Source: a virus
Taxonomy: Duplodnaviria > Heunggongvirae > Uroviricota > Caudoviricetes
DNA: 41,084 nt
IMG/VR virus record: IMGVR_UViG_2667527588_000007
Span: 1-41,084 of that record
Reading direction: 5' to 3' (one strand)
Translations under genes and position numbers: made by a program
Notes under the pieces: generated by a model
Database searches by the model: none
What the model saw: only the letters and a program-made list of their open reading frames with translations
What the model was told of the DNA's origin: nothing
In this document: piece by piece, positions 1 through 41,084 of the stretch
How positions within the stretch are numbered: the stretch's first letter is position 1
How the letters are laid out: the number at the start of each line of letters is the position of its first letter

Positions 1-1254
1 ATGCTGGAACAAATGGGCATTGCCGCGAAGCAAGCCTCGTATAAATTAGCGCAACTCTCCAGCCGCGAAAAAAATCGCGTGCTGGAAAAAATCGCCGATG
101 AACTGGAAGCACAAAGCGAAATCATCCTCAACGCTAACGCCCAGGATGTTGCTGACGCGCGTGCCAATGGCCTTGGCGAAGCGATGCTTGACCGTCTGGC
201 ACTGACGCCCGCACGGCTGAAAGGCATTGCCGATGATGTGCGCCAGGTGTGTAACCTCGCCGATCCGGTGGGGCAGGTAATCGATGGCAGCGTACTGGAC
301 AGCGGCCTGCGTCTTGAGCGTCGTCGCGTACCGCTGGGGGTTATTGGCGTGATTTATGAAGCGCGCCCGAACGTGACGGTTGATGTCGCTTCGCTGTGCC
401 TGAAAACCGGTAATGCGGTGATCCTGCGCGGTGGCAAAGAAACGTGTCGCACTAACGCTGCAACGGTGGCGGTGATTCAGGACGCCCTGAAATCCTGCGG
501 CTTACCGGCGGGTGCCGTGCAGGCGATTGATAATCCTGACCGTGCGCTGGTCAGTGAAATGCTGCGTATGGATAAATACATCGACATGCTGATCCCGCGT
601 GGTGGCGCTGGTTTGCATAAACTGTGCCGTGAACAGTCGACAATCCCGGTGATCACAGGTGGTATAGGCGTATGCCATATTTACGTTGATGAAAGTGTAG
701 AGATCGCTGAAGCATTAAAAGTGATCGTCAACGCGAAAACTCAGCGTCCGAGCACATGTAATACGGTTGAAACGTTGCTGGTGAATAAAAACATCGCCGA
801 TAGCTTCCTGCCCGCATTAAGCAAACAAATGGCGGAAAGCGGCGTGACATTACACGCAGATGCAGCTGCACTGGCGCAGTTGCAGGCAGGCCCTGCGAAG
901 GTGGTTGCTGTTAAAGCCGAAGAGTATGACGATGAGTTTATGTCATTAGATTTGAACGTCAAAATCGTCAGCGATCTTGACGATGCCATCGCCCATATTC
1001 GTGAACACGGCACACAACACTCCGATGCGATCCTGACCCGCGATATGCGCAACGCCCAGCGTTTTGTTAACGAAGTGGATTCGTCCGCTGTTTACGTTAA
1101 CGCCTCTACGCGTTTTACCGACGGCGGCCAGTTTGGTCTGGGTGCGGAAGTGGCGGTAAGCACACAAAAACTCCACGCGCGTGGCCCAATGGGGCTGGAA
1201 GCACTGACCACTTACAAGTGGATCGGCATTGGTGATTACACCATTCGTGCGTAA
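1..1254 (+). CDS. proA: gamma-glutamyl phosphate reductase
   Basis: 417-aa ORF starting at position 1; colinear full-length match to enterobacterial ProA as recalled; followed by tRNA-Thr as in the E. coli proA-thrW locus. Confidence 0.95.
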
Positions 1255-1368
1255 ATAAAACCGGGTGATGCAAAAGTAGCCATTTGATTCACAAGGCCAT
1301 TGACGCATCGCCCGGTTAGTTTTAACCTTGTCCACCGTGATTCACGTTCGTGAACATGTCCTTTCAGG

Positions 1369-1444
1369 GCCGATATAGCTCAGTTGGTAGAGCAGCGCAT
1401 TCGTAATGCGAAGGTCGTAGGTTCGACTCCTATTATCGGCACCA
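1369..1444 (+). tRNA. thrW: tRNA-Thr (anticodon CGU)
   Basis: 76-nt sequence GCCGATATAGCTCAGTTGGTAGAGCAGCGCATTCGTAATGCGAAGGTCGTAGGTTCGACTCCTATTATCGGCACCA; cloverleaf with anticodon loop TTCGTAA; encoded CCA end. Confidence 0.93.
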
Positions 1445-1458
1445 TTTAAATCAATAAG

Positions 1459-2622
1459 TTACACATCATTAGTACCTTCCTTATTTTTTGACTGGGACAA
1501 ATTTGGGACCGATGGGTTCAGGATCGAGTCTATTTGCCGTGCGTGCTCGGTAAGGTGATTAGGTGCAAGGTGAGCATATCGACGAACCATTTCGATAGAC
1601 TCCCAGCCTCCCATTTCCTGTAACACTGACAACGGGACTCCGGCTTGAACCAGCCAACTTGCCCAGGTGTGTCTCAGGTCGTGAAATCTGAAATCATCAA
1701 TACCAGCCCGTCTCAGCGCCGCTTTCCAGGCTGTGTTTGCGTCATACCGCATCTTCCTTACTGTTGGCGCTTTCGTTCCGTCTGGTTTGGTACAGCTTTC
1801 CTTGTACACAAATACCCAACGGTGATGATTCCCGATTTGTTTTTTCAAAACGCGACATGCAGTATCATTCAGCGCAACGCCGATTGCGCGGTTTGATTTA
1901 CTCTCTTCCGGGTTTATCCATGCCACTCGGCGCTGCATATCTATTTGTTGCCATTCAAGGTTGATGATGTTCGAGCGTCTTAAGCCTGTTGCCAGTGCAA
2001 ATTCAACAACAGACTTTAATGGCTCCGGACATTCATCAATCAGCCTTTGTGCTTCATGGGGCTCCAGCCAGCGGATCCGTTTATTCTTTGGTTGAGGCAC
2101 TTTAATAATTGGTGCCTTATCCAGCATTTTCCATTCACGCTCTGCGGCTCTTAGTAGGGCCTTTATAAATGAAAGATGCGTAGCCTTCGTTGCAACGGAC
2201 GCTGGTTTTGGCGTGTATTCTGGAACAGGTTTCCCTTTTTTTCTGCATGCTTCTGCCCTGAGTTTCCAGTTTTCCTCATGACGCCGGTTCGTCATTTTCT
2301 GCATTGCTGAATAAATTTTTGATTCAGTAATGTCTCTTAGTTGCATTCCTGCGAAATGTTGAAGCCAGAATCCGATCCGGCTTTTGTCATCGTCCAGTGA
2401 TTTTTTATGTGCTTTCTCTTCAAGCCACCTGACACATGCTTCCTCGAACGTTATATCAGGTATTTCACCAAGTTTACTGACCCGCCATGCTTCAGCCTTT
2501 AGCTTGTCATGGAGTTCTGTCGCCTGCCTTTTGTCCTTTGTTCCAAGAGACTGTTTAAATCTTTTACCGTTCGGCAATGTGAAACTGGCGTACCATATTT
2601 CACCTCTGCGGAAGAGTGACAT
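1459..2622 (-). CDS. int: tyrosine-type phage integrase
   Basis: 387 aa; C-terminal [39 protein letters not shown] (R..H-x-x-R..Y catalytic signature); GAGGAA RBS upstream of start; adjacent to tRNA. Confidence 0.92.
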
Positions 2623-2849
2623 TTTCTTTCCTCTGTTATGCCATCACCCGCGCTCACCTGGACAGTATGCAGCGGAGACTGAAGAGCCGCAATGCAGGCT
2701 TGTCGTGTTGTGAGGTAAGGAGATTTATTCTTAGTGGGATCTTTGCGTGTTGCCTGAAGACGCCCTGTGCGTATCCAGTTAATAGCAGTCGGTCTGGATA
2801 TCTTGAGAAAATGACAGGCCTCATCGAGTGTGAGGCTGTATGGCTCCAT
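2499..2849 (-). CDS. xis: excisionase / AlpA-like HTH regulator
   Basis: Internal start [31 protein letters not shown] (AlpA/Xis-type HTH); TAATG stop-start overlap with upstream gene; AGGTG RBS; 3' end overlaps int start in another frame. Confidence 0.6.
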
Positions 2850-3193
2850 TATTTCACCTCTTGCTGTGACATTGTTGAAAAACGGATACCAGCTCGTTGC
2901 TGCCAGACGATCCAACCGAGAGTCATATCCCATGCCATGTATTCGTTATCGCCGTTTTTTGCTCTCCGACGATCGACTGTTTTACCGAAACGCTTTTCCA
3001 TAAATAATTCATAGGCTGCGCGTTCATCTGGCTCAACTTCCAGAGATGCCAGTGCAATCCGTGCCAGTTCTAAATCATTTTCAAGCTCAGCGCGAATCTC
3101 AGCGAATGCACTCTGTGTTAAGGCGAACTCAATGCTCTGCACTTTATTCCGTGCGCGCTCAAGCAGTGCATGGTAGTTAATTTCGGTTGTCAT
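2849..3193 (-). CDS. hypothetical protein
   Basis: 114-aa ORF translationally coupled (ATGA overlap) to the upstream PAPS-reductase-like gene. Confidence 0.5.
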   Translation of the reverse strand: MTTEINYHALLERARNKVQSIEFALTQSAFAEIRAELENDLELARIALASLEVEPDERAAYELFMEKRFGKTVDRRRAKNGDNEYMAWDMTLGWIVWQQRAGIRFSTMSQQEVK

Positions 3194-4068
3194 ACCCCTA
3201 CCTCTTCGAATTCCAATTCCAATTGATCACCCCAGATTTCACATGACTCTGAACACGAACCGGTATCGAATCGCCTGGCCTGTACCATCGCCTGATACAA
3301 ATTTCTGTAGTCGCTGTTGGCAGACATTCTGGCAATTCCGTCAAGCGTCAGGTGACCACGGTACATAATGTCTTTACCTGTTCTGCGATGACCATCCCTG
3401 ACGTGTTTGCCTGTAACCAGCTCATTAAAAACTCGCATCAGACCTGGTTCGTCTTTACATGCAAGCCCCAGCTTTTGCGTTGACTTTTTGATGCAGAAAA
3501 CACAGTTCCCGAGATGCTCCGGGATTTGCAAATCAAAAGGTTGTTTTCGCCACCACCGGATAACATCCGACTTATCAAAATCTGACAGCTCGGCAAGATA
3601 CCGGACGCCCGATTTCGGTTTCAGCCTACGGGGTTCGTCTGCACGAATACCCAGCCATGTGATGTAATTACCTCGCCCGAAATGGTTATCGCAGTATTTC
3701 GTGAAAGGGATGAGTTTTAGCCTGTCAGTACAGAACGCGCCGCCGATGTATGGCGTGCCGTACTTTTTAACCATGTCCATAAACGGTTTAAGCACCGGCA
3801 TTCGTGTCTGAATATCCTTTGGCTCCCATTCTGTATAACCATTTGGCTGCCCAAGCTCAGGATTTATATCGACCTGTAACACAGTTAGTGGTATGTCCCA
3901 GAGCTTTACAACCTCCCGGATAAAGCGGTATGTCAGCGGATGTTCGCAACCGGTATCCATAAAGATGTAGCAGACGTTATTGCCAGCCTTTCTTTGTTCT
4001 TCCATCAGGTGAACAAGATATGCGGATGTTCTCCCGCCAGAAAAACTAACTACATGAGTTATGCACAT
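3190..4068 (-). CDS. phosphoadenosine-phosphosulfate reductase family protein (PP-loop ATP pyrophosphatase fold)
   Basis: Start chosen at MCITHVVSFSGGRTS (PP-loop SGG-x-x-S motif near N-terminus); longer ORF-track start would overlap the upstream gene by over 100 nt. Confidence 0.7.
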   Translation of the reverse strand: MCITHVVSFSGGRTSAYLVHLMEEQRKAGNNVCYIFMDTGCEHPLTYRFIREVVKLWDIPLTVLQVDINPELGQPNGYTEWEPKDIQTRMPVLKPFMDMVKKYGTPYIGGAFCTDRLKLIPFTKYCDNHFGRGNYITWLGIRADEPRRLKPKSGVRYLAELSDFDKSDVIRWWRKQPFDLQIPEHLGNCVFCIKKSTQKLGLACKDEPGLMRVFNELVTGKHVRDGHRRTGKDIMYRGHLTLDGIARMSANSDYRNLYQAMVQARRFDTGSCSESCEIWGDQLELEFEEVGV

Positions 4069-4595
4069 TTGCGTAATTCCGATAACTCGTTGAAGCGTTC
4101 CATAAACATCCCGTAGGCATGGCCCGGTGCCAGTGGAATAACTTTGAACATCTCTGTTGCCGGGATACCTTCCAGTACAGGCCATAAAGAGCCATCATCA
4201 AGCCCGAGATCACGGCGTTCGGTTGCCAGCATAATGAGATCGGCATATTTCACTGGCGTGCTCATAACAGGAGGTAACCCGTATTTCTCACGGATTACTG
4301 CATCTATTTTTTCTTCCATCCGTTTATAGTCAGGAAGAAGGCGTTTCAGTGGTGCGGGGATGTCCTGGCAATACGCTTCTGTTGCATCATGCATTAACGC
4401 TTCAAAAGCAAACTCCTGCGGCACCAGCTGGCTGCAAAGCACCGCATGTTGGGCGACACTGTAGAAGTGAGAAAGATGACCGGCAAAGCGACAGATATTT
4501 GAAAGGGAAACCGCGATATCGTTAATCACGATGTCGTCTTTATTTATCTTGTCATAATAAAAATGCTTCCCGGAAAAAGTTTTAATAAATGACAT
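4059..4595 (-). CDS. HD-domain phosphohydrolase (YfdR-like 5'-deoxynucleotidase family)
   Basis: H..HD metal-binding motif (HFYSVAQHAVL ... ALMHDATEAY); ATG at 4595 preceded by GGAGAA RBS; track start at 4622 is a GTG. Confidence 0.7.
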   Translation of the reverse strand: MSFIKTFSGKHFYYDKINKDDIVINDIAVSLSNICRFAGHLSHFYSVAQHAVLCSQLVPQEFAFEALMHDATEAYCQDIPAPLKRLLPDYKRMEEKIDAVIREKYGLPPVMSTPVKYADLIMLATERRDLGLDDGSLWPVLEGIPATEMFKVIPLAPGHAYGMFMERFNELSELRKCA

Positions 4596-4722
4596 TTTGT
4601 TCTCCACGTATATGCGCTGCACCGCGCTGAGTTTGGGTAAAAGGAAGCCCTCACCATCCGGTGATTATTGAGTTAATTACGTTTCCATAAATGCCCCCGC
4701 AGGGGCATTTGCAGTAATGAAA

Positions 4723-5547
4723 TCAGGCGGTGAAAGTACCAATAAAGGTTTCTACTTTGCTGTCTTTGAATTTCTCAACAAGCAGATCACGAAATTCGTT
4801 AGCCATATCTTCCTGCACTGCTTCCAGCTGAATAATGCGCAGAACCAGTACAGGACGATCGCCAGTGATAATGCTGAGGCGTAATTTAAACGGACGTTCT
4901 TTCAGACCTTCAAACGGAACGCATTTAAATTCAAATGCCACTGGCATAATGTCTTTGGTCTTCGCTTCGACAGATTCCATCAGGGAGCGTTTGCCGCTGA
5001 AGTCATTATCTTCAAAATCAGCGGTCTGGTTTGCTTCAATCGTGATTTTACGGATTGCCGCAGCCGCTTTTGTTGCCTGAATGGCGTCACCATTAGCATC
5101 AAAGCCCACAAGGTAGTCGGCCCAGTCTTCAATCCATTCTGCCAGTGACTTCTGGGAGTTACGCTCGCCGTTAACAGACAACAGAGCAGAGAACGGTGCT
5201 GTCTTTTTCAGTTTGAGTGTGGCGGTGTTATCTGCGTGACCTGGTTCATCAATAGTACCCAGGTTAAGCACACTGACGGCACGCATATTATCAGCATCGA
5301 TAAAGCAGCGGGTGCCTTCATCTGCAAGATCTTTAGAATAACGGGTAAAGTCATCGATGCTGGCAGTGGAAAGCGCACCACGGAAACGGAAGCGATTTAA
5401 ATTAAATTTTTCCAGATCATGAATGCGGAAATTCTCAGGCAATGCCACAGCATCGGCACCAATCTTACTGATAATTTCATTAACACCCTGAGCAGAAATA
5501 AGGGCATGGATTTGATTAATTGCGGTTGCGTCTAAGTTCTGAGACAT
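4723..5547 (-). CDS. YfdQ-like (DUF2303 family) phage protein
   Basis: 274 aa beginning [12 protein letters not shown]; recalled as conserved prophage family adjacent to an HD-hydrolase as in CPS-53-type prophages; GAGGA RBS. Confidence 0.55.
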
Positions 5548-5612
5548 AATAAGTCCTCACTATATAAAGATATTCAGTGATGAGATAAATAATCAGTTAA
5601 TTAAAAACGATA

Positions 5613-5975
5613 TTAACGACCTGCTGCGCGGAGTTTTCCGTCAGGTTCACCGGCAAGAGTCAGCAACTGTCCCTGGTCTTCCTGCAGAATAGTCAGGCGA
5701 CCACCGCGATTGACATACATCGGCGTTTCGGTGGTGTCTTCTTCGGAAATTTTCCCGCGGTTAGTCGGGCGAACATATGAGAGTTTGTGTTTGATTTTCA
5801 CTCGGTTCTCATCAAACGGTTCGATTTCCAGGTTGAGCGAGACCTTACCTTTGGTTTTCGTGTTCATCACACCGGAAGCGACTTCACTGAGAACTGCGCC
5901 GATTTTGGTTTCAAATACGCCGCCGTCCAGCTCCCCGATAAATGCCTGCACATCAGTACTGCGTTCGCTAGCCAT
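5613..5975 (-). CDS. hypothetical phage protein
   Basis: Start MASERSTDVQAF preceded by GAGGAG RBS at optimal spacing; the 100-aa N-terminal extension in the ORF track has no RBS and is arginine/leucine-rich. Confidence 0.6.
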   Translation of the reverse strand: MASERSTDVQAFIGELDGGVFETKIGAVLSEVASGVMNTKTKGKVSLNLEIEPFDENRVKIKHKLSYVRPTNRGKISEEDTTETPMYVNRGGRLTILQEDQGQLLTLAGEPDGKLRAAGR

Positions 5976-6443
5976 TTTGCTGCTCCTCATCATATCGACC
6001 CTGCAAGGTCGGTTAGTTTCTCCACAAAACAGAGAAGAACACCTGCGGTGGCTGCCGCCCGGATGGATTGGGTTATGAGCCCGTCGTCCGGTGATGCTCT
6101 TCTCTGTTTTGTAAAAAGGACGGTACCAGCCGGAAGCAAGGGTACAAGCTGGTACCGCCAAGACTACACACAGCATAAAGTTGTGGTGCCGGGTGCCTCC
6201 CGGTGCCTGGCGAAGGTTGCACACCAGGCGGGTGGGTATCCACAGAAGGTCGACTGTCAGCCTCAACCTTAACCCGCGTGCGCTGAGCCGCATTCACCAC
6301 AACGCTAAGGATTCTCTCTGGTTGAAAATACTTAGCTGTTATGTGCCTGCTTTTAGCCACATCAGGCGAGGTGGACCTAGTTATTCCCCAACAACAAGGA
6401 TTCGGTTAATCTGGTTATCCCCAACAACGCAAAAGGAAAAGAA

Positions 6444-6878
6444 ATGTCCGGTAATATCTATACGCTGTACAAATCCCACTGTGAAAATGTTGGAAAGTAT
6501 CGGGGCATTGAAATCAGTGGGGTAGTGTCATCAGTCGAAATAAGCAAAGTTGAATCAAGGGCAACATTACTTACTCTTCTGGACCTTGTCTTACATGAGC
6601 ACCGGAAGAAATTCGGCACTCCCTATAATCAGTTGAATGGGAAAAAGGCTCTGGTTCACCTTATTCTGATGAAGCATCACTGGATGCCAAAACAGATTAA
6701 TGAGATGAAATTTGATGAACTTCTTCTTTCAATTCAGGATGAACTCACACTTGATAAAATAAGCGTAACCGCCCAGAAATTTTTAGATTATCGAGACTGG
6801 AGATCACAAATTCATCACTTTGATGATTTTGACGAAAATGAATGGGATCCTAATTTGTCTGCACAATATCTAAAGTAA
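6444..6878 (+). CDS. hypothetical protein (AT-rich accessory gene in immunity region)
   Basis: 144-aa ORF with AAGGAA RBS, visibly AT-rich relative to neighbours; opposite strand to the leftward early operon. Confidence 0.6.
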   Translation: MSGNIYTLYKSHCENVGKYRGIEISGVVSSVEISKVESRATLLTLLDLVLHEHRKKFGTPYNQLNGKKALVHLILMKHHWMPKQINEMKFDELLLSIQDELTLDKISVTAQKFLDYRDWRSQIHHFDDFDENEWDPNLSAQYLK

Positions 6879-7056
6879 CATCCTGTGATAAAACCGTGAT
6901 TTCCTGATCCAGTTTTTTTAAGGAGTCTATTGTTTCCTGTCGATAAGACAGCACTTCACGAAGCTGGTTTATAGCTGCCAGCTTCTTTGTCATCCACTCA
7001 TAAATTTCCTCATCTGTGTAGCCAGGCGCGACGATTTTGGGTTCTGTTTTGTGCAT
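6850..7056 (-). CDS. hypothetical small protein (first gene of leftward operon)
   Basis: ATG at 7056 preceded by AGGAG RBS at 7-nt spacing; 68 aa; track start at 7071 is TTG; 3' end overlaps the 6444-6878 gene convergently by 29 nt. Confidence 0.55.
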   Translation of the reverse strand: MHKTEPKIVAPGYTDEEIYEWMTKKLAAINQLREVLSYRQETIDSLKKLDQEITVLSQDVTLDIVQTN

Positions 7057-7104
7057 TTCACATCTCCTCAAGTTATCAGTTACTTGTTGATGGGGACCAG
7101 ATTG

Positions 7105-7137
7105 TTAAAGAGCTAAGCGTCCTGTAGGGCGCTTTTT
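7105..7137 (+). terminator. intrinsic terminator-like hairpin followed by T-run
   Basis: GCGTCCTGTAGGGCGC stem-loop followed by TTTTTTG. Confidence 0.4.
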
Positions 7138-7290
7138 TGTTGCTAACGAATCATCCTGGACTTCATATGCCCCAGGCGGCTACTTCGTGGGCGTCCTGCC
7201 TGTTCGTTTTTGACATTTACTGACTGCTTACGACACATGCACCGTGTTGCAACCAGATTTTGTTGTAATCCTGTAGTTGGTCTGGAACAA

Positions 7291-7319
7291 AAGATAAAAT
7301 TAAATTGCGAGATATGCAA
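7291..7319 (-). promoter_or_regulatory. candidate leftward early promoter (PL-like)
   Basis: On minus strand TTGCAT, 17-nt spacer, TATCTT; -35 lies within an operator repeat. Confidence 0.35.
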
Positions 7320-7341
7320 GTGATATTTGCGAGATATGCAA
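7305..7341. promoter_or_regulatory. OL-like operator: two direct copies of TTGCGAGATATGCAA (TTGC-N7-GCAA)
   Basis: Identical 15-mers at 7305-7319 and 7327-7341, 22 bp centre to centre; same TTGC-N7-GCAA architecture occurs in the cI-cro intergenic region. Confidence 0.6.
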
Positions 7342-7351
7342 ATTTATAGGT

Positions 7352-7375
7352 AATAAAAAGCCACCTTTCGGTGGC
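7352..7375 (-). terminator. intrinsic terminator downstream of cI
   Basis: GCCACC-TTTC-GGTGGC hairpin with U-run on the minus-strand transcript, 20 nt after the cI stop. Confidence 0.6.
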
Positions 7376-7395
7376 CGATGGATGGGATATTGAGG

Positions 7396-8088
7396 TTAAT
7401 TATGTCTCTTAAGGGTTTGCGACTGACTGATTAAGACCTTTCCAAAGACCATGAATCGGTGTTCGTTTTCGCTAGTAATTCCCCATTCACGGTAAATCTG
7501 GTTATCAGAAATCACCAGCAGTTTGTCAGGAATCATTTGAAGTCTTTTAACGTATATTTTGTCATCAAAACCAAAGACATATATACCATCACCATCAAAC
7601 TGATTGATGCTGACATCAACGAAGATGAGATCTCCTGGCTCAATGGTTGGACACATACTGTCCCCACGAACGTTGATAACTTTGATGTGATTGGCTGGTC
7701 GTCCGCCGAACATTGATACAGCATTATCAGTTCTGTATTCGATGGCATGAATCACATCAATGACATCACCGCCCTGGATAAGGCCATTTCCCGCACTGGC
7801 ACTGATATCCAGCATTTCAATACGGAACACATCCTTCACCTGCGCAACATCCTCATTGTTACTGTTTTTATATACAGTATTACTTTTGTGGGCAGAGGTA
7901 AAGAGATCAGCAATATCAACACCTAAGCTCTTGGCAATATTACTCAGTGTTTGTTCGGTAAATTGTTTTTGCTTACCCGTTTCTAAGCGCGAGATGTTCG
8001 CCGCATCTACTCCTATCGCTTCAGCGAGATCGGCGATTTTCATGTTCTTCGCTTGGCGAAGTTGTCTGACTCGGTTTCCTATGTTCAT
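7396..8088 (-). CDS. cI: CI-type prophage repressor (XRE HTH + S24 LexA-like peptidase domain)
   Basis: N-terminal HTH (RVRQLRQAKNMKIADLAEAIGVDAANISRLETG), C-terminal S24 signature (GDSMCPTIEPGDLIFVD ... KRL); divergent from cro; no SD before ATG. Confidence 0.9.
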   Translation of the reverse strand: MNIGNRVRQLRQAKNMKIADLAEAIGVDAANISRLETGKQKQFTEQTLSNIAKSLGVDIADLFTSAHKSNTVYKNSNNEDVAQVKDVFRIEMLDISASAGNGLIQGGDVIDVIHAIEYRTDNAVSMFGGRPANHIKVINVRGDSMCPTIEPGDLIFVDVSINQFDGDGIYVFGFDDKIYVKRLQMIPDKLLVISDNQIYREWGITSENEHRFMVFGKVLISQSQTLKRHN

Positions 8089-8185
8089 GCGTTTATTACA
8101 TTTCTTTATTGCGTGATAAGCAAATCAACTTGCGCAAAATAATTGCGTGAAATAACATGCATAACGCGCAATATTTGGAGGGCGT
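8089..8185. promoter_or_regulatory. OR-like operator/promoter region between cI and cro
   Basis: TTGCGTGATAAGCAA (8109-8123) matches TTGC-N7-GCAA; candidate PR -35 TTGCGC (8130-8135) and -10 TAACAT (8153-8158); GGAGGG RBS for cro. Confidence 0.55.
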
Positions 8186-8446
8186 ATGCAATCACCATTA
8201 CGAAATGTGCGTAAGGCGCATGGTTTCACTTTGCAGCATGTTGCTGCGGGTGTTCAAGTCAATCCAGCGACGTTGAGTCGTATTGAGAGGCTGGAGCAGA
8301 TTCCATCTATCGAGCTTGCAGAACGTTTAGCCAATTTTTTTAAGGGTGAAGTCAGCGAAATGCAGATTCTTTATCCGGCACGTTTTCAATCTAGCCAAAA
8401 CCAGAATGGGTTTAAACCACAGGAACAGGAGGTGAACCGTGGGTAA
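8186..8446 (+). CDS. cro: Cro-like HTH regulator
   Basis: 86 aa; HTH QHVAAGVQVNPATLSRIER; divergent from cI; strong RBS. Confidence 0.8.
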   Translation: MQSPLRNVRKAHGFTLQHVAAGVQVNPATLSRIERLEQIPSIELAERLANFFKGEVSEMQILYPARFQSSQNQNGFKPQEQEVNRG

Positions 8447-8990
8447 GCATCACTGGAAAGTAGAAAAACAGCCTGAGTGGTACGTGAAAGCTGTCAGAAA
8501 AACTATCGCAGCGTTGCCGGGGGGGTACGCTGAAGCTGCTGACTGGCTGGATGTAACAGAGAACGCATTATTTAACCGCCTTCGTGCCGATGGCGATCAG
8601 ATTTTCCCGCTGGGATGGGCAATGATTTTGCAACGTGCTGGTGGAACTCACTTCATTGCTGACGCTGTGGCGCAGTCTGCAAATGGCGTCTTTGTGTCTC
8701 TTCCTGATGTCGAGGATGTGGACAACGCCGATATCAACCAACGCCTGCTGGAGGTCATTGAACAGATCGGCAGTTATTCAAAACAGATTCGTTCAGCAAT
8801 TGAAGACGGTGTAGTGGAACCGCATGAGAAGACAGCAATTAACGACGAGCTGTACCTCTCAATTTCGAAGCTGCAGGAGCATGCAGCACTGGTCTACAAA
8901 ATTTTTTGCATTTCAGAAAGTAATGACGCCCGCGAGTGTGCAGCTCCGGGCGCCGTGGCGTGTCGTGACTGTGGAGAAACTAACGCATGA
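8439..8990 (+). CDS. hypothetical early regulatory protein
   Basis: GTG start with AGGAGG RBS; 183 aa with C-terminal Cys cluster; occupies the position after cro. Confidence 0.5.
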
Positions 8991-9325
8991 ACAGTTTAAC
9001 AACACACTACCGTCGCTCGCAACTGATTGCGCTTCCTGTACCGGGTGGAAAAGCGAAGGTGGAGTATTGCTATGCAGTAAATGTACCAGGTGGCAGGGTA
9101 ATTGTAACCCACAGCTTTGCAGAGTGGGCTGTGGGTGATTTTAACCGGCAAAAGGAGACAGTCCTTTGCGACAAGTTAACCGCTGGTTCAAAGATCACTA
9201 CGGAGTACCCGTCAGAGTCATTCGTTGGGAGCCGGAAACACAACGGGTTATCTACCTCCGTGAAGGCTATGAGCATGAGTGCTTCAGCCCGCTCGAACAG
9301 TTTCGTCGTAAATTCAGGGAAATAG
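8987..9325 (+). CDS. hypothetical protein (frame ambiguity with overlapping TTG-start small ORF 9166-9345)
   Basis: ATGA-coupled start at 8987; C-terminal half is Ser-rich and low complexity, whereas an alternative frame from 9166 (TTG after AAAGGAGA) encodes a more protein-like 59-aa product. Confidence 0.35.
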
Positions 9326-9334
9326 AGGTCGGTC

Positions 9335-10276
9335 ATGAGCACTAAATTAACCGGCTATGTATGGGATGGTTGCGCAGCGTCAGGCATGAAATTATCCAGC
9401 GTGGCAATTATGGCCCGCCTGGCTGATTTCAGTAATGACGAAGGTGTGTGCTGGCCATCAATTGAAACCATTGCCCGTCAGATTGGCGCGGGGATGAGTA
9501 CCGTCAGGACGGCTATCGCACGGCTGGAAGCAGAAGGCTGGTTAACGCGTAAGGCGCGTCGCCAGGGTAACCGCAATGCGTCGAATGTTTATCAGCTTAA
9601 CGTTGCGAAGCTTCAGGCAGCGGCATTTTCTCAACTGTCAGATTCTGACCCGTCAAAATCTGACGCATCAAAATCTGACCCGTCAAAATTTGATGCGTCG
9701 AAATCTGGCAAAAAAGCGGGTTTTCACCCGTCAGAATCTGGCGGGGATCCGTCAGTAAAATCAAAACATGATCCGTCAGATAAAAAACCTTCTCGTCCGG
9801 ACGCTTCGCAACCGGACACGCAGACGGATGAACAGGATTTTTTAACTCGCCATCCTGATGCGGTTGTATTCAGCCCTAAAAAGCGCCAGTGGGGAACGCA
9901 GGATGATTTGACCTGCGCACAGTGGCTCTGGAAAAAAATCATCGCCCTGTACGAGCAAGCCGCCGAATGTGACGGCGAGGTGGTTCGTCCCAAAGAACCG
10001 AACTGGACAGCCTGGGCAAACGAAATTCGCCTAATGTGTGTGCAGGATGGTCGTACTCACAAACAAATCTGCGAGATGTACAGCCGCGTCAGCCGCGATC
10101 CGTTCTGGTGCCGTAACGTGCTCAGCCCGTCGAAGCTGCGGGAAAAATGGGATGAGCTTTCCCTGCGCTTATCACCGTCCGTCAGCACGTACACCGAAAA
10201 ACGCGAAGACCCGTACTTCAAATCCAGTTACGACAACGTGGACTACAGCCAGATCCCGGCAGGATTCAGGGGGTGA
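9335..10276 (+). CDS. replication initiation protein (lambda O-like, HTH N-terminal domain, internal ori iterons)
   Basis: N-terminal winged-helix (IETIARQIGAGMSTVRTAIARLEAEGWL); 15-bp tandem iterons inside the coding sequence encoding an SD-x-SK peptide repeat. Confidence 0.8.
   Translation: MSTKLTGYVWDGCAASGMKLSSVAIMARLADFSNDEGVCWPSIETIARQIGAGMSTVRTAIARLEAEGWLTRKARRQGNRNASNVYQLNVAKLQAAAFSQLSDSDPSKSDASKSDPSKFDASKSGKKAGFHPSESGGDPSVKSKHDPSDKKPSRPDASQPDTQTDEQDFLTRHPDAVVFSPKKRQWGTQDDLTCAQWLWKKIIALYEQAAECDGEVVRPKEPNWTAWANEIRLMCVQDGRTHKQICEMYSRVSRDPFWCRNVLSPSKLREKWDELSLRLSPSVSTYTEKREDPYFKSSYDNVDYSQIPAGFRG
9644..9703. repeat. origin iterons: four tandem 15-bp repeats (TCTGACCCGTCAAAA-like) with degenerate copies to about 9790 followed by an A/T-rich tract
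   Basis: Direct repeats visible at 9644-9658, 9659-9673, 9674-9688, 9689-9703; A/T-rich 9757-9790. Confidence 0.7.
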
Positions 10277-10278
10277 TC

Positions 10279-10767
10279 ATGAGTCTTTTGAATGAAGTTC
10301 AGAAATTCATTGAAGCCCATCCGGGGTGTACTTCCGGAGACATTGCGGATGCTTTTGCAGGTTACTCACGGCAGCGCGTTCTGCAGTCAGCAAGCAAGTT
10401 ACGTCAGAGTGGGCGTGTGGCTCACCGTTGTGAAGGAGATACACGCAGACATTTCCCACGCCTGACTGAGAGAGCGCAGAAGCCGGAACCACAACCAGTT
10501 CGTGAAACCAGACCTGTGCGCAATTTCTATGTCGGCACTAACGATCCCCGGGTGATTTTGTGCCTGACCCGCCAGGCGGAAGAACTGGAGTCCAGGGGCT
10601 TATACCGTCGTGCTGCAACGGTGTGGATGGCGGCATTCCGTGAAAGCCACTCCCAGCCAGAACGAAACAATTTTCTGGCGCGTCGTGAGCGGTGCTTACG
10701 GAAAAGCAGCAAGCGCGCTGTATCGAGTGATGAGTGGTATCTGTCAGGGAATTACGTGGGGGCGTAA
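10279..10767 (+). CDS. hypothetical protein (C-terminal region weakly PerC-like)
   Basis: ATG at 10279 after AGGGGG; 162 aa; C-terminal W/R-rich segment recalls PerC-family activators (low confidence). Confidence 0.45.
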   Translation: MSLLNEVQKFIEAHPGCTSGDIADAFAGYSRQRVLQSASKLRQSGRVAHRCEGDTRRHFPRLTERAQKPEPQPVRETRPVRNFYVGTNDPRVILCLTRQAEELESRGLYRRAATVWMAAFRESHSQPERNNFLARRERCLRKSSKRAVSSDEWYLSGNYVGA

Positions 10768-11093
10768 TGACGACGTTAACTCAATGCCAGCAGCAGGTGC
10801 TGGATATGCTGATTTCTTACCAGAAAGAGCGTGGCTTTCCGCCAACCAATCAGGAGGTGGCAACCATGCTGGGATACCGTTCAGTGAATGCAGCGGTAGA
10901 GCATCTTCGTGCACTGGAGAAAAAAGGCGTCATCACGATAAAGCGTGGCGTGGCCCGGGGGATAACGCTTCATACCGCGGTGAAGGACGACGACAGCGAG
11001 GCGGTCGGGATTATCCGCGCACTGCTTGCCGGTGAGGAAAACGCCAGGCTGCGTGCAGCCCACTGGTTACATGAGAGAGGCCTGAAAGTATGA
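10767..11093 (+). CDS. LexA N-terminal DNA-binding-domain homolog (no peptidase domain)
   Basis: TLTQCQQQVLDMLISYQKERGFPPTNQEVATMLGYRSVNAAVEHLRALEKKGVITIKRGVARGITL aligns by eye with LexA residues about 5-70; TAATG coupling to upstream gene. Confidence 0.7.
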   Translation: MTTLTQCQQQVLDMLISYQKERGFPPTNQEVATMLGYRSVNAAVEHLRALEKKGVITIKRGVARGITLHTAVKDDDSEAVGIIRALLAGEENARLRAAHWLHERGLKV

Positions 11094-11479
11094 AGCTGAT
11101 CTTGCCTTTCCCGCCCAGCGTGAACACGTACTGGCGACACCCCAACAAAGGGGCGTTTGCTGGTAAGAGTCTGATAAGCGCGGCGGGGCGAAAATTCCAG
11201 AGCGCGGCGTGCGCAGCAATAGTTGAGCAGTTACGTCGTCTGCCGAAACCAACGTCGGCACCTGCTTCAGTGGAGATCGTGTTGTTTCCTCCGGATAACC
11301 GGATCCGCGATCTGGACAACTATAACAAGGCGCTGTTTGACGCCCTGACCCACGCGGGTGTGTGGGAAGACGACAGTCAGGTGAAAAGAATGCTGGTGGA
11401 GTGGGGACCGGTTATCCCGGAAGGGAAGGTCGAGATCACTATCAGTAAGTACGAGAAAACGGCGGGTGCAGCCGCCTGA
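11090..11479 (+). CDS. rusA: Holliday junction resolvase RusA
   Basis: 129 aa; LPFPPSVNTYWRH ... RDLDNYNKALFDALTHAGVWEDDSQV matches RusA catalytic Asp cluster; GAGAGAGG RBS. Confidence 0.85.
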   Translation: MKLILPFPPSVNTYWRHPNKGAFAGKSLISAAGRKFQSAACAAIVEQLRRLPKPTSAPASVEIVLFPPDNRIRDLDNYNKALFDALTHAGVWEDDSQVKRMLVEWGPVIPEGKVEITISKYEKTAGAAA

Positions 11480-11498
11480 TCAAGAGGAGAAACGAAGT

Positions 11499-12296
11499 AT
11501 GAATAATCTGATGGTCATTGATGGTATTGAAGTTCGTCGTGATACTTATGGGCGTTACAGCCTGAACGATCTGCACAGGGCTGCCGGTTCTCTGGATAAG
11601 CATAAGCCTGCATTCTGGCTCCGCAATGAGCAAACTGAACGTTTAATAAGCGAGTTGCAGATTTGCAACTCGGTCAATATAGAGCCAGTTAACGTTATTC
11701 GTGGCGGAAATAACCAGGGGACGTATGTCTGCAAAGAACTGGTGTATGCCTATGCAATGTGGATCAGCCCGTCATTCCATCTGAAGGTGATCCGTACTTT
11801 CGACATGGTAACCAGCGCACCGGAAAAATTATCCGGACAGGCTGCTGACAAGATGCAGGCTGGTGTGATTCTGCTGGACTTTATGCGCCGGGAATTAAAC
11901 CTGTCTAACTCTTCAGTGCTTGGTGCCTGTCAGAAGCTTCAGGAGGCTGTTGGCTTACCGAATCTGGCACCGCGCTATGCCATTGATGCTCCTGCTGATG
12001 CACACGATGGCTCAAGTCGCCCGACACTGTCACTGAGTGCATTGCTGAAACAGTATGGTATCCGCCTGACGGCTAATCAGGCATATCACCAGATGGCGAA
12101 GCTGGGGATCGTCGAACAGCGCGAACGATACAGCCGTACCGCGATTAACAACATTAAAAAATTCTGGTCGCTGACGGCGAAAGGCTGCATGTTCGGCAAG
12201 AACATCACCAGTCCCGCAAATCCGCGCGAGACGCAGCCGCATTTCTTCGAATCCCGGTTCCCTGAGCTGTTAAAGCTGCTCGATACCGTTCATTGA
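11499..12296 (+). CDS. KilA-N domain protein (antirepressor-like)
   Basis: Start MNNLMVIDGIEVRRDTYGRYSLNDLHRAAG after AGAGGAGA RBS; KilA-N-type N-terminal domain. Confidence 0.65.
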   Translation: MNNLMVIDGIEVRRDTYGRYSLNDLHRAAGSLDKHKPAFWLRNEQTERLISELQICNSVNIEPVNVIRGGNNQGTYVCKELVYAYAMWISPSFHLKVIRTFDMVTSAPEKLSGQAADKMQAGVILLDFMRRELNLSNSSVLGACQKLQEAVGLPNLAPRYAIDAPADAHDGSSRPTLSLSALLKQYGIRLTANQAYHQMAKLGIVEQRERYSRTAINNIKKFWSLTAKGCMFGKNITSPANPRETQPHFFESRFPELLKLLDTVH

Positions 12297-12297
12297 G

Positions 12298-13293
12298 GTG
12301 ACCGTGAGAGCACTACTGACCCCTGAAATTGCCCCGCGTATGGGGATCGTATTGTTCAGACCAGGTTCAGAGCTGATGCCCCTGTTTATGCAGGGGCGTG
12401 TCCTGCTGGAGCCTGAGCCGGAACGTTATTCATCTTTCCCCAGTGGTGCCGTTCCGGCGGCATCACAACCGCTGGCGGATGATCCTGCCGTTCGGGCCGT
12501 GTTCCGTAATGAGGCAGTGATCCGTCGTGCTGGTGGCGTGGAATGTCTTGAAAGCTGGTTACTTCGTGAAAAAGGCTGCCAGTGGCCTCATTCCGACTGG
12601 CACAGCGAGAACATGACCACAATGCGACACGCGCCGGGCGCGATCCGTCTGTGCTGGCACTGCGATAACCAGCTGCGCGATCAGTTCACGGAACGGCTGG
12701 AATCAATGGCAACGGATAACTGTGCCCGCTGGGTGTTGTCTGTTGTGCGTCGGGATCTCGGTTTTGATGACAGTCACGTTGTGACAATGCCGGAACTGTG
12801 CTGGTGGCTGGTTCGTAATGATCTGGCGGATGCCTTACCGGAAAGCGCAGCCCGTAAGGCACTGAGATTACCGAAGCCTGTTGTGCCGTCTGTCACCCGG
12901 GAAAGTGACCTTGTGCCTTCGGTTCCAGCCACCAGCATCATGCAGGATAAAGCGAAAAAGGTGCTGGCGCTGAAAGTGGAGCCGGAGTCGCCGGAGTCTT
13001 TTATGTTACGCCCCAAACGTCGCCGCTGGGTTAATGAAAAGTACACGCGCTGGGTTAAGACACAGCCGTGTGCATGTTGTGGAAAGCCTGCTGATGATCC
13101 CCACCACCTGATAGGCCACGGTCAGGGTGGAATGGGTACAAAAGCGCATGACCTTTTTGTGTTGCCTTTGTGCAGAAAGCATCACGACGAGCTGCATGCG
13201 GATACCGTGGCATTTGAAGAGAAGTATGGTTCCCAGCTGGAGCTGATATTTCGTTTTATCGATCGTGCGCTGGCAATAGGCGTACTGGCGTAA
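12298..13293 (+). CDS. DUF968-family phage protein (C-terminal Cys/His cluster)
   Basis: C-terminal CACCGKPADDPHHLIGHGQGGMGTKAHDLFVLPLCRKHHDELH, recalled as DUF968 (YdfU-type prophage proteins); GTG start after GAGGTG. Confidence 0.6.
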   Translation: MTVRALLTPEIAPRMGIVLFRPGSELMPLFMQGRVLLEPEPERYSSFPSGAVPAASQPLADDPAVRAVFRNEAVIRRAGGVECLESWLLREKGCQWPHSDWHSENMTTMRHAPGAIRLCWHCDNQLRDQFTERLESMATDNCARWVLSVVRRDLGFDDSHVVTMPELCWWLVRNDLADALPESAARKALRLPKPVVPSVTRESDLVPSVPATSIMQDKAKKVLALKVEPESPESFMLRPKRRRWVNEKYTRWVKTQPCACCGKPADDPHHLIGHGQGGMGTKAHDLFVLPLCRKHHDELHADTVAFEEKYGSQLELIFRFIDRALAIGVLA

Positions 13294-13306
13294 GTGGAGA
13301 ACGAGC

Positions 13307-14059
13307 ATGAACCTTGAAGCCTTACCGAAATATTACTCCCCGAAATCTCCAAAACTGAGCGATGACGCCCCGGCGACAGGCTCTGGTGGTTTAACGATTA
13401 CGGATGTGATGGCTGCGCAGGGGATGGTGCAGTCGAAAGCACCGCTTGGGTTTGCCTTATTCCTGGCAAAAGTTGGTGTTCAGGATCCTCAGTTTGCGAT
13501 TGAAGGTCTGCTCAATTACGCGATGGCACTGGATAACCCGACATTGAATAAATTGAGTGAAGAAACCCGGCTACAGATCATTCCTTACCTTGTGAATTTT
13601 GCCTTTGCTGATTATTCCAGGTCTGCGGCAAGTAAGGCTCGCTGTGAGCATTGTGCTGGTACTGGATTTCATAATGTATTGCGCGAAGTGGTGAAACACT
13701 CCAGAAGCGGGGAGTCTGTTATCAAGGAAGAGTGGGTGAAGGAACTATGTCAGCATTGTCATGGTAAGGGAGAAGTCAGCACAGCGTGCAGAGGGTGTAA
13801 GGGTAAAGGTATTGTCCTGGATGAAAAAAGAACCCGGCTTCATGGTACGCCTGTTTATAAGATTTGTGGGCGTTGCAATGGAAAACGGTTTAGTCGTTTA
13901 CCAACCACACTGGCGCGGCATCATGTCCAGAAACTGGTACCAGACCTGACGGATTATCAGTGGTACAAAGGATATGCAGATGTCATTGATAAACTGGTTA
14001 CAAAGTGCTGGCAGGAGGAATCTTACGCTGAAGCACAATTGAGAAAGGTGACAAGATAA
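13307..14059 (+). CDS. Q: late-gene antitermination protein Q
   Basis: 250 aa with CxxC...CxxC zinc-finger region (CEHCAGTG ... CQHCHGKG ... CRGCKGKG); positioned immediately upstream of late promoter and lysis genes. Confidence 0.75.
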   Translation: MNLEALPKYYSPKSPKLSDDAPATGSGGLTITDVMAAQGMVQSKAPLGFALFLAKVGVQDPQFAIEGLLNYAMALDNPTLNKLSEETRLQIIPYLVNFAFADYSRSAASKARCEHCAGTGFHNVLREVVKHSRSGESVIKEEWVKELCQHCHGKGEVSTACRGCKGKGIVLDEKRTRLHGTPVYKICGRCNGKRFSRLPTTLARHHVQKLVPDLTDYQWYKGYADVIDKLVTKCWQEESYAEAQLRKVTR

Positions 14060-14090
14060 GTGATCTTCGCCGAAAATGGTGACATCATGC

Positions 14091-14119
14091 TTGCAATTTT
14101 CAAAAAACATGGATAAGAT
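14091..14119 (+). promoter_or_regulatory. candidate late promoter (PR'-like)
   Basis: TTGCAA, 17-nt spacer, TAAGAT directly downstream of Q. Confidence 0.4.
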
Positions 14120-14167
14120 TTTCTCAACGATGGGCTTTATGTATCTGCTGTTGATAACCTTCAAGAA

Positions 14168-14190
14168 CTCGCCATTGAGCGGGTTTTTTA
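14168..14190 (+). terminator. candidate tR'-like terminator
   Basis: Short hairpin CTCGCC-ATTGA-GCGGG followed by TTTTTTATT. Confidence 0.35.
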
Positions 14191-14261
14191 TTGTGTAAAA
14201 ACAGAATGACGGTATTAATTAGTAATATAATTATTCGACCATACAACTAGGGGTCGAAAAA

Positions 14262-15047
14262 ATGTATGTTTTTGAGTTAATCAAGCCAGGCAGTAATCTT
14301 AAGTTTGAAAACAGAGAGTTAGAATGGACGTTTAATAACTTATTATCCCATTTAGAAACTGCATTTTATGATGCTAATGTAGCATTAAATTTATTCGAAC
14401 AGGAAAGAACTAAGAATAACAGTAAATTCGATAATATTTCTCAGACATGGCAAGCTGATGTACAGAAACGACAAGCACTGGAAATGCTGGTTCGTAAAGA
14501 GTTTGGTTATCAACCTTATGAATATTCAGAACAGGTTTTTTCAGAGGTCGAGCTACGTCTAAAAAGAGAAAAATGGAATAACGGTGAATATCCGTTGGCT
14601 CATCAACACAGATTGATCTTCTTACATGCAAAATCATTTCTCTACGCTTTGGATGCTATTGATAAATTTTTAAAGGTAATTTCAAAAGAAAATGGCGCGC
14701 CAGAGAACATTAAAAAATTGCATGAACAGCTTTCTAAAGACTTTCCGGATTTAAGAAAGGTAAGGAATTCAGCTCAACACATGGAAGACAGAGTTCGTGG
14801 GCTTGGTGCAGAGAAAGAACCAAAGCCAATAAAACTCAAACCTGTAAATAATATTCATGTTGTTGCACCTCAGGGGGCATTGATGTTGAATAACTTATTC
14901 GGAACTAAATTTGGGTGCACTATGGCTGATGGCTATTATGGTGAAGTAGATATTTCGACAGAGTCTTTGGCAAAGTTGCAAAATTTAATCCAAAAAGTTT
15001 TTAATTCCTTCAGTTGGGAAGGACCAAAGCAACACCTTCCCCGATAA
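14262..15047 (+). CDS. hypothetical protein with HEPN-like RNxxxH motif (candidate abortive-infection/defence moron)
   Basis: 261 aa, AT-rich, all-helical composition; motif RNSAQH fits HEPN R-x4-H; own TATAAT -10 (14226-14231) and own terminator (15065-15097); located between Q and holin. Confidence 0.6.
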   Translation: MYVFELIKPGSNLKFENRELEWTFNNLLSHLETAFYDANVALNLFEQERTKNNSKFDNISQTWQADVQKRQALEMLVRKEFGYQPYEYSEQVFSEVELRLKREKWNNGEYPLAHQHRLIFLHAKSFLYALDAIDKFLKVISKENGAPENIKKLHEQLSKDFPDLRKVRNSAQHMEDRVRGLGAEKEPKPIKLKPVNNIHVVAPQGALMLNNLFGTKFGCTMADGYYGEVDISTESLAKLQNLIQKVFNSFSWEGPKQHLPR

Positions 15048-15064
15048 CATTTTCTTTTTTATTG

Positions 15065-15097
15065 AAAGCCGCCAAATAATTGGCGGCTTTTTTATTT
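15065..15097 (+). terminator. strong intrinsic terminator after moron
   Basis: GCCGCC-AAATAATT-GGCGGC hairpin followed by TTTTTTATTT. Confidence 0.8.
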
Positions 15098-15136
15098 CAC
15101 AGTACCCGCAAATATCGCGAGGTGAGAGATGACGAA

Positions 15137-15463
15137 ATGCCTCATAACCCAAATACCTGGCTGGACTTGGTCCAGAGCTGGTGGCGTGGAGACACACCGC
15201 TGGGCGCAGTGATTATGTCGATTGTTATGGCTGGCTTGCGCATTGCATATTTTGGCGGTGGTGGGGGCTGGAAACGAAAAACACTCGAGATTTTGCTCTG
15301 TGGTGCTCTGACGCTGACTTTTGCATCCGCTCTTGAGTATGTCGGATGGCCTAAATCTCTTTCTGTTGCCATTGGTGGTGGCGTTGGGTTGATCGGTGTC
15401 GATGCTATTCGTGGGGCTGCAATGAGTGTAATCGGTAATAAGTTTGGTGGCTCTAAGGAGTAA
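15137..15463 (+). CDS. holin
   Basis: 108 aa from ATG at 15137 (GAGGTGAG RBS); hydrophobic Gly-rich TM segments; immediately upstream of endolysin; track start at 15080 lies inside the terminator hairpin. Confidence 0.75.
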   Translation: MPHNPNTWLDLVQSWWRGDTPLGAVIMSIVMAGLRIAYFGGGGGWKRKTLEILLCGALTLTFASALEYVGWPKSLSVAIGGGVGLIGVDAIRGAAMSVIGNKFGGSKE

Positions 15464-15466
15464 TTT

Positions 15467-15943
15467 ATGCAGGTACTAAATTCCCAGCGTAAAGCTTTCC
15501 TTGATATGGTGGCTTGGTCAGAAGGAACGGATAACGGACGACAACCGACACGTAACCACGGTTATGACGTTATTGTCGGTGGTGAACTCTTCACTGATTA
15601 CTCCGATCACCCTCGCAAACTTGTCACGCTAAACCCGAAACTCAAGTCAACAGCCGCCGGACGTTACCAGCTTCTTTCACGCTGGTGGGATGCTTACCGT
15701 AAACAGCTTGGCCTGAAAGATTTTTCTCCAGAAAGCCAGGACGCTGTAGCTCTGCAGCAGATTAAAGAGCGTGGCGCTTTACCGATGATTGACCGCGGCA
15801 ATATTCGTCAGGCAATCGACCGTTGCAGCAATATCTGGGCGTCGTTACCAGGTGCAGGTTACGGTCAGTATGAACATAAAATCGGCGACCTGATTGCCCG
15901 ATTTAAAGAGGCTGGTGGGGTAGTAAATGAAGCTGAGATATAA
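15467..15943 (+). CDS. R: endolysin, lambda R-type lytic transglycosylase
   Basis: 158 aa; near-colinear with lambda R as recalled (NSQRKAFLDMVAWSEGTDNGRQPTRNHGYDVIVGGELFTDYSDHPRK...); AGGAG RBS. Confidence 0.9.
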   Translation: MQVLNSQRKAFLDMVAWSEGTDNGRQPTRNHGYDVIVGGELFTDYSDHPRKLVTLNPKLKSTAAGRYQLLSRWWDAYRKQLGLKDFSPESQDAVALQQIKERGALPMIDRGNIRQAIDRCSNIWASLPGAGYGQYEHKIGDLIARFKEAGGVVNEAEI

Positions 15944-16319
15944 GCTGGTTATTGTTGCCTTCTTTGTTACCGTCATTGGTTCCTTCATCTGGTCTGTCGG
16001 GCATTACTACAGCAAATATCAGCACGAAAAGGAGCGTGCTGATGAGGCTGTACGAAATGCTGAATCGGCAACTGCCATTACCAATAACGTCCTGCAATCA
16101 ATACAAATCGTAAATACAGCACTGGAGGCTAGCCAGCATGCAAAACAACAAATCGCACTGGAGTCACAGAGAACCCAGGAAGATATCAAAGTGGCTGTTG
16201 CGAATGATGATTGCGCTTCACGTCCTGTGCCTGCTGCCGCTACTGACCGGTTGCGGAAGTACGCGGACAGTTTACGTGAGCACCCCAGTAGCACCACTGT
16301 CAACCACCCTAACTTCTGA
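15927..16319 (+). CDS. Rz: i-spanin Rz
   Basis: 130 aa; N-terminal TM helix then coiled-coil; overlaps endolysin stop; GGTGGGG RBS. Confidence 0.8.
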   Translation: MKLRYKLVIVAFFVTVIGSFIWSVGHYYSKYQHEKERADEAVRNAESATAITNNVLQSIQIVNTALEASQHAKQQIALESQRTQEDIKVAVANDDCASRPVPAAATDRLRKYADSLREHPSSTTVNHPNF

Positions 16320-16452
16320 AACACCGATTCCAATTATACCTAGTCCACTGACATATGGTGCTAGCCTAGACCTGAATGCAAGTTTGTTATCTGCATTAGG
16401 GCAGTGCAATAGAGATAAAAAGGCTATCCGCAGTATAAACAATGCTAGATGA
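16204..16452 (+). CDS. Rz1: o-spanin Rz1 (lipoprotein), overlapping Rz in +1 frame
   Basis: MMIALHVLCLLPLLTGC signal with lipobox LLTGC, Pro-rich mature part; starts inside Rz and extends past its stop. Confidence 0.7.
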   Translation: MMIALHVLCLLPLLTGCGSTRTVYVSTPVAPLSTTLTSETPIPIIPSPLTYGASLDLNASLLSALGQCNRDKKAIRSINNAR

Positions 16453-16467
16453 AGATTTTAATTTAAA

Positions 16468-16493
16468 TTGAAGATGCCTATTACTAGACATCT
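16468..16493. terminator. palindromic hairpin between converging Rz1 and minus-strand moron
   Basis: AAGATG-12 nt-CATCTT stem flanked by A/T-rich sequence on both sides. Confidence 0.35.
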
Positions 16494-16530
16494 TTATAAT
16501 TTATGCTCAAACCAAAGTGGATTTGTAATA

Positions 16531-16905
16531 TTAAAGACTATTTAGGAGACTCTGAATAATAGGCCATAAAGTTAATGTGTTTGCACCAGCTGAGTAAAAT
16601 CGCTCCATCAGTTGTAGAGGTGTTGATGACTGATTAAACTTGATATCATTTAAAATGTCGTATATTTCTTGTAGCTTCTCTGCACCAAGTTTATCGTTAA
16701 TTTCACTTAAGTTATTTTGTATGGCGATTTCTGCTTCTTTTATAAGCCGAACTGTTTCTGCTGAGTAATGAATATTGTTGGAAAGAAAAGTATTAGCTGA
16801 ATCAATAATTTCATAACCAACATCAGCACCAAATGATTTGTTTCCAATTATTTTGATGTTTTCGCATCCCTCAATGCGATAAGCAACGGTTTTCTTTTCA
16901 CTCAT
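16531..16905 (-). CDS. hypothetical protein (AT-rich minus-strand moron)
   Basis: 124-aa ORF antisense to the late operon, flanked by AT-rich intergenic DNA; weak AGGT RBS. Confidence 0.55.
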   Translation of the reverse strand: MSEKKTVAYRIEGCENIKIIGNKSFGADVGYEIIDSANTFLSNNIHYSAETVRLIKEAEIAIQNNLSEINDKLGAEKLQEIYDILNDIKFNQSSTPLQLMERFYSAGANTLTLWPIIQSLLNSL

Positions 16906-17032
16906 GTTATAACCTGTGTTTAGTTACTTTTATTAGAACCTTGTTATCAGATTTTTCTCATAAAGGAAAGAGTGAAAGAGAAAAATGAATCTCTTTTGTC
17001 AAATATGTCTATCAGATTAAAGAGAGTATTTT

Positions 17033-17383
17033 ATGCCAGCACTGATACCTAGAGCCTGCCGTGTTCGCGGCTGCCACCATACCACTACTGACCCGTCAGG
17101 CTATTGTGAAAGCCATAAAAGCGAAGGCTGGAAGCAATACAAGCCAGGCCAGTCCCGTCATCAGCGCGGCTACGGTTCGAAGTGGGACAGTATCCGCGCG
17201 CGCGTCCTGAAGCGTGACAAAGGTTTATGTCAGTTATGTCTGCGTGCCGGTGTGGTGCGTGAAGCTAAAACCGTTGACCACATCATCCCTAAAGCGCATG
17301 GCGGCACCGATGCAGACAGTAATCTGCAGAGCCTGTGCTGGCCGTGCCATAAGACGAAGACGGCCCGTGAACGGCTAAAGTGA
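17033..17383 (+). CDS. HNH endonuclease (packaging-associated)
   Basis: 116 aa; Cys/His motif (CHHT ... CESHKS ... DHIIPKAHGGTDADSNLQSLCWPCHKTK); immediately upstream of terminase small subunit. Confidence 0.85.
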   Translation: MPALIPRACRVRGCHHTTTDPSGYCESHKSEGWKQYKPGQSRHQRGYGSKWDSIRARVLKRDKGLCQLCLRAGVVREAKTVDHIIPKAHGGTDADSNLQSLCWPCHKTKTARERLK

Positions 17384-17409
17384 TAATAATTCTCAACTGC
17401 CTGAGGGGA

Positions 17410-17469
17410 GGGGCGGGTCAAATCCCTGTGGCCTGACGTCTTCCGGACTGCCCGCCCCATCGTTTTTTT
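17410..17469 (+). promoter_or_regulatory. GC-rich inverted repeat plus T-run; candidate cos/packaging site region
   Basis: GGGGCGGG ... CCCGCCCC inverted repeat (17410-17458) then TTTTTTT; lies between HNH and terS. Confidence 0.3.
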
Positions 17470-17508
17470 ATACCCGCGAAAAATGAAATTTAACCAGGAG
17501 TGCCGCAT

Positions 17509-18003
17509 ATGGCTGGAACGGCGGGGCGTTCCGGGCGTCGCCCCAAGCCAACGGCGCGCAAGGCGCTGGCCGGAAACCCCGGCAAGCGAGCCCTGAACAA
17601 AGATGAACCTGTTTTTACGCCCATCAAAGGTGTTGAGCCACCGGAGTGGTTCGCAGAAGAAGATCTCCCTCTCGCCACGATCATGTGGCAACTGACAACC
17701 AAAGAACTCTGCGGTCAGGGCCTGCTGTGCGTGACTGACCTGGCGGTACTTGAGCGGTGGTGCGTGGCCTATGAGTTCTGGCGACGTGCCGTGAAAAATA
17801 TTGCCAGACAGGGCAACACCATCACCGGTGCAATGGGCGGCATGGTCAAAAATCCGGAGCTGACCGCCAAAAAAGAACAGGAGTCCGAGATGAGCAGTAC
17901 GGGGGCAATGCTCGGACTCGACCCCAGCAGCCGCCAGCGTCTGATTGGCCTGGCGGGGCAGAAGAAAGCCACTAACCCGTTTCTGAAAATCATCGAATCA
18001 TGA
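17509..18003 (+). CDS. terS: terminase small subunit (P27-like family)
   Basis: Start [14 protein letters not shown] after AGGAG RBS; position upstream of and overlapping terL. Confidence 0.8.
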
Positions 18004-19733
18004 GCCGGAAATCTTACCCCAACGTAAATGCTGCCAATCAGTATGCCCGTGATGTCGTGCGCGGAAAGATTGTGGCCTGCCAGTTTGTGATTCAGGCCTG
18101 CCAGCGCCATCTTGATGACCTGATGGAGGAAAAAAGTAAGTCGTTTCGTTACCGCTTCGACAAGGACCTGGCTGAACGGGCCGCGAAATTTATTCAGCTG
18201 TTGCCGCACACCAAGGGTGAGTGGGCATTTAAGAGGATGCCCATCACGCTGGAGCCGTGGCAGCTCTTTGTGATCTGCTGCGCGTTTGGCTGGGTCAATA
18301 AAGGCTCCCGGCTGCGCCGCTTCCGTGAGGTGTATACCGAAATCCCCCGTAAGAACGGCAAATCGGCAATCTCTGCCGGTGTCGCCCTGTATTGTTTTGC
18401 CTGTGATAACGAGTTCGGCGCGGAAGTGTATTCCGGTGCCACGACGGAGAAACAGGCATGGGAAGTCTTTCGTCCGGCAAGACTGATGTGTAAACGCACA
18501 CCCATGCTGACGGAAGCGTTCGGGATTGAGGTTAACGCCTCAAACATGAACCGTCCGGAGGATGGTGCGCGTTTTGAACCGCTGATCGGTAACCCCGGTG
18601 ATGGTTCATCACCCCACTGTGCGGTGGTGGATGAATATCACGAGCACGCCACAGATGCGCTTTACACCACGATGCTTACCGGGATGGGGGCGCGACGTCA
18701 GCCACTGATGTGGGCTATCACTACCGCCGGGTACAACATTGAGGGGCCGTGCTACGACAAACGGCGGGAAGTCATCGAGATGCTCAACGGCTCGGTGCCT
18801 AACGATGAACTGTTCGGGATCATCTATACCGTTGATGAAGGTGACGACTGGACCGACCCGCAGGTGCTGGAAAAAGCCAATCCAAATATTGGCGTGTCGG
18901 TTTATCGCGAATTTTTGTTAAGTCAGCAGCAGCGTGCGAAAAATAACGCCCGTCTGGCAAACGTCTTTAAAACAAAACACCTCAATATCTGGGTGTCGGC
19001 GCGTTCGGCGTATTTCAACCTGGTGAGCTGGCAGAGCTGCGAGGATAAATCACTGACCCTTGAGCAGTTCGAGGGGCAGCCGTGCATTCTGGCCTTTGAC
19101 CTGGCGCGTAAGCTGGATATGAACAGCATGGCGCGACTTTATACCCGCGAGATTGACGGTAAAACGCATTACTACAGTGTGGCCCCGCGTTTCTGGGTAC
19201 CGTATGACACGGTGTACAGCGTCGAGAAAAATGAAGATCGACGGACAGCCGAACGCTTTCAGAAATGGGTGGAAATGGGCGTTCTGACCGTTACCGATGG
19301 TGCGGAGGTGGATTATCGCTACATCCTCGAGGAGGCCAAAGCGGCGAACAAAATCAGCCCGGTCAGTGAGTCACCCATCGACCCCTTCGGGGCGACCGGG
19401 TTGTCACATGACCTTGCTGATGAAGACCTGAACCCCATCACTATCATTCAGAACTACACCAACATGTCCGACCCGATGAAAGAGCTGGAAGCGGCAATTG
19501 AATCGGGGCGCTTTCATCATGATGGCAATCCCATCATGACCTGGTGTATCGGCAACGTGGTCGGCAAAACCATTCCGGGTAACGATGATGTGGTGAAGCC
19601 CGTCAAAGAGCAGGCGGAAAACAAAATCGATGGTGCAGTTGCGCTGATTATGGCGGTTGGCAGAGCCATGCTGTATGAGAAAGAAGACACTCTGTCCGAC
19701 CACATTGAGTCCTACGGGATCCGCTCGCTTTAA
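18000..19733 (+). CDS. terL: terminase large subunit
   Basis: 577 aa; ATPase and nuclease regions in terminase_1-like arrangement (VVDEYHEH Walker B-like); ATGA coupling to terS. Confidence 0.9.
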
Positions 19734-19744
19734 CTGAGGTAATT

Positions 19745-19927
19745 ATGATCATGCTGATTCTCGCGCCTCTGGTGGGCGTGCTGGGGGTGCTTTTGCTGGC
19801 GTATGGTGCCTGGCTGATTTATCCCCCGGCGGGGTTTGTTGTTGCCGGGGCGTTGTGCCTGTTCTGGTCGTGGCTGGTGGCGCGATATCTCGACCGTACA
19901 CAGTCGTCTGTCGGCGGAGGTAAATAG
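19745..19927 (+). CDS. small hydrophobic membrane protein
   Basis: 60 aa, two predicted TM segments; GAGGT RBS; between terL and portal. Confidence 0.5.
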
Positions 19928-21168
19928 TGTTCTTTTCGGGATTATTTCAACGAAAAAGTGACGCACCGATGACCACGCCAGCAGAGCTGGCGGATGCTAT
20001 CGGGTTGTCCTACGACACCTATACCGGAAAGCAGATCAGCAGCCAGCGGGCCATGCGACTGACGGCGGTTTTTTCCTGTGTCAGGGTGCTGGCGGAGTCG
20101 GTCGGGATGTTGCCCTGCAACCTGTATCACCTGAACGGCAGCCTGAAGCAGAGAGCCACTGGCGAACGTCTGCATAAGCTGATCTCCACGCATCCCAATG
20201 GCTATATGACGCCGCAGGAGTTCTGGGAGCTGGTGGTCACCTGTCTGTGCCTGCGGGGAAACTTTTACGCCTACAAAGTGAAAGCATTTGGCGAAGTGGC
20301 TGAACTGCTGCCCGTCGATCCCGGCTGTGTGGTACCGAAGCTTAACAGTAGCTGGGAGCCGGTCTATCAGGTCACATTCCCGGATGGCTCCACGGATGTA
20401 CTGAGCCAGGAAGATATCTGGCATGTGCGCACGCTGACGCTGGACGGACTGGTGGGGCTGAATCCCATCGCCTATGCCCGCGAGGCAATATCGCTGGCGG
20501 CAGCGACCGAAGAGCACGGGGCCAGACTGTTCAGCAATGGCGCGGTGACGTCGGGTGTGTTGCGTACAGAGCAGACGCTGTCAGATCAGGCTTATGAGCG
20601 CCTGAAGAAAGATTTTGAGGAGCGTCACACCGGGCTTGGCAATGCTCACCGCCCGATGATCCTTGAGATGGGGCTGGACTGGAAGTCGATGGCGCTGAAC
20701 GCCGAGGACAGCCAGTTCCTGGAAACCCGCAAGTTTCAGCTTGAAGAAATCTGTCGTCTGTTCCGGGTGCCATTGCACATGGTGCAGAACACCGATCGCG
20801 CCACCTTCAACAATATCGAAGAGCTGGGGCTGGGATTTATCAACTATTCACTGGTGCCGTATCTGACCCGCATTGAGCAGCGGATCAACACCGGACTGGT
20901 ACGAAAAAGTAAGCAGGGCGTTTATTACGCCAAATTTAACGCCGGGGCCTTACTGCGCGGGGATATGAAGTCCCGTTTTGAAGCCTACGCTACCGGGATC
21001 AACTGGGGAATTTACTCTCCCAATGACTGCCGCGACCTGGAAGATATGAATCCGCGTCCCGGTGGTGATGTCTATCTCACACCGATGAACATGACCACGA
21101 AACCCTCCGATGGCAGTAAAGCCGGTAAGCAGAAGGATAACGCCAATGCAGACGAAACAACGTCTTGA
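19927..21168 (+). CDS. portal protein (HK97 family)
   Basis: GTG start after GGAGG RBS; 413 aa; follows terminase; HK97-type portal arrangement. Confidence 0.85.
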   Translation: MFFSGLFQRKSDAPMTTPAELADAIGLSYDTYTGKQISSQRAMRLTAVFSCVRVLAESVGMLPCNLYHLNGSLKQRATGERLHKLISTHPNGYMTPQEFWELVVTCLCLRGNFYAYKVKAFGEVAELLPVDPGCVVPKLNSSWEPVYQVTFPDGSTDVLSQEDIWHVRTLTLDGLVGLNPIAYAREAISLAAATEEHGARLFSNGAVTSGVLRTEQTLSDQAYERLKKDFEERHTGLGNAHRPMILEMGLDWKSMALNAEDSQFLETRKFQLEEICRLFRVPLHMVQNTDRATFNNIEELGLGFINYSLVPYLTRIEQRINTGLVRKSKQGVYYAKFNAGALLRGDMKSRFEAYATGINWGIYSPNDCRDLEDMNPRPGGDVYLTPMNMTTKPSDGSKAGKQKDNANADETTS

Positions 21169-21796
21169 TGTACCGCTGAGTCTGAAATCTGTCAGTGACT
21201 CCGGTGAGTTTGAAGGGTATGGCTCCGTCTTTGGTGTAAAGGACAGCCACGATGATGTGGTGATGTCAGGGGCATTTGCCGCTTCCCTGCGGGCGTGGAG
21301 TGACAGAAAAGCGTTACCTGCGCTGCTCTGGCAGCACCGCATGGATGAACCCATCGGTGTTTACACCGAAATGAAGGAAGACGATGTCGGGCTTTACGTC
21401 AGGGGACGGTTGCTTATTGATGATGATCCCCTCGCAAAACGCGCACATGCACACATGAAGGCCGGTTCGTTAACCGGCCTTTCTATTGGGTACGTCCTGA
21501 AAGACTGGGAATACGACCGGACGAAAGAAGCCTTTCTGCTGAAAGAAATCGACCTCTGGGAAGTCAGTCTGGTGACGTTCCCGTCTAACGACGAGGCGCG
21601 GATCAGCGACGTCAAGAACGCGCTGGCCCGCGGGGAAATCCCCGAACAGAAAAAAATCGAAAGAGTCCTGCGTGATGTCGGACTCTCCCGTACCCTGGCC
21701 AAAGCATTCATGGCCGGGGGCTATGGCGCACTGTCCCTGCGCGACGCTGAGGATGTGAGCTCTGCACTGAATGCACTGAAAAATCTGAACTTCTAA
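21146..21796 (+). CDS. prohead protease (HK97 family)
   Basis: Start MQTKQRLDVPL overlapping portal 3' end; FEGYGSVFGVKDSHDDVV ... SIGY region typical of HK97-type protease. Confidence 0.8.
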   Translation: MQTKQRLDVPLSLKSVSDSGEFEGYGSVFGVKDSHDDVVMSGAFAASLRAWSDRKALPALLWQHRMDEPIGVYTEMKEDDVGLYVRGRLLIDDDPLAKRAHAHMKAGSLTGLSIGYVLKDWEYDRTKEAFLLKEIDLWEVSLVTFPSNDEARISDVKNALARGEIPEQKKIERVLRDVGLSRTLAKAFMAGGYGALSLRDAEDVSSALNALKNLNF

Positions 21797-21810
21797 TCAG
21801 GAGAAATACG

Positions 21811-23016
21811 ATGGCGGTAGATATTAAAGATGTCGAACAGGTCGCGCAGGAGCTGCAGCAGAAGTTTGACGACTTCAAAGCAAAGAACGACAAGCGCGTG
21901 GATGCGATTGAGCAGGAAAAAGGCAAGCTTGCCGGGCAGGTGGAAACCCTGAACGGGAAACTCAGCGAGCTGGAAAACCTCAAAAGCGATCTTGAAAAAG
22001 AGCTGCTTGAGCTGAAACGTCCGGCAGGTGGTGCGCAAAATAAACTGGCCACCGAGCATAAAGAAGCGTTTGTGGGCTTCCTGCGTAAAGGCCGTGAAGA
22101 TGGTCTGCGCGATCTGGAGCGCAAGGCATTACAGGTGGGCACCGATGAAGACGGCGGCTATGCCGTGCCGGAAGCACTGGATCGCAACATTCTCACCCTG
22201 CTGAAAGATGAAGTGGTGATGCGCCAGGAAGCCACGGTGATCACCGTTGGTGGTTCCGACTACAAAAAACTGGTGAATCTGGGCGGCACGGCTTCCGGAT
22301 GGGTTGGCGAGACTGACGCGCGCTCCCAGACTGCCACCTCAAAACTGGGCCTGATTGAACCTTTCATGGGGGAAATCTACGGTAACCCGCAGGCCACCCA
22401 GAAAATGCTGGATGATGCCTTTTTCAACGTGGAAGCATGGATCAACAGCGAGCTGGCAACCGAATTTGCCGAACAGGAAGAAATTGCCTTTACCACCGGC
22501 GATGGTACCAAGAAGCCGAAAGGGTTCCTGGCGTATGAATCCACGGATGAAACCGATAAGGTCCGGGCGTTCGGCAAACTTCAGCATATTGTATCCGGCG
22601 ACGCGACGGCGGTGACCGCAGACGCCATTATCAAACTGATTTACACGCTGCGTAAGGCACACCGCACCGGCGCGAAGTTCATGATGAACAACAATAGCCT
22701 GTTTGCCATCCGTCTGCTGAAAGACAGCGAGGGTAACTATCTGTGGCGTCCGGGGCTGGAGCTGGGGCAGCCGTCCTCTCTGGCGGGTTACGGTATCGCT
22801 GAAAACGAACAGATGCCGGATATCGCCGCTGATGCGAAAGCCATTGCATTTGGTAACTTCAAACGGGGTTACACCATCGTTGACCGTATCGGCACCCGCA
22901 TTCTGCGTGACCCGTACACCAATAAACCGTTTGTCGGTTTTTATACCACCAAACGCACCGGCGGCATGCTGGTCGATTCGCAGGCCATCAAACTGCTGAA
23001 GATTGCAGTGGCGTAA
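21811..23016 (+). CDS. major capsid protein (HK97 fold, N-terminal delta/scaffold domain)
   Basis: 401 aa; coiled-coil N-terminal domain followed by capsid domain; AGGAGA RBS; gene order portal-protease-capsid. Confidence 0.9.
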   Translation: MAVDIKDVEQVAQELQQKFDDFKAKNDKRVDAIEQEKGKLAGQVETLNGKLSELENLKSDLEKELLELKRPAGGAQNKLATEHKEAFVGFLRKGREDGLRDLERKALQVGTDEDGGYAVPEALDRNILTLLKDEVVMRQEATVITVGGSDYKKLVNLGGTASGWVGETDARSQTATSKLGLIEPFMGEIYGNPQATQKMLDDAFFNVEAWINSELATEFAEQEEIAFTTGDGTKKPKGFLAYESTDETDKVRAFGKLQHIVSGDATAVTADAIIKLIYTLRKAHRTGAKFMMNNNSLFAIRLLKDSEGNYLWRPGLELGQPSSLAGYGIAENEQMPDIAADAKAIAFGNFKRGYTIVDRIGTRILRDPYTNKPFVGFYTTKRTGGMLVDSQAIKLLKIAVA

Positions 23017-23023
23017 TCACTCA

Positions 23024-23050
23024 GGGGCGCGGAACCGCGCCCCTGTTCTG
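23024..23050 (+). terminator. GC-rich hairpin after capsid gene (attenuator-like)
   Basis: GGGGCGCGG-AA-CCGCGCCCC then TGTTCTG. Confidence 0.4.
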
Positions 23051-23064
23051 ACGGGTGAAGAATC

Positions 23065-23265
23065 ATGATCCTGAAACAAGATCTGAAATGGTCACCGGAC
23101 GGTATGCGTGTTGAGGTCATTCGGGCCGGTGAGTATGACGACGGGGCGCTTCATGCCCGGGTGCAGGAGATTGCACTTCAGGCCGGGTTAGCAGAGCGCG
23201 GAACCAGTGCAAAAAGCAGTAAAGCGACAAAAGAGAAAAAAGCCACGACCAGTAAAGAGGGCTGA
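23065..23265 (+). CDS. hypothetical small head-module protein
   Basis: 66-aa ORF between capsid and connector genes; Lys/Ser-rich C-terminus. Confidence 0.45.
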   Translation: MILKQDLKWSPDGMRVEVIRAGEYDDGALHARVQEIALQAGLAERGTSAKSSKATKEKKATTSKEG

Positions 23266-23267
23266 GT

Positions 23268-23591
23268 ATGCTTCTGACAATGGAAGAGATTAAAGCCCAA
23301 CTCCGGCTGGATGAGGATTTCGATACTGATGACCGCCATCTGCAACTGCTGGCCTGTGCGGCACAAAAGCGGACGGAAACGTATCTGAACCGGACGCTCT
23401 ATGCACCGGATGAAACCATTCCGGACAACGATCCGGACGGTCTGCACCTGCCGGATGATATTCGTCTGGGGATGCTGATGCTTATCAGCCATTTTTACGA
23501 AAACCGCTCGTCGGTTACGGAAGTGGAGAAACTCGACATGCCGCAGAGTTTTGGCTGGCTTGTTGGCCCGTACAGGTACTTTCCGCAATGA
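23268..23591 (+). CDS. head-tail connector protein (gp6-like)
   Basis: 107 aa; position and size typical of HK97-type head-tail connector; acidic N-terminus. Confidence 0.65.
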   Translation: MLLTMEEIKAQLRLDEDFDTDDRHLQLLACAAQKRTETYLNRTLYAPDETIPDNDPDGLHLPDDIRLGMLMLISHFYENRSSVTEVEKLDMPQSFGWLVGPYRYFPQ

Positions 23592-23998
23592 AAATTCGTC
23601 AGGCGCAGACCAGCGCAACCTACATTCTGCCGGACCCCGGCGAACTGAATAAACGCGTCCTGATTCGCCAGCGGGTGGATATGCCCGCGGATAACTTTGG
23701 CGTGGAGCCTCAATACCCGGTTACGTTCCGGACATGGGCGAAGGTTATCCAGACCAGTGCCACCACCTGGCAGGAAACCGCGCAGACCGGGGACGCCATC
23801 ACCCATTACATCACCATTCGTTACCGCCGGGGGATCACCGCTGATTATGAGGTGGTCTGCGGTGACAGTGTGTACCGGGTGAAACGTCAGCGCGATCTGA
23901 ACGGGGCGCGGCGCTTTCTGCTGCTGGAGTGTACGGAGCTGGGCGAATGTAGGCAGAGTCACGGAGGCAACAATGACGACTTCCTTTTTGCACGTTGA
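23588..23998 (+). CDS. head closure / head-tail adaptor protein
   Basis: 136 aa, ATGA-coupled to upstream gene. Confidence 0.6.
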   Translation: MKIRQAQTSATYILPDPGELNKRVLIRQRVDMPADNFGVEPQYPVTFRTWAKVIQTSATTWQETAQTGDAITHYITIRYRRGITADYEVVCGDSVYRVKRQRDLNGARRFLLLECTELGECRQSHGGNNDDFLFAR

Positions 23999-24479
23999 TT
24001 TTCAGCAGCCCGCGGAGATGCGCTTTAACCGCGCCCGTGTCCGGCGGGCGTTTGTCACGATTGGTCAGCGTCATATGCGTGATGCCCGTCGGCTGGTGAT
24101 GCGCCGTGCGCGGTCGGCAGCGGGTGAAAACCCCGGTTATCAGACCGGACGCCTGGCTCGTTCGATTGGTTACATGGTACCCAGAGCCAGTAAACATCGC
24201 CCTGGTTTTATGGCACGTATAGCCCCTAACCAGCGTAATGGAGAGGGAAACCGTCGTATCACCGGTGATTTTTATCCGGCTTTTTTGTTCTATGGCGTGA
24301 GGCGAGGGGCAAAGCGTCGTCGCAGCCATCATCGTGGTGCATCCGGTGGCAGCGGCTGGCGACTGGCTCCACGTAATAACTTCATGGTGGAAACGCTTGA
24401 AAAGAACCGCAGCTGGACACGCTATTTTCTGGCGCGGGAATTGCGTAAATCACTGAAGCCGGAGAGACGACACAGATGA
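23973..24479 (+). CDS. HK97 gp10-like tail-component protein
   Basis: 168 aa, Arg-rich, in head-tail joining module. Confidence 0.6.
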   Translation: MTTSFLHVDFQQPAEMRFNRARVRRAFVTIGQRHMRDARRLVMRRARSAAGENPGYQTGRLARSIGYMVPRASKHRPGFMARIAPNQRNGEGNRRITGDFYPAFLFYGVRRGAKRRRSHHRGASGGSGWRLAPRNNFMVETLEKNRSWTRYFLARELRKSLKPERRHR

Positions 24480-25036
24480 AACTGACGCCTGTTATTGCTG
24501 CACTGCGTGCCCGCTGTCCGTATTTTGAAAACCGGGTTGCAGGCGCGGCACAGTTCAAAAATCTGCCGGAGGTCGGAAAGCTGAGACTCCCGGCGGCGTA
24601 TGTGGTACCGGGTGATGACTCTCCGGGAGAAAACAAAAGCCAGACCGACTACTGGCAGGAGCTGAAAGAGGGCTTCTCCGTGGTTGTCATACTGAGTAAC
24701 GGGCGTGATGAGCGCGGTCAGTTTGCCTCGTATGATGTGGTGGACGATGTCCGGCAGATGCTCTTTAAGGCCCTGCTGGGCTGGAACCCGGAAGCGTGCG
24801 GTAACCCGATTACCTATGACGGCGGCACGCTGCTGGATCTGAATCGTCATGAGCTGATTTATCAGTTCGATTTTTCGGTCATCAGCGAGCTGACTGAAGA
24901 CGATACCCGCCAGCAGGATGATCTGAACAGTCTGGATGAACTGCAAACGCTGGCGATTGATGTTGATTATCTCGAGCCCGGTAACGGGCCTGACGGCGAT
25001 ATCGAACATCACATCGAAATAACCCTTCCTTCCTGA
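24476..25036 (+). CDS. tail completion protein (Mu gp37-like)
   Basis: 186 aa immediately upstream of sheath gene in Mu-like tail module. Confidence 0.5.
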   Translation: MKLTPVIAALRARCPYFENRVAGAAQFKNLPEVGKLRLPAAYVVPGDDSPGENKSQTDYWQELKEGFSVVVILSNGRDERGQFASYDVVDDVRQMLFKALLGWNPEACGNPITYDGGTLLDLNRHELIYQFDFSVISELTEDDTRQQDDLNSLDELQTLAIDVDYLEPGNGPDGDIEHHIEITLPS

Positions 25037-25044
25037 GGATCCTC

Positions 25045-25215
25045 ATGTTTGTCAAACCTGTTAAAGGGCGGTCAGTTCCTGACCCTGCCCGCGGCGACCT
25101 TTTGCCCGCCGAAGGGCGAAATGTTGACGAGAACAACTACTGGCTGCGCCGTGAAGCAGCGGGTGATATCCGGCGCGTGAATAAAAAGGTGAACACCGAT
25201 GACGATAAGCTTTAA
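25045..25215 (+). CDS. small hypothetical protein overlapping sheath start
   Basis: 56-aa ORF (MFVKPVKGRSVPDPARGDLLP...) with GAGGA RBS; not in ORF track because under 60 aa. Confidence 0.35.
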   Translation: MFVKPVKGRSVPDPARGDLLPAEGRNVDENNYWLRREAAGDIRRVNKKVNTDDDKL

Positions 25216-26695
25216 CACCATTCCGTCGAATACGCTGGTTCCGCTGTTTTATGCGGAAATGGATAACCAGGCGGCGAATACTGCACAGGACAGCGGAGCA
25301 TCGCTGCTGATTGGTCATGCCAATAACGGTGCAGAGATTGTTGCCAACAGTCTGGTACTGATGTCGTCGGCAGACTATGCACGCCAGATTTGTGGTGCGG
25401 GAAGTCAGCTGGCGCGTATGGTCGAGGCTTATCGCCAGACCGACCCGTTTGGCGAGCTGTATGTGATTGCCGTTCCTGAATCCACAGGCGCGGCGGCAAC
25501 GGTTACGCTGACGGTGACCGGGGCGGCAACCGAAACCGGCACGGTGAATGTCTATGTGGGACGTACCCGCGTGCAGGCTCCGGTGACCAACGGCGATAAC
25601 GTCACGACGATTGCCAGCAGTATCAAAGATGCCATCAATGCCGTTCCGGCCCTGCCGTTTACGGCTTCATCTTCGGCAGGCGTGGTCACACTGACCGCGC
25701 GTCATAAGGGGCTTTGCGGGAATGAAATTCCTGTCAGCCTCAATTACTACGGCTTTGGTGGGGGCGAAGTGCTGCCAGCGGGCGTACAGATTGCCGTGGC
25801 GACGGGTACCGCCGGAACGGGTGCTCCGGTTCTCACCGGCGCGGTGGCTGCAATGGCGGATGAGCCGTTTGATTATATCGGTCTGCCGTTCAACGACACG
25901 GCCTCCGTTAACACGCTGGTGACCGAGATGAACGATACCAGCGGTCGCTGGAGCTATGCGCGTCAGCTGTATGGTCATGTGTATACGGCAAAGATCGGCA
26001 CGCTGTCAGAACTGGTGACCGCAGGTGACCAGTTTAACCAGCAGCACATTACCCTGGCGGGGTACGAAAAAGAGACCCAGACGCCTGCCGACGAACTGGC
26101 GGCAAGCCGTACCGCCCGCGCAGCGGTGTTTATTCGCAACGATCCGGCACGTCCCACGCAGACCGGTGAGCTGGTGGGTATGCTGCCTGCGCCGAAGGGG
26201 AAACGGTTCACGATGACCGAACAACAGACCCTGCTGTCTCATGGCGTGGCAACGGCGTATGTCGAAAGCGGGGTACTGCGCATTCAGCGTGATGTCACCA
26301 CGTACAGGAAAAACGCTTACGGGGTTGCGGATAACAGCTACCTAGACAGTGAGACTCTGCATACCAGCGCGTATGTACTGCGCAAACTGAAATCCGTCAT
26401 TACCAGTAAGTACGGGCGTCACAAGCTTGCCAGTGACGGTACCCGCTTTGGTCCCGGTCAGGCGATTGTCACCCCGGCGGTGATCAAAGGGGAACTGCTG
26501 GCAACCTACCATCAGCTTGAGCGTGCGGGGATCGTGGAAAACTACGAACTGTTTAAGCAGTACCTGGTTGTGGAGCGTGATGCCAGCGATCCGAACCGCC
26601 TGAACACGCTGTTCCCGCCTGACTATGTTAACCAGTTGCGTGTCTTTGCCGTGGTTAACCAGTTCCGTCTTCAGTATTCAGAGGAGTCCGCATAA
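25199..26695 (+). CDS. contractile tail sheath protein (Mu gpL-like)
   Basis: 498 aa; AAGGTG RBS; followed directly by tube gene; Mu-like sheath family by recalled similarity. Confidence 0.85.
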   Translation: MTISFNTIPSNTLVPLFYAEMDNQAANTAQDSGASLLIGHANNGAEIVANSLVLMSSADYARQICGAGSQLARMVEAYRQTDPFGELYVIAVPESTGAAATVTLTVTGAATETGTVNVYVGRTRVQAPVTNGDNVTTIASSIKDAINAVPALPFTASSSAGVVTLTARHKGLCGNEIPVSLNYYGFGGGEVLPAGVQIAVATGTAGTGAPVLTGAVAAMADEPFDYIGLPFNDTASVNTLVTEMNDTSGRWSYARQLYGHVYTAKIGTLSELVTAGDQFNQQHITLAGYEKETQTPADELAASRTARAAVFIRNDPARPTQTGELVGMLPAPKGKRFTMTEQQTLLSHGVATAYVESGVLRIQRDVTTYRKNAYGVADNSYLDSETLHTSAYVLRKLKSVITSKYGRHKLASDGTRFGPGQAIVTPAVIKGELLATYHQLERAGIVENYELFKQYLVVERDASDPNRLNTLFPPDYVNQLRVFAVVNQFRLQYSEESA

Positions 26696-27051
26696 TGGCC
26701 CGTATCGGGGGAACCTGTTATTTCAAAATTGACGGTCAGCAGCTATCGCTGACCGGCGGCATTGAGGTGCCCATGAACAGGACGGTCAATGATGACATCA
26801 TCGGCCTGGACGGTTCAGTGGACCGCAAGGAAACTCACCGTGCGCCTTATGTCAAAGGGACCTTCAAGGTGCCGAAGAATTTTCCGGTGAGCAAAATCAC
26901 TTCGTCTGATGAGATGACCATCACTGCCGAGCTGGCGAACGGTCAGGTCTATGTATTGTCGTCCGCCTGGCTGCACGGCGAAGCGAACCATAATGCCGAA
27001 GAAGGCACGGTTGATCTTGAGTTCCACGGTGAAGAAGGGGATTACCAGTAA
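26695..27051 (+). CDS. tail tube protein
   Basis: 118 aa, GAGGAG RBS, stop overlaps next start; sheath-tube order. Confidence 0.8.
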   Translation: MARIGGTCYFKIDGQQLSLTGGIEVPMNRTVNDDIIGLDGSVDRKETHRAPYVKGTFKVPKNFPVSKITSSDEMTITAELANGQVYVLSSAWLHGEANHNAEEGTVDLEFHGEEGDYQ

Positions 27052-27320
27052 TGAAAGAGCTTGAGTTAAAGAAACCGATTATCGCTCATGGTGAGACACT
27101 CTCCGTACTGGAGTTTGATGAACCCACCGGGAAGGATGTCCGCGAGCTGGGGTATCCCTACCAGATGAATCAGGATGAGTCCGTCAGACTTCTGGCGCAT
27201 GTGGTGTCGAAATACATTGTGCGGCTGGCGAAAGTGCCGCAAAGCTCTGTCGACCAGATGTCTCCGGCAGACCTGAATGCAGCGGCGTGGCTTGTGGCTG
27301 GTTTTTTCCTCCAGGCCTGA
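27051..27320 (+). CDS. tail assembly chaperone (frame 0 product)
   Basis: 89-aa ORF between tube and tape measure; contains slippery TTTTTTC at 27302-27308. Confidence 0.7.
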   Translation: MKELELKKPIIAHGETLSVLEFDEPTGKDVRELGYPYQMNQDESVRLLAHVVSKYIVRLAKVPQSSVDQMSPADLNAAAWLVAGFFLQA

Positions 27321-27469
27321 CGGCTGAATACCTCACTGATCGCTTCTTTGACTGCGCCAGCTACTGGCGCATTAATCCCTTCGAATTGCTGAATATGCCG
27401 ATCAGTGAAATTCCCTTGCTGGTCAGTCAGGCAAACAGGATAGAGCAGGAGAAACGCACACATGGCTGA
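27287..27469 (+). CDS. tail assembly chaperone -1 frameshift extension
   Basis: -1 frame ORF beginning at the slippery site (FFPPGLTAEY...) and ending 8 nt into tape measure gene. Confidence 0.6.
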   Translation: MACGWFFPPGLTAEYLTDRFFDCASYWRINPFELLNMPISEIPLLVSQANRIEQEKRTHG

Positions 27470-29294
27470 ATTTGAGCTTAAGGCGTTGATCACCGGTGTC
27501 GACAGGCTTTCTCCCGCGCTGTCGAAAATGCAAAAGAAAATCCGGGGATTTAAACGCCAGGCGGAAGAAGCGTCACAGGGTGGGCTGGCGCTTGGTGGCG
27601 GACTGGCAGCGGGTCTGACGCTTTCCCTGAAATCTTATGCCGATCAGGAAAACGCCGCCACCGGGCTGAAAGTCGCCATGATGGATGCGAACAGCGAGGT
27701 TGGAAAGAGCTTTCAGGACATCAATAAACTGGCTATTGGCCTGGGTAACCAGCTACCCGGTACAACGGCTGATTTCCAGAACATGATGCAGATGCTGGTG
27801 CGTCAGGGGATCCCGGCAGAAAACATTCTTGGTGGTGTGGGTAAAGCGACAGCTTATCTTGCGGTACAACTGAAAAAAACACCGGAAGCGGCTGCTGAGT
27901 TTGCTGCAAAGATGCAGGATGCTACCGGAACGGCGTCAGAAGACATGATGGGGCTGTTCGACACTATCCAGAAGGCGTTTTATCTGGGCGTTGACGATAC
28001 CAACATGTTGTCCTTCTTCACTAAAACCAGTTCTGTTCTGAAGATGGTGAATAAGGACGGACTTCAGGCTGCACAGAGCCTTGCCCCTATCAGCGTCATG
28101 ATGGATCAGATGGGGATGAACGGGGAGTCGGCAGGTAATGCCCTGCGAAAAGTTATCCAGTCCGGATTAAGCGTTAAGAAAATCAGGGACGTCAATAAAG
28201 TCATGGCCCGCCAGAAACTCGGGGTACAGCTCGATTTTACTGACGGCAAAGGAAGTTTTGGCGGTCTTGATAACATGTTCAGGCAACTGGCAAAGCTGCG
28301 AAAACTGACCGACGTTAAGCGAACAGGTGTACTTAAGGCAATATTTGGTGATGATGCCGAAACCCTTCAGGTGGTCAATGCACTAATCGATAAAGGAAAG
28401 GATGGCTACGATCAGATCCAGCAGAAGATGAATAAACAGGCCAGCCTGAATAAACGTGTTCAGGCCCAGCTTGGTACGCTGTCCAACCTGTGGGAGGCAA
28501 TGACGGGGACCGCAACTAACGGCCTTGCGGCTATTGGTGGCGCATTTTCTGGTGACGCCAAAAATATCACGCAATGGCTGGGGGAGTTAGGGGAAAAATT
28601 CACGAAGTTTGCGGATGAAAATCCCCGGGTTATTCGCGGCGTCGTCGGGCTTGCTGCCGGTCTTGCGATTCTGAAACTGGGATTGATGGGCGTTGGCGGT
28701 GCCATCAGTATTGTCAGCAGGATCATGTCGATGACGCCGATTGGAATGATTGCGACGGCGATAGCCCTGGCTGCGGGATTAATTATCACTAACTGGGATG
28801 TTGTCGGACCTTATTTCAAGAAGCTCTGGGAAACCATTGGTCCTTATTTTGAGGCTGGCTGGGAACTTCTGAAGAAGGTTTTTGCCTGGTCGCCGCTGGG
28901 GATGGTAATCAATAACTGGGGACCGGTTGTTAAGTGGTTTCAGGATATGTGGGACAAGCTGAAGCCAATTATTGAGTGGTTTACCGACAGTTCCGGTGAC
29001 ACGGTCGATGCCATTAACTCTGCGCAGTGGGGCGCGGGTGCTTATGATGCTTATGGGACGGGAATACTGGCGCGGGGATACACACCTTATCAGGCGGTAG
29101 ATCCGGCTCAGTCAAACAACGCCTCCGATGCCACAGGCTCGAATCCCTTCATGATTAATAAAGCTACCGCGCCAAAAGTTGATGGTGAGATCAAGGTATC
29201 ATTTATAAATATGCCACCAGATATGCGGGTTACGGAAACACGCTCCAGTGGCATTGATATAAATCACGATGTTGGCTATACCCGATTTTGGTAG
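27462..29294 (+). CDS. tail tape measure protein
   Basis: 610 aa, Ala/Gly-rich with hydrophobic C-terminal region; AGGAGA RBS; follows chaperone pair. Confidence 0.9.
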   Translation: MAEFELKALITGVDRLSPALSKMQKKIRGFKRQAEEASQGGLALGGGLAAGLTLSLKSYADQENAATGLKVAMMDANSEVGKSFQDINKLAIGLGNQLPGTTADFQNMMQMLVRQGIPAENILGGVGKATAYLAVQLKKTPEAAAEFAAKMQDATGTASEDMMGLFDTIQKAFYLGVDDTNMLSFFTKTSSVLKMVNKDGLQAAQSLAPISVMMDQMGMNGESAGNALRKVIQSGLSVKKIRDVNKVMARQKLGVQLDFTDGKGSFGGLDNMFRQLAKLRKLTDVKRTGVLKAIFGDDAETLQVVNALIDKGKDGYDQIQQKMNKQASLNKRVQAQLGTLSNLWEAMTGTATNGLAAIGGAFSGDAKNITQWLGELGEKFTKFADENPRVIRGVVGLAAGLAILKLGLMGVGGAISIVSRIMSMTPIGMIATAIALAAGLIITNWDVVGPYFKKLWETIGPYFEAGWELLKKVFAWSPLGMVINNWGPVVKWFQDMWDKLKPIIEWFTDSSGDTVDAINSAQWGAGAYDAYGTGILARGYTPYQAVDPAQSNNASDATGSNPFMINKATAPKVDGEIKVSFINMPPDMRVTETRSSGIDINHDVGYTRFW

Positions 29295-29322
29295 CCAGGA
29301 TTCCCCTCACAGGTATTGCTGG

Positions 29323-29350
29323 TTGTAAGTCATAAATAGAGTGATAGAAT
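29323..29350 (+). promoter_or_regulatory. candidate sigma70 promoter for tail-cluster moron
   Basis: TTGTAA, 16-nt spacer, TAGAAT upstream of the 29386 ORF. Confidence 0.4.
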
Positions 29351-29385
29351 TAATGCACATTTAGAAAAATGTTAATAGGCGAAAA

Positions 29386-29916
29386 ATGAAAGGCTATATC
29401 ACAGCAAGTGTAATTCTTGGAGCAGCGGCTATTTTTTCATCTCTCATAATCTCTGGCAACATCTCCTTTAAAGATGAACATATTATTCAGTTATCTGGAG
29501 GAGCCATAAAACTTGGTGATGTTTATAAAGAAAATAAATTGATAAGTGCAAAGATTATTTTTCCAGATAATCAGGGTGAACAGATTCTTGTTGTCGACGG
29601 CAATCCTGAAAACTTTAAGGAGGATTTTCAGGAGAAATTAAATAAAGTAATAAAAACTTTAAATGCGTCAAAGAAAAAAGATGAAGAGAAAGTTAGCCTG
29701 GATAATTTAAGTGTTATTGAAGAGTCTAAACTAGAGCTCGTTTCTGCGGTGCGTTACTCTGCTCAGTATGTTCCTATGTTTACTCTGACGCTGGACAAAA
29801 AAGAAATTACCATGCCTAAAAATACGGTAATATTTCCATTTGCCAGCGATGAAACAGCTAAGTATTTAAATGAACAACAGCAAAAGTATAAAGATTCGTT
29901 GTTTCTGACTCGCTAA
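29386..29916 (+). CDS. hypothetical membrane-anchored protein (AT-rich moron inside tail cluster)
   Basis: 176 aa; N-terminal hydrophobic anchor (ITASVILGAAAIFSSLIISG); Lys/Glu-rich; own promoter and terminator. Confidence 0.6.
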   Translation: MKGYITASVILGAAAIFSSLIISGNISFKDEHIIQLSGGAIKLGDVYKENKLISAKIIFPDNQGEQILVVDGNPENFKEDFQEKLNKVIKTLNASKKKDEEKVSLDNLSVIEESKLELVSAVRYSAQYVPMFTLTLDKKEITMPKNTVIFPFASDETAKYLNEQQQKYKDSLFLTR

Positions 29917-29934
29917 TTAATAAAATTCATTACA

Positions 29935-29965
29935 AGGCCACCTTCTAATAGGTGGCTTTTTTATT
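29935..29965 (+). terminator. intrinsic terminator after tail-cluster moron
   Basis: GGCCACC-TTCTAATA-GGTGGC hairpin followed by TTTTTTATTTT. Confidence 0.8.
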
Positions 29966-29977
29966 TTCGGAGTGTAT

Positions 29978-31306
29978 ATGACGTGGAAAGACAGGCTTCA
30001 GGATGCGTCATTTCGAGGTGTGCCGTTTAAGGTTGAAGAAGAAAGTGCGGGAACCGGTCGCCGTGTGGAAACACATGAATACCCGAACCGCGACAAGCCC
30101 TATACCGAAGATCTGGGAAAAGTCACTTTCCGCCCGTCCATCACAGCTTATGTGGTGGGAGATGACTGCTTTGACCAGCGCGATCGCCTGATTGAAGCGC
30201 TGAATAAACCAGGTCCCGGCACGCTTGTCCACCCGACATATGGTGAGCTGAAAGTCTGTGTTGACGGGGAAGTTCGGGTCAGCACATCGAAAAGTGAAGG
30301 GCGTATTGTCCGCTTTGACCTGAAGTTTGTCGAAGCGGGAGAACTCTCTTACCCCACATCAGGCGTGGCGACGGCGCAGACGCTGATGTCATCCTGTTCT
30401 GCACTGGATGACTGCATCAGTGACAGTTTCAGTAGTTTCAGTATCGATGGCGTGGCAGATTTTGTGCAGAACGACGTCGTCGGTAATGCCAGCACAATGC
30501 TTGGGTATGTTTCTGATGCGATGAAAGTGGTGGATTCTGCCGTATCGGATGCCGCCAGGCTGTTGCAGGGGGATATCTCGGTACTTCTGCCGCCGCCATC
30601 GTCAGGCAAAAATTTCGTTGAGCAGGTGCAGAAAATGTGGCGTACCGGGAAACGCCTTTATGGTAACGCCAGCGACCTGGTCACCATGATCAAAACGCTT
30701 TCCGGTGTCAGCCTCGGCAGCGATCTGCAACCGCGCGGCGTCTGGAAAACGGACAGTAAAACCACCGCCACGGCTACGCAGCAGCGTAACGTGGTTGCCA
30801 GCACCCTTCGTACGACCGCAATCAGCGAAGCGACGTATGCCGTCACCCGATTGCCTGCGCCAACAACTTCCGCGGTGATGCAGAATGCCGCAGTGGGGCA
30901 GGCAACAACACCTGCGCAGAGCACTGGCTGGCCTTCCGTCACGCATCCGGCACTGAACAATGCACCGGCGGTGAAAAACACAGTTGACCTGCCGACGTGG
31001 GAAGAACTGACTGACATTCGCGACACACTGAATACGGCAATTGATAAGGAGTTGTCCCGTACAACCAGTGATGCGCTGTTTCTGGCGCTGCGCCGGGTGA
31101 AAGCAGATCTGAATGCGGATATCAACACGCGCCTTGAACAGTCTGCACGGATCATTCAGCGCGCACCGGATGAGGTTTTACCCGCGCTGGTGCTGGCGGC
31201 GACCTGGTTTGATAACGCGGCGCGTGACGCGGACATTATTCGGCGTAATGCCATTACGCATCCCGGCTTTGTGCCGGTGATCCCTCTGAAGGTGCCAGTG
31301 CAATGA
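29978..31306 (+). CDS. DNA circulation protein (Mu gpN-like)
   Basis: ATG at 29978 with GGAG RBS 6 nt upstream; N-terminal region typical of Mu N family; follows tape measure. Confidence 0.7.
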   Translation: MTWKDRLQDASFRGVPFKVEEESAGTGRRVETHEYPNRDKPYTEDLGKVTFRPSITAYVVGDDCFDQRDRLIEALNKPGPGTLVHPTYGELKVCVDGEVRVSTSKSEGRIVRFDLKFVEAGELSYPTSGVATAQTLMSSCSALDDCISDSFSSFSIDGVADFVQNDVVGNASTMLGYVSDAMKVVDSAVSDAARLLQGDISVLLPPPSSGKNFVEQVQKMWRTGKRLYGNASDLVTMIKTLSGVSLGSDLQPRGVWKTDSKTTATATQQRNVVASTLRTTAISEATYAVTRLPAPTTSAVMQNAAVGQATTPAQSTGWPSVTHPALNNAPAVKNTVDLPTWEELTDIRDTLNTAIDKELSRTTSDALFLALRRVKADLNADINTRLEQSARIIQRAPDEVLPALVLAATWFDNAARDADIIRRNAITHPGFVPVIPLKVPVQ

Positions 31307-32382
31307 ACGACAATGTCACGCTACGGGTAAATGGCCGGGAGTGGAATGGCTGGACATCGGTGCGCATCGGTGCCGGTATTGAACGGCTGGCGCGGGATTT
31401 CAGTGTGGAGATCACCCGCCAGTGGCCGGGTGATGAGGGTATCACCACGCTTCAGCCGCGCATTAAAAACGGTTCAAAAGTGGAGGTGCTGATTGGTGAT
31501 GAGCTGGTGATCACCGGCTGGGTGGAGGCGACGCCCGTTCGTTACGATGCCCGTTCGGTCAGCACCGGTATTGCCGGACGCAGTCTGACCGCTGACCTGA
31601 TTGACTGTGCAGCCGAACCGACACAGTTTAACGGACGATCGCTGGTACAGATTGCGCAGGCGCTTGCTGCGCCTTTCGGCATTGAGGTGGTGAACAACGG
31701 TGCGCCGTCGGGTGTTATTCCTGACATCCAGCCTGATCACGGCGAAACGGTGATTGAGGTGATCAACAAAATACTCGGTCAGCAGCAGGCACTGGCTTAC
31801 GACGACCCGCACGGCAGGCTGGTGATTGGCGGTATTGGCTCAACTCGGGCACATACCGCGCTGGTACTTGGGGAAAACATCCTTTCCTGCGATACGGAGA
31901 AGAGTATCCGGGAGCGGTTTTCAGTTTACCAGGTGGCGGGGCAGCGTGCCGGAAACGACGATGATTTCGGTGAGGCCACCACCACCGCGCTGCGGGCCCG
32001 CACAGAGGACGCATTTATTGCCCGTTACCGTCCGATGTATATCAGGCAGACAGGGCAGGCCACGGGGGCAGGCTGTATTGCGCGTGCTGACTTTGAAGCC
32101 CGACAACGGGCGGCGCGGACGGATGAAACCACTTATGTGGTGCAGGGCTGGCGACAGGGTAACGGTACGCTGTGGCAGCCCAACCAGCGGGTGATTGTCT
32201 TCGATCCGGTCTGTGGTTTCGACAATACCGAACTGCTTGTTTCGGAAGTCACGTTTACTCAGGACCAGAACGGCACCCTGACGGAAATCCGTGTCGGCCC
32301 GCCTGATGCTTATCTGCCTGAACCCGAAGATCCCGGCGCGCGGAAAAAGAAAAAAGCCAGAGTACAGGAGGACCCGTTCTGA
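31303..32382 (+). CDS. baseplate hub / tail protein (Mu gpP-like)
   Basis: 359 aa; ATGA coupling; position in Mu-like baseplate module. Confidence 0.7.
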   Translation: MNDNVTLRVNGREWNGWTSVRIGAGIERLARDFSVEITRQWPGDEGITTLQPRIKNGSKVEVLIGDELVITGWVEATPVRYDARSVSTGIAGRSLTADLIDCAAEPTQFNGRSLVQIAQALAAPFGIEVVNNGAPSGVIPDIQPDHGETVIEVINKILGQQQALAYDDPHGRLVIGGIGSTRAHTALVLGENILSCDTEKSIRERFSVYQVAGQRAGNDDDFGEATTTALRARTEDAFIARYRPMYIRQTGQATGAGCIARADFEARQRAARTDETTYVVQGWRQGNGTLWQPNQRVIVFDPVCGFDNTELLVSEVTFTQDQNGTLTEIRVGPPDAYLPEPEDPGARKKKKARVQEDPF

Positions 32383-32930
32383 TGAGGGCGATTGAAGCCA
32401 TGCAGCGACAACTTCTCGGCCTGATTGGGCGGGCCGTGGTGAAAAGCATCAGTGCCGCCACGAAATGTCAGACCGTGGATGTGTCCCTGATTGCCGGTGA
32501 ACCCAAAGCCGGGGTTGAACATCTTGAACCCTACGGTTTTACCGCAAGGGCAAACAGCGGTGCGGAAGCGGTGGTGTTGTTTCCGGATGGCGACCGTTCT
32601 CATGCGGTGGTTGTTACGGTGTCGGACCGGCGCTACCGCCTGAAAGGGCTGCAGACGGGTGAGGTGGCTGTCTATGACGATCAGGGGCAGTCCGTGACGC
32701 TGACCCGGGAGGGGATCGTGGTGGACGGTGCAGGTAAAACGATCACGTTTCGCAATTCACCTAAAGCACGTTTTGAAATGGACCTGGAAGTGACAGGACA
32801 GGTGAAAGACCTGTGCGACTCCAGCGGCACTACCATGTCAGCGATGCGGCTTGCCTATAACGGGCATCGTCACAGAGAGAACGGTCAGGGCAGTAACACC
32901 GACAAACCGGATAAAGCGATGGAGGCATGA
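32382..32930 (+). CDS. baseplate assembly protein V / spike (Mu gp45-like)
   Basis: 182 aa; gene order and size. Confidence 0.7.
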   Translation: MRAIEAMQRQLLGLIGRAVVKSISAATKCQTVDVSLIAGEPKAGVEHLEPYGFTARANSGAEAVVLFPDGDRSHAVVVTVSDRRYRLKGLQTGEVAVYDDQGQSVTLTREGIVVDGAGKTITFRNSPKARFEMDLEVTGQVKDLCDSSGTTMSAMRLAYNGHRHRENGQGSNTDKPDKAMEA

Positions 32931-33355
32931 TGGAACTGTGGCTGACGGTGAACGGTAAACGCACCTGCGCCAGCGCACCGCTGGATCCGCTGACCCGCGC
33001 CGTGGTGATTTCCCTGTTTACCTGGCGGCGGGCGGAGCCTGATGACAACGCCGACGTCCCGATGGGATGGTGGGGGGATACCTGGCCTGCGGTACAGAAT
33101 GACCGTTACGGCTCCCGACTGTGGCTGCTTCAGCGCAGCAAACTGACCAATCAGCTGGTGCAGACGGTAAGGGGGTATATCCGCGAATGCCTGCAATGGA
33201 TGATTGATGACGGCGTGGTGTCCCGTATTGATCTGGATATCCGCCGCACCGGGATTAATGAGCTGGGTAACAGTATCACCCTCTGGCGTCGTGACGGACC
33301 GGTAATGATTTCTTTTGATGATCTGTGGAGTGCGATAACGCATGGCGGACAGTGA
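32927..33355 (+). CDS. baseplate protein (Mu gp46-like)
   Basis: 142 aa, coupled to neighbours. Confidence 0.65.
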   Translation: MMELWLTVNGKRTCASAPLDPLTRAVVISLFTWRRAEPDDNADVPMGWWGDTWPAVQNDRYGSRLWLLQRSKLTNQLVQTVRGYIRECLQWMIDDGVVSRIDLDIRRTGINELGNSITLWRRDGPVMISFDDLWSAITHGGQ

Positions 33356-34400
33356 ATTTCAGCGCCCGACGCTGGCAGAAAATATCAGTATGCTCCGTAA
33401 CGATTTATTCGCCAGGCTGGACGTCAGCGACACGCTCCGGCGCATGGATGAAGACGTGCGGGCAAAGGTGTATGCGGCGGCGCTGCATACGGTTTACGGG
33501 TACATCGATTATCTGGCAATGAACATTCTGCCTGACCTGTGCGATGAGTCCTGGCTGGCGCGACATGCTGCGATGAAACGGTGTCCGCGCAAGGGGGCCA
33601 CGGCTGCCAGCGGGTATATGCGCTGGGAAGGTGTCAGCGATGGCCTGAAGGTGACCGCCGGGAGTGTTATTCAGCGCGATGACCTGGTGCAGTACACGGC
33701 AACTGCCGATGCAACCAGCTCCGGTGGTGTCCTGCGCGTGCCGATCGCCTGCTCAAATGCAGGCGCGGTCGGTAACGCTGACGACGGTACGGCATTAATC
33801 CTGGTCACGCCGGTGAATGGTCTGCCGTCTTCCGGTGTGGCTGACACCCTGACAGGCGGATTTGATACTGAAGAGCTGGAAACGTGGCGCGCCCGCGTCA
33901 TTGAGCGGTATTACTGGACGCCGCAGGGTGGGGCTGACGGGGACTATGTCGTCTGGGCTAAAGAAGTGCCCGGCATTACCCGCGCATGGACATACCGTCA
34001 CTGGATGGGAACGGGAACTGTCGGTGTGATGATTGCCAGCAGTGACCTGATTAATCCCATTCCGGAAGAATCAACGGAAACGGCGGCAAGACAACATATC
34101 GGGCCACTGGCCCCGGTGGCAGGCTCTGATTTGTATGTGTTCAGGCCGGTGGCACATACGGTGGATTTTCATATCCGCGTGACGCCGGACACACCGGAAA
34201 TACGGGCTGCCATCACCGCGGAGTTGCGTTCGCTCCTGCTGCGTGATGGTTATCCGCAGGGAGAACTGAAGGTATCGCGTATCAGTGAGGCGATTTCCGG
34301 TGCGAACGGGGAATACAGCCATCAGTTGCTTGCACCGGCAGACAATATCTCCATTGCAAAAAATGAACTGGCGGTACTGGGGACGATTTCATGGACGTGA
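33342..34400 (+). CDS. baseplate J-like protein (Mu gp47-like)
   Basis: 352 aa; position upstream of tail fibre genes. Confidence 0.7.
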
Positions 34401-34975
34401 CAAACGATGATTACATCCGTCTGTTGTCGGCACTGTTGCCCCCCGGTCCGGCGTGGTCAGCCAGCGATCCGGCGATTGCCGGTGCGGCACCGTCATTAAC
34501 CCGCGTTCATCAGCGTGCGGATGCCCTGATGCGGGAGCTGGATCCGCGCACCACCACTGAACTGATAAACCGCTGGGAGCGTCTGTGCGGTCTGCCGGAT
34601 GAATGTATTCCCGCAGGGACACAGACCCTTCGCCAGCGTCAGCAACGGCTGGATGCGAAGGTTAACCTGGCGGGCGGCATCAACGAGAATTTTTATCTTG
34701 CACAGCTTGCTGCCCTGGGCAGACCAGACGCTACCATCACGCGATACGACAAAAGCACGTTCACCTGCTCATCGGCCTGTACTGACGCGGTGAATGCGCC
34801 GGAATGGCGGTATTACTGGCAGGTCAACATGCCAGCCGCCACAAACACCACCTGGATGACATGTGGCGATCCCTGTGATTCCGCGCTGCGTATCTGGGGC
34901 GACACCGTTGTCGAATGTGTGCTTAACAAACTCTGCCCGTCGCATACCTACGTAATTTTTAAATATCCGGAGTAA
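34391..34975 (+). CDS. tail protein, DUF2313 / YmfQ-like (Mu gp48-like)
   Basis: 194 aa; recalled similarity to e14 YmfQ-type proteins; precedes tail fibre. Confidence 0.6.
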
Positions 34976-34978
34976 TCC

Positions 34979-35626
34979 ATGCATCGTATAGACACGAAAA
35001 CCGCGCAGAAGGATAAGTTCGGCGCGGGTAAGAACGGTTTTACCCGTGGTAACCCCCAGACAGGCACGCCTGCCACCGATCTGGATGATGACTACTTTGA
35101 CATGTTGCAGGAAGAACTCTGCAGCGTGGTGGAGGCATCCGGTGCCAGCCTGGAGAAGGGGCGAAACGACCAGTTGCTTACCGCGCTTCGTGCTCTGCTG
35201 TTAAGCCGCAAGAATCCGTTTGGTGATATCAAATCGGATGGCACGGTGAAAATGGCTCTCGAAAACCTTGGTTTGGGAGAAGCGGCAAAACGGAATGTGG
35301 GGACAGGAGAAAATCAGGTACCGGATATGAACAACTTTGGTAACTCATTGACCGCCAATGGATACCAGAAATTACCTGGGGGGATGATTATTCAATGGGG
35401 GAGTTTTTCTGTCTCACCAACCGGAGGAAGTGTTGGAACAGTTGATATAACATTACCTGTAGCTTTCCCTGCTGCTTGTCGTTCGGTAAACGCTCTTATT
35501 TCAACTAATGATCCTTCTGCCCGTTCTGTGGGCTTTGATATTGGAAGTACCAACAGAACTAAAATCAGATTTACTTACACTTCTGCTACAACAAATTCAA
35601 TTTACTGGATGGCTGTGGGGTATTAA
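34979..35626 (+). CDS. tail fibre protein (constant N-terminal part plus variable C-terminal part in current orientation)
   Basis: 215 aa; ORF crosses the left inversion site at 35258-35281 in frame. Confidence 0.75.
35258..35281. repeat. left recombination site of invertible segment (gix/hix-like)
   Basis: CTCGAAAACCTTGGTTTGGGAGAA; inverted relative to 37081-37106 with 2 central mismatches over about 20 bp. Confidence 0.7.
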
Positions 35627-35628
35627 CT

Positions 35629-36060
35629 ATGGAAAAGACATATTATTTTAATCCCTCTGATTCGGGATTTTATATTTCACCAGATAGCCAAACCATTCCT
35701 GAGAACGCTACGAAAATAAACTTTACTATTTATTCTGAGTTCGCAGGAGTTGCATGGCCTGATGGTAAAATACTTGGTTCAGATAAAAATGGTTTTCCAG
35801 CATGGCAGGATGCGCCACCACTTACCAGCGAAGAATTAATCTCAATCGCTGAATCAAATAAACAGCGATTAGTTAATCAGGCCAACGAATACATGAACAG
35901 TAAACAATGGCCTGGTAAAGCGGCGATTGGTCGTCTGAAAGGTGAGGAACTGGCGCAATATAATTTGTGGCTGGATTATCTGGACGCACTGGAACTGGTC
36001 GATACTTCCGGTGCGCCAGATATTGAATGGCCTACTCCTCCGGCAGTTCAGGCCAGATGA
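35629..36060 (+). CDS. tail fibre assembly protein
   Basis: 143 aa; C-terminal ...DYLDALELVDTSGAPDIEWPTPP motif shared with the inverted copy on the minus strand. Confidence 0.8.
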   Translation: MEKTYYFNPSDSGFYISPDSQTIPENATKINFTIYSEFAGVAWPDGKILGSDKNGFPAWQDAPPLTSEELISIAESNKQRLVNQANEYMNSKQWPGKAAIGRLKGEELAQYNLWLDYLDALELVDTSGAPDIEWPTPPAVQAR

Positions 36061-36634
36061 CATCCGGCGCGGTGCTGGTATCCGTTGCCGTCACCGCGTC
36101 AATGTAATCCAGCACAGCGTTTAGTCGGGTGGTTTCTGTCTGCGTCAGCTTCCTCCCGGCCTGCAATTTCAGTTGAATCAGACTAATGGAAGCCATTGCA
36201 GTATCAATTAGTGACTGTCGCTGTACTTCTGCCGCTTTTACTGCGGCACCATATTGTGCCTCAGTATCTGTCACCCATTTCTCACCATCCCATTTATCGT
36301 ATGGCGTTAATGGGACGATAGTGGTTGTATTTTCAGGGTAATCACCCGGAGCTGTGATTTCTTTTGATTCTCCTGTTTCAGTGCTATAGACAAATTCACC
36401 ACGATGGTCTGGCACATATATCCACGAGTTAAAATCTTCAGAACGGCAAATTGCATAACCAGTTTTGTATGGGCCAGGGGCATCTAAACAGGAACATGCC
36501 GGAATGCCGACACCAATGGCAAGATATTCTGTTGATGTGGAAATATATTCCCGCGTTTCACCATCATAATTATAAACGGTTATGTCTCCCGCTTTTATGG
36601 CAATGAGTTCGTTATTTAAGACAACTTTATTCAT
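36032..36634 (-). CDS. alternative tail fibre assembly protein (inverted orientation)
   Basis: 200 aa on minus strand; C-terminal ...DYIDAVTATDTSTAPDVIWPELP paralogous to 35629-36060 product. Confidence 0.75.
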   Translation of the reverse strand: MNKVVLNNELIAIKAGDITVYNYDGETREYISTSTEYLAIGVGIPACSCLDAPGPYKTGYAICRSEDFNSWIYVPDHRGEFVYSTETGESKEITAPGDYPENTTTIVPLTPYDKWDGEKWVTDTEAQYGAAVKAAEVQRQSLIDTAMASISLIQLKLQAGRKLTQTETTRLNAVLDYIDAVTATDTSTAPDVIWPELPEE

Positions 36635-37089
36635 CAGGCAGCCCTCACGATATAATTAAAGGCAATGTTACGAGGTCGGTTTTCGTTTGCAGTTGGAACA
36701 ACTCTGGAAGCATCGAATGTTACTCGCTTTGCATAACCACCTTTAATTGAATCCGATGAAGCATCTCCGATGACGCTGGTTGTAAAAACGCCAGAATCAG
36801 AAGGATAGGTATTGAACCTGACATCCACTAATGCACCAATTATATTTCGAATGGCATCGCCCTGTGATGAAAGCAAGCTACGGTTAGTATCTATTCCTCT
36901 TCCGTCATCCCAGCCACGAATAAACTCACCACGTAAATCTGGCAATTTATTTGTCGGATAAACTTTTGCCAGTTCCGGATACTCTTCGGCAGAAAAAGGC
37001 GCACCATTGCATTTCAGCCAGCCTGTTGGCGGAGTGGCTGAAGGCCACGGAACAGGCACACCAACGGGTAATGCCGAACCTTCTCCCAA
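36634..37089 (-). CDS. alternative tail fibre C-terminal segment (promoterless; expressed only after inversion)
   Basis: 151-aa ORF beginning inside the right inversion site; would fuse in frame (…LGLGE/GSALPVG…) to the constant fibre part after inversion. Confidence 0.65.
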   Translation of the reverse strand: MGEGSALPVGVPVPWPSATPPTGWLKCNGAPFSAEEYPELAKVYPTNKLPDLRGEFIRGWDDGRGIDTNRSLLSSQGDAIRNIIGALVDVRFNTYPSDSGVFTTSVIGDASSDSIKGGYAKRVTFDASRVVPTANENRPRNIAFNYIVRAA

Positions 37090-37106
37090 ACCAACCTTTT
37101 AGAAAA
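37081..37106. repeat. right recombination site of invertible segment
   Basis: TTCTCCCAAACCAACCTTTTAGAAAA, reverse complement of left site; directly upstream of invertase remnant. Confidence 0.7.
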
Positions 37107-37159
37107 TGCAGTAATTCCGCTCAGATGGCATGATCCAAGCTTTTTAAGGGGCATTTCTC

Positions 37160-37498
37160 ATGCTCATCGGTTATGTACGTGTGTCAACAAATGACCAGAA
37201 CACCGCATTGCAACGAAACGCACTGGAGTGCGCAGGATGTGAACTGATATTCGAGGATAAGATCAGCGGCAGATGGGGGGGCAGTCAGGGGGTTGCCCAG
37301 CTCAATTTGTTTGATGAAAACGCGCCACGCCCGGGTAGTGAGAAACTGATGGAAGTGTTGGATCACCTCAACGCCAAAGACGGCAGGGGAACCTTGTACT
37401 TTACCAGGCAGGGTATCCAGCCACAGTTGCAGATGAAACGCGAGATGCTTTCACCTAGATATACAACGAGATATGATGACATATTAAGAGTTAAATAG
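37160..37498 (+). pseudogene. serine DNA invertase (Pin/Gin/Hin family) remnant: only the first 37 codons conserved
   Basis: MLIGYVRVSTNDQNTALQRNALECAGCELIFEDKISG matches invertase N-terminus including catalytic Ser; downstream sequence in all frames lacks the remaining catalytic core; break coincides with a G7 run. Confidence 0.7.
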
Positions 37499-37517
37499 AA
37501 CATCAGCGAGGTGATAA

Positions 37518-38513
37518 ATGAAAGGGATATATTATGAGAATACTCGAACCTCTATACCGGGGTGGATATCAAACCTTCATGAAACTCAAAGGTTTGGTTA
37601 CGCTTATGAAACAAGTACTCACTTTGTTCATTTATATGGTAAAGCTGAACCTTTTAATGTCATATCAGTTGGCCTTACCGCAATACAAGGTAAAAGTGGG
37701 ACTCTAAATGATTGGGTTATAAATACATTTGGAGCAACTAACATCCAAACATTACAAAATGATATCGGACATGTTGTTGAAGGTGTCTGGAGACCATCTT
37801 TATATTATAGCGATGACATTCAAGGTGCGTTGTTAGTTGATCCGTTCGAGAAAATGTCGTCAGGACAAGCTCTGCGCAATCTTATTAATAAACTCGATGA
37901 ATTATTTTTGTACATTGAGCCAAGCATCACAGGTCTGAAAGCATATAGCCATAAATGCAGGGAGCTATTAATTTTGGCTTGTACAGAAGTTGAGAATCAG
38001 TGGGTGTCACTGATAAAAAAAACAAACCTAAATAATGTAGGGGCTAGATATACAACTAGGGACTATGTACGGCTTGCAGATAAATGTTTTTTAAAAGAAT
38101 ACAAGGTGAATTTTAAAAATTACTCAGGCTTAAGAGATTTCACACCATTTTTATCTTGGGTTCCGACTGCCTCTACTGGCTCTTTACCTTGGTACGATGC
38201 TTATAATGGAACTAAGCATGATAGGGAAGCAGGTTTTAATCTCGCATCATTGGAGAATGTGATGGATGCCTTATCTGCTTGTATAGTATTGTATTGTGTT
38301 AAATATGGACCTTATGATTTGGTGTCTGGTGGGGATCTGCTTTCAGGAACGTTTAACGAGCATTTTTCTCTTAGTTTCATAAATAGTGATAAAAGTAGCT
38401 ATTACGTTCCCGAATTGAATTTTAACGCAAACGCAATAACAGACTTGTGTGTGATTGACTGTTATAGAGAAAAACTCAACAAAGCATGGGTTACAGAACC
38501 TCTTGTTTTATAG
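37518..38513 (+). CDS. hypothetical protein (AT-rich accessory gene at invertase-proximal hotspot)
   Basis: 331 aa, GAGGTG RBS, AT-rich with Asn/Tyr-rich composition; occupies DNA that replaced the invertase 3' portion. Confidence 0.6.
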   Translation: MKGIYYENTRTSIPGWISNLHETQRFGYAYETSTHFVHLYGKAEPFNVISVGLTAIQGKSGTLNDWVINTFGATNIQTLQNDIGHVVEGVWRPSLYYSDDIQGALLVDPFEKMSSGQALRNLINKLDELFLYIEPSITGLKAYSHKCRELLILACTEVENQWVSLIKKTNLNNVGARYTTRDYVRLADKCFLKEYKVNFKNYSGLRDFTPFLSWVPTASTGSLPWYDAYNGTKHDREAGFNLASLENVMDALSACIVLYCVKYGPYDLVSGGDLLSGTFNEHFSLSFINSDKSSYYVPELNFNANAITDLCVIDCYREKLNKAWVTEPLVL

Positions 38514-39174
38514 GTAGTATTAATTCAGCACCTTGATTTTTTGTATTTCCCACGGCACGCGTCACGGCGTGCCAGATAAACGTGTCGGCAGACGCTGTAC
38601 CCTTAGCAACAATCTCCTCCACCACTCTACCTACGACATTCTGCCGTATCCACTCACGAGCTGCTTCCGGTGATAGCACCAGCGGCCGGCGATCATGAAT
38701 ATCTACCAGCCCTTTATCCGCAGCAGTAGTTACAATCAGGAACCCCTCAGCTTCATCGCCACGTTCAAATGGTGTGCTGCCAATAGCGGCCATGAATATA
38801 GGCTGGCCGTCAGCCCTGCGAATGAAGTAGGGCTGTTTTATAATGCCTTCGCGCTTCCATTCGAACCAACCATCAGCAAAGCAAATTGCACGTCCATGCA
38901 ACCAGAGAGGTTTGAACATTCGGCTGGTGGCCGCAGTTTCTGAGCGTGCGTTAATCAGCGGAGGTTTATTCCACCATCCGGGAGCGAATCCCCAGATAAC
39001 AGGATCGAGGTGCAACTGTTCGTCGCGTTCGCTCAAAAGCAGAACTTTGGTACCGGGTGCAACGTTGAATCGTCCAATTGGTTCTGGAACGTATGGGATG
39101 TCACGCTCAGCTTCTTCTGATAGGAGGGCAAGATAGTCTTCACGCGTCATTGATTGGGCGAAACGTCCGCACAT
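38491..39174 (-). CDS. SOS-response-associated peptidase (SRAP / YedK-like abasic-site processing protein)
   Basis: N-terminal MCGRFAQ with catalytic Cys2; 227 aa; GGAGG RBS. Confidence 0.8.
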   Translation of the reverse strand: MCGRFAQSMTREDYLALLSEEAERDIPYVPEPIGRFNVAPGTKVLLLSERDEQLHLDPVIWGFAPGWWNKPPLINARSETAATSRMFKPLWLHGRAICFADGWFEWKREGIIKQPYFIRRADGQPIFMAAIGSTPFERGDEAEGFLIVTTAADKGLVDIHDRRPLVLSPEAAREWIRQNVVGRVVEEIVAKGTASADTFIWHAVTRAVGNTKNQGAELILPIKQEVL

Positions 39175-39217
39175 AGAAACCTCCAGTCACCAGACTGAAA
39201 GTATAGGGTAGGGATAC

Positions 39218-39242
39218 AAAAAAGCCCGCATAAGCGGGCTTT
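39218..39242 (-). terminator. intrinsic terminator (minus-strand orientation)
   Basis: GCCCGC-ATAA-GCGGGC hairpin with A6 on plus strand (U-run on minus-strand transcript). Confidence 0.6.
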
Positions 39243-39370
39243 CATGTCACTCGGGAGCCGCGGCTCCTTTACGTATCCTTTTTTGTCTCCTCACCGTCTA
39301 GTCGGTGTCCTGCTGAGACTGCTAACTTCCTGTTTTTGTTAGTGCTGTCCTGGCACTGTCCAATCATGAT

Positions 39371-39398
39371 TGGTGGAGCTGGCGGGAGTTGAACCCGC
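39371..39398 (-). other. 28-nt fragment identical to the 3' end of tmRNA (ssrA); probable att-site remnant
   Basis: Minus strand reads GCGGGTTCAACTCCCGCCAGCTCCACCA, the T-arm and acceptor 3' end of E. coli tmRNA as recalled; upstream sequence does not continue the tmRNA. Confidence 0.55.
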
Positions 39399-39689
39399 AG
39401 ACACGTCGTATGCAAGAACTTGCTGCGGCTGGATGGTGGACTTTCGATAGTGCGAGTATTGAATGATGTCCAGCCGTTATTGATTTTACGTATTTTTTGC
39501 ATGAAAAGATTAGCACCTCATCCCACCGCTCCTCCATGATTTTACACCACTGTCTCTAGAGCTCTGTGTGCCAGAAGCGGAAGTTCATACCTCTAAGTGG
39601 ATATTTTGTTAAAATATGCCATCAAAATCCTTGCTACCTCATGGTTGACAGTGATAAAAGTTGCACAAATTACTGAGAGAGAAATTACA

Positions 39690-40127
39690 ATGAGTGGAGA
39701 TACCTCTGAGTTTCCTAATAAACTTCCCAGAAAGCCAATAGGTTGGCGTGAAGAATATAGTGATTTTACAGGTAGTATTATATTCTATATGATATTCCCG
39801 TTGCTTCCATTACTTTTTGAGTCAATTAACACAGGAACTCACCCTTCAATACAATCATTAACAATTACTGCATCAATATACTCTTTTTCCATCGGTGTAT
39901 CTTCTCGAGATAAAGCTATTTTTTGCTTAGGGATTTTTTGTGGTTTCATTCTCGCTTATCTTTACGGTAAAGTTAGTGAGCCAAAAGTTATTATATATAC
40001 CTGGTACTATGTAGTTACGGTGATACTACTGGCTGTAATATTTATATTTCATCTTCTCGAACGATTTAATAAACACGTGGTAGAATGTGAACCTGTTTTC
40101 TCCTTTAAGTTTACGAGAGGTATGTAA
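39690..40127 (+). CDS. hypothetical multi-pass membrane protein
   Basis: ATG at 39690 preceded by purine-rich GAGAGAGA and a TTGACA -35-like motif (39645-39650); AT-rich; several hydrophobic segments; track start at 39597 is GTG. Confidence 0.5.
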   Translation: MSGDTSEFPNKLPRKPIGWREEYSDFTGSIIFYMIFPLLPLLFESINTGTHPSIQSLTITASIYSFSIGVSSRDKAIFCLGIFCGFILAYLYGKVSEPKVIIYTWYYVVTVILLAVIFIFHLLERFNKHVVECEPVFSFKFTRGM

Positions 40128-40594
40128 TGGAGGATATTATATTTATGTATGCTGGGTTGATAGTGTCTTCTTTAGCGGCAATTGTAGGCTTAGCTACATC
40201 TATCATGCATACTCGTAAAAAAGTTAAAGCTAATGAAGAGCTTGCAACTGAAATGGCAAAGAGCTTTAGTGAGCTTGAATCTATCAATAAAAGCATAGGG
40301 GATTTGGAAGCGACAATTAAAAGGATAGATGAAGATGAATTAAAGTTAAGAATAGCAATTGAATCTTTAAAGGAAATGACTTCTGATGAAAAAAAAGAAT
40401 CTAGGGATATGTTGAAAAACATCGTTAATGATGAGGTGTTCATTAAAGTTCTTCTCGAAAGCTATAAAAAACTGGATACCCAGTCAAAGAAGGAGATTTA
40501 TTTGACTTTTTCCAAGTCGACAGATAGAGGCCTTTATCGATATATAAAAAGAATAGCTTCATCAGTACTCGATAACTTAATGGTTAAAATATAA
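40127..40594 (+). CDS. hypothetical membrane-anchored coiled-coil protein
   Basis: TAATG coupling to upstream gene; GAGAGG RBS; N-terminal TM helix followed by Glu/Lys-rich helical region; AT-rich. Confidence 0.55.
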   Translation: MEDIIFMYAGLIVSSLAAIVGLATSIMHTRKKVKANEELATEMAKSFSELESINKSIGDLEATIKRIDEDELKLRIAIESLKEMTSDEKKESRDMLKNIVNDEVFIKVLLESYKKLDTQSKKEIYLTFSKSTDRGLYRYIKRIASSVLDNLMVKI

Positions 40595-40949
40595 ATGCGT
40601 GCGCGCGAGATACAATTTCTCGCGCATTGTGTAACCGGCGACAAAACCCTGTTATCATTATAGCGACCCGTTTAGATGGGCCATTTGTGCCCCAACAGCT
40701 TCTGGGTATAGATTTCCTCGGCCCTGTATAGATACTTTGCTAAAGAGTATTTTAATGGTATTTTGCTTACGTACTATTCTTCTAACGAATGTCTGCCTTA
40801 TCCTGTGAGCTGCCTTCGCTCAGCATTGGCCTGTTTCTCGTTGATTTATATACTGCGACACTAACATAGGCGGATATGTCCGCTCCTCGCTCATAACAGA
40901 CATTCACTACAGTTATGGCAGAAAGGTATGCATGCTGGGTGGGGAAAGT

Positions 40950-41084
40950 ATGAAGGAAAAGAAAACTGCTGCGCTGTTTGTCGTCACGTTTATCTTCATT
41001 GGCTATGCAAGTCATAATACAAGGTGGGACAAAACTGAGACACATAAGGCCTCACAATGGCTTGCAAGGCTTTACATGTTTTGA
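40950..41084 (+). CDS. small hydrophobic peptide ORF ending exactly at window end
   Basis: MKEKKTAALFVVTFIFIGYASHNTRWDKTETHKASQWLARLYMF (44 aa) with GGGGAAAG upstream; stop TGA is the last three bases of the window. Confidence 0.3.
   Translation: MKEKKTAALFVVTFIFIGYASHNTRWDKTETHKASQWLARLYMF

Follow-up and report, generated by a model that had tools for sequence, protein, structure and literature searches.

The bor gene of bacteriophage lambda is the classic moron expressed in the lysogen. It is a single small antisense gene, located directly behind the spanin genes of the Rz/Rz1 type and ahead of those for packaging (J02459, complement of 46459–46752), and its product is an exported lipoprotein with the signal LLITGC, MKKMLLATALALLITGC. 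In the moron concept of Hendrix and Juhala, HK97 gp15 and other lambdoid morons are extra genes inserted between adjacent genes, with a deviant GC content and a 3' hairpin; for HK97 gp15, superinfection exclusion has been demonstrated. A further antisense gene, taiEcA (orf63) of phage phi80, lies between Rz1/rha and cos, where it breaks the Q-dependent late operon. It is constitutively expressed in the lysogen and reduced upon expression of Q, an arrangement described as a "non-contiguous operon" (PMC11364771). TaiEcA blocks the tail assembly of other phages, and Tai homologues mostly occupy moron loci on the upstream side of the packaging module (PMC11364771). Some of the best-known genes for lysogenic conversion and defence, among them bor and taiEcA, are morons of the lysis/packaging junction.

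The antisense gene and its low-GC cargo segment

The window, which is the whole stretch of 41,084 nucleotides that was analysed, contains a further antisense gene at this junction. Its RefSeq entry is the hypothetical protein WP_021570658.1 of E. coli L725, the prophage of which is 99.8–100% identical to the window across the region of the gene. The host prophage is of the E. coli lambdoid type, with HK97-type heads and a contractile tail. The genes of the region and the segment discussed below are the following:

13307–14059, plus strand: Q-type antiterminator
14262–15047, plus strand: AT-rich ORF of 261 amino acids
up to 15463, plus strand: lambda-S-type holin
15467–15943, plus strand: GH24 lysozyme
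15927–16319, plus strand: DUF2570 Rz-like i-spanin
16204–16452, plus strand: lysC, embedded LysC/Rz1-like o-spanin gene, last gene of the lysis cassette, convergent with the antisense ORF (Pfam LysC, E 2.4e-14; annotation)
16412–17023, no strand assigned: low-GC cargo segment of 612 bp, GC 0.312 (blastn boundaries against loci L009–L013, GC, variable slot contents)
16531–16905, minus strand: antisense ORF of 124 amino acids, WP_021570658.1 (ORF call, annotation, dN/dS, family alignments, AlphaFold2)
17033–17383, plus strand: HNH endonuclease, first gene of the packaging module, divergent from the antisense ORF (Pfam HNH, E 5.4e-16; annotation)
17500–18003, plus strand: P27-family small terminase
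18000–19733, plus strand: large terminase
from 19927, plus strand: portal, followed by head and tail genes

The ORF, which starts with ATG, was found on the minus strand exactly where the sequence-only reading had placed it, and the AT-rich DNA described on both of its sides is present. The spacer between the stop codons of lysC and the ORF measures 78 nt, with a GC content of 0.244, while the spacer between the start codons of the ORF and the HNH gene measures 127 nt, with a GC content of 0.268. The GC content of the ORF itself is 0.333, that of the lysis genes 0.489 and that of the packaging genes 0.551. Between lysC and the HNH gene there is no other antisense gene, annotated or plausible, in keeping with the claim that the ORF is the only one opposing the late operon here. 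The site had also been likened to the slot in which lambda carries bor; this holds for position and orientation (in lambda, an antisense ORF of 97 amino acids directly follows Rz), and does not extend to homology.

In pairwise blastn comparisons with prophages in which the slot is empty or contains other cargo (L009–L013), homology to the window ends at about position 16411, still within the 3'-terminal part of lysC, and restarts at about position 17024, nine nucleotides before the ATG of the HNH gene. The last 13 or so codons of lysC fall within the cargo segment, and no plus-strand ORF is present inside its 612 bp. Related lysis or packaging flanks were found in 1,266 of 5,426 complete E. 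coli genomes, the segment itself in just 15 of them. Prophages with flanks 89–96% identical to those of the window lack the antisense gene; in strain GPEC1189, only 26 nt separate lysC from the HNH gene. The contents of the lysC-HNH junction vary between prophages as follows:

L009: empty, 26 nt between the genes, flanks 89–94% identical to the window
L010: two hypothetical genes on the sense strand
L011: two hypothetical genes in antisense orientation
L012: a gene of the GrlR family
L013: 418 nt in which nothing is annotated

Homologues of the antisense gene have a GC content of 0.31–0.38 in backgrounds of approximately 0.5, and the strains that carry it were obtained from human, poultry, pig, goat and frog sources. 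The presence or absence of the segment in the slot with sharp boundaries and its deviant GC content bear out the proposal that the gene is a moron, and the stable hairpin located 3' of the ORF on the ORF's own strand, a candidate terminator, agrees with it. Positions 16412–17023 are best explained as a moron consisting of one gene, a cargo cassette that is exchanged horizontally and sits where the lysis cassette meets the packaging module. This account as a whole, together with the expression and function proposed below, has in our view about an even chance of being right. As a type of element, a moron in the bor slot is already textbook material.

The 124-residue ORF is a real protein-coding gene under purifying selection. 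When the 612-bp segment was shuffled 5000 times, an open run as long as the ORF arose in only 4 cases. At the composition of the segment, the probability of a stop is 0.0775 per codon, so that 124 open codons have a probability of 4.5e-5. When the codons of the window gene are compared with those of the approximately 70%-identical group, dN is about 0.2–0.3 and the synonymous sites are saturated, with dS saturated in the comparisons with L002, L006 and L007. Synonymous sites are saturated against homologues 56–72% identical; where dS is measurable, dN/dS lies between 0.10 and 0.33. The start codon and the amino-terminus are kept among the homologues, and the exact window protein is present on 428 contigs. 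Lack of conservation in related prophages had been named as an observation that would refute the moron reading; the ORF is instead conserved, with purifying selection acting on it across a number of distinct prophage backbones.

Family, distribution and signals around the gene

Close relatives in a collection of 5.8 billion protein clusters comprise one cluster with 98% identity, four with 69–72% and one with 56%. Their sources are E. coli, Citrobacter braakii and Salmonella Alachua, and each bears the name "hypothetical". When 1.84 billion representative proteins were searched with a profile, 25 matches at E <= 1e-3 were obtained, about 18 of which are proteins of 120–145 amino acids with the same layout. 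Matches to giant repetitive proteins were rejected as relatives, being repeat or low-complexity matches. A scan of genome contigs with the conserved peptide found no relatives, and none of the 50,697 sequenced phage genomes contains a family member, either by megablast of the segment or by tblastn with three members. The family is known solely from prophages and prophage-derived contigs. With about 25 clusters among 1.84 billion representatives, it is small, and it is unnamed and apparently restricted to enterobacterial prophages. The protein is not mentioned in the literature searched by accession, nor in the supplements of the DefensePredictor paper.

Family members for which there is enough context are antisense and low in GC (0.31–0.38), with the last lysis gene on one side and the first gene of the packaging side on the other. 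In L002–L007, the slot is flanked by holin_3_7 or holin_8 with a GH19 endolysin on one side and by an HNH gene with a P27 terminase, or a lambda-type DUF1441/GpA terminase, on the other; in L008, the neighbour is an HNH gene. In L014–L016, which carry a member about 20% identical to the window protein, a GH108 endolysin and Terminase_2/Terminase_3 flank the slot, while in L017–L019 three extra genes are present before the P27 terminase. The members in L014–L019 are 20–27% identical to the window protein. The IMG/VR loci L026–L031, with identities from 70% down to 31%, have the same arrangement as the other family loci. Slot and antisense orientation are thus kept down to approximately 20% identity in prophages of E. 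coli, Citrobacter and Salmonella, although the lysis cassettes and terminases differ. The only exception to this rule is a 2.5-kb contig in which the gene is next to IS21 fragments.

No conserved partner or counter-defence ORF was found with the family. A neighbouring ORF of 76 amino acids occurs in L002, L006 and L028 but not in the window, L008, L014 or L017. A beta-helix-like ORF of 96 amino acids in the Q-holin slot of L031 was considered as a possible relative of the window protein, a link that was not supported (hhalign probability 11.8%).

Three signals were identified around the window gene:

16464–16503, minus strand: stem-loop located 3' of the ORF, inner stem AAGAUGUCUA/UAGGCAUCUU at 16471–16494, candidate terminator or 3' stabiliser (folding)
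16913–16915, minus strand: Shine-Dalgarno-like AGG, 7 nt before the ATG (sequence, upstream alignment)
16941–16965, minus strand: conserved 25-nt upstream block CTTTATGAGAAAAATCTGATAACAA, candidate promoter or operator (alignment)

Folding of the 78-nt spacer gives -16.6 kcal/mol (z -4.1) for the minus-strand RNA and -11.7 kcal/mol (z -1.3) for the plus-strand RNA. The 70%-identical homologues have a different, stronger hairpin directly after the stop codon (in L002, -19.8 kcal/mol, z -5.0). A scan for consensus terminators did not call the hairpin at 16464–16503, which is devoid of a clear U-tract. On the other side of the ORF, a Shine-Dalgarno-like AGG, AGGA or AGGAG is present in every copy, with AGGA or AGGAG at this position in the homologues. 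The block at 16941–16965 is kept in the 70%-identical homologues despite the saturation of synonymous sites in their coding sequences, and contains an imperfect 8-4-8 inverted repeat, TTATGAGA-N4-TCTGATAA. The possibility that this repeat is an operator that also occurs in the immunity region was rejected: there is a single copy in the window, no more than expected by chance. A promoter scan upstream of the window copy did not find a convincing sigma-70 consensus promoter. In relatives, candidate extended -10 elements are TGtTATATT (L002/L026), TGcTATATT (L014/L017) and TATAAT (L027/L028). Searches of Rfam gave only sub-threshold chance matches.

The unvarying orientation, a 3' hairpin that folds better on one strand than on the other and the conservation of the upstream block together indicate that the antisense gene forms a transcription unit of its own, uncoupled from the Q-dependent late operon; its independent transcription is plausible.

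Predicted structure of the protein

The AlphaFold2 model of the 124-residue protein obtained with a family alignment of 22 sequences has a pLDDT of 91.5 and a pTM of 0.78. With seven close sequences the pLDDT was 58.5, the prediction becoming confident only after the distant members were added. In the model, residues 7 to 47 or thereabouts are predicted to have the geometry of a right-handed parallel beta-helix. They form two rungs of 22 residues each (strands 7–12, 18–20 and 23–25 in the first and 29–34, 40–42 and 45–47 in the second), with pLDDT values above 90. The rungs are followed by a modelled five-helix bundle (residues 49–123), made up of helices 49–64, 66–73, 75–90, 96–106 and 114–123. 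Conservation within the family is highest in the motif S-x-G-A-N-x-L-T-x-W-P (residues 105–115), which forms the loop and turn between the last two helices.

Three-stranded rungs of 22 residues as in our model are also found in the PbH1 proteins (Beta_helix, PF13229, and NosD, PF05048; tailspikes and pectate lyases), but the window protein stays below the Pfam gathering score for both Beta_helix and NosD. Its best match in Pfam, where none is above threshold, is to NosD, with 15.3 bits against a cut-off of 23.6. Sub-threshold matches to NosD occur in 8 of 22 family members and to Beta_helix in 4 of 22, the best with an E of 3.2e-5, and involve the amino-terminal 45 residues. Neither PHROGs nor NCBIfam contains anything significant for the protein. 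In a profile search of PDB sequences nothing was found below an E of 0.1, and Foldseek searches of BFVD and the PDB returned no relatives of the whole fold at E <= 1e-3. The protein had been described as having no recognisable family. This stands as far as curated families are concerned, none of which matches, and has to be amended in that the protein belongs to the small unnamed family described above and carries a weak PbH1/beta-helix signal at its amino-terminal end.

The amino-terminus, MSEKKTVAYRIEGC, contains no hydrophobic h-region. There is neither an amino-terminal hydrophobic segment nor a lipobox, which agrees with the earlier remark that a lipoprotein signal is missing. The most hydrophobic stretch of 19 residues is located towards the carboxy-terminus, with a mean Kyte-Doolittle value of 0.86 in the window protein and of up to 1.94 in distant members; the latter value means that membrane association is possible for the family. 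In the model, this carboxy-terminal hydrophobic segment packs into the helical bundle. The window protein is mildly acidic, with a net charge of -5. The product is thus predicted to be a soluble cytoplasmic protein with two PbH1-like rungs capped by a helical bundle and with no recognisable catalytic motif.

Possible function and comparison with known systems

The window gene would be transcribed alone, starting at a promoter within the AT-rich spacer of 127 nt, with the transcript ending at the hairpin at 16464–16503. For a transcription unit that is decoupled from the late operon, expression in the lysogen is the natural reading, and the window gene is likewise expected to be expressed there. 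After induction, convergent Q-antiterminated late transcription would then turn the gene down, as happens with taiEcA of phi80. A small, soluble protein with no recognisable enzyme motif favours action by protein binding. By analogy, the window protein may bind another protein and in this way help the lysogen or its prophage to compete with other phages, by superinfection exclusion or defence, and would not then be an enzyme or a surface factor. We put this forward tentatively, as possible rather than probable. Among the 5,027 defence models of PADLOC-DB 2.0.0, no family matches the protein at E <= 1, nor is there a PADLOC match for any of ten further cargo genes sampled from this slot. The PADLOC library thus lends no support to a "defence hotspot" at this site, and the defence reading is one made by analogy. 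A more specific form of it would be a new single-gene family of prophage anti-phage proteins in which the minimal two-rung beta-helix caps, or acts as a decoy for, beta-helical or trimeric virion components of a competitor such as the tailspike or tail fibre, the antisense placement serving as a switch silenced at induction through Q-dependent transcription; as an account of the gene we think this quite improbable.

Other functions can be envisaged. The gene might encode a lysogenic-conversion factor that alters host physiology or virulence, which would make it comparable in function to lambda Bor or to the GrlR-like regulator of the same slot. Slot and orientation are those of bor, a GrlR-family regulator does occupy the slot in another prophage, and the carrier strains are of human and animal origin (poultry, pig, goat and frog). 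The protein contains no domain for DNA binding or regulation, however, and few genomes carry the gene (15 of the 5,426 complete ones of E. coli). Signal peptide and lipobox are both missing, so that the window protein does not qualify as a surface factor of the Bor kind, and we regard a conversion factor as unlikely. A similarly small probability is assigned to a role as an accessory to the phage's own lytic cycle, in lysis timing, packaging, host takeover or anti-defence, with early expression from its own promoter after induction or infection. Many phage-encoded inhibitors are small, acidic and soluble, as the window protein (net charge -5, predicted soluble) is, and lysis and packaging genes adjoin the gene in every context examined. 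But the gene is antisense to the late operon in all of about 12 independent contexts, head-on with late transcription; closely related, viable-looking prophages do without it, and the 50,697 sequenced phage genomes contain no member of the family.

Alternatively, the ORF could be incidental and the function reside in an antisense RNA or in the AT-rich DNA itself, as an insulator, as an antisense repressor of leaky read-through into the lysis genes or as a nucleation site for H-NS. Strong AT-richness is typical of H-NS-bound DNA and the segment is strongly AT-rich (GC 0.24–0.33); moreover, the gene is convergent with lysC and the upstream block is conserved. Selection, however, is at the protein level (dN/dS 0.10–0.33 with saturated synonymous sites), the architecture of the protein is kept down to approximately 20% identity, where the DNA can no longer be aligned, and the predicted fold is confident. 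The 3' hairpin should also end the transcript before it reaches lysC, and Rfam families do not match, all of which makes an RNA or DNA role highly improbable. That the ORF has no function at all, being a chance ORF or a decaying remnant, would fit the window copy having no detectable promoter and the existence of two disrupted copies, P0007 (86 amino acids) and P0014 (63 amino acids). The shuffle test and the dN/dS values already essentially refute it, and conservation throughout the family and the occurrence of the exact protein on 428 contigs also speak against it, leaving it a practically negligible probability.

With a confidently predicted two-domain fold that matches no solved structure, a slot and orientation that stay fixed across unrelated lysis and terminase modules and its absence from sequenced phage isolates, the family is tractable for a phage-challenge or interaction screen. 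Should the product prove to be a true defence or exclusion protein, it would be a very small single-gene system and, after phi80, a second case of "non-contiguous operon" control; otherwise it simply joins the other hypothetical cargo genes of prophages. The family has neither a name nor a characterised member, and nothing about it is surprising to a phage specialist.

When the locus is compared with the systems described at the outset, it shares with lambda bor the single small antisense gene between the spanin and packaging genes. The products differ: Bor is exported, whereas the window protein, with no signal peptide, is cytoplasmic by prediction. Membership of the Bor family was considered and rejected, there being no match to Lambda_Bor at E <= 1 in Pfam. 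HK97 gp15 is located in the tail region, a slot unlike that of the window gene, and the protein is unrelated. The window locus does share the layout of gp15 and the lambdoid morons, with an extra gene of deviant GC content between adjacent genes and a 3' hairpin, and it is in layout only that the window protein is likened to gp15, for which exclusion has been demonstrated. The resemblance to phi80 taiEcA lies in the antisense gene that interrupts the Q-dependent late operon ahead of the packaging module. TaiEcA is longer than the window protein (204 versus 124 amino acids), and homology between them was discarded (hhalign probability 0.09%, BLASTP E 5.3). In phi80, moreover, a counter-defence gene, atiEcA, lies next to taiEcA within the late operon, while the window family comes with no conserved partner ORF. 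For the regulation of the window gene, phi80 TaiEcA is, by analogy, likely to be the best model.

The junction between the o-spanin and HNH endonuclease genes

The junction between lysC, the Rz1-like o-spanin gene, and the HNH endonuclease gene (equivalent to 16412–17023 of the window) is a variable cargo slot, as seen in E. coli prophages with related flanks that do not carry the 124-aa antisense gene (L009–L013). One of these prophages is empty at this position, another contains two sense hypothetical genes and another two antisense hypothetical genes, of 189 and 111 aa. One further prophage carries a GrlR-family regulator at the junction, and another has 418 nt of DNA without annotation. 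PADLOC gave 0 matches for the cargo sampled from these junctions. The left boundary of the cargo segment falls within the 3' end of lysC (16412–16452), with the cargo-side DNA encoding the last ~13 codons of the o-spanin. The carboxy-terminus differs: …KKAIRSINNAR in the window versus …KAGIRSIEMRHNALLAAGK in the empty-site prophage.

Copies and neighbours of the 124-aa gene

Two relatives of the 124-aa gene product, P0007 (86 aa) and P0014 (63 aa), derive from disrupted copies of the gene. In both, the same junction peptide (…GNDSNLLIVFYVQIMPDD…) substitutes for the carboxy-terminal or the amino-terminal half, which suggests that some metagenomic strains carry an insertion within the gene. Another family member of 124 aa, P0049 (JGI/IMG), was named "sRNA-binding carbon storage regulator CsrA" by one source; neither the sequence nor the model supports this name, which looks like an annotation error.

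ORFs near, or likened to, the family gene in other prophages are:

L002 and L006, 6418–6648, and L028, 5473–5703 (minus strand): 76-aa ORF oriented like the late operon and located between the family gene and the spanin gene
L031, 4738–4944 (plus), 5401–5715 (minus) and 8309–8599 (plus): ORFs near or likened to the family gene

The 76-aa ORF is conserved in these three prophages (84–96% identical), has no Pfam match and is missing from the window and from three other carriers of the family (L008, L014 and L017); it is probably part of that lysis-cassette type, not of the moron. In the IMG/VR prophage L031, a 68-aa HEAT-repeat ORF precedes the family gene on the same strand, and AT-rich ORFs without assigned function follow it. 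The Q-holin slot of L031 holds an AT-rich, beta-helix-like antisense ORF of 96 aa, the relationship of which to the 124-aa family is unsupported (hhalign probability 11.8%).

Other low-GC islands and an apparent resolvase remnant

Further islands with a GC content below 0.38 are located at 29201–30000, 37451–38550 and 39551–40650 of the window; they contain ORFs without a Pfam match and are possible further morons, or cargo close to an attachment site. Features of these islands and their surroundings are:

29386–29916: 176-aa ORF, within the tail module
37160–37498 (plus): 112-aa ORF, resolvase amino-terminal fragment joined to DUF4113
adjoining 37160–37498, opposite strand: tail-fibre and tail-fibre-assembly genes
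38491–39174 (minus): interval grouped with that of the 112-aa ORF
37518–38513: 331-aa ORF, close to the right end
39597–40594: 176- and 155-aa ORFs, close to the right end

The 112-aa ORF resembles a remnant that has been truncated or fused and, because it adjoins opposite-strand tail-fibre and tail-fibre-assembly genes, suggests a former invertible segment. An SRAP (YedK-like) peptidase gene comes next.

The Q-holin slot

The Q-holin slot of the window is occupied by another cargo gene of low GC content:

14262–15047 (plus, sense orientation): 261-aa gene, GC 0.36

Its product matches phrog_5322, of unknown function, with an E-value of 5e-140 in the PHROG search, and no match was found in Pfam, PADLOC, NCBIfam or the PDB. 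The protein contains an R-N-S-A-(Q)-H motif (Rx4H, HEPN-like), which is retained in homologues of 65% and 40% identity. These homologues occupy the Q-holin slot of L002, L005 and L006, prophages that carry the 124-aa antisense gene as well. In Stx phages, it is stx that is carried in the Q-holin slot.

Follow-up and report, generated by a model that had tools for sequence, protein, structure and literature searches.

A 176-codon gene lodged between the tape measure gene and the gp43-like gene of an E. coli prophage is a facultative moron carried in a recombination-permissive exchange slot of the tail operon, rather than a part of the tail. This conclusion is firmly supported by comparison with related phages. 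Superinfection exclusion at the DNA entry step is tentatively put forward, by analogy with known systems, as the likeliest role of its product.

The window, that is, the whole stretch of 41,084 nt that was analyzed, is a complete prophage adjoining a tRNA-Thr(CGT) gene at 1369..1444. Beside this tRNA gene lies a host ORF of 417 aa (1..1254), which we take to be proA from its position at the thrW site, and a minus-strand ORF of 387 aa (1459..2622) abutting the tRNA gene is read, by position, as the integrase. The host phage is an SfV/SfII-like temperate myovirus of E. coli at thrW with a tail of the Mu type. Its tail module shares 93-97% DNA identity with that of the Shigella phages SfII, SfI, and SfV and the E. 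coli phages SKA5 and vB_EcoM-689R6, and its neighboring tail genes abut or overlap each other. The gene under study, hereafter the cargo gene, and its surroundings comprise the following features:

27462..29294, plus strand: tail tape measure protein (TMP) gene, the left flank (PF10145, PhageMin_Tail, E 9e-27).
29295..29950, plus strand: variable cargo cassette, delimited by homology to SfII and SKA5 that stops at the TMP stop codon and resumes in the T run of the terminator.
29323..29350, plus strand: putative sigma-70 promoter-like element, TTGTAA-16-TAGAAT with a TG extended -10 (promoter scan).
29377..29381, plus strand: weak Shine-Dalgarno-like AGGCG, 6 nt 5' of the ATG (direct sequence reading).
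29386..29916, plus strand: cargo gene, 176 aa, phrog_5485, WP_000679479.1 'hypothetical protein' (ORF, PHROG match, and RefSeq).
29934..29969, plus strand: intrinsic terminator with a 10-bp stem, a 6-nt loop, and a T run, the hairpin itself spanning 29934..29959 (folding and shuffles).
29978..31306, plus strand: Mu gp43/N-like DNA circularization gene, the right flank (PF07157, DNA_circ_N, E 4e-34).

The cargo ORF begins with ATG and is the sole ORF of at least 40 aa, on either strand, between the TMP stop at 29294 and gp43. The start of gp43 is ATG 29978 in RefSeq (coordinates obtained via locus L005), and the longest ORF call reaches GTG 29972. A first-pass annotation of the locus had described a Lys/Glu-rich protein of 176 aa with an N-terminal hydrophobic anchor, encoded by a gene much more AT-rich than the flanking tail genes. 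Both descriptions hold: the ORF, its residue counts (21 Lys, 14 Glu, 10 Asp, and no Cys), and the Kyte-Doolittle profile agree with the first, and GC content agrees with the second, being 0.343 in the cargo gene versus 0.51-0.59 in the sheath, tube, TMP, gp43, and gp44 genes. At third codon positions the corresponding values are 0.299 versus 0.56-0.65.

Several other regions of the window are similarly low in GC (0.34-0.38), namely 13800..15050 (ORF 14262..15047), 16200..16900 (ORF 16531..16905, minus strand), 37518..38513, and 39600..40800. One of these AT-rich islands lies just upstream of the likely lysis-gene region, as placed by comparison with a related prophage, and another is close to the window's right end; their ORFs have no Pfam matches, and they look like additional morons or accessory genes. 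The tail-fiber region at 35629..37498 contains two oppositely oriented tail-fiber assembly genes and a minus-strand fragment of a collar-domain fiber, and looks like an invertible segment. In an ORF at 37160..37498, a DUF4113 (UmuC C-terminal-like) segment follows only ~39 N-terminal residues of a resolvase/invertase; the invertase beside the fiber region thus looks truncated, and a SRAP-family gene follows on the minus strand at 38491..39174.

Database searches place the cargo protein in a family and assign it no function. It matches phrog_5485 with E 3.8e-108, residues 1-176 aligning with profile positions 1-176 of 176, and both notable PHROG matches (phrog_5485 and phrog_34391) are families without an assigned function. 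A third PHROG match, to an endonuclease family, is at chance level (E 0.014) and was set aside, and the PHROG search returned no family annotated as exclusion. Scans at E values up to 1 against Pfam-A (YebO included) and PADLOC-DB 2.0 yielded no family and no defense family, respectively; the NCBIfam search gave nothing useful, and sequence and profile searches of the PDB gave no match below E 0.7. For the cassette as a whole, Rfam returned sub-threshold terminator-like leader matches only. The cargo gene was not matched by tblastn in 50,697 GenBank phage records and is therefore known only from prophages and metagenomes. The literature on the RefSeq accession, the TMP/gp43 slot, and the morons of the SfV group contained nothing concerning this gene; the moron described in the SfIV paper is another one, located between Q and the lysis genes.

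The optional nature of the cargo gene is evident from phages whose flanking genes are nearly the same. The TMP gene is 97% identical in DNA to those of SfII and SKA5 up to its stop codon, and the blastn breakpoints against these two phages fall at window positions 29288/29294 and 29951/29954. In SfII, SfI, SfV, and SfIV, the TMP and gp43 genes are adjacent, parted only by a short terminator-bearing spacer. SKA5 carries in the same slot an unrelated protein of 170 aa with a signal peptide, and vB_EcoM-720R4 carries another unrelated protein, of 162 aa and also with a signal peptide, despite flanks that are 97-98% identical. A survey anchored on gp43 rather than on the cargo took in 80 IMG/VR contigs whose gp43 shows 98% identity or more, together with 16 GTDB genome loci, and the TMP-to-gp43 interval was measured in each. 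The IMG/VR contigs were distributed as follows:

37 of 80: slot empty (54 nt).
20 of 80: slot with this cargo gene.
15 of 80: slot with the SKA5-type gene.
5 of 80: slot with a 148-aa minus-strand gene (N-terminal TM helix, tRNA_anti-like OB fold, PF12869).
3 of 80: interval not measurable, leaving 77 scorable.

More distant relatives carry further cargos:

Citrobacter (L019): 145-aa protein with two TM helices.
Buttiauxella (L023): 66-aa protein with two TM helices.
Serratia (L027): 140-aa lipoprotein with an LSAC lipobox.
Locus L021: 134-aa bacterial PH-domain protein.

At locus L020 the gap between TMP and gp43 is zero. Altogether, at least eight unrelated cargo families occupy the slot, on either strand (window 29295..29971; L002 1896-2552; L004 1817-2425; L017, L019, L021, L023, L027, and L044). 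Seven of eight are envelope-targeted by virtue of a signal peptide, a lipobox, or TM helices, which corresponds to a rough binomial P of 0.004 if 35% of proteins are presumed to be envelope-targeted, a fraction that is assumed rather than measured. Searches of the other slot cargos against PADLOC gave no credible match.

The suggestion in the first-pass annotation that a moron interrupts the tail operon is thus sustained. Comparison of the tail clusters of related phages, which it had proposed as a check, finds the slot empty, refilled, or holding this gene; far from being an integral tail component of comparable GC content across relatives, the gene (GC 0.34, one predicted TM helix) is absent or replaced where the flanking tail genes are 97-99% identical. 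Several features expected of a moron are present, namely an extra gene between otherwise adjacent genes, a distinct composition, and a terminator on the 3' side, the last of these belonging to the slot.

Of 5426 complete E. coli genomes, 1094 contain gp43 (1227 places in total) and 179 contain this cassette (184 places); the SKA5-type cassette occupies 86 places. In 180 of 181 E. coli records, identity across the cassette is 99% or higher, and the lysogen TB06052 matches window 29295-30600 with 100% identity. Pairwise diversity among 22 carriers is about five times lower in the cassette (0.0032) than in each flank (0.017), and because the cassette is less diverse than its flanks, the pattern fits a recent spread by recombination through the conserved flanking sequences. 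Plasmid records account for four of the 184 places, and in three records the cassette occurs twice. In E. coli EC21Z-014 (NZ_CP101274.1 871604-873781), the match to the cassette and gp43 falls into two parts, and the annotation places an IS5-family transposase within it.

The regulatory signals assigned to the gene by the first-pass annotation, a promoter-like element of its own and an intrinsic terminator, fare differently from each other in part. The promoter-like TTGTAA-16-TAGAAT is indeed present, but a scan of the region found 3 sites versus 2.5 expected from shuffles, so the match by itself is no more than chance, and an equivalent conserved site sought in the homologous loci L006, L010, and L002 was not found. 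At L117 the gap upstream of the cargo homolog is just 34 nt, and an independent promoter is therefore not family-wide. The terminator, by contrast, is strong: at -15.6 kcal/mol (z = -4.4), the hairpin is more stable than every one of 200 shuffled sequences. What does not stand is its assignment to the gene, since a hairpin and T run directly 5' of the gp43 ribosome-binding site also occur in cargo-free SfII and in Yersinia (L028). The same arrangement is found at this position in slots with other plus-strand cargos, the stem sequences differing, and where the cargo is on the minus strand the hairpin instead lies directly after the TMP stop. The hairpin in the SfII spacer had already been annotated by the SfII authors. 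As empty slots have an equivalent terminator, it is a property of the slot and not unique to the cargo gene, and the slot looks like a terminator-bounded intergenic site. Even without cargo (SfII, L001 1911-1949; L028), the terminator between TMP and gp43 keeps a fixed position, with a stem that varies by lineage.

Topology prediction, another check proposed in the first-pass annotation, returned one N-terminal TM helix followed by a domain predicted to face the periplasm:

29389..29454, plus strand: predicted single transmembrane helix, a signal anchor with N-in orientation, codons 2-23 (Kyte-Doolittle, AlphaFold, and family pattern).
29482..29898, plus strand: predicted periplasmic alpha/beta domain, codons 33-171, in which four strands precede a first helix and two further strands a second.

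Hydrophobicity averaged over 19 residues peaks at residues 5-23 (mean Kyte-Doolittle value 2.11), and there is no second hydrophobic segment. Exactly one hydrophobic helix, located at the N terminus, is present in 49 of 50 family members, and in 48 of 50 the flank on its N-terminal side is more positive than that on its C-terminal side; a positive N flank combined with a single N-terminal helix predicts an N-in/C-out orientation with a periplasmic C-terminal domain. AlphaFold2, run with a 50-sequence alignment, gave a model with pLDDT 91.6 and pTM 0.76, in which helices span residues 2-23, 74-93, and 149-171 and strands span 33-36, 39-42, 46-58, 65-72, 114-126, and 132-143. A search for structural neighbors of this confident model returned none that were informative. 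The product is accordingly modeled as a bitopic inner-membrane protein with an N-terminal helix and a predicted periplasmic alpha/beta domain of ~150 residues. A lipoprotein was considered and rejected, as the protein has no Cys and hence no lipobox. A signal anchor is favored over a cleavable signal peptide because the hydrophobic stretch is ~20 residues long and the modeled helix has 22 residues; weak -3/-1 cleavage sites occur after residues 23 and 24.

The cargo protein belongs to a wider family that extends beyond the Mu-type tail. An exhaustive HMMER search recovered 79 cluster representatives, 51 of them below 1e-10, and members are nearly all 166-203 aa long and matched over their full length. 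Conservation is complete at G39, G44, and Y124 and nearly complete at L43, E49, N93, and L134. All 50 aligned members match phrog_5485; Pfam searches with the same 50 gave scattered chance matches and no consistent family, and scans of IMG/VR with distant members as queries gave no match. One member, 29% identical, resides in a contractile tail of the E217/PhiTE type, which is unrelated to the Mu type, where it lies between the hub genes (Dit_like, Pam3_gp18, and E217_gp41) and the spike/Apex gene. Other members are located on small integrative islands in Pseudomonas-like genomes, in the neighborhood of a serine recombinase, an Mrr-like nuclease, a DUF5906 protein, an integrase, and other secreted small proteins. 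A chromosomal member on a 1.26-Mb contig is found between an omptin protease gene and the gpx/paa genes. This chromosomal gene (L124 5627..7528; L122 5615..7528) is directly downstream of the gene for the omptin-family outer-membrane protease and has a GC content of 0.32 versus ~0.5-0.58. Because some members are chromosomal or on islands, outside phages, the ancestral function of the family may have been a host envelope function.

Within the TMP/gp43 slot itself, the association is old. The slot is filled in Leclercia and Lelliottia prophages by homologs with 53-56% identity, in Mangrovibacter by a homolog with 38% identity, and in a metagenomic phage by one with 31%. In these slot-sharing relatives, identity to the window is 63-76% for the sheath, 79-88% for the tube, and 51-83% for gp44; compared with the 31-56% of the cargo, these higher values indicate that the cargo evolves faster than the surrounding structural genes. 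The dN/dS ratio between L006 and L013 is 0.078, with a cargo dS of 1.07 versus 0.2-0.44 in the flanks and divergence that is saturating, and by this sequence-based estimate the gene is under purifying selection. The TMPs of two Leclercia phages differ widely in their identity to that of the window (39% and 79%), yet the cargo proteins of the two are nearly alike (dN 0.08), and near-identity beside such different TMPs shows that the cargo is not tied to one TMP allele. The gene shares the strand of the tail operon at each of the 29 Mu-type loci examined. In Leclercia and Lelliottia (L006 10013..11808; L007, L008, L009, and L013), two extra genes encoding proteins of ~503-520 aa and 94 aa are found between gp43 and the gp44-like hub gene. 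They have no Pfam matches and are missing in the window and in L010, and the gp43/gp44-like junction is possibly another site of variable gene content in this tail module.

The cargo gene lies 13-22 GC points below its neighbors in every enterobacterial-type context examined. Recent acquisition was considered as the cause of this AT-richness and ruled out, as the slot homologs at 31-56% identity are equally AT-rich. Because such deep homologs in the slot stay AT-rich, low GC is a maintained property of the family.

The first-pass annotation had named the gene a candidate for exclusion or defense, which remains a reasonable hypothesis. The function proposed here for the cargo protein, exclusion of superinfecting phages at DNA entry, is favored because the slot collects envelope-acting genes, because the family recurs among the TMP, hub, and spike genes of two unrelated contractile tails, and because HK97 gp15 and P22 SieA provide close precedents. 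It is disfavored because homology to known exclusion or defense proteins is lacking and because some family members are chromosomal or island-borne. Expression from a repressed prophage is hypothetical, the promoter match being at chance level and not conserved, and tight co-evolution with the TMP is disfavored by the near-identical Leclercia cargos beside divergent TMPs. A second SfV-type gp43 copy was present in 4 of the 60 best-matching carrier chromosomes versus a background of ~10% (P = 0.23, in a phylogenetically non-independent sample and irrespective of the order of acquisition); these crude counts give no signal of kin-phage exclusion, and three records carry the cassette itself twice.

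Being co-oriented with the late tail operon, the gene should be expressed late in lytic growth, and it might also be transcribed in the lysogen from a weak promoter of its own, with the slot terminator shielding the baseplate genes from such transcription. In the exclusion model, the periplasmic domain would interfere with the TMP, hub, or spike proteins of an incoming contractile-tail phage, or with a host factor, and thereby block its crossing of the periplasm and inner membrane; the target of exclusion is proposed by analogy only. A broader and doubtful extension is that phrog_5485 as a whole represents an unrecognized family of entry blockers, anchored in the membrane and facing the periplasm, that is specific to temperate phages with contractile tails and kept linked to the TMP, hub, and spike genes, whose products are the first into the periplasm, with the TMP/gp43 junction serving as a dedicated exchange hotspot for envelope-acting exclusion genes. 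Were this extension true, AT-richness maintained over deep divergence would reflect regulated expression, such as silencing of the H-NS type, rather than recent transfer.

The alternative that survives best, possible if less probable than exclusion, is that the cargo protein is a lysogenic-conversion or host-fitness factor that alters envelope physiology (tolerance of stress, colicins, serum, or antimicrobials, or adhesion) and does not act on phages. Precedents for such a factor are the classic morons lom and bor (PMC3594210). The purely chromosomal member between the omptin protease and gpx/paa genes, the members on non-phage integrative islands beside other secreted proteins, and the lack of similarity to known defense proteins in PADLOC all accord with such a role. 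It is harder to reconcile with the recurrence of the TMP/hub/spike-block position in two unrelated contractile-tail architectures, with co-orientation with the late operon in 29 of 29 loci, and with a family in which no lysogen-active promoter is evident.

Co-orientation instead accords with a further and unlikely alternative, in which the product is a late lytic-cycle accessory made with the tail proteins by read-through and conditions the envelope of the dying cell. It could possibly stop secondary infection or the wasteful injection of progeny into already infected cells, or tune lysis. The gene is always on the tail-operon strand, an upstream gap as short as 34 nt makes transcription in some members probably dependent on the late operon, and the slot terminator would be read through by a Q antiterminator, as follows from lambdoid late transcription; a Q-family gene is annotated in the related EC1515 prophage. 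Against this, the gene is dispensable, as 37 of 77 scorable close relatives have an empty slot, among them the viable isolates SfII, SfV, and SfI. Such a role also overlaps with exclusion and does not exclude it.

That the product is a non-essential part of the tail or baseplate, structural or acting in assembly, is highly improbable and already largely refuted. Retention of the TMP/gp43 position down to 31% identity, together with the occurrence of a member inside another tail module, might have suggested it, but the gene is absent or replaced in phages with 97-99% identical tail genes, an N-terminal signal anchor would route the protein to the membrane, the gene departs from the module in composition in all enterobacterial-type contexts examined, and the family also occurs outside phages. 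That the gene is a decaying or selfish filler ORF without function, to which the want of any annotated function or domain might point, is scarcely credible given a dN/dS of ~0.08 at saturating divergence, full-length homologs with conserved motifs in 79 sequence clusters, and a compact, confidently predicted fold.

Morons in tail operons and membrane exclusion proteins are already known. The additions made here are an uncharacterized and widespread family whose fold is predicted with confidence and lacks a solved relative, the deep positional link of this family to tail entry genes, and the identification of the TMP/gp43 junction as a small hotspot for cargo genes. Phage resistance and host-fitness traits have a main source in prophage morons, most of which are unnamed. 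To our knowledge, few entry-blocking proteins are known for contractile-tail phages; the slot behaves as a small exchange site for envelope-acting genes and offers about eight candidate exclusion genes against phages of this kind. For annotation, the TMP-gp43 interval in such phages should be treated as accessory rather than structural.

Superinfection exclusion by envelope-located phage proteins has several well-known representatives, including T4 Imm and Sp, T5 Llp, and Cor of phi80 and N15, which stop entry or receptor use. The genes for Llp and Cor lie in or beside tail or receptor-binding genes. Unlike the lipoproteins Llp, Cor, and Ltp, the cargo protein has no Cys and hence no lipobox, and it has no similarity to any annotated exclusion PHROG. 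Its full-length match to phrog_5485 provides a family name and no function. A tail-assembly blocker of the Tai/Tab type was also considered and set aside: no sequence link to such proteins was seen, and Tai genes are mostly sited elsewhere, the Tai paper placing most of them upstream of the packaging module.

In P22, the prophage-encoded inner-membrane protein SieA blocks the conduit through which related phages deliver their DNA across the periplasm, its targets being podovirus ejection proteins (PMC10883804). The entry-blocking mechanism proposed for the cargo protein would, by analogy, be of the same kind. Searches of Pfam, PHROGs, and PADLOC returned no homology of the cargo protein to a known exclusion family. 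SieA is, moreover, polytopic and encoded outside the tail operon.

HK97 is a siphovirus, in contrast to the host phage with its contractile Mu-type tail, and its gp15 is presumably much smaller than the cargo protein and devoid of a comparable periplasmic domain of ~150 residues. No sequence relation to HK97 gp15, a YebO-related protein, or to YebO itself was detected by Pfam at E values up to 1, and the slot described here is downstream of the TMP gene, whereas gp15 is upstream. Gp15 is nevertheless a close parallel in arrangement, as an inner-membrane exclusion protein encoded beside the TMP gene (PMC3594210). Like gp15, the cargo gene is a moron of atypical GC content situated in a tail operon directly beside the TMP gene, its product is an inner-membrane protein (here by prediction), and it has chromosomal relatives outside prophages (PMC3594210). 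If exclusion is its role, the likeness would extend to mechanism, with DNA entry blocked at the inner membrane.

Follow-up and report, generated by a model that had tools for sequence, protein, structure and literature searches.

The P segment of an e14-family prophage has lost its own invertase, yet a serine invertase from elsewhere in the cell probably goes on flipping it in trans, and does so recurrently. The segment lies near the right end of a viral stretch of 41,084 nucleotides (IMGVR_UViG_2667527588_000007:1-41084, here called the window), and by its sequence the element is a Din-type (Gin/Pin/Cin/Hin) tail-fibre switch of the e14 P, Mu G and P1 C class. Inversion between two 26-bp crossover sites joins a constant fibre N-terminus of 101 aa to either of two C-termini, each with its own assembly chaperone. 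A Gp53-like C-terminus gives a fibre of 215 aa, the form present in the window (state A), and a Collar C-terminus gives one of 249 aa (state B). A deletion of about 2 kb has taken the invertase from codon 38 on, all of umuD and most of umuC, leaving the prophage unable to make its own enzyme. The same deletion spared both crossover sites and the putative enhancer region. In the proposed mechanism the segment would thus remain a competent substrate, and a related serine invertase, for example from another prophage or a plasmid in the cell, would flip it again and again.

The surroundings of the switch place it in an E. coli prophage. The window's left flank consists of proA and a tRNA-Thr gene, 99.9% identical to E. 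coli, followed by an integrase. Past the integrase come genes for a CI-type repressor, terminase, portal, capsid, sheath and tape measure, and Mu-type baseplate genes precede the switch: Pfam identifies Baseplate_J and Gp48, and gp45 and gp46 are found in matching contigs. The element is apparently the complete prophage of a myovirus, some 38 kb long, with thrW of E. coli as its integration site. When 37000-41084 was searched for attR, no direct repeat of 12 nt or more matched the 3' end of tRNA-Thr, and the right prophage boundary is not fixed by such a repeat.

Kinship with e14 is close. Positions 34000-35297 are 96.5% identical to the ymfQ-stfP region of K-12 e14, and synteny with high nucleotide identity runs from ymfQ to the fibre switch. 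Together with a left crossover site identical to that of e14 and a state B chaperone gene (36032-36634) with about 87% nucleotide identity to K-12 tfaE, this similarity indicates that the locus is the e14 P segment itself, housed in a full-length e14 relative, and not a mere lookalike. The ymfQ-fibre-pinE arrangement occurs in hundreds of E. coli genomes, and about 3300 of 5426 complete E. coli genomes match some part of the query 34900-38600.

A repeat finder run over 33000-39500 returned just one outstanding inverted pair, with arms of 24 nt at 35259-35282 and 37080-37103 that are 88% complementary and separated by 1797 nt. The perfect 15-nt core of the pair, TTGGTTTGGGAGAAG, has exactly two copies in the window, one per strand. 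Even if up to two mismatches are tolerated, chance alone would produce 0.10 matches, and not one shuffle in 100 contained two or more. The features of the switch and its right-hand neighbourhood are, in window coordinates:

34979-35267, + strand: constant 5' part (Sc) of the tail-fibre gene (ORF 34979-35626; in-silico flip)
35256-35281, no strand: left crossover site, CTCTCGAAAACC-TT-GGTTTGGGAGAA, 26 bp, central dinucleotide TT at 35268-35269
35268-35626, + strand: variable fibre C-terminus of state A, the window's state (Gp53-like_C, Pfam PF21882, E = 3e-18; PHROG tail-fibre families)
35629-36060, + strand: tail-fibre assembly chaperone of state A, 143 aa (Pfam Caudo_TAP, E = 2e-29; phrog_188)
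36032-36634, - strand: tail-fibre assembly chaperone of state B, 200 aa, TfaE-like (Pfam Caudo_TAP, E = 7e-31; phrog_105)
36634-37094, - strand: alternative fibre C-terminus of state B, Collar domain (Pfam Collar, E = 5e-15)
37081-37106, no strand: right crossover site, TTCTCCCAAACC-AA-CCTTTTAGAAAA, 26 bp, central dinucleotide AA at 37093-37094
37160-37273, + strand: remnant of a Pin/Gin-family invertase, 37 codons (Pfam Resolvase; alignments with intact genes)
37182-37244, no strand: putative Fis-dependent recombinational enhancer (position; homology to intact systems)
37274-37498, + strand: 3' remnant of a umuC-like Y-family polymerase gene (Pfam DUF4113, E = 2e-20; in-frame fusion to the invertase remnant)

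The two crossover sites are imperfect palindromes of 26 bp in inverted orientation, and their central dinucleotides, TT and AA, agree once that orientation is allowed for. Both align column for column with gixL and gixR of Mu, and both align with the sites of e14, where K-12 has exactly the same left site. On the right, two relatives (L005 and L006) have the identical site next to intact invertase genes.

Between the sites lies a typical cassette, with a constant N-terminus outside the segment, alternative C-termini that come into frame with it, and a chaperone gene for each. As it stands in the window, ORF 34979-35626 encodes the complete state A fibre of 215 aa. An in-silico flip brings the minus-strand Collar C-terminus into frame with the constant N-terminus to encode a fibre of 249 aa, the first 101 residues being common to both forms. 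The two Caudo_TAP genes are oriented face to face. Gp53-like_C and Collar are unrelated domain families in Pfam, and the two C-termini likely recognise different receptors, through which the two fibres would confer different host ranges.

Beyond the right site, the ORF at 37160-37498 encodes a protein of 112 aa in which Pfam detects Resolvase at residues 3-39 only and DUF4113, the UmuC C-terminus, at residues 61-111. The invertase part is 86% identical to the N-terminus of Mu Gin over 37 residues and retains the catalytic serine motif YVRVSTNDQ. The fusion protein was considered as an active invertase and rejected, as it is without the rest, and hence most, of the catalytic domain and without the whole DNA-binding domain. 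Homology to intact invertases stops at 37271-37273 in every comparison, whether with pinE of E. coli M8, with 94 phage records, or with K-12 e14, LP50-1 and Res13-Sevr-PER07-33. The 114 nt of the remnant are identical to the start of the intact gene in L006, and the same relative has an intact gene for a Y-family polymerase whose 3' end is 84% identical to positions 37282-37455. E. coli Res13-Sevr-PER07-33 displays the undeleted layout: fibre segment, intact 183-aa recombinase, umuD, umuC (the Y-family polymerase), cargo and an SRAP gene. Compared with it, the window is missing about 2 kb, from about nucleotide 115 of the invertase gene to about nucleotide 1050 of umuC. The lost enzyme is of a sister type to PinE that has 183 aa in intact relatives, and only 37 of its approximately 183 codons are left. 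In E. coli TB06052, which has the same junction, both pieces are already annotated as pseudogenes (PGAP).

No functional small serine invertase, with a catalytic domain and a C-terminal helix-turn-helix, adjoins the segment. A tblastn search of the window with three intact invertases matches only 37160-37366; as the window holds no other invertase, inversion needs a recombinase in trans. Searches with the exact 42-nt invertase-umuC junction gave no matches in JGI metagenome contigs and none in GTDB species-representative genomes. PADLOC reported nothing for a 331-aa ORF, the SRAP gene or the fusion ORF, and Pfam had no match for the 331-aa ORF. Up to this point the initial annotation stands, its coordinates included: it had described inverted gix/hix-like sites around two opposed sets of fibre C-terminus and chaperone, recognised the architecture of Mu G, P1 C and e14 P, noted that the adjoining invertase is truncated, and concluded that inversion would depend on a recombinase supplied in trans.

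What the deletion left behind matters as much as what it removed. In cis, Din-family invertases need two crossover sites and an enhancer bound by Fis, whose sites in the enhancer are spaced 48 bp apart. The stretch 37182-37244, within the invertase remnant, contains two putative Fis cores of 15 bp each, a proximal one, TGTCAACAAATGACC, at 37182-37196 and a distal one, GCGCAGGATGTGAAC, at 37230-37244. Their assignment draws on published geometry and on the hin sequence. The core centres are 48 bp apart, with about 95 bp between the crossover point and the proximal one. Of the two cores, the distal one conforms to the strict Fis consensus GNNYRNNWNNYRNNC, and the proximal one has no G at the conserved position -7; matches to the degenerate consensus turn up about three times per kb across the window. 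The enhancer of Hin is 65 bp long with a Fis site at each end and sits within the codons for the N-terminus, the nearest site being about 100 bp away, a geometry with which the position of 37182-37244 agrees (PMC3798978, PMC2724282). The region is also conserved with Mu gin and is retained in a form identical to the intact relative Res13-Sevr-PER07-33, the deletion starting about 29 bp past it. By these features the stretch is a candidate Fis-dependent enhancer. Since neither the right site nor the gene's first 114 nt differ at any base from Res13-Sevr-PER07-33, all cis requirements appear to be intact and the enzyme alone missing.

Evidence for continued inversion comes from other isolates with the same truncation. 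The exact 112-aa fusion protein, sought in public assemblies, is present in 69 blocks, and ten places (L009-L018) are among the matches listed. One of them, L009 (GCA_001419845.1), agrees with the window at every one of the 8925 nt compared. With an identical fusion ORF in each case, L009-L013 and L017 are in state A and L014, L015, L016 and L018 in state B, among the matches listed. The state B contigs encode the 249-aa Collar fibre and the 200-aa chaperone on the plus strand and the 143-aa chaperone on the minus strand. Over 23 places the tally is about 12 in state A to about 11 in state B, assuming that similar places beyond those listed share the orientation of their listed counterpart; such proportions are what a freely flipping switch would give.

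The exchange maps to the crossover sites. Neither outer half-site changes in state B contigs, and immediately interior to the common core there is a swap, GCGGCAAA for GGTTCGGC. Re-inverted, the state B segments show no mismatches to the window over 1827 nt. Conversely, the window flipped in silico at the central dinucleotides differs from L014, L015 and L018 by 1-2 SNPs over 6593 nt, and the 249-aa ORF that results is identical to the fibre encoded in all three. Strain KS-NP019 also has this segment, at 98.6% identity, in inverted orientation next to an intact pinE.

These contigs bear directly on the view, taken in the initial annotation, that a single host-range state is probably all that is left to the prophage. 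Such a switch, frozen in the Gp53-like fibre state and confined to a single host range once its invertase was gone, would fit an enzyme reduced to 37 codons with no second invertase in the window. It would also fit the state A orientation of the window, of TB06052 and of five other assemblies (four from NCBI, one from ENA), and the Keio deletion of pinE does lock the P segment of K-12 (PMC12529663). However, the identical fusion ORF accompanies state B in four contigs, the in-silico flip reproduces them, and three near-identical haplotype groups hold both states, all of which makes a frozen segment unlikely. At the level of the lineage, locking is contradicted by the occurrence of one and the same fusion ORF in both orientations. 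Locking may hold for a single strain without a compatible invertase, and the window's own strain may be without a suitable one and hence fixed in practice.

The haplotype groups also speak to the order of events. In the first, L010 (state A) and L015 (state B) have in common all five SNPs, at 34003, 39320, 39327, 39740 and 40775, which fall on both sides of the segment. In the second, L011 (state A), L014 and L018 (both state B) share a SNP at 32458 and all depart from the window at 38753, a position inside the SRAP gene at which L011 and L014 carry an IS insertion (transposase genes) and the L018 contig ends. The third has the second segment allele and comprises TB06052 and L017 (state A) and L016 (state B), 0-1 SNP apart. 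The junction and 1640 nt of right flank are identical in all loci compared. Most simply, the truncation would have happened once and at least three inversions would have followed it.

The left flank and segment tell a more mixed story, as they come in two alleles about 2-6% apart. Set against a right flank that is uniform over 1640 nt, these alleles imply that some recombination occurred in the prophage family. The orientation polymorphism could on that basis be older than the truncation, the truncated junction having spread by homologous recombination into prophages of either orientation. At least three such events would be needed, however, each of them keeping the SNPs on both sides alike in state A and state B members. 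Inversion within each haplotype is far simpler, and a polymorphism that predates the truncation is highly improbable.

Recurrent inversion after the truncation might in principle proceed without any invertase, by RecA-dependent or illegitimate recombination at the short inverted repeats, and the exchange point can indeed be placed only somewhere in the shared 15-bp core. RecA has a minimum efficient substrate of about 23-27 bp, which exceeds the 15 perfect bases available here. Moreover, three or more independent events in a couple of dozen near-identical sequences would imply a high rate, and the core holds the crossover dinucleotide of a canonical invertase site. A route of this kind is judged slightly less probable still than an older polymorphism, and site-specific inversion by an invertase is the preferred reading.

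By source, state B occurs in four contigs, all of them from Logan, whereas each of six assemblies from elsewhere (four from NCBI, one from ENA, and TB06052 from RefSeq) shows state A; this confinement is tentatively attributed to chance or sampling. Because Logan assemblies are automated, the state B contigs might be artefacts of assembly. The Logan word length, presumably about 31, is longer than the perfect repeat of 15 nt (24 nt imperfect), so real reads must span both junctions. The state B contigs come from four separate runs (ERR5311152, SRR8040862, ERR13370019 and SRR28439282) and represent two segment alleles, and another Logan contig, L017, is in state A. Misassembly is the least probable of the explanations considered.

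For a prophage with no enzyme of its own, inversion requires a donor. Invertases of the Din family substitute for one another, and the trans-acting enzyme would presumably be a related serine invertase. Experimental precedent exists in the e14 P segment, which PinQ of prophage Qin inverts in trans (Kirigo et al. 2025, PMC12529663). In TB06052, megablast finds the pinE-like 5' end at one place in the record and no second copy, so that a more distant invertase would be needed there.

Retention of the enhancer may distinguish the natural deletion from an engineered one. The Keio design deletes nearly the whole ORF, and a pinE deletion of this design loses the enhancer region too. In K-12 that deletion locks the P segment despite the presence of pinQ and pinR, and the word 'enhancer' is absent from the main text of the report (PMC12529663). 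It is plausible that retention of the enhancer is the reason why the natural deletion still flips, unlike the Keio pinE deletion. More tentatively, the deletion endpoint may be no accident: the locus could be an 'orphan' switch that keeps only its cis elements, with flipping and host range set by co-resident prophages or plasmids that bear an invertase, and with the retained enhancer separating it from the locked Keio deletion. This stronger version is possible but doubtful. If it is true, the locking published for the Keio pinE strain needs a new reading, in which the missing enhancer, rather than any need for PinE, is responsible.

Much of this is familiar ground: the kind of system, the annotation of the pseudogenes in a RefSeq genome, and trans-complementation, which is textbook knowledge. 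Understanding of how Din-type systems work is unchanged, and the present result mainly corrects an inference. A pseudogenised invertase beside an invertible segment is no proof of a frozen switch, because enzymes of the Din family work in trans and several are often present in one E. coli genome. Such loci would be better annotated as "cis-competent, trans-dependent", and no switch should be declared dead until its crossover sites, and the enhancer at the start of the invertase gene, have been inspected. Comparison with this locus also suggests a simple explanation for the recently published locking of the K-12 pinE deletion, namely loss of the enhancer.

The nearest known system is the e14 P segment of K-12 with its invertase PinE. 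The two are of the same family, occupy the same place after ymfQ and have an identical left site and an identical inner half of the right site, with 96.5% identity in the constant fibre part and about 87% in tfaE. Both segments are about 1.8 kb long, with convergent chaperone genes that have the same 29-bp overlap (PMC12529663). On the other hand, e14 of K-12 is a 15-kb remnant at icd, whereas the prophage described here is full-length and lies at thrW. The plus-strand fibre C-terminus is another allele, there are 3 nt differences in the outer half of the right site, and the invertase is of the sister type (183 aa in intact relatives) and truncated. The action of PinQ from Qin on the e14 P segment demonstrates the mechanism needed here, in which the invertase of one prophage flips the fibre segment of another (PMC12529663), although in K-12 the resident pinE is intact.

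The G segment of Mu with Gin and the C segment of P1 with Cin follow the same plan of Sc, Sv-U, U'-Sv' and invertase, and their 26-bp sites align base for base with those of the window; the resemblance to Mu extends to the Mu-type baseplate genes gp45-gp48 upstream. Their segments are larger, at 3 kb and 4.2 kb compared with 1.8 kb, and the fibres here are much shorter (215 and 249 aa) and accompanied by no functional invertase. The Hin/hix system of Salmonella likewise has 26-bp sites with a degenerate outer half-site adjoining the invertase gene (PMC3798978, PMC2724282). Unlike the present switch, it controls a promoter rather than a fibre gene fusion, and its invertase gene lies inside the inverted segment, whereas here the remnant of that gene lies outside.

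The invertible tail-fibre segment has a second allele (L001, L016 and L017), which measures 1878 nt as against 1827 nt. Its differences from the window lie chiefly in the central part of the Collar-domain fibre C-terminus (36683-36901), where about 200 nt have no nucleotide match. This allele is joined to the identical truncated invertase junction, and that indicates that recombination inside the segment took place after the deletion or around the time of it.

Escherichia coli NADC1036 (contig L007, 3501-5351) carries the same invertible cassette, 98.5% identical, within an unrelated phage backbone that has a DUF2612 baseplate and lies near tonB. The outer half-sites and the invertase are that backbone's own, so that sharing is confined to the segment with its inner half-sites. 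It looks as if phage families swap whole cassettes at the crossover sites.

In E. coli LP50-1 (contig L005), the inner half of the left crossover site at 2690-2710 is a variant that reads GGTTTGGGAACA. Annotation marks stfP, which lies upstream, as truncated, even though the LP50-1 invertase is intact. The site side of this switch, not the enzyme side, may be what is disabled.

The right arm of the prophage family carries a DNA-damage-tolerance module whose decay differs between members. The stretches compared, and the elements discussed with them, are as follows.

Window 37274-39174: right-arm module
L006 5741-9718: right-arm module of E. coli Res13-Sevr-PER07-33
L005 5834-9142: right-arm module of E. 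coli LP50-1
Window 37518-38513, + strand: 331-aa ORF
Window 39597-40594, + strand: two small neighbouring ORFs, function unknown, on the right-hand side of the SRAP gene
L011 and L014, ~6594-7850: IS3-family element whose transposase contains HTH_Tnp_1 and rve domains

In Res13-Sevr-PER07-33, intact umuD and umuC are followed by a P-loop NTPase and then a SRAP pseudogene. In LP50-1, umuC is reduced to a 3' fragment and the SRAP gene is interrupted by an IS421 element. In the window the SRAP gene is intact, and with it are a umuC 3' fragment and the 331-aa ORF, which has no known function. Some otherwise near-identical prophage copies have the SRAP gene split by the IS3-family element, at window position 38749-38753, and this insertion was used as a lineage marker; the contig end of L018 falls at the same position as the insertion of L011 and L014.

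The sole match of the 331-aa ORF is phrog_19461, a family of unknown function matched over the full length (E = 5e-139), with none in Pfam or PADLOC, and E. coli TB06052 gave the only match to its DNA by megablast among 5426 complete E. coli genomes. Within 39597-40594, a 176-aa ORF matches phrog_22626, and the PADLOC matches of a 155-aa ORF to capH and LmuB are marginal (E ~0.005). This stretch is kept at the right of related prophages in a few E. coli genomes.

Window 37182-37244, the putative Fis enhancer, invites comparison with K-12, where the e14 P segment was found to be locked by a Keio deletion of pinE even though PinQ and PinR are present (PMC12529663); the word "enhancer" is absent from the main text of that paper. 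The K-12 locking may stem from loss of the Fis enhancer within pinE, rather than from a requirement for the PinE protein.

Follow-up and report, generated by a model that had tools for sequence, protein, structure and literature searches.

We analysed a 41,084-nt stretch of caudoviricete DNA (IMG/VR record IMGVR_UViG_2667527588_000007), referred to below as the window, and focused on the genes that follow its tail-fibre module. As listed in Table 1, this part of the window contains an invertible tail-fibre segment, the 5' stump of a Pin/Gin-type serine invertase gene, the 3' stump of a umuC gene, a gene encoding a 331-aa protein (X), a convergent gene for a YedK-like SOS-response-associated peptidase (SRAP), and a short copy of the 3' end of ssrA. 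The ends of the invertible segment are formed by two inverted crossover sites of 24 nt, 35259-35282 and 37080-37103 (the repeat is 88% complementary), and the segment contains alternative fibre C-termini and tail-fibre assembly genes (Pfam Collar and Caudo_TAP on minus-strand ORFs). Gene X has a GC content of 35-38% as compared to about 52% in its flanks, is separated from the upstream ORF by a gap of 19 bp, and overlaps the SRAP gene by 23 bp; an AT-rich 331-aa ORF with a Shine-Dalgarno sequence had also been reported in a preliminary description of this DNA made from the sequence alone.

Table 1. Features in the tail-fibre end of the window (positions are those of the window)
Feature	Position	Strand	Basis
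Invertible tail-fibre segment	35259..37103		Inverted repeat, Pfam, inversion in L106/L107
Pin/Gin-type serine invertase remnant, codons 1-38	37160..37273	+	100% identity to LP50-1 Pin
Deletion junction, T + G7 run	37274..37281	+	Comparison of LP50-1 pin with 19AR1321 umuC
umuC 3' remnant, UmuC residues ~352-422 + stop	37282..37498	+	DUF4113, NCBIfam UmuC
Shine-Dalgarno GAGGTG of X	37508..37513	+	4 nt before ATG, read from sequence
X, 331-aa protein (WP_057075761.1; PHROG 19461)	37518..38513	+	ORF, PHROG match
Intact SRAP (YedK-like SOS-response-associated peptidase)	38491..39174	-	Pfam, NCBIfam
ssrA (tmRNA) 3'-end copy	39366..39393	-	Sequence GCGGGTTCAACTCCCGCCAGCTCCACCA; partial Rfam match

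The ORF starting at 37160 begins with 38 codons (MLIGYVRVSTNDQNTALQRNALECAGCELIFEDKISGR) that are 100% identical to the 184-aa intact Pin-type invertase of E. coli LP50-1, and the last matching position of the pin DNA homology is 37273 (the truncation noted in the preliminary description holds, with 38 codons kept and not 37). The remnant retains Ser9, and the remaining catalytic domain and the helix-turn-helix (HTH) domain are missing. The Pfam Resolvase match covers residues 3-39 (model positions 2-46 of 145), and residues 1-38 are all that is left of a resolvase catalytic domain of ~140 aa with its Ser9/10 nucleophile; a tblastn search of the whole window with the intact 184-aa Pin found nothing past codon 38, including the C-terminal HTH. 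RefSeq labels this piece an incomplete DNA-invertase pseudogene, and the invertase of this E. coli prophage is a dead remnant.

Homology had been described as stopping in all frames after the G7 run (37275-37281). According to our searches, the same frame stays open for 71 codons, and these encode the C-terminus of UmuC (Pfam DUF4113, E=1.9e-20; NCBIfam UmuC positions 352-422 of 422, E=1.3e-32; 75% identity to intact UmuC by tblastn). UmuC residues ~352-422 (DUF4113) alone remain, and the IMS polymerase core (palm, fingers, thumb and little finger) is absent; this remnant is also under a RefSeq pseudogene annotation. We read the ORF at 37160-37498 as a 112-aa in-frame pin'-'umuC chimera. Homopolymer runs are error-prone, and the truncation might be suspected to be an assembly or sequencing artefact at the G7 run that hides a really intact invertase. 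However, we examined 10 independent assemblies of E. coli and found the identical 339-bp chimera ORF in 8 of them, the window is matched at 99.8% identity or more by TB06052 and by a metagenome scaffold (the scaffold, at 99.8%, also encodes a 112-aa Resolvase+DUF4113 ORF), and none of the three downstream frames contains invertase sequence, the reading frame being that of UmuC. Correcting a frameshift cannot restore the invertase because the DNA after the G7 run is umuC sequence, and the artefact is left with hardly any probability.

The intact layout of this region is preserved in L115, a contig of a related prophage, in the order invertase, LexA box (CTGTATATAAAAACAG, at 5246), umuD, umuC, X and a convergent SRAP gene, with a gap of 32 bp between umuC and X and an overlap of 23 bp between SRAP and X; its UmuC homologue is intact (IMS, IMS_C and DUF4113). 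Homology to this contig restarts at window position 37282, and window 37282-39147 is colinear with L115 6752-8630 (70% DNA identity). The block in the window is also colinear with an Enterobacter contig (L112) that contains a 'umuC remnant, X, SRAP and DinI, and the same 23-bp overlap is found there. A LexA box is absent from window 36900-39300, L115 has no terminator-like site in the umuC-X gap, and promoter-like sites around X in the window are no more frequent than in shuffled sequence.

Because the umuC-3'/X/SRAP block is colinear with the intact layout of L115, X was resident already before the lesion, which makes the lesion a deletion and not an insertion. The comparison shows a single deletion of ~2.1 kb that joined pin codon 38 in frame to umuC codon ~349; it took the body of the invertase, the LexA operator/promoter, umuD and the Pol V catalytic core, and left X and SRAP intact. 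The preliminary description had proposed the insertion of a foreign orphan gene on the distal side of the invertase, by which the invertase was cut short at the G7 run, its remainder replaced and tail-fibre switching abolished. This proposal draws on the AT-rich composition of X relative to its flanks, on the abrupt stop of the invertase at codon 38, and on the variability of the pin-to-att region among related prophages. However, umuC and not X follows the junction; X lies 220 bp beyond it, in the same place as downstream of the intact umuC in L115, within a block that is colinear at the identity given above; and direct or inverted repeats flanking X, a sign of insertion, are limited to chance-level short matches. 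Comparison with prophages carrying an intact pin, suggested earlier as a way to define an insertion junction, recovered the deletion junction instead. Together with the two orientations of the fibre segment found behind an identical chimera (see below), these results leave an insertion very improbable. We also considered X as a cassette swapped between a pre-existing umuC remnant and SRAP (a possibility raised by LP50-1), and dropped it in view of the colinear block in L112 and L115. We interpret the region as what a deletion has left of an accessory module that e14/SfV-like and lambdoid prophages carry at their tail-fibre end. X, once the third cistron of an SOS-controlled umuDC operon, would now be read through from the invertase promoter.

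A loss of tail-fibre switching, the other part of the insertion proposal, could not be demonstrated. In assembly L106, which contains the identical chimera, the segment 35268-37103 is inverted exactly at the crossover sites; in L107 the segment is also inverted and the right flank is 99.96% identical (this assembly has no exact copy of the chimera ORF). Because both orientations occur with an identical chimera, the segment must have flipped, or been exchanged, after the deletion. It could still invert through an invertase supplied in trans, and the two orientations could alternatively come from recombination between prophages. Losing its own invertase need not freeze the tail-fibre switch of a prophage, as this locus illustrates.

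To the right of X, the SRAP protein contains the full-length domain (Pfam PF02586, residues 1-210 against model positions 1-213 of 214, E=2.5e-48; NCBIfam PRK09951, 430 bits with a cut-off of 349), with the N-terminus MCGRF and the catalytic Cys2. The ssrA copy gives a partial Rfam tmRNA match (E=1.4e-4, under the gathering score). The real ssrA directly adjoins the SRAP gene in 19AR1321, and the copy in the window is likely an attachment-site remnant of the former carrier of the module. The prophage itself sits at thrW, and no thrW repeat of at least 14 nt that could mark attR was found inside the window. The slot between pin and the attachment site contains two other small genes in LP50-1 and three hypotheticals in an e14-like prophage at icd, in agreement with the earlier view of the invertase-distal region as a variable accessory region; in K-12, e14 carries mcrA between its invertase and attachment site.

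X matches the PHROG 19461 HMM over its full length (residues 1-331 against 1-331 of 331, E=4.8e-139). It has 543 word-indexed homologues at 46-68% identity and 2,713 relatives at E<=1e-3 (counted as 50%-identity cluster representatives); of 5,426 complete E. coli genomes, 16 or more contain it (a lower bound). A set of 62 loci of its superfamily covers at least ten phyla. Every database name in the family is 'hypothetical protein', and we found no papers on WP_057075761, phrog_19461 or YP_009785143. X, all 34 members of alignment A1 and 10 distant relatives gave no match beyond noise in Pfam, NCBIfam and PADLOC (with PADLOC-DB v2.0.0, X has no match at E<=1, and the 10 distant relatives have none at E<=0.1). 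The A1 and A2 profiles, searched against all PDB sequences, gave two chance-level matches for A1 (best E=0.28) and zero for A2. The superfamily profile was further compared by hhalign to two proteins, a neighbouring PD-T7-3-like DUF4145 protein and a 261-aa Rx4H protein of the window, with a probability of <1% for each. Out of the earlier statement that X is an orphan of no recognisable family, the lack of a Pfam, NCBIfam or PADLOC match is upheld and the orphan status is not; these searches show a very large, phylogenetically patchy and uncharacterised superfamily.

X adjoins tail-fibre genes, and might be suspected to be a tail or structural protein that is conserved in this group of phages. 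However, IncF plasmids, an ICE, type I restriction-modification (R-M) operons and phyla without this phage all contain homologues, and P2-like phages hold X in a non-structural, cos-proximal hotspot. A structural role is accordingly given almost no credence, and the preliminary description was right to treat X as an accessory, non-structural gene.

The AlphaFold2 model of X is confident (pLDDT 90.7, pTM 0.90) and contains a beta-rich N-terminal domain (residues ~1-95) and a helical, HEPN-like core (residues ~98-282) with an insertion of ~55 residues between core helices. Pairwise identity in the superfamily is 40% in the core and 17% in each terminus, and the residues R92, R148, E157, E159, Y226, Y229, N230, K233, H234 and R236 are invariant or nearly so; seven of these (R148, E157, E159, Y229, K233, H234 and R236) form a non-canonical polar cluster in the core. 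Model and alignments together show a superfamily with a variable N-terminal domain and a conserved helical core that is predicted to resemble the HEPN fold. The best Foldseek matches are HEPN toxins, at E ~0.2 (not significant), and the single significant match in BFVD is an unannotated 153-aa fragment. Remote homology search and structure prediction, as proposed earlier, yielded a confident model with an HEPN-like core, and no significant profile match to PDB sequences or Foldseek match to HEPN proteins. The catalytic HEPN motif Rx4-6H, which belongs to the start of the last core helix, is absent from both A1 and A2 (at no spacing of 5-7 residues do a column with R>=80% and one with H>=80% occur together); the conserved arrangement there is K233-H234-x-R236. 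We note that a fold match to HEPN may not mean homology, since four-helix bundles can converge. It is conceivable, as a tentative proposal, that the N-terminal domain senses infection or damage and that the HEPN-like core is a metal-independent RNase acting in the style of abortive infection.

Relatives of X are found in several kinds of genomic neighborhoods. In P2-like phages they occupy the cos-proximal gpA-gpQ interval, as seen in phage SEN8, in E. coli C21 and in another seven viral contigs. The gene is preceded by cos in SEN8 and by gpA in C21, and is followed by an HNH gene and by gpQ, which encodes the portal; these homologues (SEN8 and E. coli P2-like prophages) share 56-60% identity with X. 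The gpA-gpQ locus of P2 (old/tin) is described as a defence hotspot in Rousset 2022 (PMC9122126), and the searched parts of the supplements of that paper contain none of the X-family motifs or accessions. Other, more distant relatives are associated with type I R-M operons, where they lie directly next to hsdS or hsdR, or between the two, on the same strand: the order is HsdS, X-like, a Shedu SduA_C protein and HsdR in one locus (L079), HsdR, HsdM, HsdS and X-like in another (L075), and X-like with HsdR immediately after in a third (L084). Embedding in R-M operons was predictive of functional defence genes in studies of such genes ('guilt-by-embedding'; PMC11411939; Payne et al. 2024, bioRxiv 10.1101/2024.01.29.577857). 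Neighbors of X relatives also include Gabija GajA/GajB, a NACHT protein and the DUF4145 protein mentioned above, and some relatives are ICE cargo or plasmid-borne. Among 149 immediate neighbors, type I R-M components and integrases are the commonest families. Recurrent placement in defence islands and hotspots and a patchy phyletic spread are both observed in qualitative terms.

From this genomic context we consider X, on balance, to be a candidate single-gene effector in anti-phage defence or in conflict between mobile elements. The full explanation, in which a deletion-scarred module carries such an effector, is the one we favour, with a fair amount of reservation. A more specific version is possible but would not be our bet: X would represent a new, widespread single-gene anti-phage family with a variable N-terminal sensor and a non-canonical HEPN-like effector (E-x-E plus Y-N-x-x-K-H-x-R, not Rx4-6H), ancestrally SOS-wired as the third umuDC cistron, uncoupled from LexA by the deletion and now under the invertase promoter.

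Two other roles were weighed against an effector role. X could be a DNA-damage-response accessory that works with UmuDC and SRAP (on lesions, stalled forks or SOS regulation) and not against phages, considering that it lies directly behind umuC in the LexA-box operon of L115, that SRAP convergently overlaps X in three diverged alleles, that DinI adjoins X in Enterobacter, and that umuDC is 0-6 kb away in at least six independent contexts, including relatives of 35% identity in P2-like phages. However, umuC is within 10 kb in only 2 of 62 genome loci across phyla, for which reason we rejected umuDC linkage as a family-wide rule; most members are in P2 hotspots, type I R-M operons, integrase islands and ICE cargo without SOS genes, and both the window and Enterobacter keep X intact while umuDC has decayed. 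We regard this role as unlikely. Less likely still is that X is the toxin of a toxin-antitoxin addiction module stabilising the mobile element, comparable to HEPN/MNT or yafNO. HEPN toxins are the best small-domain structural matches of X, and dinB-yafN-yafO-yafP provides a precedent for a Y-family polymerase operon with an RNase toxin; against this, no conserved partner gene was found among the 149 immediate neighbors, no neighbor family recurs across 37 loci, and no MNT-like gene was seen. The space around X in the window (the 19-bp gap and the SRAP overlap) and in SEN8 (109 bp from cos to the X homologue, then the HNH gene) likewise speaks against a partner ORF.

The invertase stump is ordinary prophage decay, and the interest of this region lies in the adjoining gene X. 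The family numbers in the thousands and extends from Patescibacteria to Enterobacteriaceae, with a confident model and sharply defined invariant polar residues. It recurs in the defence hotspots that have been validated best (the P2 cos locus, type I R-M operons, beside Gabija), yet has no Pfam, PADLOC or NCBIfam model; this combination makes X a cheap and well-posed candidate for defence-system discovery. X may also be an HEPN-like enzyme that has solved catalysis differently. Its recurrent association with umuDC, SRAP and DinI raises the question of whether some mobile elements put conflict effectors under SOS control, for which the intact L115 operon and the LexA-less fusion in the window are suitable natural variants.

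Among known systems, the right end of e14 in K-12, with the gene order invertible P segment, pin, mcrA and attR, is close to the window: both have a Mu-type baseplate/tail-fibre module, an invertible segment, 24-nt crossover sites and a Pin-type invertase, followed by an accessory defence-type gene between invertase and attachment site. Unlike e14, the window has a 38-codon invertase stump fused to a umuC stump, its accessory DNA is a decayed umuDC-X-SRAP module and not mcrA, and its prophage occupies thrW and has an ssrA-type remnant to the right. X of the window differs from the copies in the P2 hotspot both in its phage type and in its slot, and the validated systems do not include the family in the parts of Rousset 2022 (PMC9122126) covered here. 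Genes embedded in type I R-M operons (PrrC; TgvAB, PMC11411939) are placed similarly to distant relatives of X, whereas X itself is not embedded in an R-M operon. The X family matches no tested embedded candidate; HEC-08, for example, has a canonical Rx4-6H and combines DUF3644 with zinc ribbons (Payne et al. 2024, bioRxiv 10.1101/2024.01.29.577857).

Unlike the HEPN RNases that we compared (AbiV, 9bj5; HEPN/MNT toxins, 8xdj, 7ae2 and 5yep; Csm6, 6tug), X is without Rx4-6H and has R148...E157-x-E159 and Y229-N-x-x-K233-H234-x-R236 instead; its model adds the ~55-residue insertion and the N-terminal domain of ~95 residues, and X has neither an MNT or other partner nor PDB profile similarity or an HEPN Pfam match. 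The dinB-yafN-yafO-yafP operon of E. coli is a LexA-controlled Y-family polymerase operon with an RNase-type toxin gene downstream. Unlike the two-gene yafNO toxin-antitoxin pair, X is without a partner, and its RNase activity is hypothesised; in gene order, this operon parallels the LexA box, umuD, umuC and X of L115.

The ORF that starts at 37160 shares its first 38 codons, with 100% identity, with an intact 184-aa Pin-type invertase (encoded by pin, the tail-fibre invertase gene) of E. coli LP50-1. The invertase truncation and the G7 run reported in the preliminary description are therefore real, with a count of 38 codons rather than 37. DNA homology to pin ends at 37273 and is followed by a T and the G7 run (37275-37281); homology was said to stop here in all frames, which is wrong, as the same frame continues with 71 codons of the UmuC C-terminus (Pfam DUF4113, E=1.9e-20; NCBIfam UmuC model positions 352-422 of 422, E=1.3e-32; 75% identity with intact UmuC). 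Because 38 Pin codons run on in frame as 71 UmuC codons, the ORF is an in-frame pin'-'umuC chimera of 112 aa (RefSeq annotates its halves as two separate pseudogenes in strain TB06052). An artefact is ruled out: of the 10 independent E. coli assemblies with this allele of X (the 331-aa ORF that follows, WP_057075761.1), 8 contain the identical 339-bp chimera ORF, and TB06052 and a metagenome scaffold match the window at >=99.8%.

Two genomes suggested that X fills a cargo slot before the gene for a YedK-like SOS-response-associated peptidase (SRAP). In 19AR1321, umuD and umuC converge straight on SRAP beside the real ssrA with nothing between, and in LP50-1 a pair of unrelated small genes lies between SRAP and the umuC remnant that follows intact pin. 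Since the LP50-1 slot (L015 6148-7076) encodes a 206-aa hypothetical protein and a DUF2188 protein that weakly matches PADLOC PDC-S16, the candidate conflict genes in this slot vary from prophage to prophage, and the region was rightly called an accessory hotspot. The cargo-slot reading was overturned by the nearest X alleles. Contig L115 (X allele 66% identical) contains lambdoid tail genes with an invertible fibre region, an intact invertase (MLIGYVRVSTNDQNTDLQ...), a perfect LexA box (CTGTATATAAAAACAG, 33 bp upstream of umuD), umuD, full umuC, X and SRAP, with a umuC-X gap of 32 bp and the same 23-bp X/SRAP overlap as the window; window 37282-39147 is colinear with L115 6752-8630 at 70% DNA identity. 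Enterobacter hormaechei (X allele 67% identical) has a 'umuC remnant, X, SRAP and DinI. Given this colinearity, the umuC-3'/X/SRAP block must be old and its parts have diverged together.

We consider it very likely that a module of the form invertase / LexA-umuD-umuC-X / SRAP was scarred here by a deletion, and not disrupted by insertion of the 331-aa gene as first proposed, X already lying downstream of umuC in the colinear L115 block. One deletion of ~2.1 kb between pin codon 38 and umuC codon ~349 would give the window state; with it went the invertase body, the promoter with its LexA box, umuD and the core of the polymerase. Window 36900-39300 is now free of LexA boxes and no terminator-like site lies between umuC and X in L115, which suggests that X was once co-transcribed with umuDC; it would now be read from the invertase promoter.

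Features of the prophage discussed in the text (window coordinates)
Feature	Position	Strand	Remarks
261-aa ORF	14262-15047	+	moron slot between antiterminator-side genes and holin/lysis cassette
Invertible segment	35259-35282 and 37080-37103		within tail-fibre genes; limits are 24-nt inverted crossover sites
pin'-'umuC chimera	37160-37498		112 aa
X	37518-38513	+	331 aa, intact; GAGGTG Shine-Dalgarno; starts 19 bases past chimera
SRAP/YedK-like gene	38491-39174	-	intact; convergent with X; 3' end overlaps last 23 bp of X
ssrA (tmRNA) 3'-end copy	39366-39393	-	right of SRAP
AT-rich gene pair	39597-40594	+	31-37% GC; past ssrA fragment

The change at pin had been described as coming at the expense of tail-fibre switching. 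Two E. coli assemblies with the window's X allele, L106 (identical chimera) and L107 (right flank 99.96% identical), have segment 35268-37103 in the opposite orientation to the window, and the breakpoints coincide exactly with the crossover sites. Because the junction is a single historical event, yet both orientations occur, the segment has either flipped after the deletion or been swapped between prophages through recombination. An invertase acting in trans would be the simplest route; Pin, Gin, Cin and Hin are known to complement one another. Truncated or frameshifted invertases are common beside such segments in other E. coli prophages, and a loss of switching is neither supported nor demonstrable from these data.

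The window is an E. coli prophage with a Mu/e14-type baseplate and tail-fibre module, its integration site adjoining tRNA-Thr(CGT); the GC content of X is 35-38% versus ~52% in the flanks. Although the integrase side of the prophage is thrW, the window has no thrW repeat; it has an ssrA 3'-end copy, and the same SRAP module adjoins the real ssrA in 19AR1321, which together suggest that the right end is mosaic and derives from an element that integrated at ssrA. The AT-rich gene pair consists of a 176-aa ORF, which matches phrog_22626, and one of 155 aa whose matches are all weak and sub-threshold. In most of the ten E. coli assemblies, ORFs of these two lengths are found at the corresponding place after the X/SRAP module. 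SRAP is broken by IS elements (IS66- and IS3-family transposase genes) in L102, L108 and L109 (equivalent of window ~38698-38752), where X and the chimera stay 99-100% identical to the window.

X has no match in Pfam, NCBIfam or PADLOC. It was called an orphan; the ORF is intact and AT-rich as described, but it belongs to a large family. PHROG 19461, a family with no assigned function, matches it over its full length (E=4.8e-139), 543 word-indexed homologues (46-68% identity, constant length of 331-333 aa) come from Enterobacterales, Vibrio, Acinetobacter, Pseudomonas, Treponema, Bacteroidota and Planctomycetota, and an exhaustive profile search gave 2,713 cluster representatives at E<=1e-3 (665 at E<=1e-30). 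Scanning one genome per species, we found 62 loci in at least 10 phyla, including Patescibacteria, Cyanobacteriota, Fusobacteriota and Acidobacteriota. Every source name is 'hypothetical protein'. At least 16 of 5,426 complete E. coli genomes have a detectable copy, a lower bound due to DNA-level sensitivity. In the superfamily, mean pairwise identity is 40% at residues ~110-270 versus 17% at both termini; R92, P135, R148, E159, T180, Y183, L192, W214, W225, Y226, Y229, K233, H234 and Y296 are invariant, and E157, N230 and R236 are >=90% conserved.

Family members lie 0-6 kb from umuDC in at least six independent contexts (window clade; P0030 island and plasmid; L033/L034/L036, with relatives of 35% identity beside umuDC in P2-like hotspots; L037; L055; L075). 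Of the umuDC operons near X-family genes at L033/L034/L036, L037, L010/L005, L055 and L075, most have LexA boxes. This suggests that umuDC occurs near X-family genes more often than chance, but not family-wide. An SOS-related function of X would fit its operonic position after umuDC in L115, and the dinB-yafNOP operon is a precedent, likewise a Y-family polymerase operon with an extra gene, there an RNase toxin; we regard such a function as improbable. The umuDC link is found in only 2 of the 62 phylum-wide loci, and we take it mainly as a sign of shared cargo space.

In Salmonella phage SEN8, the X homologue is gene 1, with cos on one side and, on the other, an HNH gene and then the portal gene gpQ, a layout shared by seven further SEN8-like viral contigs; E. 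coli C21 has gpA, DinI, an RNase-toxin/immunity pair, the X-like gene, the HNH gene and gpQ. They thus occupy the P2 cos-proximal gpA-gpQ hotspot, where validated defence systems, old/tin among them, are located (Rousset et al. 2022, PMC9122126). Table S5A of that paper has a recurring 'HNH_2 + hypothetical' arrangement (e.g. WP_023304084 + WP_113444594), which may be the same X-like and HNH pair. X-like genes are also found in type I R-M operons (HsdS, X-like, Shedu SduA_C protein, HsdR in L079; HsdR, HsdM, HsdS, X-like in L075; directly before HsdR in L084), a placement that predicted functional defence genes elsewhere (TgvAB, PMC11411939; guilt-by-embedding, bioRxiv 10.1101/2024.01.29.577857). 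Other neighbours include Gabija GajA/GajB, a NACHT ATPase, and a PD-T7-3-like DUF4145 protein with an integrase; relatives are carried by IncF plasmids and, in Pectobacterium, as ICE cargo between T4SS and integrase. Among 149 immediate neighbours at 37 loci, type I R-M components and integrases are the commonest families, and there is no recurring partner gene. Given these contexts without a conserved partner, X is an accessory gene that stands alone in mobile elements and defence islands, a placement that excludes a structural component. X is probably a single-gene conflict or defence effector.

The AlphaFold2 model of X (34-sequence alignment) is confident (pLDDT 90.7, pTM 0.90): the N-terminal domain (~1-95) is beta-rich, residues ~98-282 are helical, and short strands follow at the C-terminus. 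Foldseek ranked HI0074 and the HEPN/MNT toxins 7ae2 and 5yep nearest by fold, non-significantly (E ~0.2). Tentatively, X could be a HEPN-like RNase whose active site is non-canonical and which acts in abortive-infection style.

The window has another ORF, of 261 aa, with a canonical HEPN-type R-x4-H motif (…RKVRNSAQHMEDR…) and no Pfam or PADLOC match; the TB06052 prophage, elsewhere almost identical to this one, diverges over the stretch around it (13289-15113). With this ORF the prophage may have a second Abi-like gene, unrelated to X.

While the deletion scar is ordinary, the X family is a well-defined defence candidate. Because Rx4-6H, the defining HEPN motif, is absent from the X family alignments and a different polar cluster is conserved, X would at most work like a HEPN protein and is not filed in that superfamily: where HEPN proteins carry Rx4-6H, X carries R148...E157-x-E159, all within a single long helix, and Y229-N-x-x-K233-H234-x-R236, located at a helix break.

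Follow-up and report, generated by a model that had tools for sequence, protein, structure and literature searches.

Positions 38,491–39,174 of the window (the whole 41,084 nt stretch of DNA that was analysed) contain, on the minus strand, an intact ATG-initiated ORF of 227 aa whose product starts with MCGRF and is an SRAP, or YedK-type, abasic-site processing protein; a Shine-Dalgarno sequence, GGAGG (39,180–39,184, minus strand), can be read 5 nt upstream of the start codon. The preliminary description had proposed a YedK-like SRAP protein at this position, on the opposite strand and with its own RBS, and the profile searches, phmmer and the active-site residues all agree with it. The Pfam profile SRAP (PF02586) matches residues 1–210 over profile positions 1–213 of 214 (E = 2.5e-48), the protein scores 430 bits with the NCBIfam model of the YedK subfamily (PRK09951; cutoff 349), and phmmer retrieved the YedK chains 6kcq, 6nua, 6kbs and 2icu with E-values from about 1e-127 to 2e-127. 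An ungapped alignment with YedK from E. coli K-12 showed 182 identical residues out of 222 (82%), including the catalytic Cys2, Asn75, Glu105 and His160, and the basic DNA-channel residues Arg77, Arg85 and Arg162 of YedK are also kept. Identity was 85–96% over residues 1–175 and 55% over the last 47, and the window protein has a C-terminal extension of five residues that reaches into the neighbouring gene, hyp331. The window SRAP is thus like E. coli YedK (6NUA, 6KCQ, 6KBS, 2ICU) in fold family, length class and active site. The SRAP domain of human HMCES (5KO9, 6OE7) shares the superfamily and the Cys2-thiazolidine chemistry, but it is a distant, partial match (E about 5e-16) within a eukaryotic architecture with extra C-terminal regions.

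After the loss of Met1, the alpha-amine and the thiol of Cys2 from YedK react with the ring-opened AP site of ssDNA to give a thiazolidine, with Glu105 and His160 catalysing ring opening and Schiff-base formation (PMC9436759). Cys2 of the window protein aligns with C2 of YedK and is N-terminal after the predicted removal of Met. Because all the catalytic and the tested DNA-channel residues are conserved, the same chemistry is predicted for the window SRAP: Cys2 would attack an abasic site of ssDNA at its ring-opened aldehyde, with catalysis by Glu105 and His160, and the resulting thiazolidine DNA-protein crosslink would shield the site from strand cleavage and error-prone bypass.

Comparison of the window gene with five relatives yielded dN values of about 0.10–0.13, with dS at or near saturation; the dN/dS ratio was 0.04–0.07 where computable, which records long-term history and is no proof of selection in this prophage specifically, and indicates a protein-coding gene under purifying selection. 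The nearest non-identical representatives of 90% identity clusters, from Enterobacter, Citrobacter and E. coli, are 83–84% identical to the window protein. The exact protein has 88 blocks listed in the assembly collection, and all ten of the places shown, with 24 contigs read, adjoin hyp331 in the same prophage.

Gene hyp331 (37,518–38,513, plus strand), coding for a 331-aa protein with a putative HEPN-like helical domain (phrog_19461, full length), is convergent with the SRAP gene, with their 3′ ends overlapping by 23 nt. It is preceded by an ORF of 112 aa (37,160–37,498, plus strand; Pfam, NCBIfam and PHROGs) that is an in-frame fusion of two pieces. The first 37 or so residues (37,160 to about 37,269) correspond to the N-terminus of a Pin-type DNA invertase, with Pfam Resolvase over residues 3–39, and residues 42–112 are the last approximately 71 residues of UmuC, with Pfam DUF4113 over residues 61–111 and the NCBIfam UmuC model aligned at positions 352–422 of 422. 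In agreement with this, the PHROGs matches of the ORF are to DNA invertase and DNA polymerase, and RefSeq annotates both the pin and the umuC pieces as pseudogenes. Homology to pinE from sister prophages stops at position 37,269, and homology to phage umuC begins at 37,282 and continues to the umuC stop codon at 37,496–37,498. An intact umuDC pair is not found beside the SRAP gene in Pfam and NCBIfam searches, with umuD absent and umuC reduced to residues from about 352 to 422.

At the other side of the SRAP gene lies a 3′ fragment of ssrA (39,371–39,398, minus strand) comprising the T-arm, the 3′ acceptor strand and CCA. The preliminary description had located the SRAP gene between an invertase remnant and a tmRNA fragment; both are indeed there, but it missed that a umuC remnant is fused to the invertase, as well as the 331-aa gene, and the tmRNA fragment, although derived from ssrA, is just the last 28 nt of this gene. 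Rfam tmRNA matches at these positions score under the gathering threshold, with the alignment confined to the 28 nt, and ARAGORN called no tmRNA gene. Since the 28-nt 3′ core alone aligns, a tmRNA gene next to the SRAP gene, whether full length or shortened by an internal deletion, can be excluded. Positions 38,641–39,398 of the window are colinear, with 82% identity, with the sequence of a lambdoid prophage from E. coli 19AR1321 from its SRAP gene through the final 28 nt of the genuine ssrA gene, indicating that the fragment in the window is the att core of a phage that integrates at ssrA.

The surrounding DNA is a prophage. The window opens with a 417-aa ORF of the aldehyde dehydrogenase family that, by its length and its position with respect to the K-12 map, we take to be proA, and the attachment site is the tRNA-Thr(CGT) gene thrW (1,369–1,444, plus strand; ARAGORN and Rfam). 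A repeat search showed that the last 48 nt of thrW (attL, 1,399–1,446) recur about 70 nt past the end of the window (attR, equivalent to position ~41,150), from which we deduce a prophage length of about 39.8 kb, with the SRAP gene about 2 kb inward from its right end. The prophage contains a tyrosine integrase gene (1,459–2,622, minus strand; Pfam Phage_integrase, E = 3.2e-48) and a gene for a LexA-like S24 CI repressor, its structural genes are 97% identical to those of the Shigella serotype-converting phages SfII, SfI, SfIV and SfV, and its RefSeq annotation includes e14-type gene names (ymfR, ymfQ and tfaE). RefSeq also annotates the surrounding 40 kb as prophage in E. coli TB06052, whose chromosome is 100% identical to positions 37,100–39,600 of the window.

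The region containing the SRAP gene varies among related phages. The slot from the tail-fibre assembly gene to attP/int is occupied by the conversion genes gtrABV in SfV, and a segment of about 375 bp (39,210–39,585) is conserved in sister prophages, which carry other cargo between pinE and this segment: a 502-aa uncharacterised protein in strain A2; a GIY-YIG protein, IS1 and a type II restriction-modification pair in strain Res13; and a DUF4145 protein in other E. coli prophages. From this diversity it follows that the window SRAP occupies the variable cargo region of the phage family and is cargo carried at thrW by an integrated SfV/e14-like prophage, as had been anticipated when it was described as mobile-element cargo; a canonical yedK is found elsewhere in the same genome.

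This canonical copy decides whether the window gene could be the sole yedK ortholog of the host, vertically inherited in a conserved backbone, an explanation initially compatible with its 82% identity to YedK and with its passing PRK09951. Gene yedK from K-12 (b1931), in the backbone of the fli region, is flanked by yedF and yedL, and so is the canonical gene from TB06052 (1,974,018–1,974,686), on the same chromosome as the window gene, which sits between the thrW attL and attR of the prophage. Additionally, a yedK-like match was found in 5,378 of 5,426 complete E. coli genomes, whereas the window allele was found in one. We consequently give this explanation practically no credit, and the window gene is a paralog, not an ortholog, of the backbone gene. 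The comparison with the chromosomal yedK, suggested beforehand, further revealed that the two copies from TB06052 share 81.5% protein and 73% DNA identity; this nucleotide identity, together with the saturated dS, rules out a recent duplication of the host gene, which is also at odds with nearest non-identical cluster representatives at only 83–84%. Overall, the 5,378 genomes contained 5,530 yedK-like places, with more than one place in roughly 2% of them, and 41 of the 5,530 were plasmid-borne. Matches to yedK in E. coli may thus be prophage paralogs, which should be considered during annotation.

The occurrence of SRAP genes beside UmuC-UmuD, and in temperate phages and prophages, was already described in 2013 by Aravind et al. 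(PMC3765255), with examples such as YoqW from the B. subtilis phage SPbeta and an SRAP protein from a Burkholderia prophage; these are temperate-phage-borne like the window SRAP, although YoqW is a distant member of the family. Among closer relatives, we found an intact arrangement of umuD and umuC followed by a variable insert and a convergent SRAP gene, bordered by the tail-fibre genes on one side and the attachment site on the other, in three elements whose SRAP proteins are 79–80% identical to the window protein. In the ssrA prophage of 19AR1321 there is no insert, and umuC and the SRAP gene overlap by 24 nt; in Escherichia phage PHB10 (MK524177) the insert consists of cold-shock genes and small ORFs, and the SRAP gene adjoins int; and in Klebsiella phage ST846-OXA48phi9.2 (MK416022) the insert contains XRE and ImmA genes. 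In 19AR1321 and PHB10, umuD has a near-consensus LexA box (TACTGTATATAAAAACAGTA) upstream. The window locus retains the order of these cassettes, with the SRAP gene convergent with the umuC remnant across a variable gap, att-proximal and after the tail-fibre genes. In contrast to them, it lacks umuD and the LexA box, its 71 codons of umuC are fused to a truncated pin, and it resides in another type of phage, an SfV/e14-like element at thrW. In Enterobacter hormaechei, a unit composed of the umuC 3′ end, hyp331, the SRAP gene and its leader is colinear with positions 37,308–39,228 of the window (72% nucleotide identity) and is followed by a LexA-boxed dinI; this shows that the order umuC-hyp331-SRAP is older than its arrival in this prophage.

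Several related prophages contain the SRAP gene next to umuDC genes in differing states of decay. As opposed to the window, where umuD is gone, 71 codons of umuC remain and the SRAP gene adjoins hyp331 and then the ssrA core, the prophage from strain AR_0128, also at the thrW site, contains a frameshifted umuC 3′ remnant with an intact pin, and its SRAP gene lies beside a tRNA-Pro gene with no ssrA core. In AH01, at the icd/e14 site, a frameshifted S24 peptidase gene, presumably umuD, abuts an intact SRAP gene, and in strain 1943 nothing is left of umuDC and the SRAP gene directly follows a tail-fibre assembly gene. Residues C2, N75, E105 and H160 are kept by the SRAP proteins from all four (window, AR_0128, AH01 and strain 1943), and the pattern suggests that SRAP is the part retained while umuDC decays in e14/SfV-like prophages. 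Gifsy-2 also contains an unannotated homologous ORF near its right end; unlike the window copy, which is full length, this ORF diverges and terminates past residue ~178.

The umuC remnant, overlooked in the preliminary description, explains the origin of the window SRAP gene. The comparisons place the gene in a cassette of enterobacterial temperate phages, with a LexA box, umuD, umuC, a variable insert and a convergent SRAP gene, located from the tail-fibre genes to the att site. A piece of this cassette, from the umuC 3′ end through hyp331 and the SRAP gene to its leader, is now found, together with an ssrA-type att arm, in the accessory slot of an SfV/e14-like prophage at thrW. The left junction, joining codon ~37 of pin to codon ~352 of umuC, appears to be illegitimate. 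On the right, the homology that the SRAP unit shares with PHB10, Gifsy-2, AH01, AR_0128 and strain 1943 stops at 39,206–39,214, the e14-like backbone of A2 and Res13 resumes at 39,210/39,216, and about 180 bp (39,216–39,398) are common to this backbone and the ssrA prophage; the right junction would lie within this shared stretch. Homologous exchange at the right and an illegitimate join at the left are thus a plausible history for the insertion, as judged from these breakpoints. Pol V has been lost, and the SRAP gene has stayed intact under purifying selection.

The preserved pairing of hyp331 with the SRAP gene raises the possibility of a two-gene module, such as an anti-phage or toxin-immunity pair in a defence slot. 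In both the E. coli prophage and E. hormaechei (67% and 83% protein identity), the 3′ ends of the pair overlap by the same 23 nt, the slot of sister prophages contains restriction-modification, GIY-YIG and DUF4145 genes, and homologs of hyp331 have an HNH gene as neighbour in a P2 hotspot, occur in an ICE, and elsewhere accompany Gabija-like and NACHT genes with umuDC. The product of hyp331 has no match in Pfam, NCBIfam or PADLOC, but has 543 homologs of uniform length and 46–68% identity in Proteobacteria, Bacteroidota, Spirochaetes, Planctomycetes and others. A confident AlphaFold2 model (pLDDT 92.7, pTM 0.91) was obtained, and an invariant stretch, Y229-N230-x-T232-K233-H234-x-R236, bears an imperfect likeness to the Rx4-6H motif, with Tyr at the position expected for Arg. 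Nevertheless, none of 79 species-level loci with hyp331 relatives contained an SRAP gene within 5 kb, which rules out an obligate coupling of both genes, and the SRAP gene occurs without hyp331 in PHB10, 19AR1321, AR_0128, AH01 and strain 1943. The two genes are also convergent, and hence not cotranscribed, and PADLOC matched neither of them, so that they do not correspond to a known defence system. We therefore see hyp331 as an independent, probably defence-related cargo placed in the gap between umuC and the SRAP gene, not an obligate partner, and consider a two-gene module very unlikely.

The control region of the SRAP gene was compared with those of its relatives. The leader (CCCTATACTTTCAGTCTG..ACTGGAGGTTTCTATG), including GGAGG, is conserved among the prophage copies and, less strictly, ahead of K-12 yedK, whose leader and RBS resemble those of the window gene. 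A −10-like hexamer, TATACT (39,200–39,205, minus strand), is kept in the copies from 19AR1321, PHB10 and Enterobacter, with TATTCT at the equivalent spot of K-12 yedK; a scan for consensus sigma-70 promoters called none between the upstream hairpin and the SRAP ATG, with no recognisable −35, so that we can only infer a promoter role for TATACT. The hairpin is terminator-like (GCCCGC-TTAT-GCGGGC followed by TTTTTT; 39,218–39,239, on the strand of the SRAP gene), lies 44 nt before the SRAP gene, and is also conserved in the 19AR1321 prophage, directly downstream of ssrA. A check for a LexA box in the SRAP promoter had been suggested as well, and we found none: positions 39,100–39,700 contain no CTG-N10-CAG sequence (CTGT-N8-ACAG type), there are no matches to the LexA 20-mer with up to three mismatches or to its 16-mer core with up to one mismatch within 37,000–39,700, and the sole strong LexA box of the whole window is at 7,860–7,879. 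Direct LexA control of the gene was discarded from these three scans, and its expression would lie outside such control.

These features are also relevant to the 2013 proposal by Aravind et al. (PMC3765255) that SRAP proteins are autopeptidases, which here would act as an induction switch. Apart from the published proposal, this idea could find some backing in the LexA-like S24 CI repressor of the prophage. Against it, later biochemistry showed crosslinking to AP sites, not peptidase action, for SRAP proteins (PMC9436759), and the window gene sits at the opposite end of the prophage to the immunity region, follows a terminator and has no regulatory link, so we regard a switch as extremely improbable.

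The absence of a LexA box or a consensus promoter, the terminator-like hairpin 44 nt upstream, the destruction of the former partners umuD and umuC, and the fact that the host already owns yedK could all be expected if the window gene had survived intact, without selection, as a neutral passenger of a decaying cassette, of no use to phage or host. The gene, however, is full length with every catalytic residue present, its dN/dS is low, the −10-like element and the leader are conserved, and in each of the four differing states of umuDC decay SRAP is the intact survivor. Although it deserves more weight than the other alternatives, we consider a neutral leftover unlikely. A separate reading is that SRAP has a phage-directed role, as a selected unit of the cassette kept after the loss of Pol V, either alone or with hyp331 as a lineage-specific module; it might then shield ssDNA intermediates of the prophage, counter immunity of the glycosylase type (for instance Brig1), or crosslink abasic sites of superinfecting phages. 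We see little probability in such a role, although slightly more than in the two-gene module above.

Taken together, we consider it probable that the window SRAP is a functional, prophage-borne yedK paralog, the remnant of a phage umuDC-SRAP cassette, that provides extra protection of abasic sites in ssDNA. This YedK-type protection would benefit the lysogen and, possibly, replicating prophage DNA; protection of phage DNA during replication or damage tolerance at induction, as first put forward, are plausible roles. The possibility that we were dealing with the only chromosomal yedK ortholog was dismissed by the yedF-yedK-yedL locus elsewhere on the chromosome.

The window SRAP is an ordinary, already described type of phage cargo, and the locus leaves what is known of the SRAP mechanism unaltered; mildly new are two points, that umuDC has decayed repeatedly around an intact SRAP gene within a single phage family and that the unit of umuC 3′ end, hyp331 and SRAP gene is conserved. 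It provides a clean case of a DNA damage tolerance gene that travels on temperate phages apart from the copy of the host. In this phage family, the abasic-site shield was kept whereas the adjoining genes for a mutagenic polymerase decayed repeatedly, a pattern hinting that SRAP may be useful to the lysogen or to the phage without Pol V.

The DNA invertase gene pin survives in the window only as the start of a chimeric 112-aa ORF (positions 37160-37498) in which the first ~37 codons of pin continue, without a change of frame, into the ~71 codons at the 3' end of umuC; in the RefSeq annotation the two halves appear as two separate pseudogenes. Immediately upstream, an invertible tail-fibre segment (~35600-37100) contains two alternative fibre C-termini, each with its assembly gene, and this segment was found in both orientations among genomes carrying the identical truncated pin'-'umuC fusion (loci L005-L014). 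Inversion is apparently still ongoing, with an invertase presumably being supplied in trans.

The right end of the prophage contains a ~375-bp segment (39216-39585), conserved among thrW-integrated e14/SfV-like prophages, that includes both the 28-nt 3' core of ssrA and ~150 bp found 3' of this gene in an ssrA-integrated lambdoid prophage. The segment resembles an att region left behind as a fossil by a different phage; the equivalent place beside the SRAP gene of strain AR_0128 is occupied by a tRNA-Pro gene instead. Next to this segment of the window there are two adjoining genes of 176 and 155 aa without known function (39597-40594), with a low GC content of 33%; the first matches phrog_22626 and the second gave only weak matches of coiled-coil type. 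Strain A2 has both genes conserved at the corresponding end of its prophage, as do most of the 10 places shown for the exact SRAP protein. Past the end of the window, in the chromosome of E. coli TB06052, the prophage attR gives way to a second element that encodes an integrase of its own (L001, 22660 and 35258); beyond this element lie an ABC-three-component system, higA and traJ. The second element is bounded by a further thrW repeat, of 22 nt, indicating that the elements were inserted in tandem at thrW.

At the other side of the prophage, a near-consensus LexA box (TACTGTTTTTATATACAGTA, 7860-7879), with two mismatches and none expected by chance, is situated within the coding sequence of a CI-like repressor on the minus strand (7396-8088), in the part that separates the HTH domain from the S24 domain.

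An unannotated SRAP ORF (MCGRFAQAQTREEY...) is also present near the right end of Gifsy-2, downstream of sseI (NC_010393.1, ~43494-44100); compared with YedK, its product diverges after residue ~178 and ends early. Even the "chromosomal" yedK of K-12 (within 2009821-2012780) has prophage remains nearby: intG, an integrase remnant belonging to the cryptic prophage PR-G, is ~2 kb away, as is the pseudogene yedN.

The gene adjoining the 3' end of SRAP, hyp331 (37518-38513, 331 aa), belongs to a family of uniform length and without a Pfam model, whose members show 46-68% identity across distant phyla. A confident AlphaFold model of hyp331 contains a possible HEPN-like helical domain, and its homologues occupy defence-hotspot sites, including the P2 hotspot, an ICE, and positions beside Gabija or NACHT genes. 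We therefore consider hyp331 a candidate for an uncharacterised defence or abortive-infection gene.

Follow-up and report, generated by a model that had tools for sequence, protein, structure and literature searches.

Introduction

Among the closest described systems is that of LLS, a free lambdoid phage (PQ299149) that carries a 29-bp identity to the 3′ end of the tmRNA gene ssrA and should integrate without destroying the gene (Genome Res 2025, PMC12315714). The general principle is that the attP of a tDNA-targeting element carries a fragment of its target, so that integration rebuilds the gene (PMC4383910). In the LLS record the identity block is annotated both as a 'tmRNA pseudogene' and as attP, and it is located between cargo and a hypothetical gene, which is followed by int and xis. 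A second group of phages uses a tRNA gene: SfIV, SfII, SfI, SfV, phi458 and the P22-like phages are all known to integrate at thrW. In Sf phages, O-antigen modification genes lie next to attP.

The DNA analyzed here is the 41,084-nt sequence of a Caudoviricetes virus record in IMG/VR (IMGVR_UViG_2667527588_000007; hereinafter designated the window). A reading of the window made from its letters alone, without database searches (hereinafter the sequence-only reading), had pointed out 28 minus-strand nucleotides identical to the T-arm and acceptor 3′ end of tmRNA, followed by a terminator in the same orientation, and had proposed either a second ssrA-targeting element or a recombination scar marking a module boundary. 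In the following we compare this fragment with ssrA- and thrW-associated elements of E. coli genomes and with free phages.

Results

The fragment lies inside a thrW prophage

The integrase encoded next to thrW is 100% identical to that of SfIV, 98.5–99.5% identical to those of SfII, SfI, SfV and phi458, and 90% identical to those of P22-like phages, whereas it shares only 25–27% identity with LLS Int. No ssrA-type integrase was found in the window, the sole match to LLS Int being the thrW integrase gene itself. The gene order runs from proA, thrW and int through lambdoid early genes, a P27-type terminase, an HK97-type head and a Mu-like tail to tail-fibre and invertase remnants, the SRAP gene, the terminator, the trailer, the ssrA core and two cargo genes (Table 1).

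A search of the window at loose thresholds returned no second thrW core and no thrW attR. Two loci match the window to its last base, those of TB06052 (99.7%) and 23CRST025 (99.1%). The 46-bp thrW attR repeat lies 66–111 bp past the window end in TB06052 (L003) and at the equivalent position in 23CRST025 (L002). The locus thus has both marks of a thrW prophage, a P22/SfIV-family integrase beside thrW and the 46-bp repeat at the far end, with the placement of attR resting on these two near-identical genomes, as the window itself ends before it. Because the attR lies beyond the window end in the near-identical loci, the ssrA block is internal to the prophage, which by sequence comparison has an estimated length of ~39.8 kb and places the block ~1.75 kb from attR. 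The sequence-only reading had looked to the DNA beyond the window end for an integrase or the remainder of an island belonging to the fragment; what TB06052 and 23CRST025 show there is the thrW attR of the same prophage.

Downstream of attR, TB06052 carries additional thrW-linked elements before the normal pao-yagU-ecp backbone resumes, and its resident ssrA is intact and ~2.6 Mb away. A chromosomal inversion between prophages at thrW and ssrA was considered and rejected, given that TB06052 is colinear through pao, yagU and ecp and that its ssrA is intact elsewhere.

Both tDNA loci of TB06052 are occupied by more than one element. The region beyond the thrW attR (L003 22551–35167) is a ~12.5-kb element with its own tyrosine recombinase gene (33729–35006) and a 15-nt thrW 3′ repeat (35153–35167), which makes the thrW locus a tandem array; between this element and pao-yagU lies a mosaic island with genes for conjugation, for polysaccharide and for toxin-antitoxin systems. 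The ssrA locus of the same genome (L021 28363–42409) contains a degraded LLS/FREC5-type prophage, with int at 29249–30421 and a 27-nt attR core at 28363–28389, and after it another integrase-bearing element. TB06052 thus holds an ssrA-type relative together with the thrW prophage, and the early genes of the two are 94–95% identical.

Table 1 Features of the window around the ssrA 3′-end fragment and at the thrW end of the prophage
Feature	Position (nt)	Strand	Basis
thrW (tRNA-Thr CGT)	1369–1444	+	ARAGORN/Rfam; last 46 bp (1399–1444) are the attL core
Prophage integrase, SfIV/P22 (thrW-specific) type	1459–2622	–	Protein identity
Chimeric ORF, deletion scar	37160–37498	+	Pfam Resolvase residues 3–39 and DUF4113 residues 61–111
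SRAP (YedK-like) cargo gene directly beyond the terminator	38491–39174	–	Pfam PF02586, E = 2.5e-48
Intrinsic terminator hairpin and U-run closing the trailer	39218–39242	–	Fold; kept in all aligned copies
ssrA-type trailer (P′-arm DNA) 3′ of CCA	39243–39370	–	Homology to post-ssrA DNA
ssrA 3′-end core (T-arm, acceptor stem 3′ strand and CCA)	39371–39398	–	28-nt identity
Lambda b-region element in place of the integrase-side (P) arm of an ssrA attP	39399–39585	–	Lambda/phi458 homology
Two AT-rich cargo genes between the relic and the thrW attR	39597–40594	+	ORFs
Conserved block right of the cargo slot, adjoining the thrW attP/attR	40879–41084		Lambda/phi458 identity

The core is the end of ssrA and not a tmRNA gene

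The 28-mer GCGGGTTCAACTCCCGCCAGCTCCACCA occurs once in the window, on the minus strand of the core interval and with 0 mismatches, and is absent from all 100 dinucleotide-preserving shuffles. It equals the final 28 nt of the annotated ssrA in 19AR1321 (L001 6731–6758), FREC5, CFSAN027343 and TB06052. When the full 363-nt ssrA is compared with the window by BLAST, the match is limited to ssrA positions 336–363. The base immediately 5′ of the 28-mer is T in the window and C in ssrA, and alignments show the sequence further 5′ to be unrelated to tmRNA. The identity and the non-tmRNA upstream sequence described by the sequence-only reading therefore both hold. No second ssrA core was found in the window at loose thresholds.

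ARAGORN and Rfam together identify thrW alone; ARAGORN reports zero tmRNA genes in the window, and in a permissive Rfam scan the tmRNA model RF00023 reaches 18.4 bits, below its gathering score of 47. The complete tRNA-like domain, tag frame and pseudoknots of a tmRNA gene detectable by ARAGORN or RF00023 are not present, and the full gene that the sequence-only reading had named as fatal to its interpretation is thus absent from the window.

The core, trailer and terminator form one homologous unit

Homology to the ssrA locus extends ~155 nt beyond CCA, through the terminator, and the match is therefore not a short chance identity: aligned with the ssrA locus, it lengthens to 183 nt, where the sequence-only reading had allowed that it might shrink. 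This 183-nt unit (39216–39398) is 88–93% identical to the post-ssrA DNA of other strains. The same range holds for the trailer in comparisons with the post-ssrA DNA of FREC5 and 19AR1321, the distal repeat of 19AR1321, the CP4-57 attR of K-12, where the flank with the matching trailer lies between ypjF and ypjA, and the attP of LLS, which is 92.8% identical to the whole unit over 181 nt. By these alignments the interval is a single homologous unit, best read as the cargo-side half of an ssrA-type attP together with its surrogate terminator.

The terminator reads GCCCGC-UUAU-GCGGGC followed by UUUUUU. A simple pattern scanner for terminators left the hairpin unlisted, and folding confirmed it, with an energy of –22.4 kcal/mol (z = –4.4); the minus-strand terminator of the sequence-only reading is real. 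It is not an independent feature, being part of the conserved ssrA-trailer unit that is also present in the LLS attP, and in ssrA lysogens it would serve as a surrogate ssrA terminator.

A perfect 14-nt palindrome, CCAATCATGATTGG (39360–39373), overlaps the CCA end of the ssrA fragment and is conserved in the ssrA trailers of FREC5, 19AR1321, K-12 and LLS. Another type of trailer (CTTTTGATAGG...) lies 3′ of ssrA in TB06052 and CFSAN027343.

Comparison with ssrA- and thrW-integrating relatives

The FREC5 prophage, which resides in ssrA, is 96.8–97.9% identical to the window over positions 4059–6374, 8414–13301 and 17033–35280 and 92.8% identical over 15113–15909, all matched stretches amounting to ~25 kb. 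FREC5 Int shares 86% identity with LLS Int, and its gene lies at the far prophage end beside a 27-nt ssrA core (attR). The window and FREC5 differ in an arc that starts at the tips of the tail fibres, takes in att and ends at the first early genes; this arc is the integration and accessory module.

In 19AR1321, the same trailer stands immediately after intact ssrA, next to a homologous SRAP gene and intact umuDC, and the ssrA-SRAP arm is 82% identical at the DNA level to window positions 38641–39398. The distal ssrA repeat of 19AR1321 (L008 3704–3877) has a 5-nt deletion (CTCCA) just before its CCA end, resembling the 'damaged tDNA fragments' of the Islander paper (PMC4383910).

The free phage phi458 (Int 99.5% identical) serves as an 'empty-site' comparator. 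Its order is invertase, b-like element, cargo, right-hand block and attP, and it lacks a 2.15-kb block (37243–39391) that in the window separates the invertase N-terminus from the b-like element; this block comprises a UmuC remnant, a 331-aa ORF, the SRAP gene, the terminator and the trailer, and it ends at the ssrA core. In the chimeric ORF of the window, the N-terminus of a DNA invertase is fused to the C-terminal DUF4113 domain of UmuC, and this deletion scar would be the left edge of a block imported from the arm of an ssrA-type phage.

Compared with the LLS attP, which has a ~29-bp ssrA identity block followed by the trailer and terminator of the P′ arm, the window retains 28 of the 29 bp, the trailer and the terminator, all oriented to the neighbouring cargo and tail genes as in LLS, but not the P arm and cognate integrase gene 5′ of the core: LLS has the hypothetical gene and its own int/xis on that side, whereas the window has the b-like element. 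The window integrase, of the SfIV type, is unrelated to LLS Int, and the thrW attP/attR it belongs with is ~1.75 kb from the block.

The CP4-57 attR of K-12, a displaced tDNA fragment under the Islander principle (PMC4383910), likewise consists of an ssrA 3′ fragment with the same trailer, and as in such fragments the window core is identical to the end of the target gene (28/28 nt). Unlike the CP4-57 attR, it is not separated from an upstream intact ssrA by an island with a cognate integrase, because the window has neither ssrA nor an ssrA-type integrase and ssrA of TB06052 is ~2.6 Mb off; it bounds no integrase-bearing island and is found within another prophage at another locus of the chromosome. 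With SfIV, SfII, SfI, SfV, the P22-type phages and phi458 the window shares Int and the 46-bp thrW core, and its right-arm skeleton is that of phi458, but none of the sequenced free Sf/P22-type phages, nor phi458, has the ssrA relic. Together, these comparisons identify the window fragment as a genuine ssrA 3′-end homologue that is neither a tmRNA gene, nor the edge of a second island, nor an artefact.

A lambda b-like element adjoins the core

Three mosaic joints, at ~39216, 39398/39399 and ~39585, flank the fragment. Of the two proposals made in the sequence-only reading, the recombination scar at a module boundary is the one that stands, as does its attribution of the partial tmRNA 3′ end to an integrase system, for which the LLS attP provides the match. 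The second ssrA-targeting element is not supported, with one core copy, no ssrA-type integrase and phage DNA on both flanks.

The element on the 5′ side of the core is 81% identical to lambda (J02459 24162–24348, between ea47 and ea31) and 83% identical to phi458, and it ends in an inverted repeat, CCGCAG...CTGCGG. In alignment, the sequences of lambda, phi458 and the window agree as far as ...GTGTCTGCGG and then each differs; since all three diverge right after GCGG, this position is a recurrent mosaic joint. The junction break itself falls within the four bases GCGG, which both partners have in common and which lie on the 5′ margin of the stretch identical to ssrA. For a tDNA att site of the T-loop type, strand exchange would be expected there. 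Three crossover subsites are recognised in tDNAs, the T loop among them (PMC4383910).

The b-like element is ~190 nt long, non-coding and conserved in many lambdoid phages. Its final ~100 nt lie directly 3′ of DinI-like genes in three prophages (L011, L019 and L020). Some prophages (L011, L016) carry two or three partial copies, and the element is also present at L014 3501–3691. The possibility that it represents the P arm of a live ssrA phage was rejected, the P arms of FREC5, TB06052, 19AR1321 and LLS being unrelated to it.

For the two cargo genes to the right of the element, no Pfam match reaches the gathering score, and PADLOC returns marginal matches only (E about 0.005–0.007); the 331-aa ORF likewise has no significant Pfam or PADLOC match. 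The conserved block beyond the cargo genes is 85–87% identical to phi458 and to the lambda DNA between ea59 and the prophage end (L006 7162–7303); Z1323PEC0013 is 95.6% identical, over 40927–41084 only.

The junction is common in E. coli and surrounded by variable cassettes

Using a 141-nt probe across the junction and a coverage of at least 80%, we found the junction in 775 of 5426 complete E. coli genomes (~14%). Among the matches listed, the junction site is without an annotated feature. None of the free phage genomes in the collection has the junction, no record covering at least 80% of the query. The copies sampled belong to prophages at thrW, beside prfC, beside yecD and at the lambda att site (ybhB-bioA), to a Rac-type prophage next to the sit operon and to a 30-kb record labelled as a plasmid. 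In the last of these (L018, NZ_CP104634.1, 30.5 kb), the relic lies between a restriction-modification cassette and chromosomal genes of the thrW region (LysR and ykgR remnants), and the record may represent DNA of that region that was excised or wrongly assembled.

The genes on either side of the relic vary among copies. To its left are SRAP, restriction-modification with GIY-YIG, an ImmA/HTH/BRO set or helicase-type genes; to its right are the two cargo genes of the window, retron Ec48 with its reverse transcriptase, a SMEK-domain protein or a 379-aa hypothetical protein. The right-hand slot looks like a cargo and defence hotspot. Equivalents of this variable slot, between the relic with its b-like element and the conserved attP-adjacent block, are present in L015–L018.

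In nine sampled orphan copies, the core has 0 mismatches out of 28 in five and 1, 1, 5 and 8 mismatches in the other four, and a further degenerate copy lies within the FREC5 prophage itself. The flanks of the five mismatch-free copies are 7–17% different from those of the window. Core conservation in these five exceeds a simple prediction of neutral decay and could reflect selection or repeated refreshment by live ssrA-type sites. The overall pattern fits a relic that is decaying in some lineages and that may be refreshed in others by recombination with live ssrA-type sites, with slight room left for selection.

Discussion

The 28-mer, the ~155-nt trailer and the terminator are best read, with a probability of about 0.8, as the relic P′ half of an LLS/FREC5-type lambdoid attP, left as the scar of an integration-module exchange to thrW. 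Phages of this type integrate into the 3′ end of ssrA, their own copy of that end and their terminator rebuilding the gene. The present prophage shares its structural genes and much of its early genome with an ssrA-integrating sibling, but has an SfIV-type Int and a thrW attP. In the exchange, the P arm and the ssrA-type integrase presumably gave way to the b-like element, a slot for cargo, an attP for thrW and an integrase of the SfIV type, with a putative break on the 5′ margin of the ssrA-identical stretch that would have left the P′ half between two cargo cassettes.

How the junction arose can be pictured in more than one way. An ssrA-type Int could have recombined its attP with a pseudo-site (GCGG) in another phage, with homologous recombination in shared genes then resolving the product; alternatively, illegitimate recombination at a moron boundary could have joined the two sequences. 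The history, be it a module swap, a tandem integration or an aberrant excision, is here reconstructed from its end states only. The relic marks the boundary between accessory-gene cassettes. As a recombination site it is most likely inert now, and its terminator may continue to halt transcription from one cassette to the next.

An unlikely variant is that the relic is not inert, and that the ssrA core, trailer and b-like element are together a maintained landmark of a lambdoid cargo and defence hotspot. The sole hint in this direction is the mismatch-free 28-mer in five copies with 7–17% diverged flanks. If this were true, the fragment could act as a pseudo-attB at which LLS-type phages or satellites enter resident prophages and give rise to hybrids, or as a homology anchor whose identity to resident ssrA is preserved by gene conversion and which drives the exchange of flanking cassettes, including restriction-modification, retron Ec48, SRAP and others.

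We consider it quite unlikely that the fragment is host DNA, the ssrA 3′ end with its native trailer, caught by aberrant excision in the style of specialized transduction and not inherited from a phage attP. The trailer is indeed 88% identical to the K-12 DNA between the CP4-57 attR and ypjA, which is the original chromosomal ssrA flank. However, the attP of the free phage LLS already has the same trailer and terminator (92.8%), so that no new capture is needed, and the trailers of the ssrA lysogens FREC5 and 19AR1321 are equally close. Capture may still be the ancient origin of the LLS-type attP, though not of the window copy.

A second ssrA-targeting island or satellite, distinct from the thrW prophage but inserted in it or beside it, could have left the fragment as its displaced attR or attL. 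It is usual for a partial 3′ end of tmRNA to lie at the end of an island (Islander principle, PMC4383910), and related strains have tandem arrays at both thrW and ssrA. Against such an element, the core is present in a single copy, no ssrA-type integrase accompanies it, ordinary lambdoid phage DNA lies on both flanks in the same skeleton as in phi458, the thrW attR of the same prophage follows ~1.75 kb on, and the resident ssrA of TB06052 is elsewhere and intact. We regard a second island as very improbable.

Still less probable is a functional RNA, that is, a tRNA-like 3′ module or a truncated tmRNA-like minus-strand transcript. In its favour, neither the T-arm nor the acceptor 3′ strand is damaged and a strong terminator comes next, and in some prophages the element lies 3′ of a DinI-like gene and before the terminator, where it is probably transcribed. 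Against this, the Rfam score stays below the tmRNA gathering threshold and ARAGORN finds nothing, folding is no better than that of shuffles (z = –0.04 and –0.89), a predicted 15-bp long-range pairing with 39520–39535 is not kept in other copies, and from several copies the T-stem, or more than that, is missing. Identity by chance or an assembly artefact, for which nothing speaks except the short length of the match, can be dismissed in view of the 0/100 shuffles, the 183 nt of homology and the same junction in 775 complete genomes.

The relic left by the proposed module exchange is ordinary phage mosaicism: att-site relics are already known, and this one represents a specific, common and mostly unannotated form. 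Beyond annotation and phage evolution it changes nothing in existing knowledge. For annotation, a tmRNA 3′ end that stands alone, away from ssrA, should not be taken as an island boundary or an integration event, and the orphan core could mislead software that matches tDNA fragments to tDNAs. The junction is mostly unannotated in the sampled RefSeq records, despite its presence in ~14% of complete E. coli genomes. For phage evolution, it offers a clean, datable case of an integration-module swap, from ssrA to thrW, between near-identical phages, and the relic marks a slot of accessory and defence gene turnover.

Follow-up and report, generated by a model that had tools for sequence, protein, structure and literature searches.

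The last operon before attR of an E. coli prophage whose integration site is the tRNA-Thr gene thrW consists of two small overlapping genes, here called A and B, which encode predicted inner-membrane proteins and form an obligate pair. Both genes are under purifying selection (dN/dS 0.07-0.14 for A and 0.26-0.32 for B), and since they are also conserved as a pair across phyla, the pair is far beyond chance. We propose, with a probability of roughly 40%, that the two proteins assemble in the inner membrane as a two-subunit complex, encoded on a moron cassette of temperate phages and genomic islands, which would defend the lysogen against other phages by abortive infection. The window referred to below is the whole stretch of 41,084 nucleotides that was analyzed.

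The gene pair and its expression signals

Both open reading frames lie at the coordinates originally predicted.

39690 to 40127, + strand: gene A, 145 amino acids, ATG at 39690, stop codon TAA at 40125-40127
40127 to 40594, + strand: gene B, 155 amino acids, ATG at 40127, stop codon at 40592-40594

The original prediction, made from the letters of the window, described two genes sharing a TAATG, and this was confirmed: at the junction (...ggtATGTAATGgagg...) the genes overlap by one base within that sequence. RefSeq places the start of A at a GTG at 39597, which gives a protein of 176 amino acids. The ATG start is the better supported one, since both phrog_22626 and the family alignment begin there and homologues of A were called at 145 amino acids in Pectobacterium and in a Logan sequence. 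The pair is also, as had been noted, AT-rich relative to the structural genes. The genes themselves are 34-36% GC, and the GC content is 0.36 and 0.34 across 39501-40500, compared with 0.52-0.61 for most structural genes. A TTGACA element, which had been read as a -35-like signal, does exist at 39645-39650, but every other copy of the cassette reads GTGGACA at this point and no matching -10 was found. A promoter scan of the region gave 5 promoter-like matches against 5.6 expected by chance, and no promoter was assigned.

The tmRNA fragment

The operon had further been described as lying next to a 3'-end fragment of a tmRNA.

39371 to 39475, - strand: tmRNA (ssrA) 3'-end fragment, Rfam tmRNA E value 6.4e-5, below the gathering score

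The fragment is real, and the homologous segment of phage LLS is annotated as 'tmRNA pseudogene / attP'. It lies approximately 90 bp outside the conserved cassette described below, and it is absent beside the cassette in Pectobacterium, Citrobacter and Klebsiella. It belongs to the prophage backbone as a relic ssrA-type attP and has no connection with the pair.

The predicted proteins

Protein A is, as expected of a multi-pass membrane protein, a predicted four-helix inner-membrane protein (AlphaFold2, pLDDT 92.7), with helices at residues 21-48, 54-71, 75-95 and 104-131. The model together with the charge distribution predicts an N-in/C-in topology in which both ends are cytoplasmic and periplasmic exposure is confined to two loops of 5-8 residues. 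An alignment of 91 sequences shows conservation of three residues of helix 1 (P37, P40 and E44), of Y64 and G93, of S71-S72 in the cytoplasmic loop, and of the motif H121-x2-E124-R125-x-N127-x-H129, with which helix 4 meets the cytoplasm. Protein A of the window has P37, P40, E44, Y64, S72, G93, H121, E124, R125 and H129, and thus carries the motifs of this unnamed four-helix 'LPLLPL...H-x2-ER-x-N-x-H' family, for which 375 related clusters were found in many phyla. An N-terminal RNase H1 hybrid-binding domain (HBD; PF01693, 44-54 bits), a domain that binds RNA:DNA hybrids, is present on three of the 150 listed A-family representatives, and all three of these fused homologues retain a B partner. 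Two other members of the family have a charged helical tail fused to the C-terminus of A. The HBD is not found on A of the window, and its presence in only 3 of 150 representatives speaks against a defence reading.

Protein B begins with an acidic tip (MED), which is followed by a membrane helix at residues 4-22, a basic juxtamembrane stretch (RKKVKANE), a variable helical linker and a conserved C-terminal module that reads LD-x3-K-x-I ... S-x2-G-x2-RY-x2-RI in the family alignment. A B-type partner is recognized by an N-out single helix, a basic juxtamembrane stretch and a C-terminal L-x-Q-x-S-x2-G-R-x2-Y-x2-K-L module. Across 16 B-family sequences there were 0 lysine or arginine residues before the helix and 75 after it, and B is predicted to be a single-pass, N-out/C-in protein with a cytoplasmic tail and a periplasmic tip of 2-15 residues. 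The topology drawn from charge distribution places all conserved polar motifs and the entire tail of B on the cytoplasmic side. Of the predicted N-terminal helix and coiled coil, the helix and a charged tail stood, while the coiled coil is plausible, since the charged region was modeled as all-helical at low confidence only (pLDDT 56). The unreliable model of B provides no A-B interface, which counts against the proposed reading. The homology of the B family is significant by the scores obtained: B of the window matched its Serratia partner with a BLASTP E value of 4e-7 and scored 33.8 bits on a leave-out profile, a score that 0 of 5000 shuffles matched.

Database searches

The statement that neither protein falls in a recognizable family held throughout. 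Pfam and NCBIfam gave no match for A or B, and the 91 A-family members gave noise only. Against PADLOC-DB v2.0.0, with its candidate families included, A had 0 matches and B gave coiled-coil noise at E values of 0.005 or higher, and a PADLOC scan of the 91 A-family members produced no consistent match. Sequence-profile searches of the PDB returned nothing for either protein, and fold searches with A returned generic helical bundles only. The sole PHROG of the pair is phrog_22626 (PHROGs v4, unknown function), which A matches with an E value of 1.7e-26 over profile positions 6-130 of 133 and of which the Serratia homologue of A is also a member. This PHROG covers A alone and does not record the partner; no PHROG was found for B, and none annotated as exclusion was matched. 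Neither accession-number nor architecture searches of the literature turned up an account of the pair. The lack of a PADLOC match, the generic folds and the metabolic neighbors at some loci count against a defence reading.

A role in lysis, as holin or spanin, was considered and rejected. Matches to an Rz-like PHROG and to TIGR03495 had E values of 0.006-0.2 only, and a holin, an endolysin and an Rz-like spanin are encoded elsewhere in the prophage, at 15080-16319, so the pair is not the lysis system. An i-spanin identity for B was likewise rejected, given its opposite topology (N-out/C-in) and the lack of an embedded lipoprotein ORF.

Distribution of the pair

The cassette is present in 6 of 5426 complete E. 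coli genomes (0.1%), always in mobile DNA, and the pair is therefore not a housekeeping function. The A-B pairing is obligate. A B-type gene overlaps the end of A, or starts at most 19 nt after it, in 16 of the 17 distinct settings with readable downstream DNA. These settings comprise E. coli, Pectobacterium, a P2-like phage, Acinetobacter with two, Shewanella, Serratia and Vibrio, metagenome-assembled genomes of Stahlbacteria, Dehalococcoidia, Verrucomicrobia, Prochloron and a gammaproteobacterium, and metagenome contigs. Co-occurrence across genomes, as the original prediction implied, holds for the cassette in its four settings and for distant homologues of A and B, which are found together in at least eight phyla, including Proteobacteria, Chloroflexi and Cyanobacteria. 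The original prediction had named a housekeeping identity and an absence of co-occurrence as refuting conditions, and it survived both. At least 15 proteins in a set of 5.8 billion matched a fused A+B profile.

The mobile cassette

The pair lies within a conserved segment with the following parts.

39564 to 40906, + strand: mobile cassette, 1.34 kb (about 125 bp upstream, A, B and about 310 bp downstream)
39561 to 39581, + strand: left boundary palindrome, truncated in the window, GCT-CTGTGTGCCAGA-AGCGGA
39597 to 39689, + strand: upstream leader with a conserved block, GTTAAAATATGCCATCAAAA (39607-39626), and a Shine-Dalgarno-like run, GAGAGAGA
40600 to 40626, + strand: GC-rich hairpin, TGCGCGCGAGA-tacaat-TTCTCGCGCA, directly 3' of B
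40627 to 40876, no strand assigned: non-coding tail, conserved among copies
40877 to 40902, + strand: right boundary palindrome, degenerate in the window, TGTCCGCT-N10-AACAGACA

Copies of the cassette in E. coli, Pectobacterium, Citrobacter and Klebsiella, which are four unrelated settings, share 86-92% identity, and in coding sequence the Klebsiella copy does not differ from that of Citrobacter. When the window was compared with these loci by blastn and the junctions were aligned, homology broke at 39564, 39568 or 39597 on the left and at 40886-40906 on the right. Recent lateral transfer of the cassette is evident. Plasmid carriage was considered and rejected, as there was no PLSDB match by DNA or protein; the Klebsiella copy is on a contig of approximately 112 kb.

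The left palindrome is intact in Klebsiella and Citrobacter (TCCGCT-N10-AGCGGA), and the right palindrome is perfect in Klebsiella (TGTCCGCT-N10-AGCGGACA). An element corresponding to the left palindrome, with an identical loop, lies approximately 170 bp upstream of a distant A' gene in a P2-like phage (positions 4805-4830 of locus L014). This conserved boundary palindrome of 22-26 bp (TCCGCT-N10-AGCGGA) may be a recombination or regulatory site. In an upstream alignment the leader block GTTAAAATATGCCATCAAAA was common to the window and the P2-like version, and in Serratia and in L036 an A/T-rich repeat, GTTATCAAAA, occurs three times upstream of the pair. The hairpin that follows B is kept in all copies of the cassette and is a possible terminator; it has no T-run and was not called in a terminator scan. 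The tail beyond it is not a conserved ORF, because the copies differ by indels of 10, 1, 1 and 1 nt, and it had no Rfam match.

Genomic neighborhoods

The family occurs in prophages and also in non-phage islands. In Serratia prophages the pair lies between icd/attL and int, and in the P2-like phage a distant A-B pair occupies the variable G-FI slot, which is where P2 carries Z/fun. Sister E. coli prophages carry other cargo in the same slot, where type II restriction-modification genes and an LmuB-like ATPase lie alongside. Neighbors of the pair include AbiU (E value 1e-195) and PDC-M04A in Pectobacterium, a type III restriction subunit in Stahlbacteria, GmrSD at locus L045, and Mrr and McrA-like HNH genes together with the CbtA/CbeA toxin-antitoxin genes in Citrobacter. 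In Acinetobacter the neighbor is a Phd antitoxin-like gene (Pfam E value 1.4e-4, below the gathering score), and the small ORF after it appears RelE/ParE-like by eye. Several distant loci have ordinary metabolic neighbors, for example L041 of Vibrio, L043 and L028, the last of which has, by eye only, a RecF-like ORF adjoining the pair. Association with neighbors is weak evidence in the case of two-gene cassettes that insert anywhere, which tells against a defence reading.

Possible functions

The original prediction likened the pair to small membrane-acting exclusion or abortive-infection modules. Support for this resemblance comes from context and architecture only, through the moron and hotspot positions, the AbiU, restriction and GmrSD neighbors and the fusion of some A homologues to a nucleic-acid-binding domain, and a role in exclusion or abortive infection is putative. 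Small membrane pairs on mobile elements can equally be exclusion proteins, addiction modules or neutral passengers, an observation that weighs against a defence reading.

In the proposed abortive-infection complex, A would be the membrane effector, probably an oligomeric ion-conducting or membrane-perturbing module, with its control site at the conserved cytoplasmic mouth formed by S71-S72 and H121/E124/R125/N127/H129. B would be the regulator or sensor, with its tip outside and its tail inside, such that its basic juxtamembrane segment would lie level with the conserved mouth of A and its variable linker and conserved C-terminal module would face the cytoplasm. A cytoplasmic infection cue, which could be a phage protein or a nucleic-acid intermediate, would release or activate A, and the activated A would collapse the membrane potential and thereby stop phage development. 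In favor of this model are the obligate pairing, the movement of the cassette as a unit, its rarity in E. coli, its positions and defence neighbors, the HBD and C-terminal tail fusions of A, the cytoplasmic side on which all conserved parts outside the membrane are predicted to lie, and the separate lysis genes of the prophage. The analysis shows the gene structure, the predicted topology, the pairing, the purifying selection, the horizontal mobility, the defence and moron context and the HBD-fused variants of A; a physical complex of A with B, an activity as a pore or on ions, a trigger for it and even protection against phages are inferred. A broader form of this proposal, which we regard as rather doubtful, is that A-B is a previously unrecognized, phylum-spanning abortive-infection system of two small membrane proteins only, in which the conserved cytoplasmic Ser/His/Glu/Arg/His mouth of the four-helix protein would be gated by its tail-in partner, some lineages would have added an HBD that senses phage replication intermediates directly, and the enterobacterial version would pass between phages and islands as a discrete unit with the palindrome at its boundaries.

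Superinfection exclusion at entry, in which A-B would block genome injection for example by obstructing the channel or the host factor on which tape-measure or ejection proteins rely, and the cells would survive, appears unlikely. The cassette does sit in classic exclusion-moron positions, beside attP/int and after tail-fibre genes, it is carried mainly by temperate phages, and both proteins are small and predicted to be integral to the inner membrane. However, periplasmic exposure is scant on both proteins and their conserved polar motifs are cytoplasmic, the fusion of a cytoplasmic HBD to some A members fits sensing after entry, and the family extends to non-phage islands and to phyla whose envelopes differ greatly.

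We hold an addiction or toxin-antitoxin-like role to be quite unlikely, in which one membrane protein would be a toxic pore that the other neutralizes, so that the pair would stabilize its element without a dedicated anti-phage role. The partners look stable and are similar in size, and no sign of a labile antitoxin, a DNA-binding autoregulator or an antisense RNA was seen, whereas the compact overlapping two-gene operon, the strict co-occurrence, the prophage or island location beside CbtA/CbeA in Citrobacter and the Phd-like gene in Acinetobacter, and the recent lateral transfer would all suit such a module. Conservation from Proteobacteria to Chloroflexi and Cyanobacteria, together with variable sensor-like additions, is more typical of defence. 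The two roles are not exclusive, as many abortive-infection systems are toxin-antitoxin systems.

Improbable to a similar degree is an accessory membrane function outside phage conflict, such as a module that responds to stress or balances ions, or one that adjusts lysis timing or envelope physiology to the benefit of the lysogen. The extremely patchy distribution (0.1% of E. coli), always in mobile or variable DNA, argues against it, as do the restriction-modification and other defence cargo held by the slots in sister prophages, the complete lysis cassette that the prophage already has, and the HBD fusion, which has no obvious role in ion homeostasis. The missing match to defence libraries and the metabolic neighbors at some loci are nevertheless in its favor, the His/Glu/Arg/His cluster of A could bind a metal or a proton, and the conserved A/T-rich upstream repeats suggest regulated expression.

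A miniature ion-driven motor of the MotAB/ExbBD/ZorAB type, with four-helix and single-helix subunits encoded by overlapping genes, is very improbable and largely refuted, although A-B corresponds superficially to such motors in gene order, in overlap and in the number of helices: 0 of the 91 A-family members match MotA_ExbB or any other stator family in Pfam (pairs of the MotA/ExbB/TolQ-MotB/ExbD/TolR and ZorAB types), MotA is more than twice as large as A and has a large cytoplasmic loop that A lacks, and B has the opposite topology (N-out/C-in), with no periplasmic domain, no conserved Asp in its membrane helix and acidity only in the extramembrane tip. Stator-like pairs are able to serve in defence, as in Zorya.

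Comparison with known systems

The abortive-infection model adopted here for A-B is that of lambda RexA/RexB, in which the membrane is depolarized and infection aborted. Rex is likewise a two-gene module expressed from a prophage, RexB (144 amino acids) is a four-helix inner-membrane protein much as A (145 amino acids) is predicted to be, and RexA is thought to be a cytoplasm-facing sensor, as is proposed for B. Homology was rejected: hhalign gave a probability of 1% for the A family with RexB and 0.1% for the B family with RexA, which indicates no sequence relationship, and no Rex family was among the Pfam matches. Unlike B, which is anchored in the membrane, RexA is a soluble protein of 279 amino acids; the genes also stand in the opposite order (rexA precedes rexB, but the four-helix gene A precedes B), and Rex lies in the immunity region while A-B lies at att-proximal or tail-fibre-proximal moron sites.

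HK97 gp15, T4 Imm and P22 SieA are superinfection-exclusion membrane proteins encoded by single genes. They resemble A and B as small inner-membrane moron products encoded near tail or att regions, and they protect the lysogen, as is proposed for A-B. They differ in being single proteins that act at DNA entry, whereas A-B is an obligate pair with little periplasmic exposure and cytoplasmic motifs.

Defence systems of the P2/P4 hotspots include some with small transmembrane effectors, for example a hydrolase with a transmembrane protein and a reverse transcriptase-nitrilase with a transmembrane protein (Rousset et al. 2022, PMC9122126). These too occupy variable moron slots and are small operons; their membrane proteins are presumed to act upon infection, by killing the cell or by arresting it. 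They pair the membrane protein with an enzyme or sensor domain (a TIR, a HAD hydrolase or a reverse transcriptase), whereas A and B are both small membrane proteins and have no enzymatic domain, and the G-FI slot that holds the distant A-B pair differs from the P2 slot analyzed in PMC9122126.

Significance

If A-B is a defence system, it would be among the smallest known, with about 300 residues in total and no enzyme domain, and the way in which a minimal membrane effector is silenced and triggered could be studied in it with ease. The natural HBD fusions suggest RNA:DNA hybrids or dsRNA as a candidate trigger. The cassette illustrates the exchange of cargo among the thrW prophage, P2-like phages, icd-integrating prophages and chromosomal defence islets, and profiles of A and B could be added to defence-annotation tools. 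Both protein families are without annotation anywhere, yet they extend from Enterobacteria to Chloroflexi and Cyanobacteria. Should the pair not be defensive, it would still be an ancient, strictly paired membrane module that current databases have missed.

The prophage and its right end

The window comes from an E. coli chromosome; across its final 1.9-2.7 kb it matches strain TB06052 at 99.6-99.7% identity. In the prophage that it carries, genes for head, tail, baseplate and invertible tail fibres extend to about 37.1 kb. Low-GC cargo makes up the right end and includes the two genes studied here, gene A for a four-helix membrane protein and gene B for a single-helix partner.

Features of the prophage in the window
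1369-1444, tRNA-Thr(CGU) gene, the integration target
1459-2622, integrase gene, adjoining the tRNA gene
14262-15047, phrog_5322 (unknown) gene, low GC, immediately before the holin
16531-16905 (-), orphan 124-aa ORF, low GC, after the spanin
29386-29916, phrog_5485 (unknown) gene, low GC, between tape-measure and DNA-circularisation genes
37518-38513 (+), 331-aa protein of unknown function, AT-rich (phrog_19461, E 5e-139)
38491-39174 (-), YedK/SRAP-type peptidase gene
39371-39475 (-), tmRNA 3'-end fragment
39561-39581, left boundary palindrome
39690-40127, gene A (145 aa)
40127-40594, gene B (155 aa)
40877-40902, right boundary palindrome
40932-41084, 50-aa ORF, hydrophobic in its N-terminal segment, located past the cassette and before attR

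The convergent phrog_19461 and YedK/SRAP-type genes, which overlap by 23 bp, are variable cargo, their place being taken in other thrW prophages by restriction-modification genes or an LmuB-like ATPase. Since attR, a direct repeat of the tRNA-Thr 3' end, lies about 87 bp past the window end in the two closest genomes, the A-B pair is the prophage's final operon; in a circularized phage genome, int would be its neighbour on the far side of attP. In phage 21 and lambda-like phages, the region near int matches the last 200 bp of the window (40876-41084) at 89% identity. The three low-GC (0.32-0.36) insertions among the prophage core genes are likely additional morons.

The tmRNA fragment, already recognized in the original prediction, is present, and its counterpart in phage LLS is annotated as "tmRNA pseudogene / attP", the order there being invertase, cargo, attP and integrase. 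The fragment region (39218-39475) stands where that phage has its functional attP. It is what remains of an ssrA-type attachment module within a prophage backbone that now uses thrW, which implies that the integration module was swapped in the past. The fragment lies outside the conserved cassette described below and is absent beside the A-B pair in other settings.

Structure and topology of A and B

The two genes overlap as predicted, A running from an ATG at 39690 to a TAA at 40125-40127 and B from an ATG at 40127 to 40594, with ATGTAATGG as the overlap. Their AT-richness was likewise borne out (GC 0.34-0.36 versus 0.52-0.61 in most structural genes). The longer A start given by RefSeq (GTG 39597) is unsupported: the ATG is where the aligned family members, the PHROG profile and the gene called in Pectobacterium begin. 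Both genes are under purifying selection, with dN/dS of 0.07-0.14 for A and 0.26-0.32 for B. The TTGACA -35-like element noted upstream is peculiar to the window: every other copy has GTGGACA there, and promoter-like matches occur no more often than expected by chance.

A is indeed multi-pass, with four long helices in a confident structure prediction (pLDDT 92.7, pTM 0.80). For B, the single N-terminal hydrophobic helix stands, and the rest, originally read as a coiled coil, is predicted helical at low confidence only (pLDDT 56). Across 16 B sequences, 0 Lys/Arg and 21 Asp/Glu precede the helix and 75 Lys/Arg fall within the 15 residues after it, indicating a tip-out, tail-in orientation. In the A family, net positive charge falls on both termini and on the loop joining helices 2 and 3, indicating that A is N-in/C-in, which domain fusions at both ends (described below) independently confirm. 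All conserved non-membrane features of the pair thus face the cytoplasm.

The A family and its partner

Exhaustive HMMER searching found 375 clusters of A homologues at E <= 1e-3 and 70 at E <= 1e-10, usually 115-215 aa long. In the alignment P37, P40 and E44 of helix 1 are invariant or nearly so, and further conservation is seen at Y64, at S72 in a short cytoplasmic loop, at G93, and at the cytoplasmic end of helix 4 (H121-x2-E124-R125-x-N-x-H129). Family loci occur in Shewanella, Acinetobacter, Photobacterium, Serratia and Vibrio and in MAGs of Stahlbacteria, Dehalococcoidia, Verrucomicrobia, Saprospiraceae, Prochloron and a gammaproteobacterium. Three representatives (P0018, P0026 and P0042) carry an N-terminal RNase H1 hybrid-binding domain (HBD; PF01693, 44-54 bits, cut-off 21), and two (P0116 and P0081) a charged helical C-terminal tail. 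The HBD-fused forms (L045, 3044-3682; L046, 138-773) retain their B partner, and the L045 form adjoins GmrSD.

A B-type gene follows A, overlapping or at most 19 nt away, in 16 of the 17 distinct settings with readable downstream DNA. The sole exception, in a Saprospiraceae MAG (L029, 2846-3586), encodes 246 aa with a long N-terminal helical region and its membrane helix mid-protein (98-116), and may be a domain-swapped B variant. B proteins share an acidic tip and a single membrane helix, then a basic stretch that in many cases closes with K-A-E, a linker whose length varies, and a C-terminal module of roughly L-D-x3-K-x2-I-x3-L-x-Q-x-S-x2-G-R-x2-Y-x2-K-L. Window B matches the Serratia partner (BLASTP E 4e-7) and scores 33.8 bits against a B-family profile built with enterobacterial sequences left out, a score reached by 0 of 5000 shuffles (3.0 +/- 3.8). 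Judged by these comparisons, window B is significantly homologous to the B-type set.

As originally stated, the proteins have no recognizable family: neither A, B nor 91 A-family members gave a consistent Pfam, NCBIfam or PADLOC match. No solved structure was related to either protein, fold searches returned generic helical bundles only, all public names are "hypothetical protein", and literature searches found no description of the pair.

A mobile cassette

A 1.34 kb cassette (39564-40906) carrying both genes is shared, at 86-92% identity, among four unrelated settings.

Settings of the A-B cassette
thrW prophage of six E. coli strains (6 of 5426 complete genomes)
Pectobacterium chromosomal islet, flanked by AbiU/AIPR and DUF3800/PDC-M04A genes and, opposite these, by a MORN-repeat gene
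CP4-57-like island in Citrobacter/Enterobacter-labelled genomes, with CbtA/CbeA, RadC, an anti-restriction gene and YfjT
Klebsiella contig of about 112 kb, with Dam, RNase H and DUF4942 genes

Mrr and McrA-like HNH genes flank the CP4-57-like island. The Klebsiella-type (L006) and Citrobacter-type (L007) genes (7564-8465) are identical at every coding position in wholly different elements, which argues for very recent inter-genus transfer. Sister E. coli prophages keep the flanks and fill the slot with other cargo, adjoining type II restriction-modification genes with a GIY-YIG gene, or an LmuB-like SMC ATPase.

The palindrome TCCGCT-N10-AGCGGA, expected by chance 0.02 times per 41 kb, coincides with the cassette ends. 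It is intact at both Klebsiella ends (7434-7455, 8762-8783) and the left Citrobacter end (7434-7455), and truncated or degenerate in the window. The same palindrome, loop sequence included, recurs about 170 bp 5' of a very distant pair (36% identical) in a P2-like phage (L014, 4805-4830). It could serve as a terminator or an operator, or mark a site of recombination.

Upstream of pairs in icd-prophages (Serratia-type), a strong terminator is followed by three direct GTTATCAAAA repeats at about 11-bp spacing (L032, about 6880-6920; L036, about 100-140). A related block, GTTAAAATATGCCATCAAAA, lies at 39607-39626 in the window and is common to the P2-like version; these blocks look like a putative regulator-binding site. 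The non-coding cassette tail (40627-40876, about 250 bp) is about 89% identical between copies, with 10-nt and 1-nt indels. It matched no Rfam family and holds no conserved ORF, and may be a decayed gene, a regulatory element or an RNA element.

Possible function

Several familiar identities were set aside. The prophage lysis system is located elsewhere (15080-16319), B has the wrong topology for an i-spanin, and A-B is unrelated to RexA/RexB. The exclusion or abortive-infection guess of the original prediction stands as the best available functional reading, and its support is contextual. An architecture that faces the cytoplasm, together with fusions to a nucleic-acid-binding domain in some members, favors a sensor-gated membrane effector that would act in abortive infection as RexAB does, a reading to which we give a probability of about 0.4. 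In such an effector, contact between A and B, a trigger and ion conduction would be the working steps. Exclusion by blocking phage entry is a less probable reading; an addiction module and an accessory function unconnected with phage are each somewhat less probable again. A MotAB/ZorAB-type stator identity was rejected, and a stator-like reading together with options not considered is the least probable of all.

The A-B feature is genuine and well delimited, and what the data show is a membrane module that is ancient, strictly paired and horizontally mobile, occupying slots where temperate phages and islands store defence and exclusion cargo. Rather than a solved case, the pair is a good candidate for experimental follow-up.
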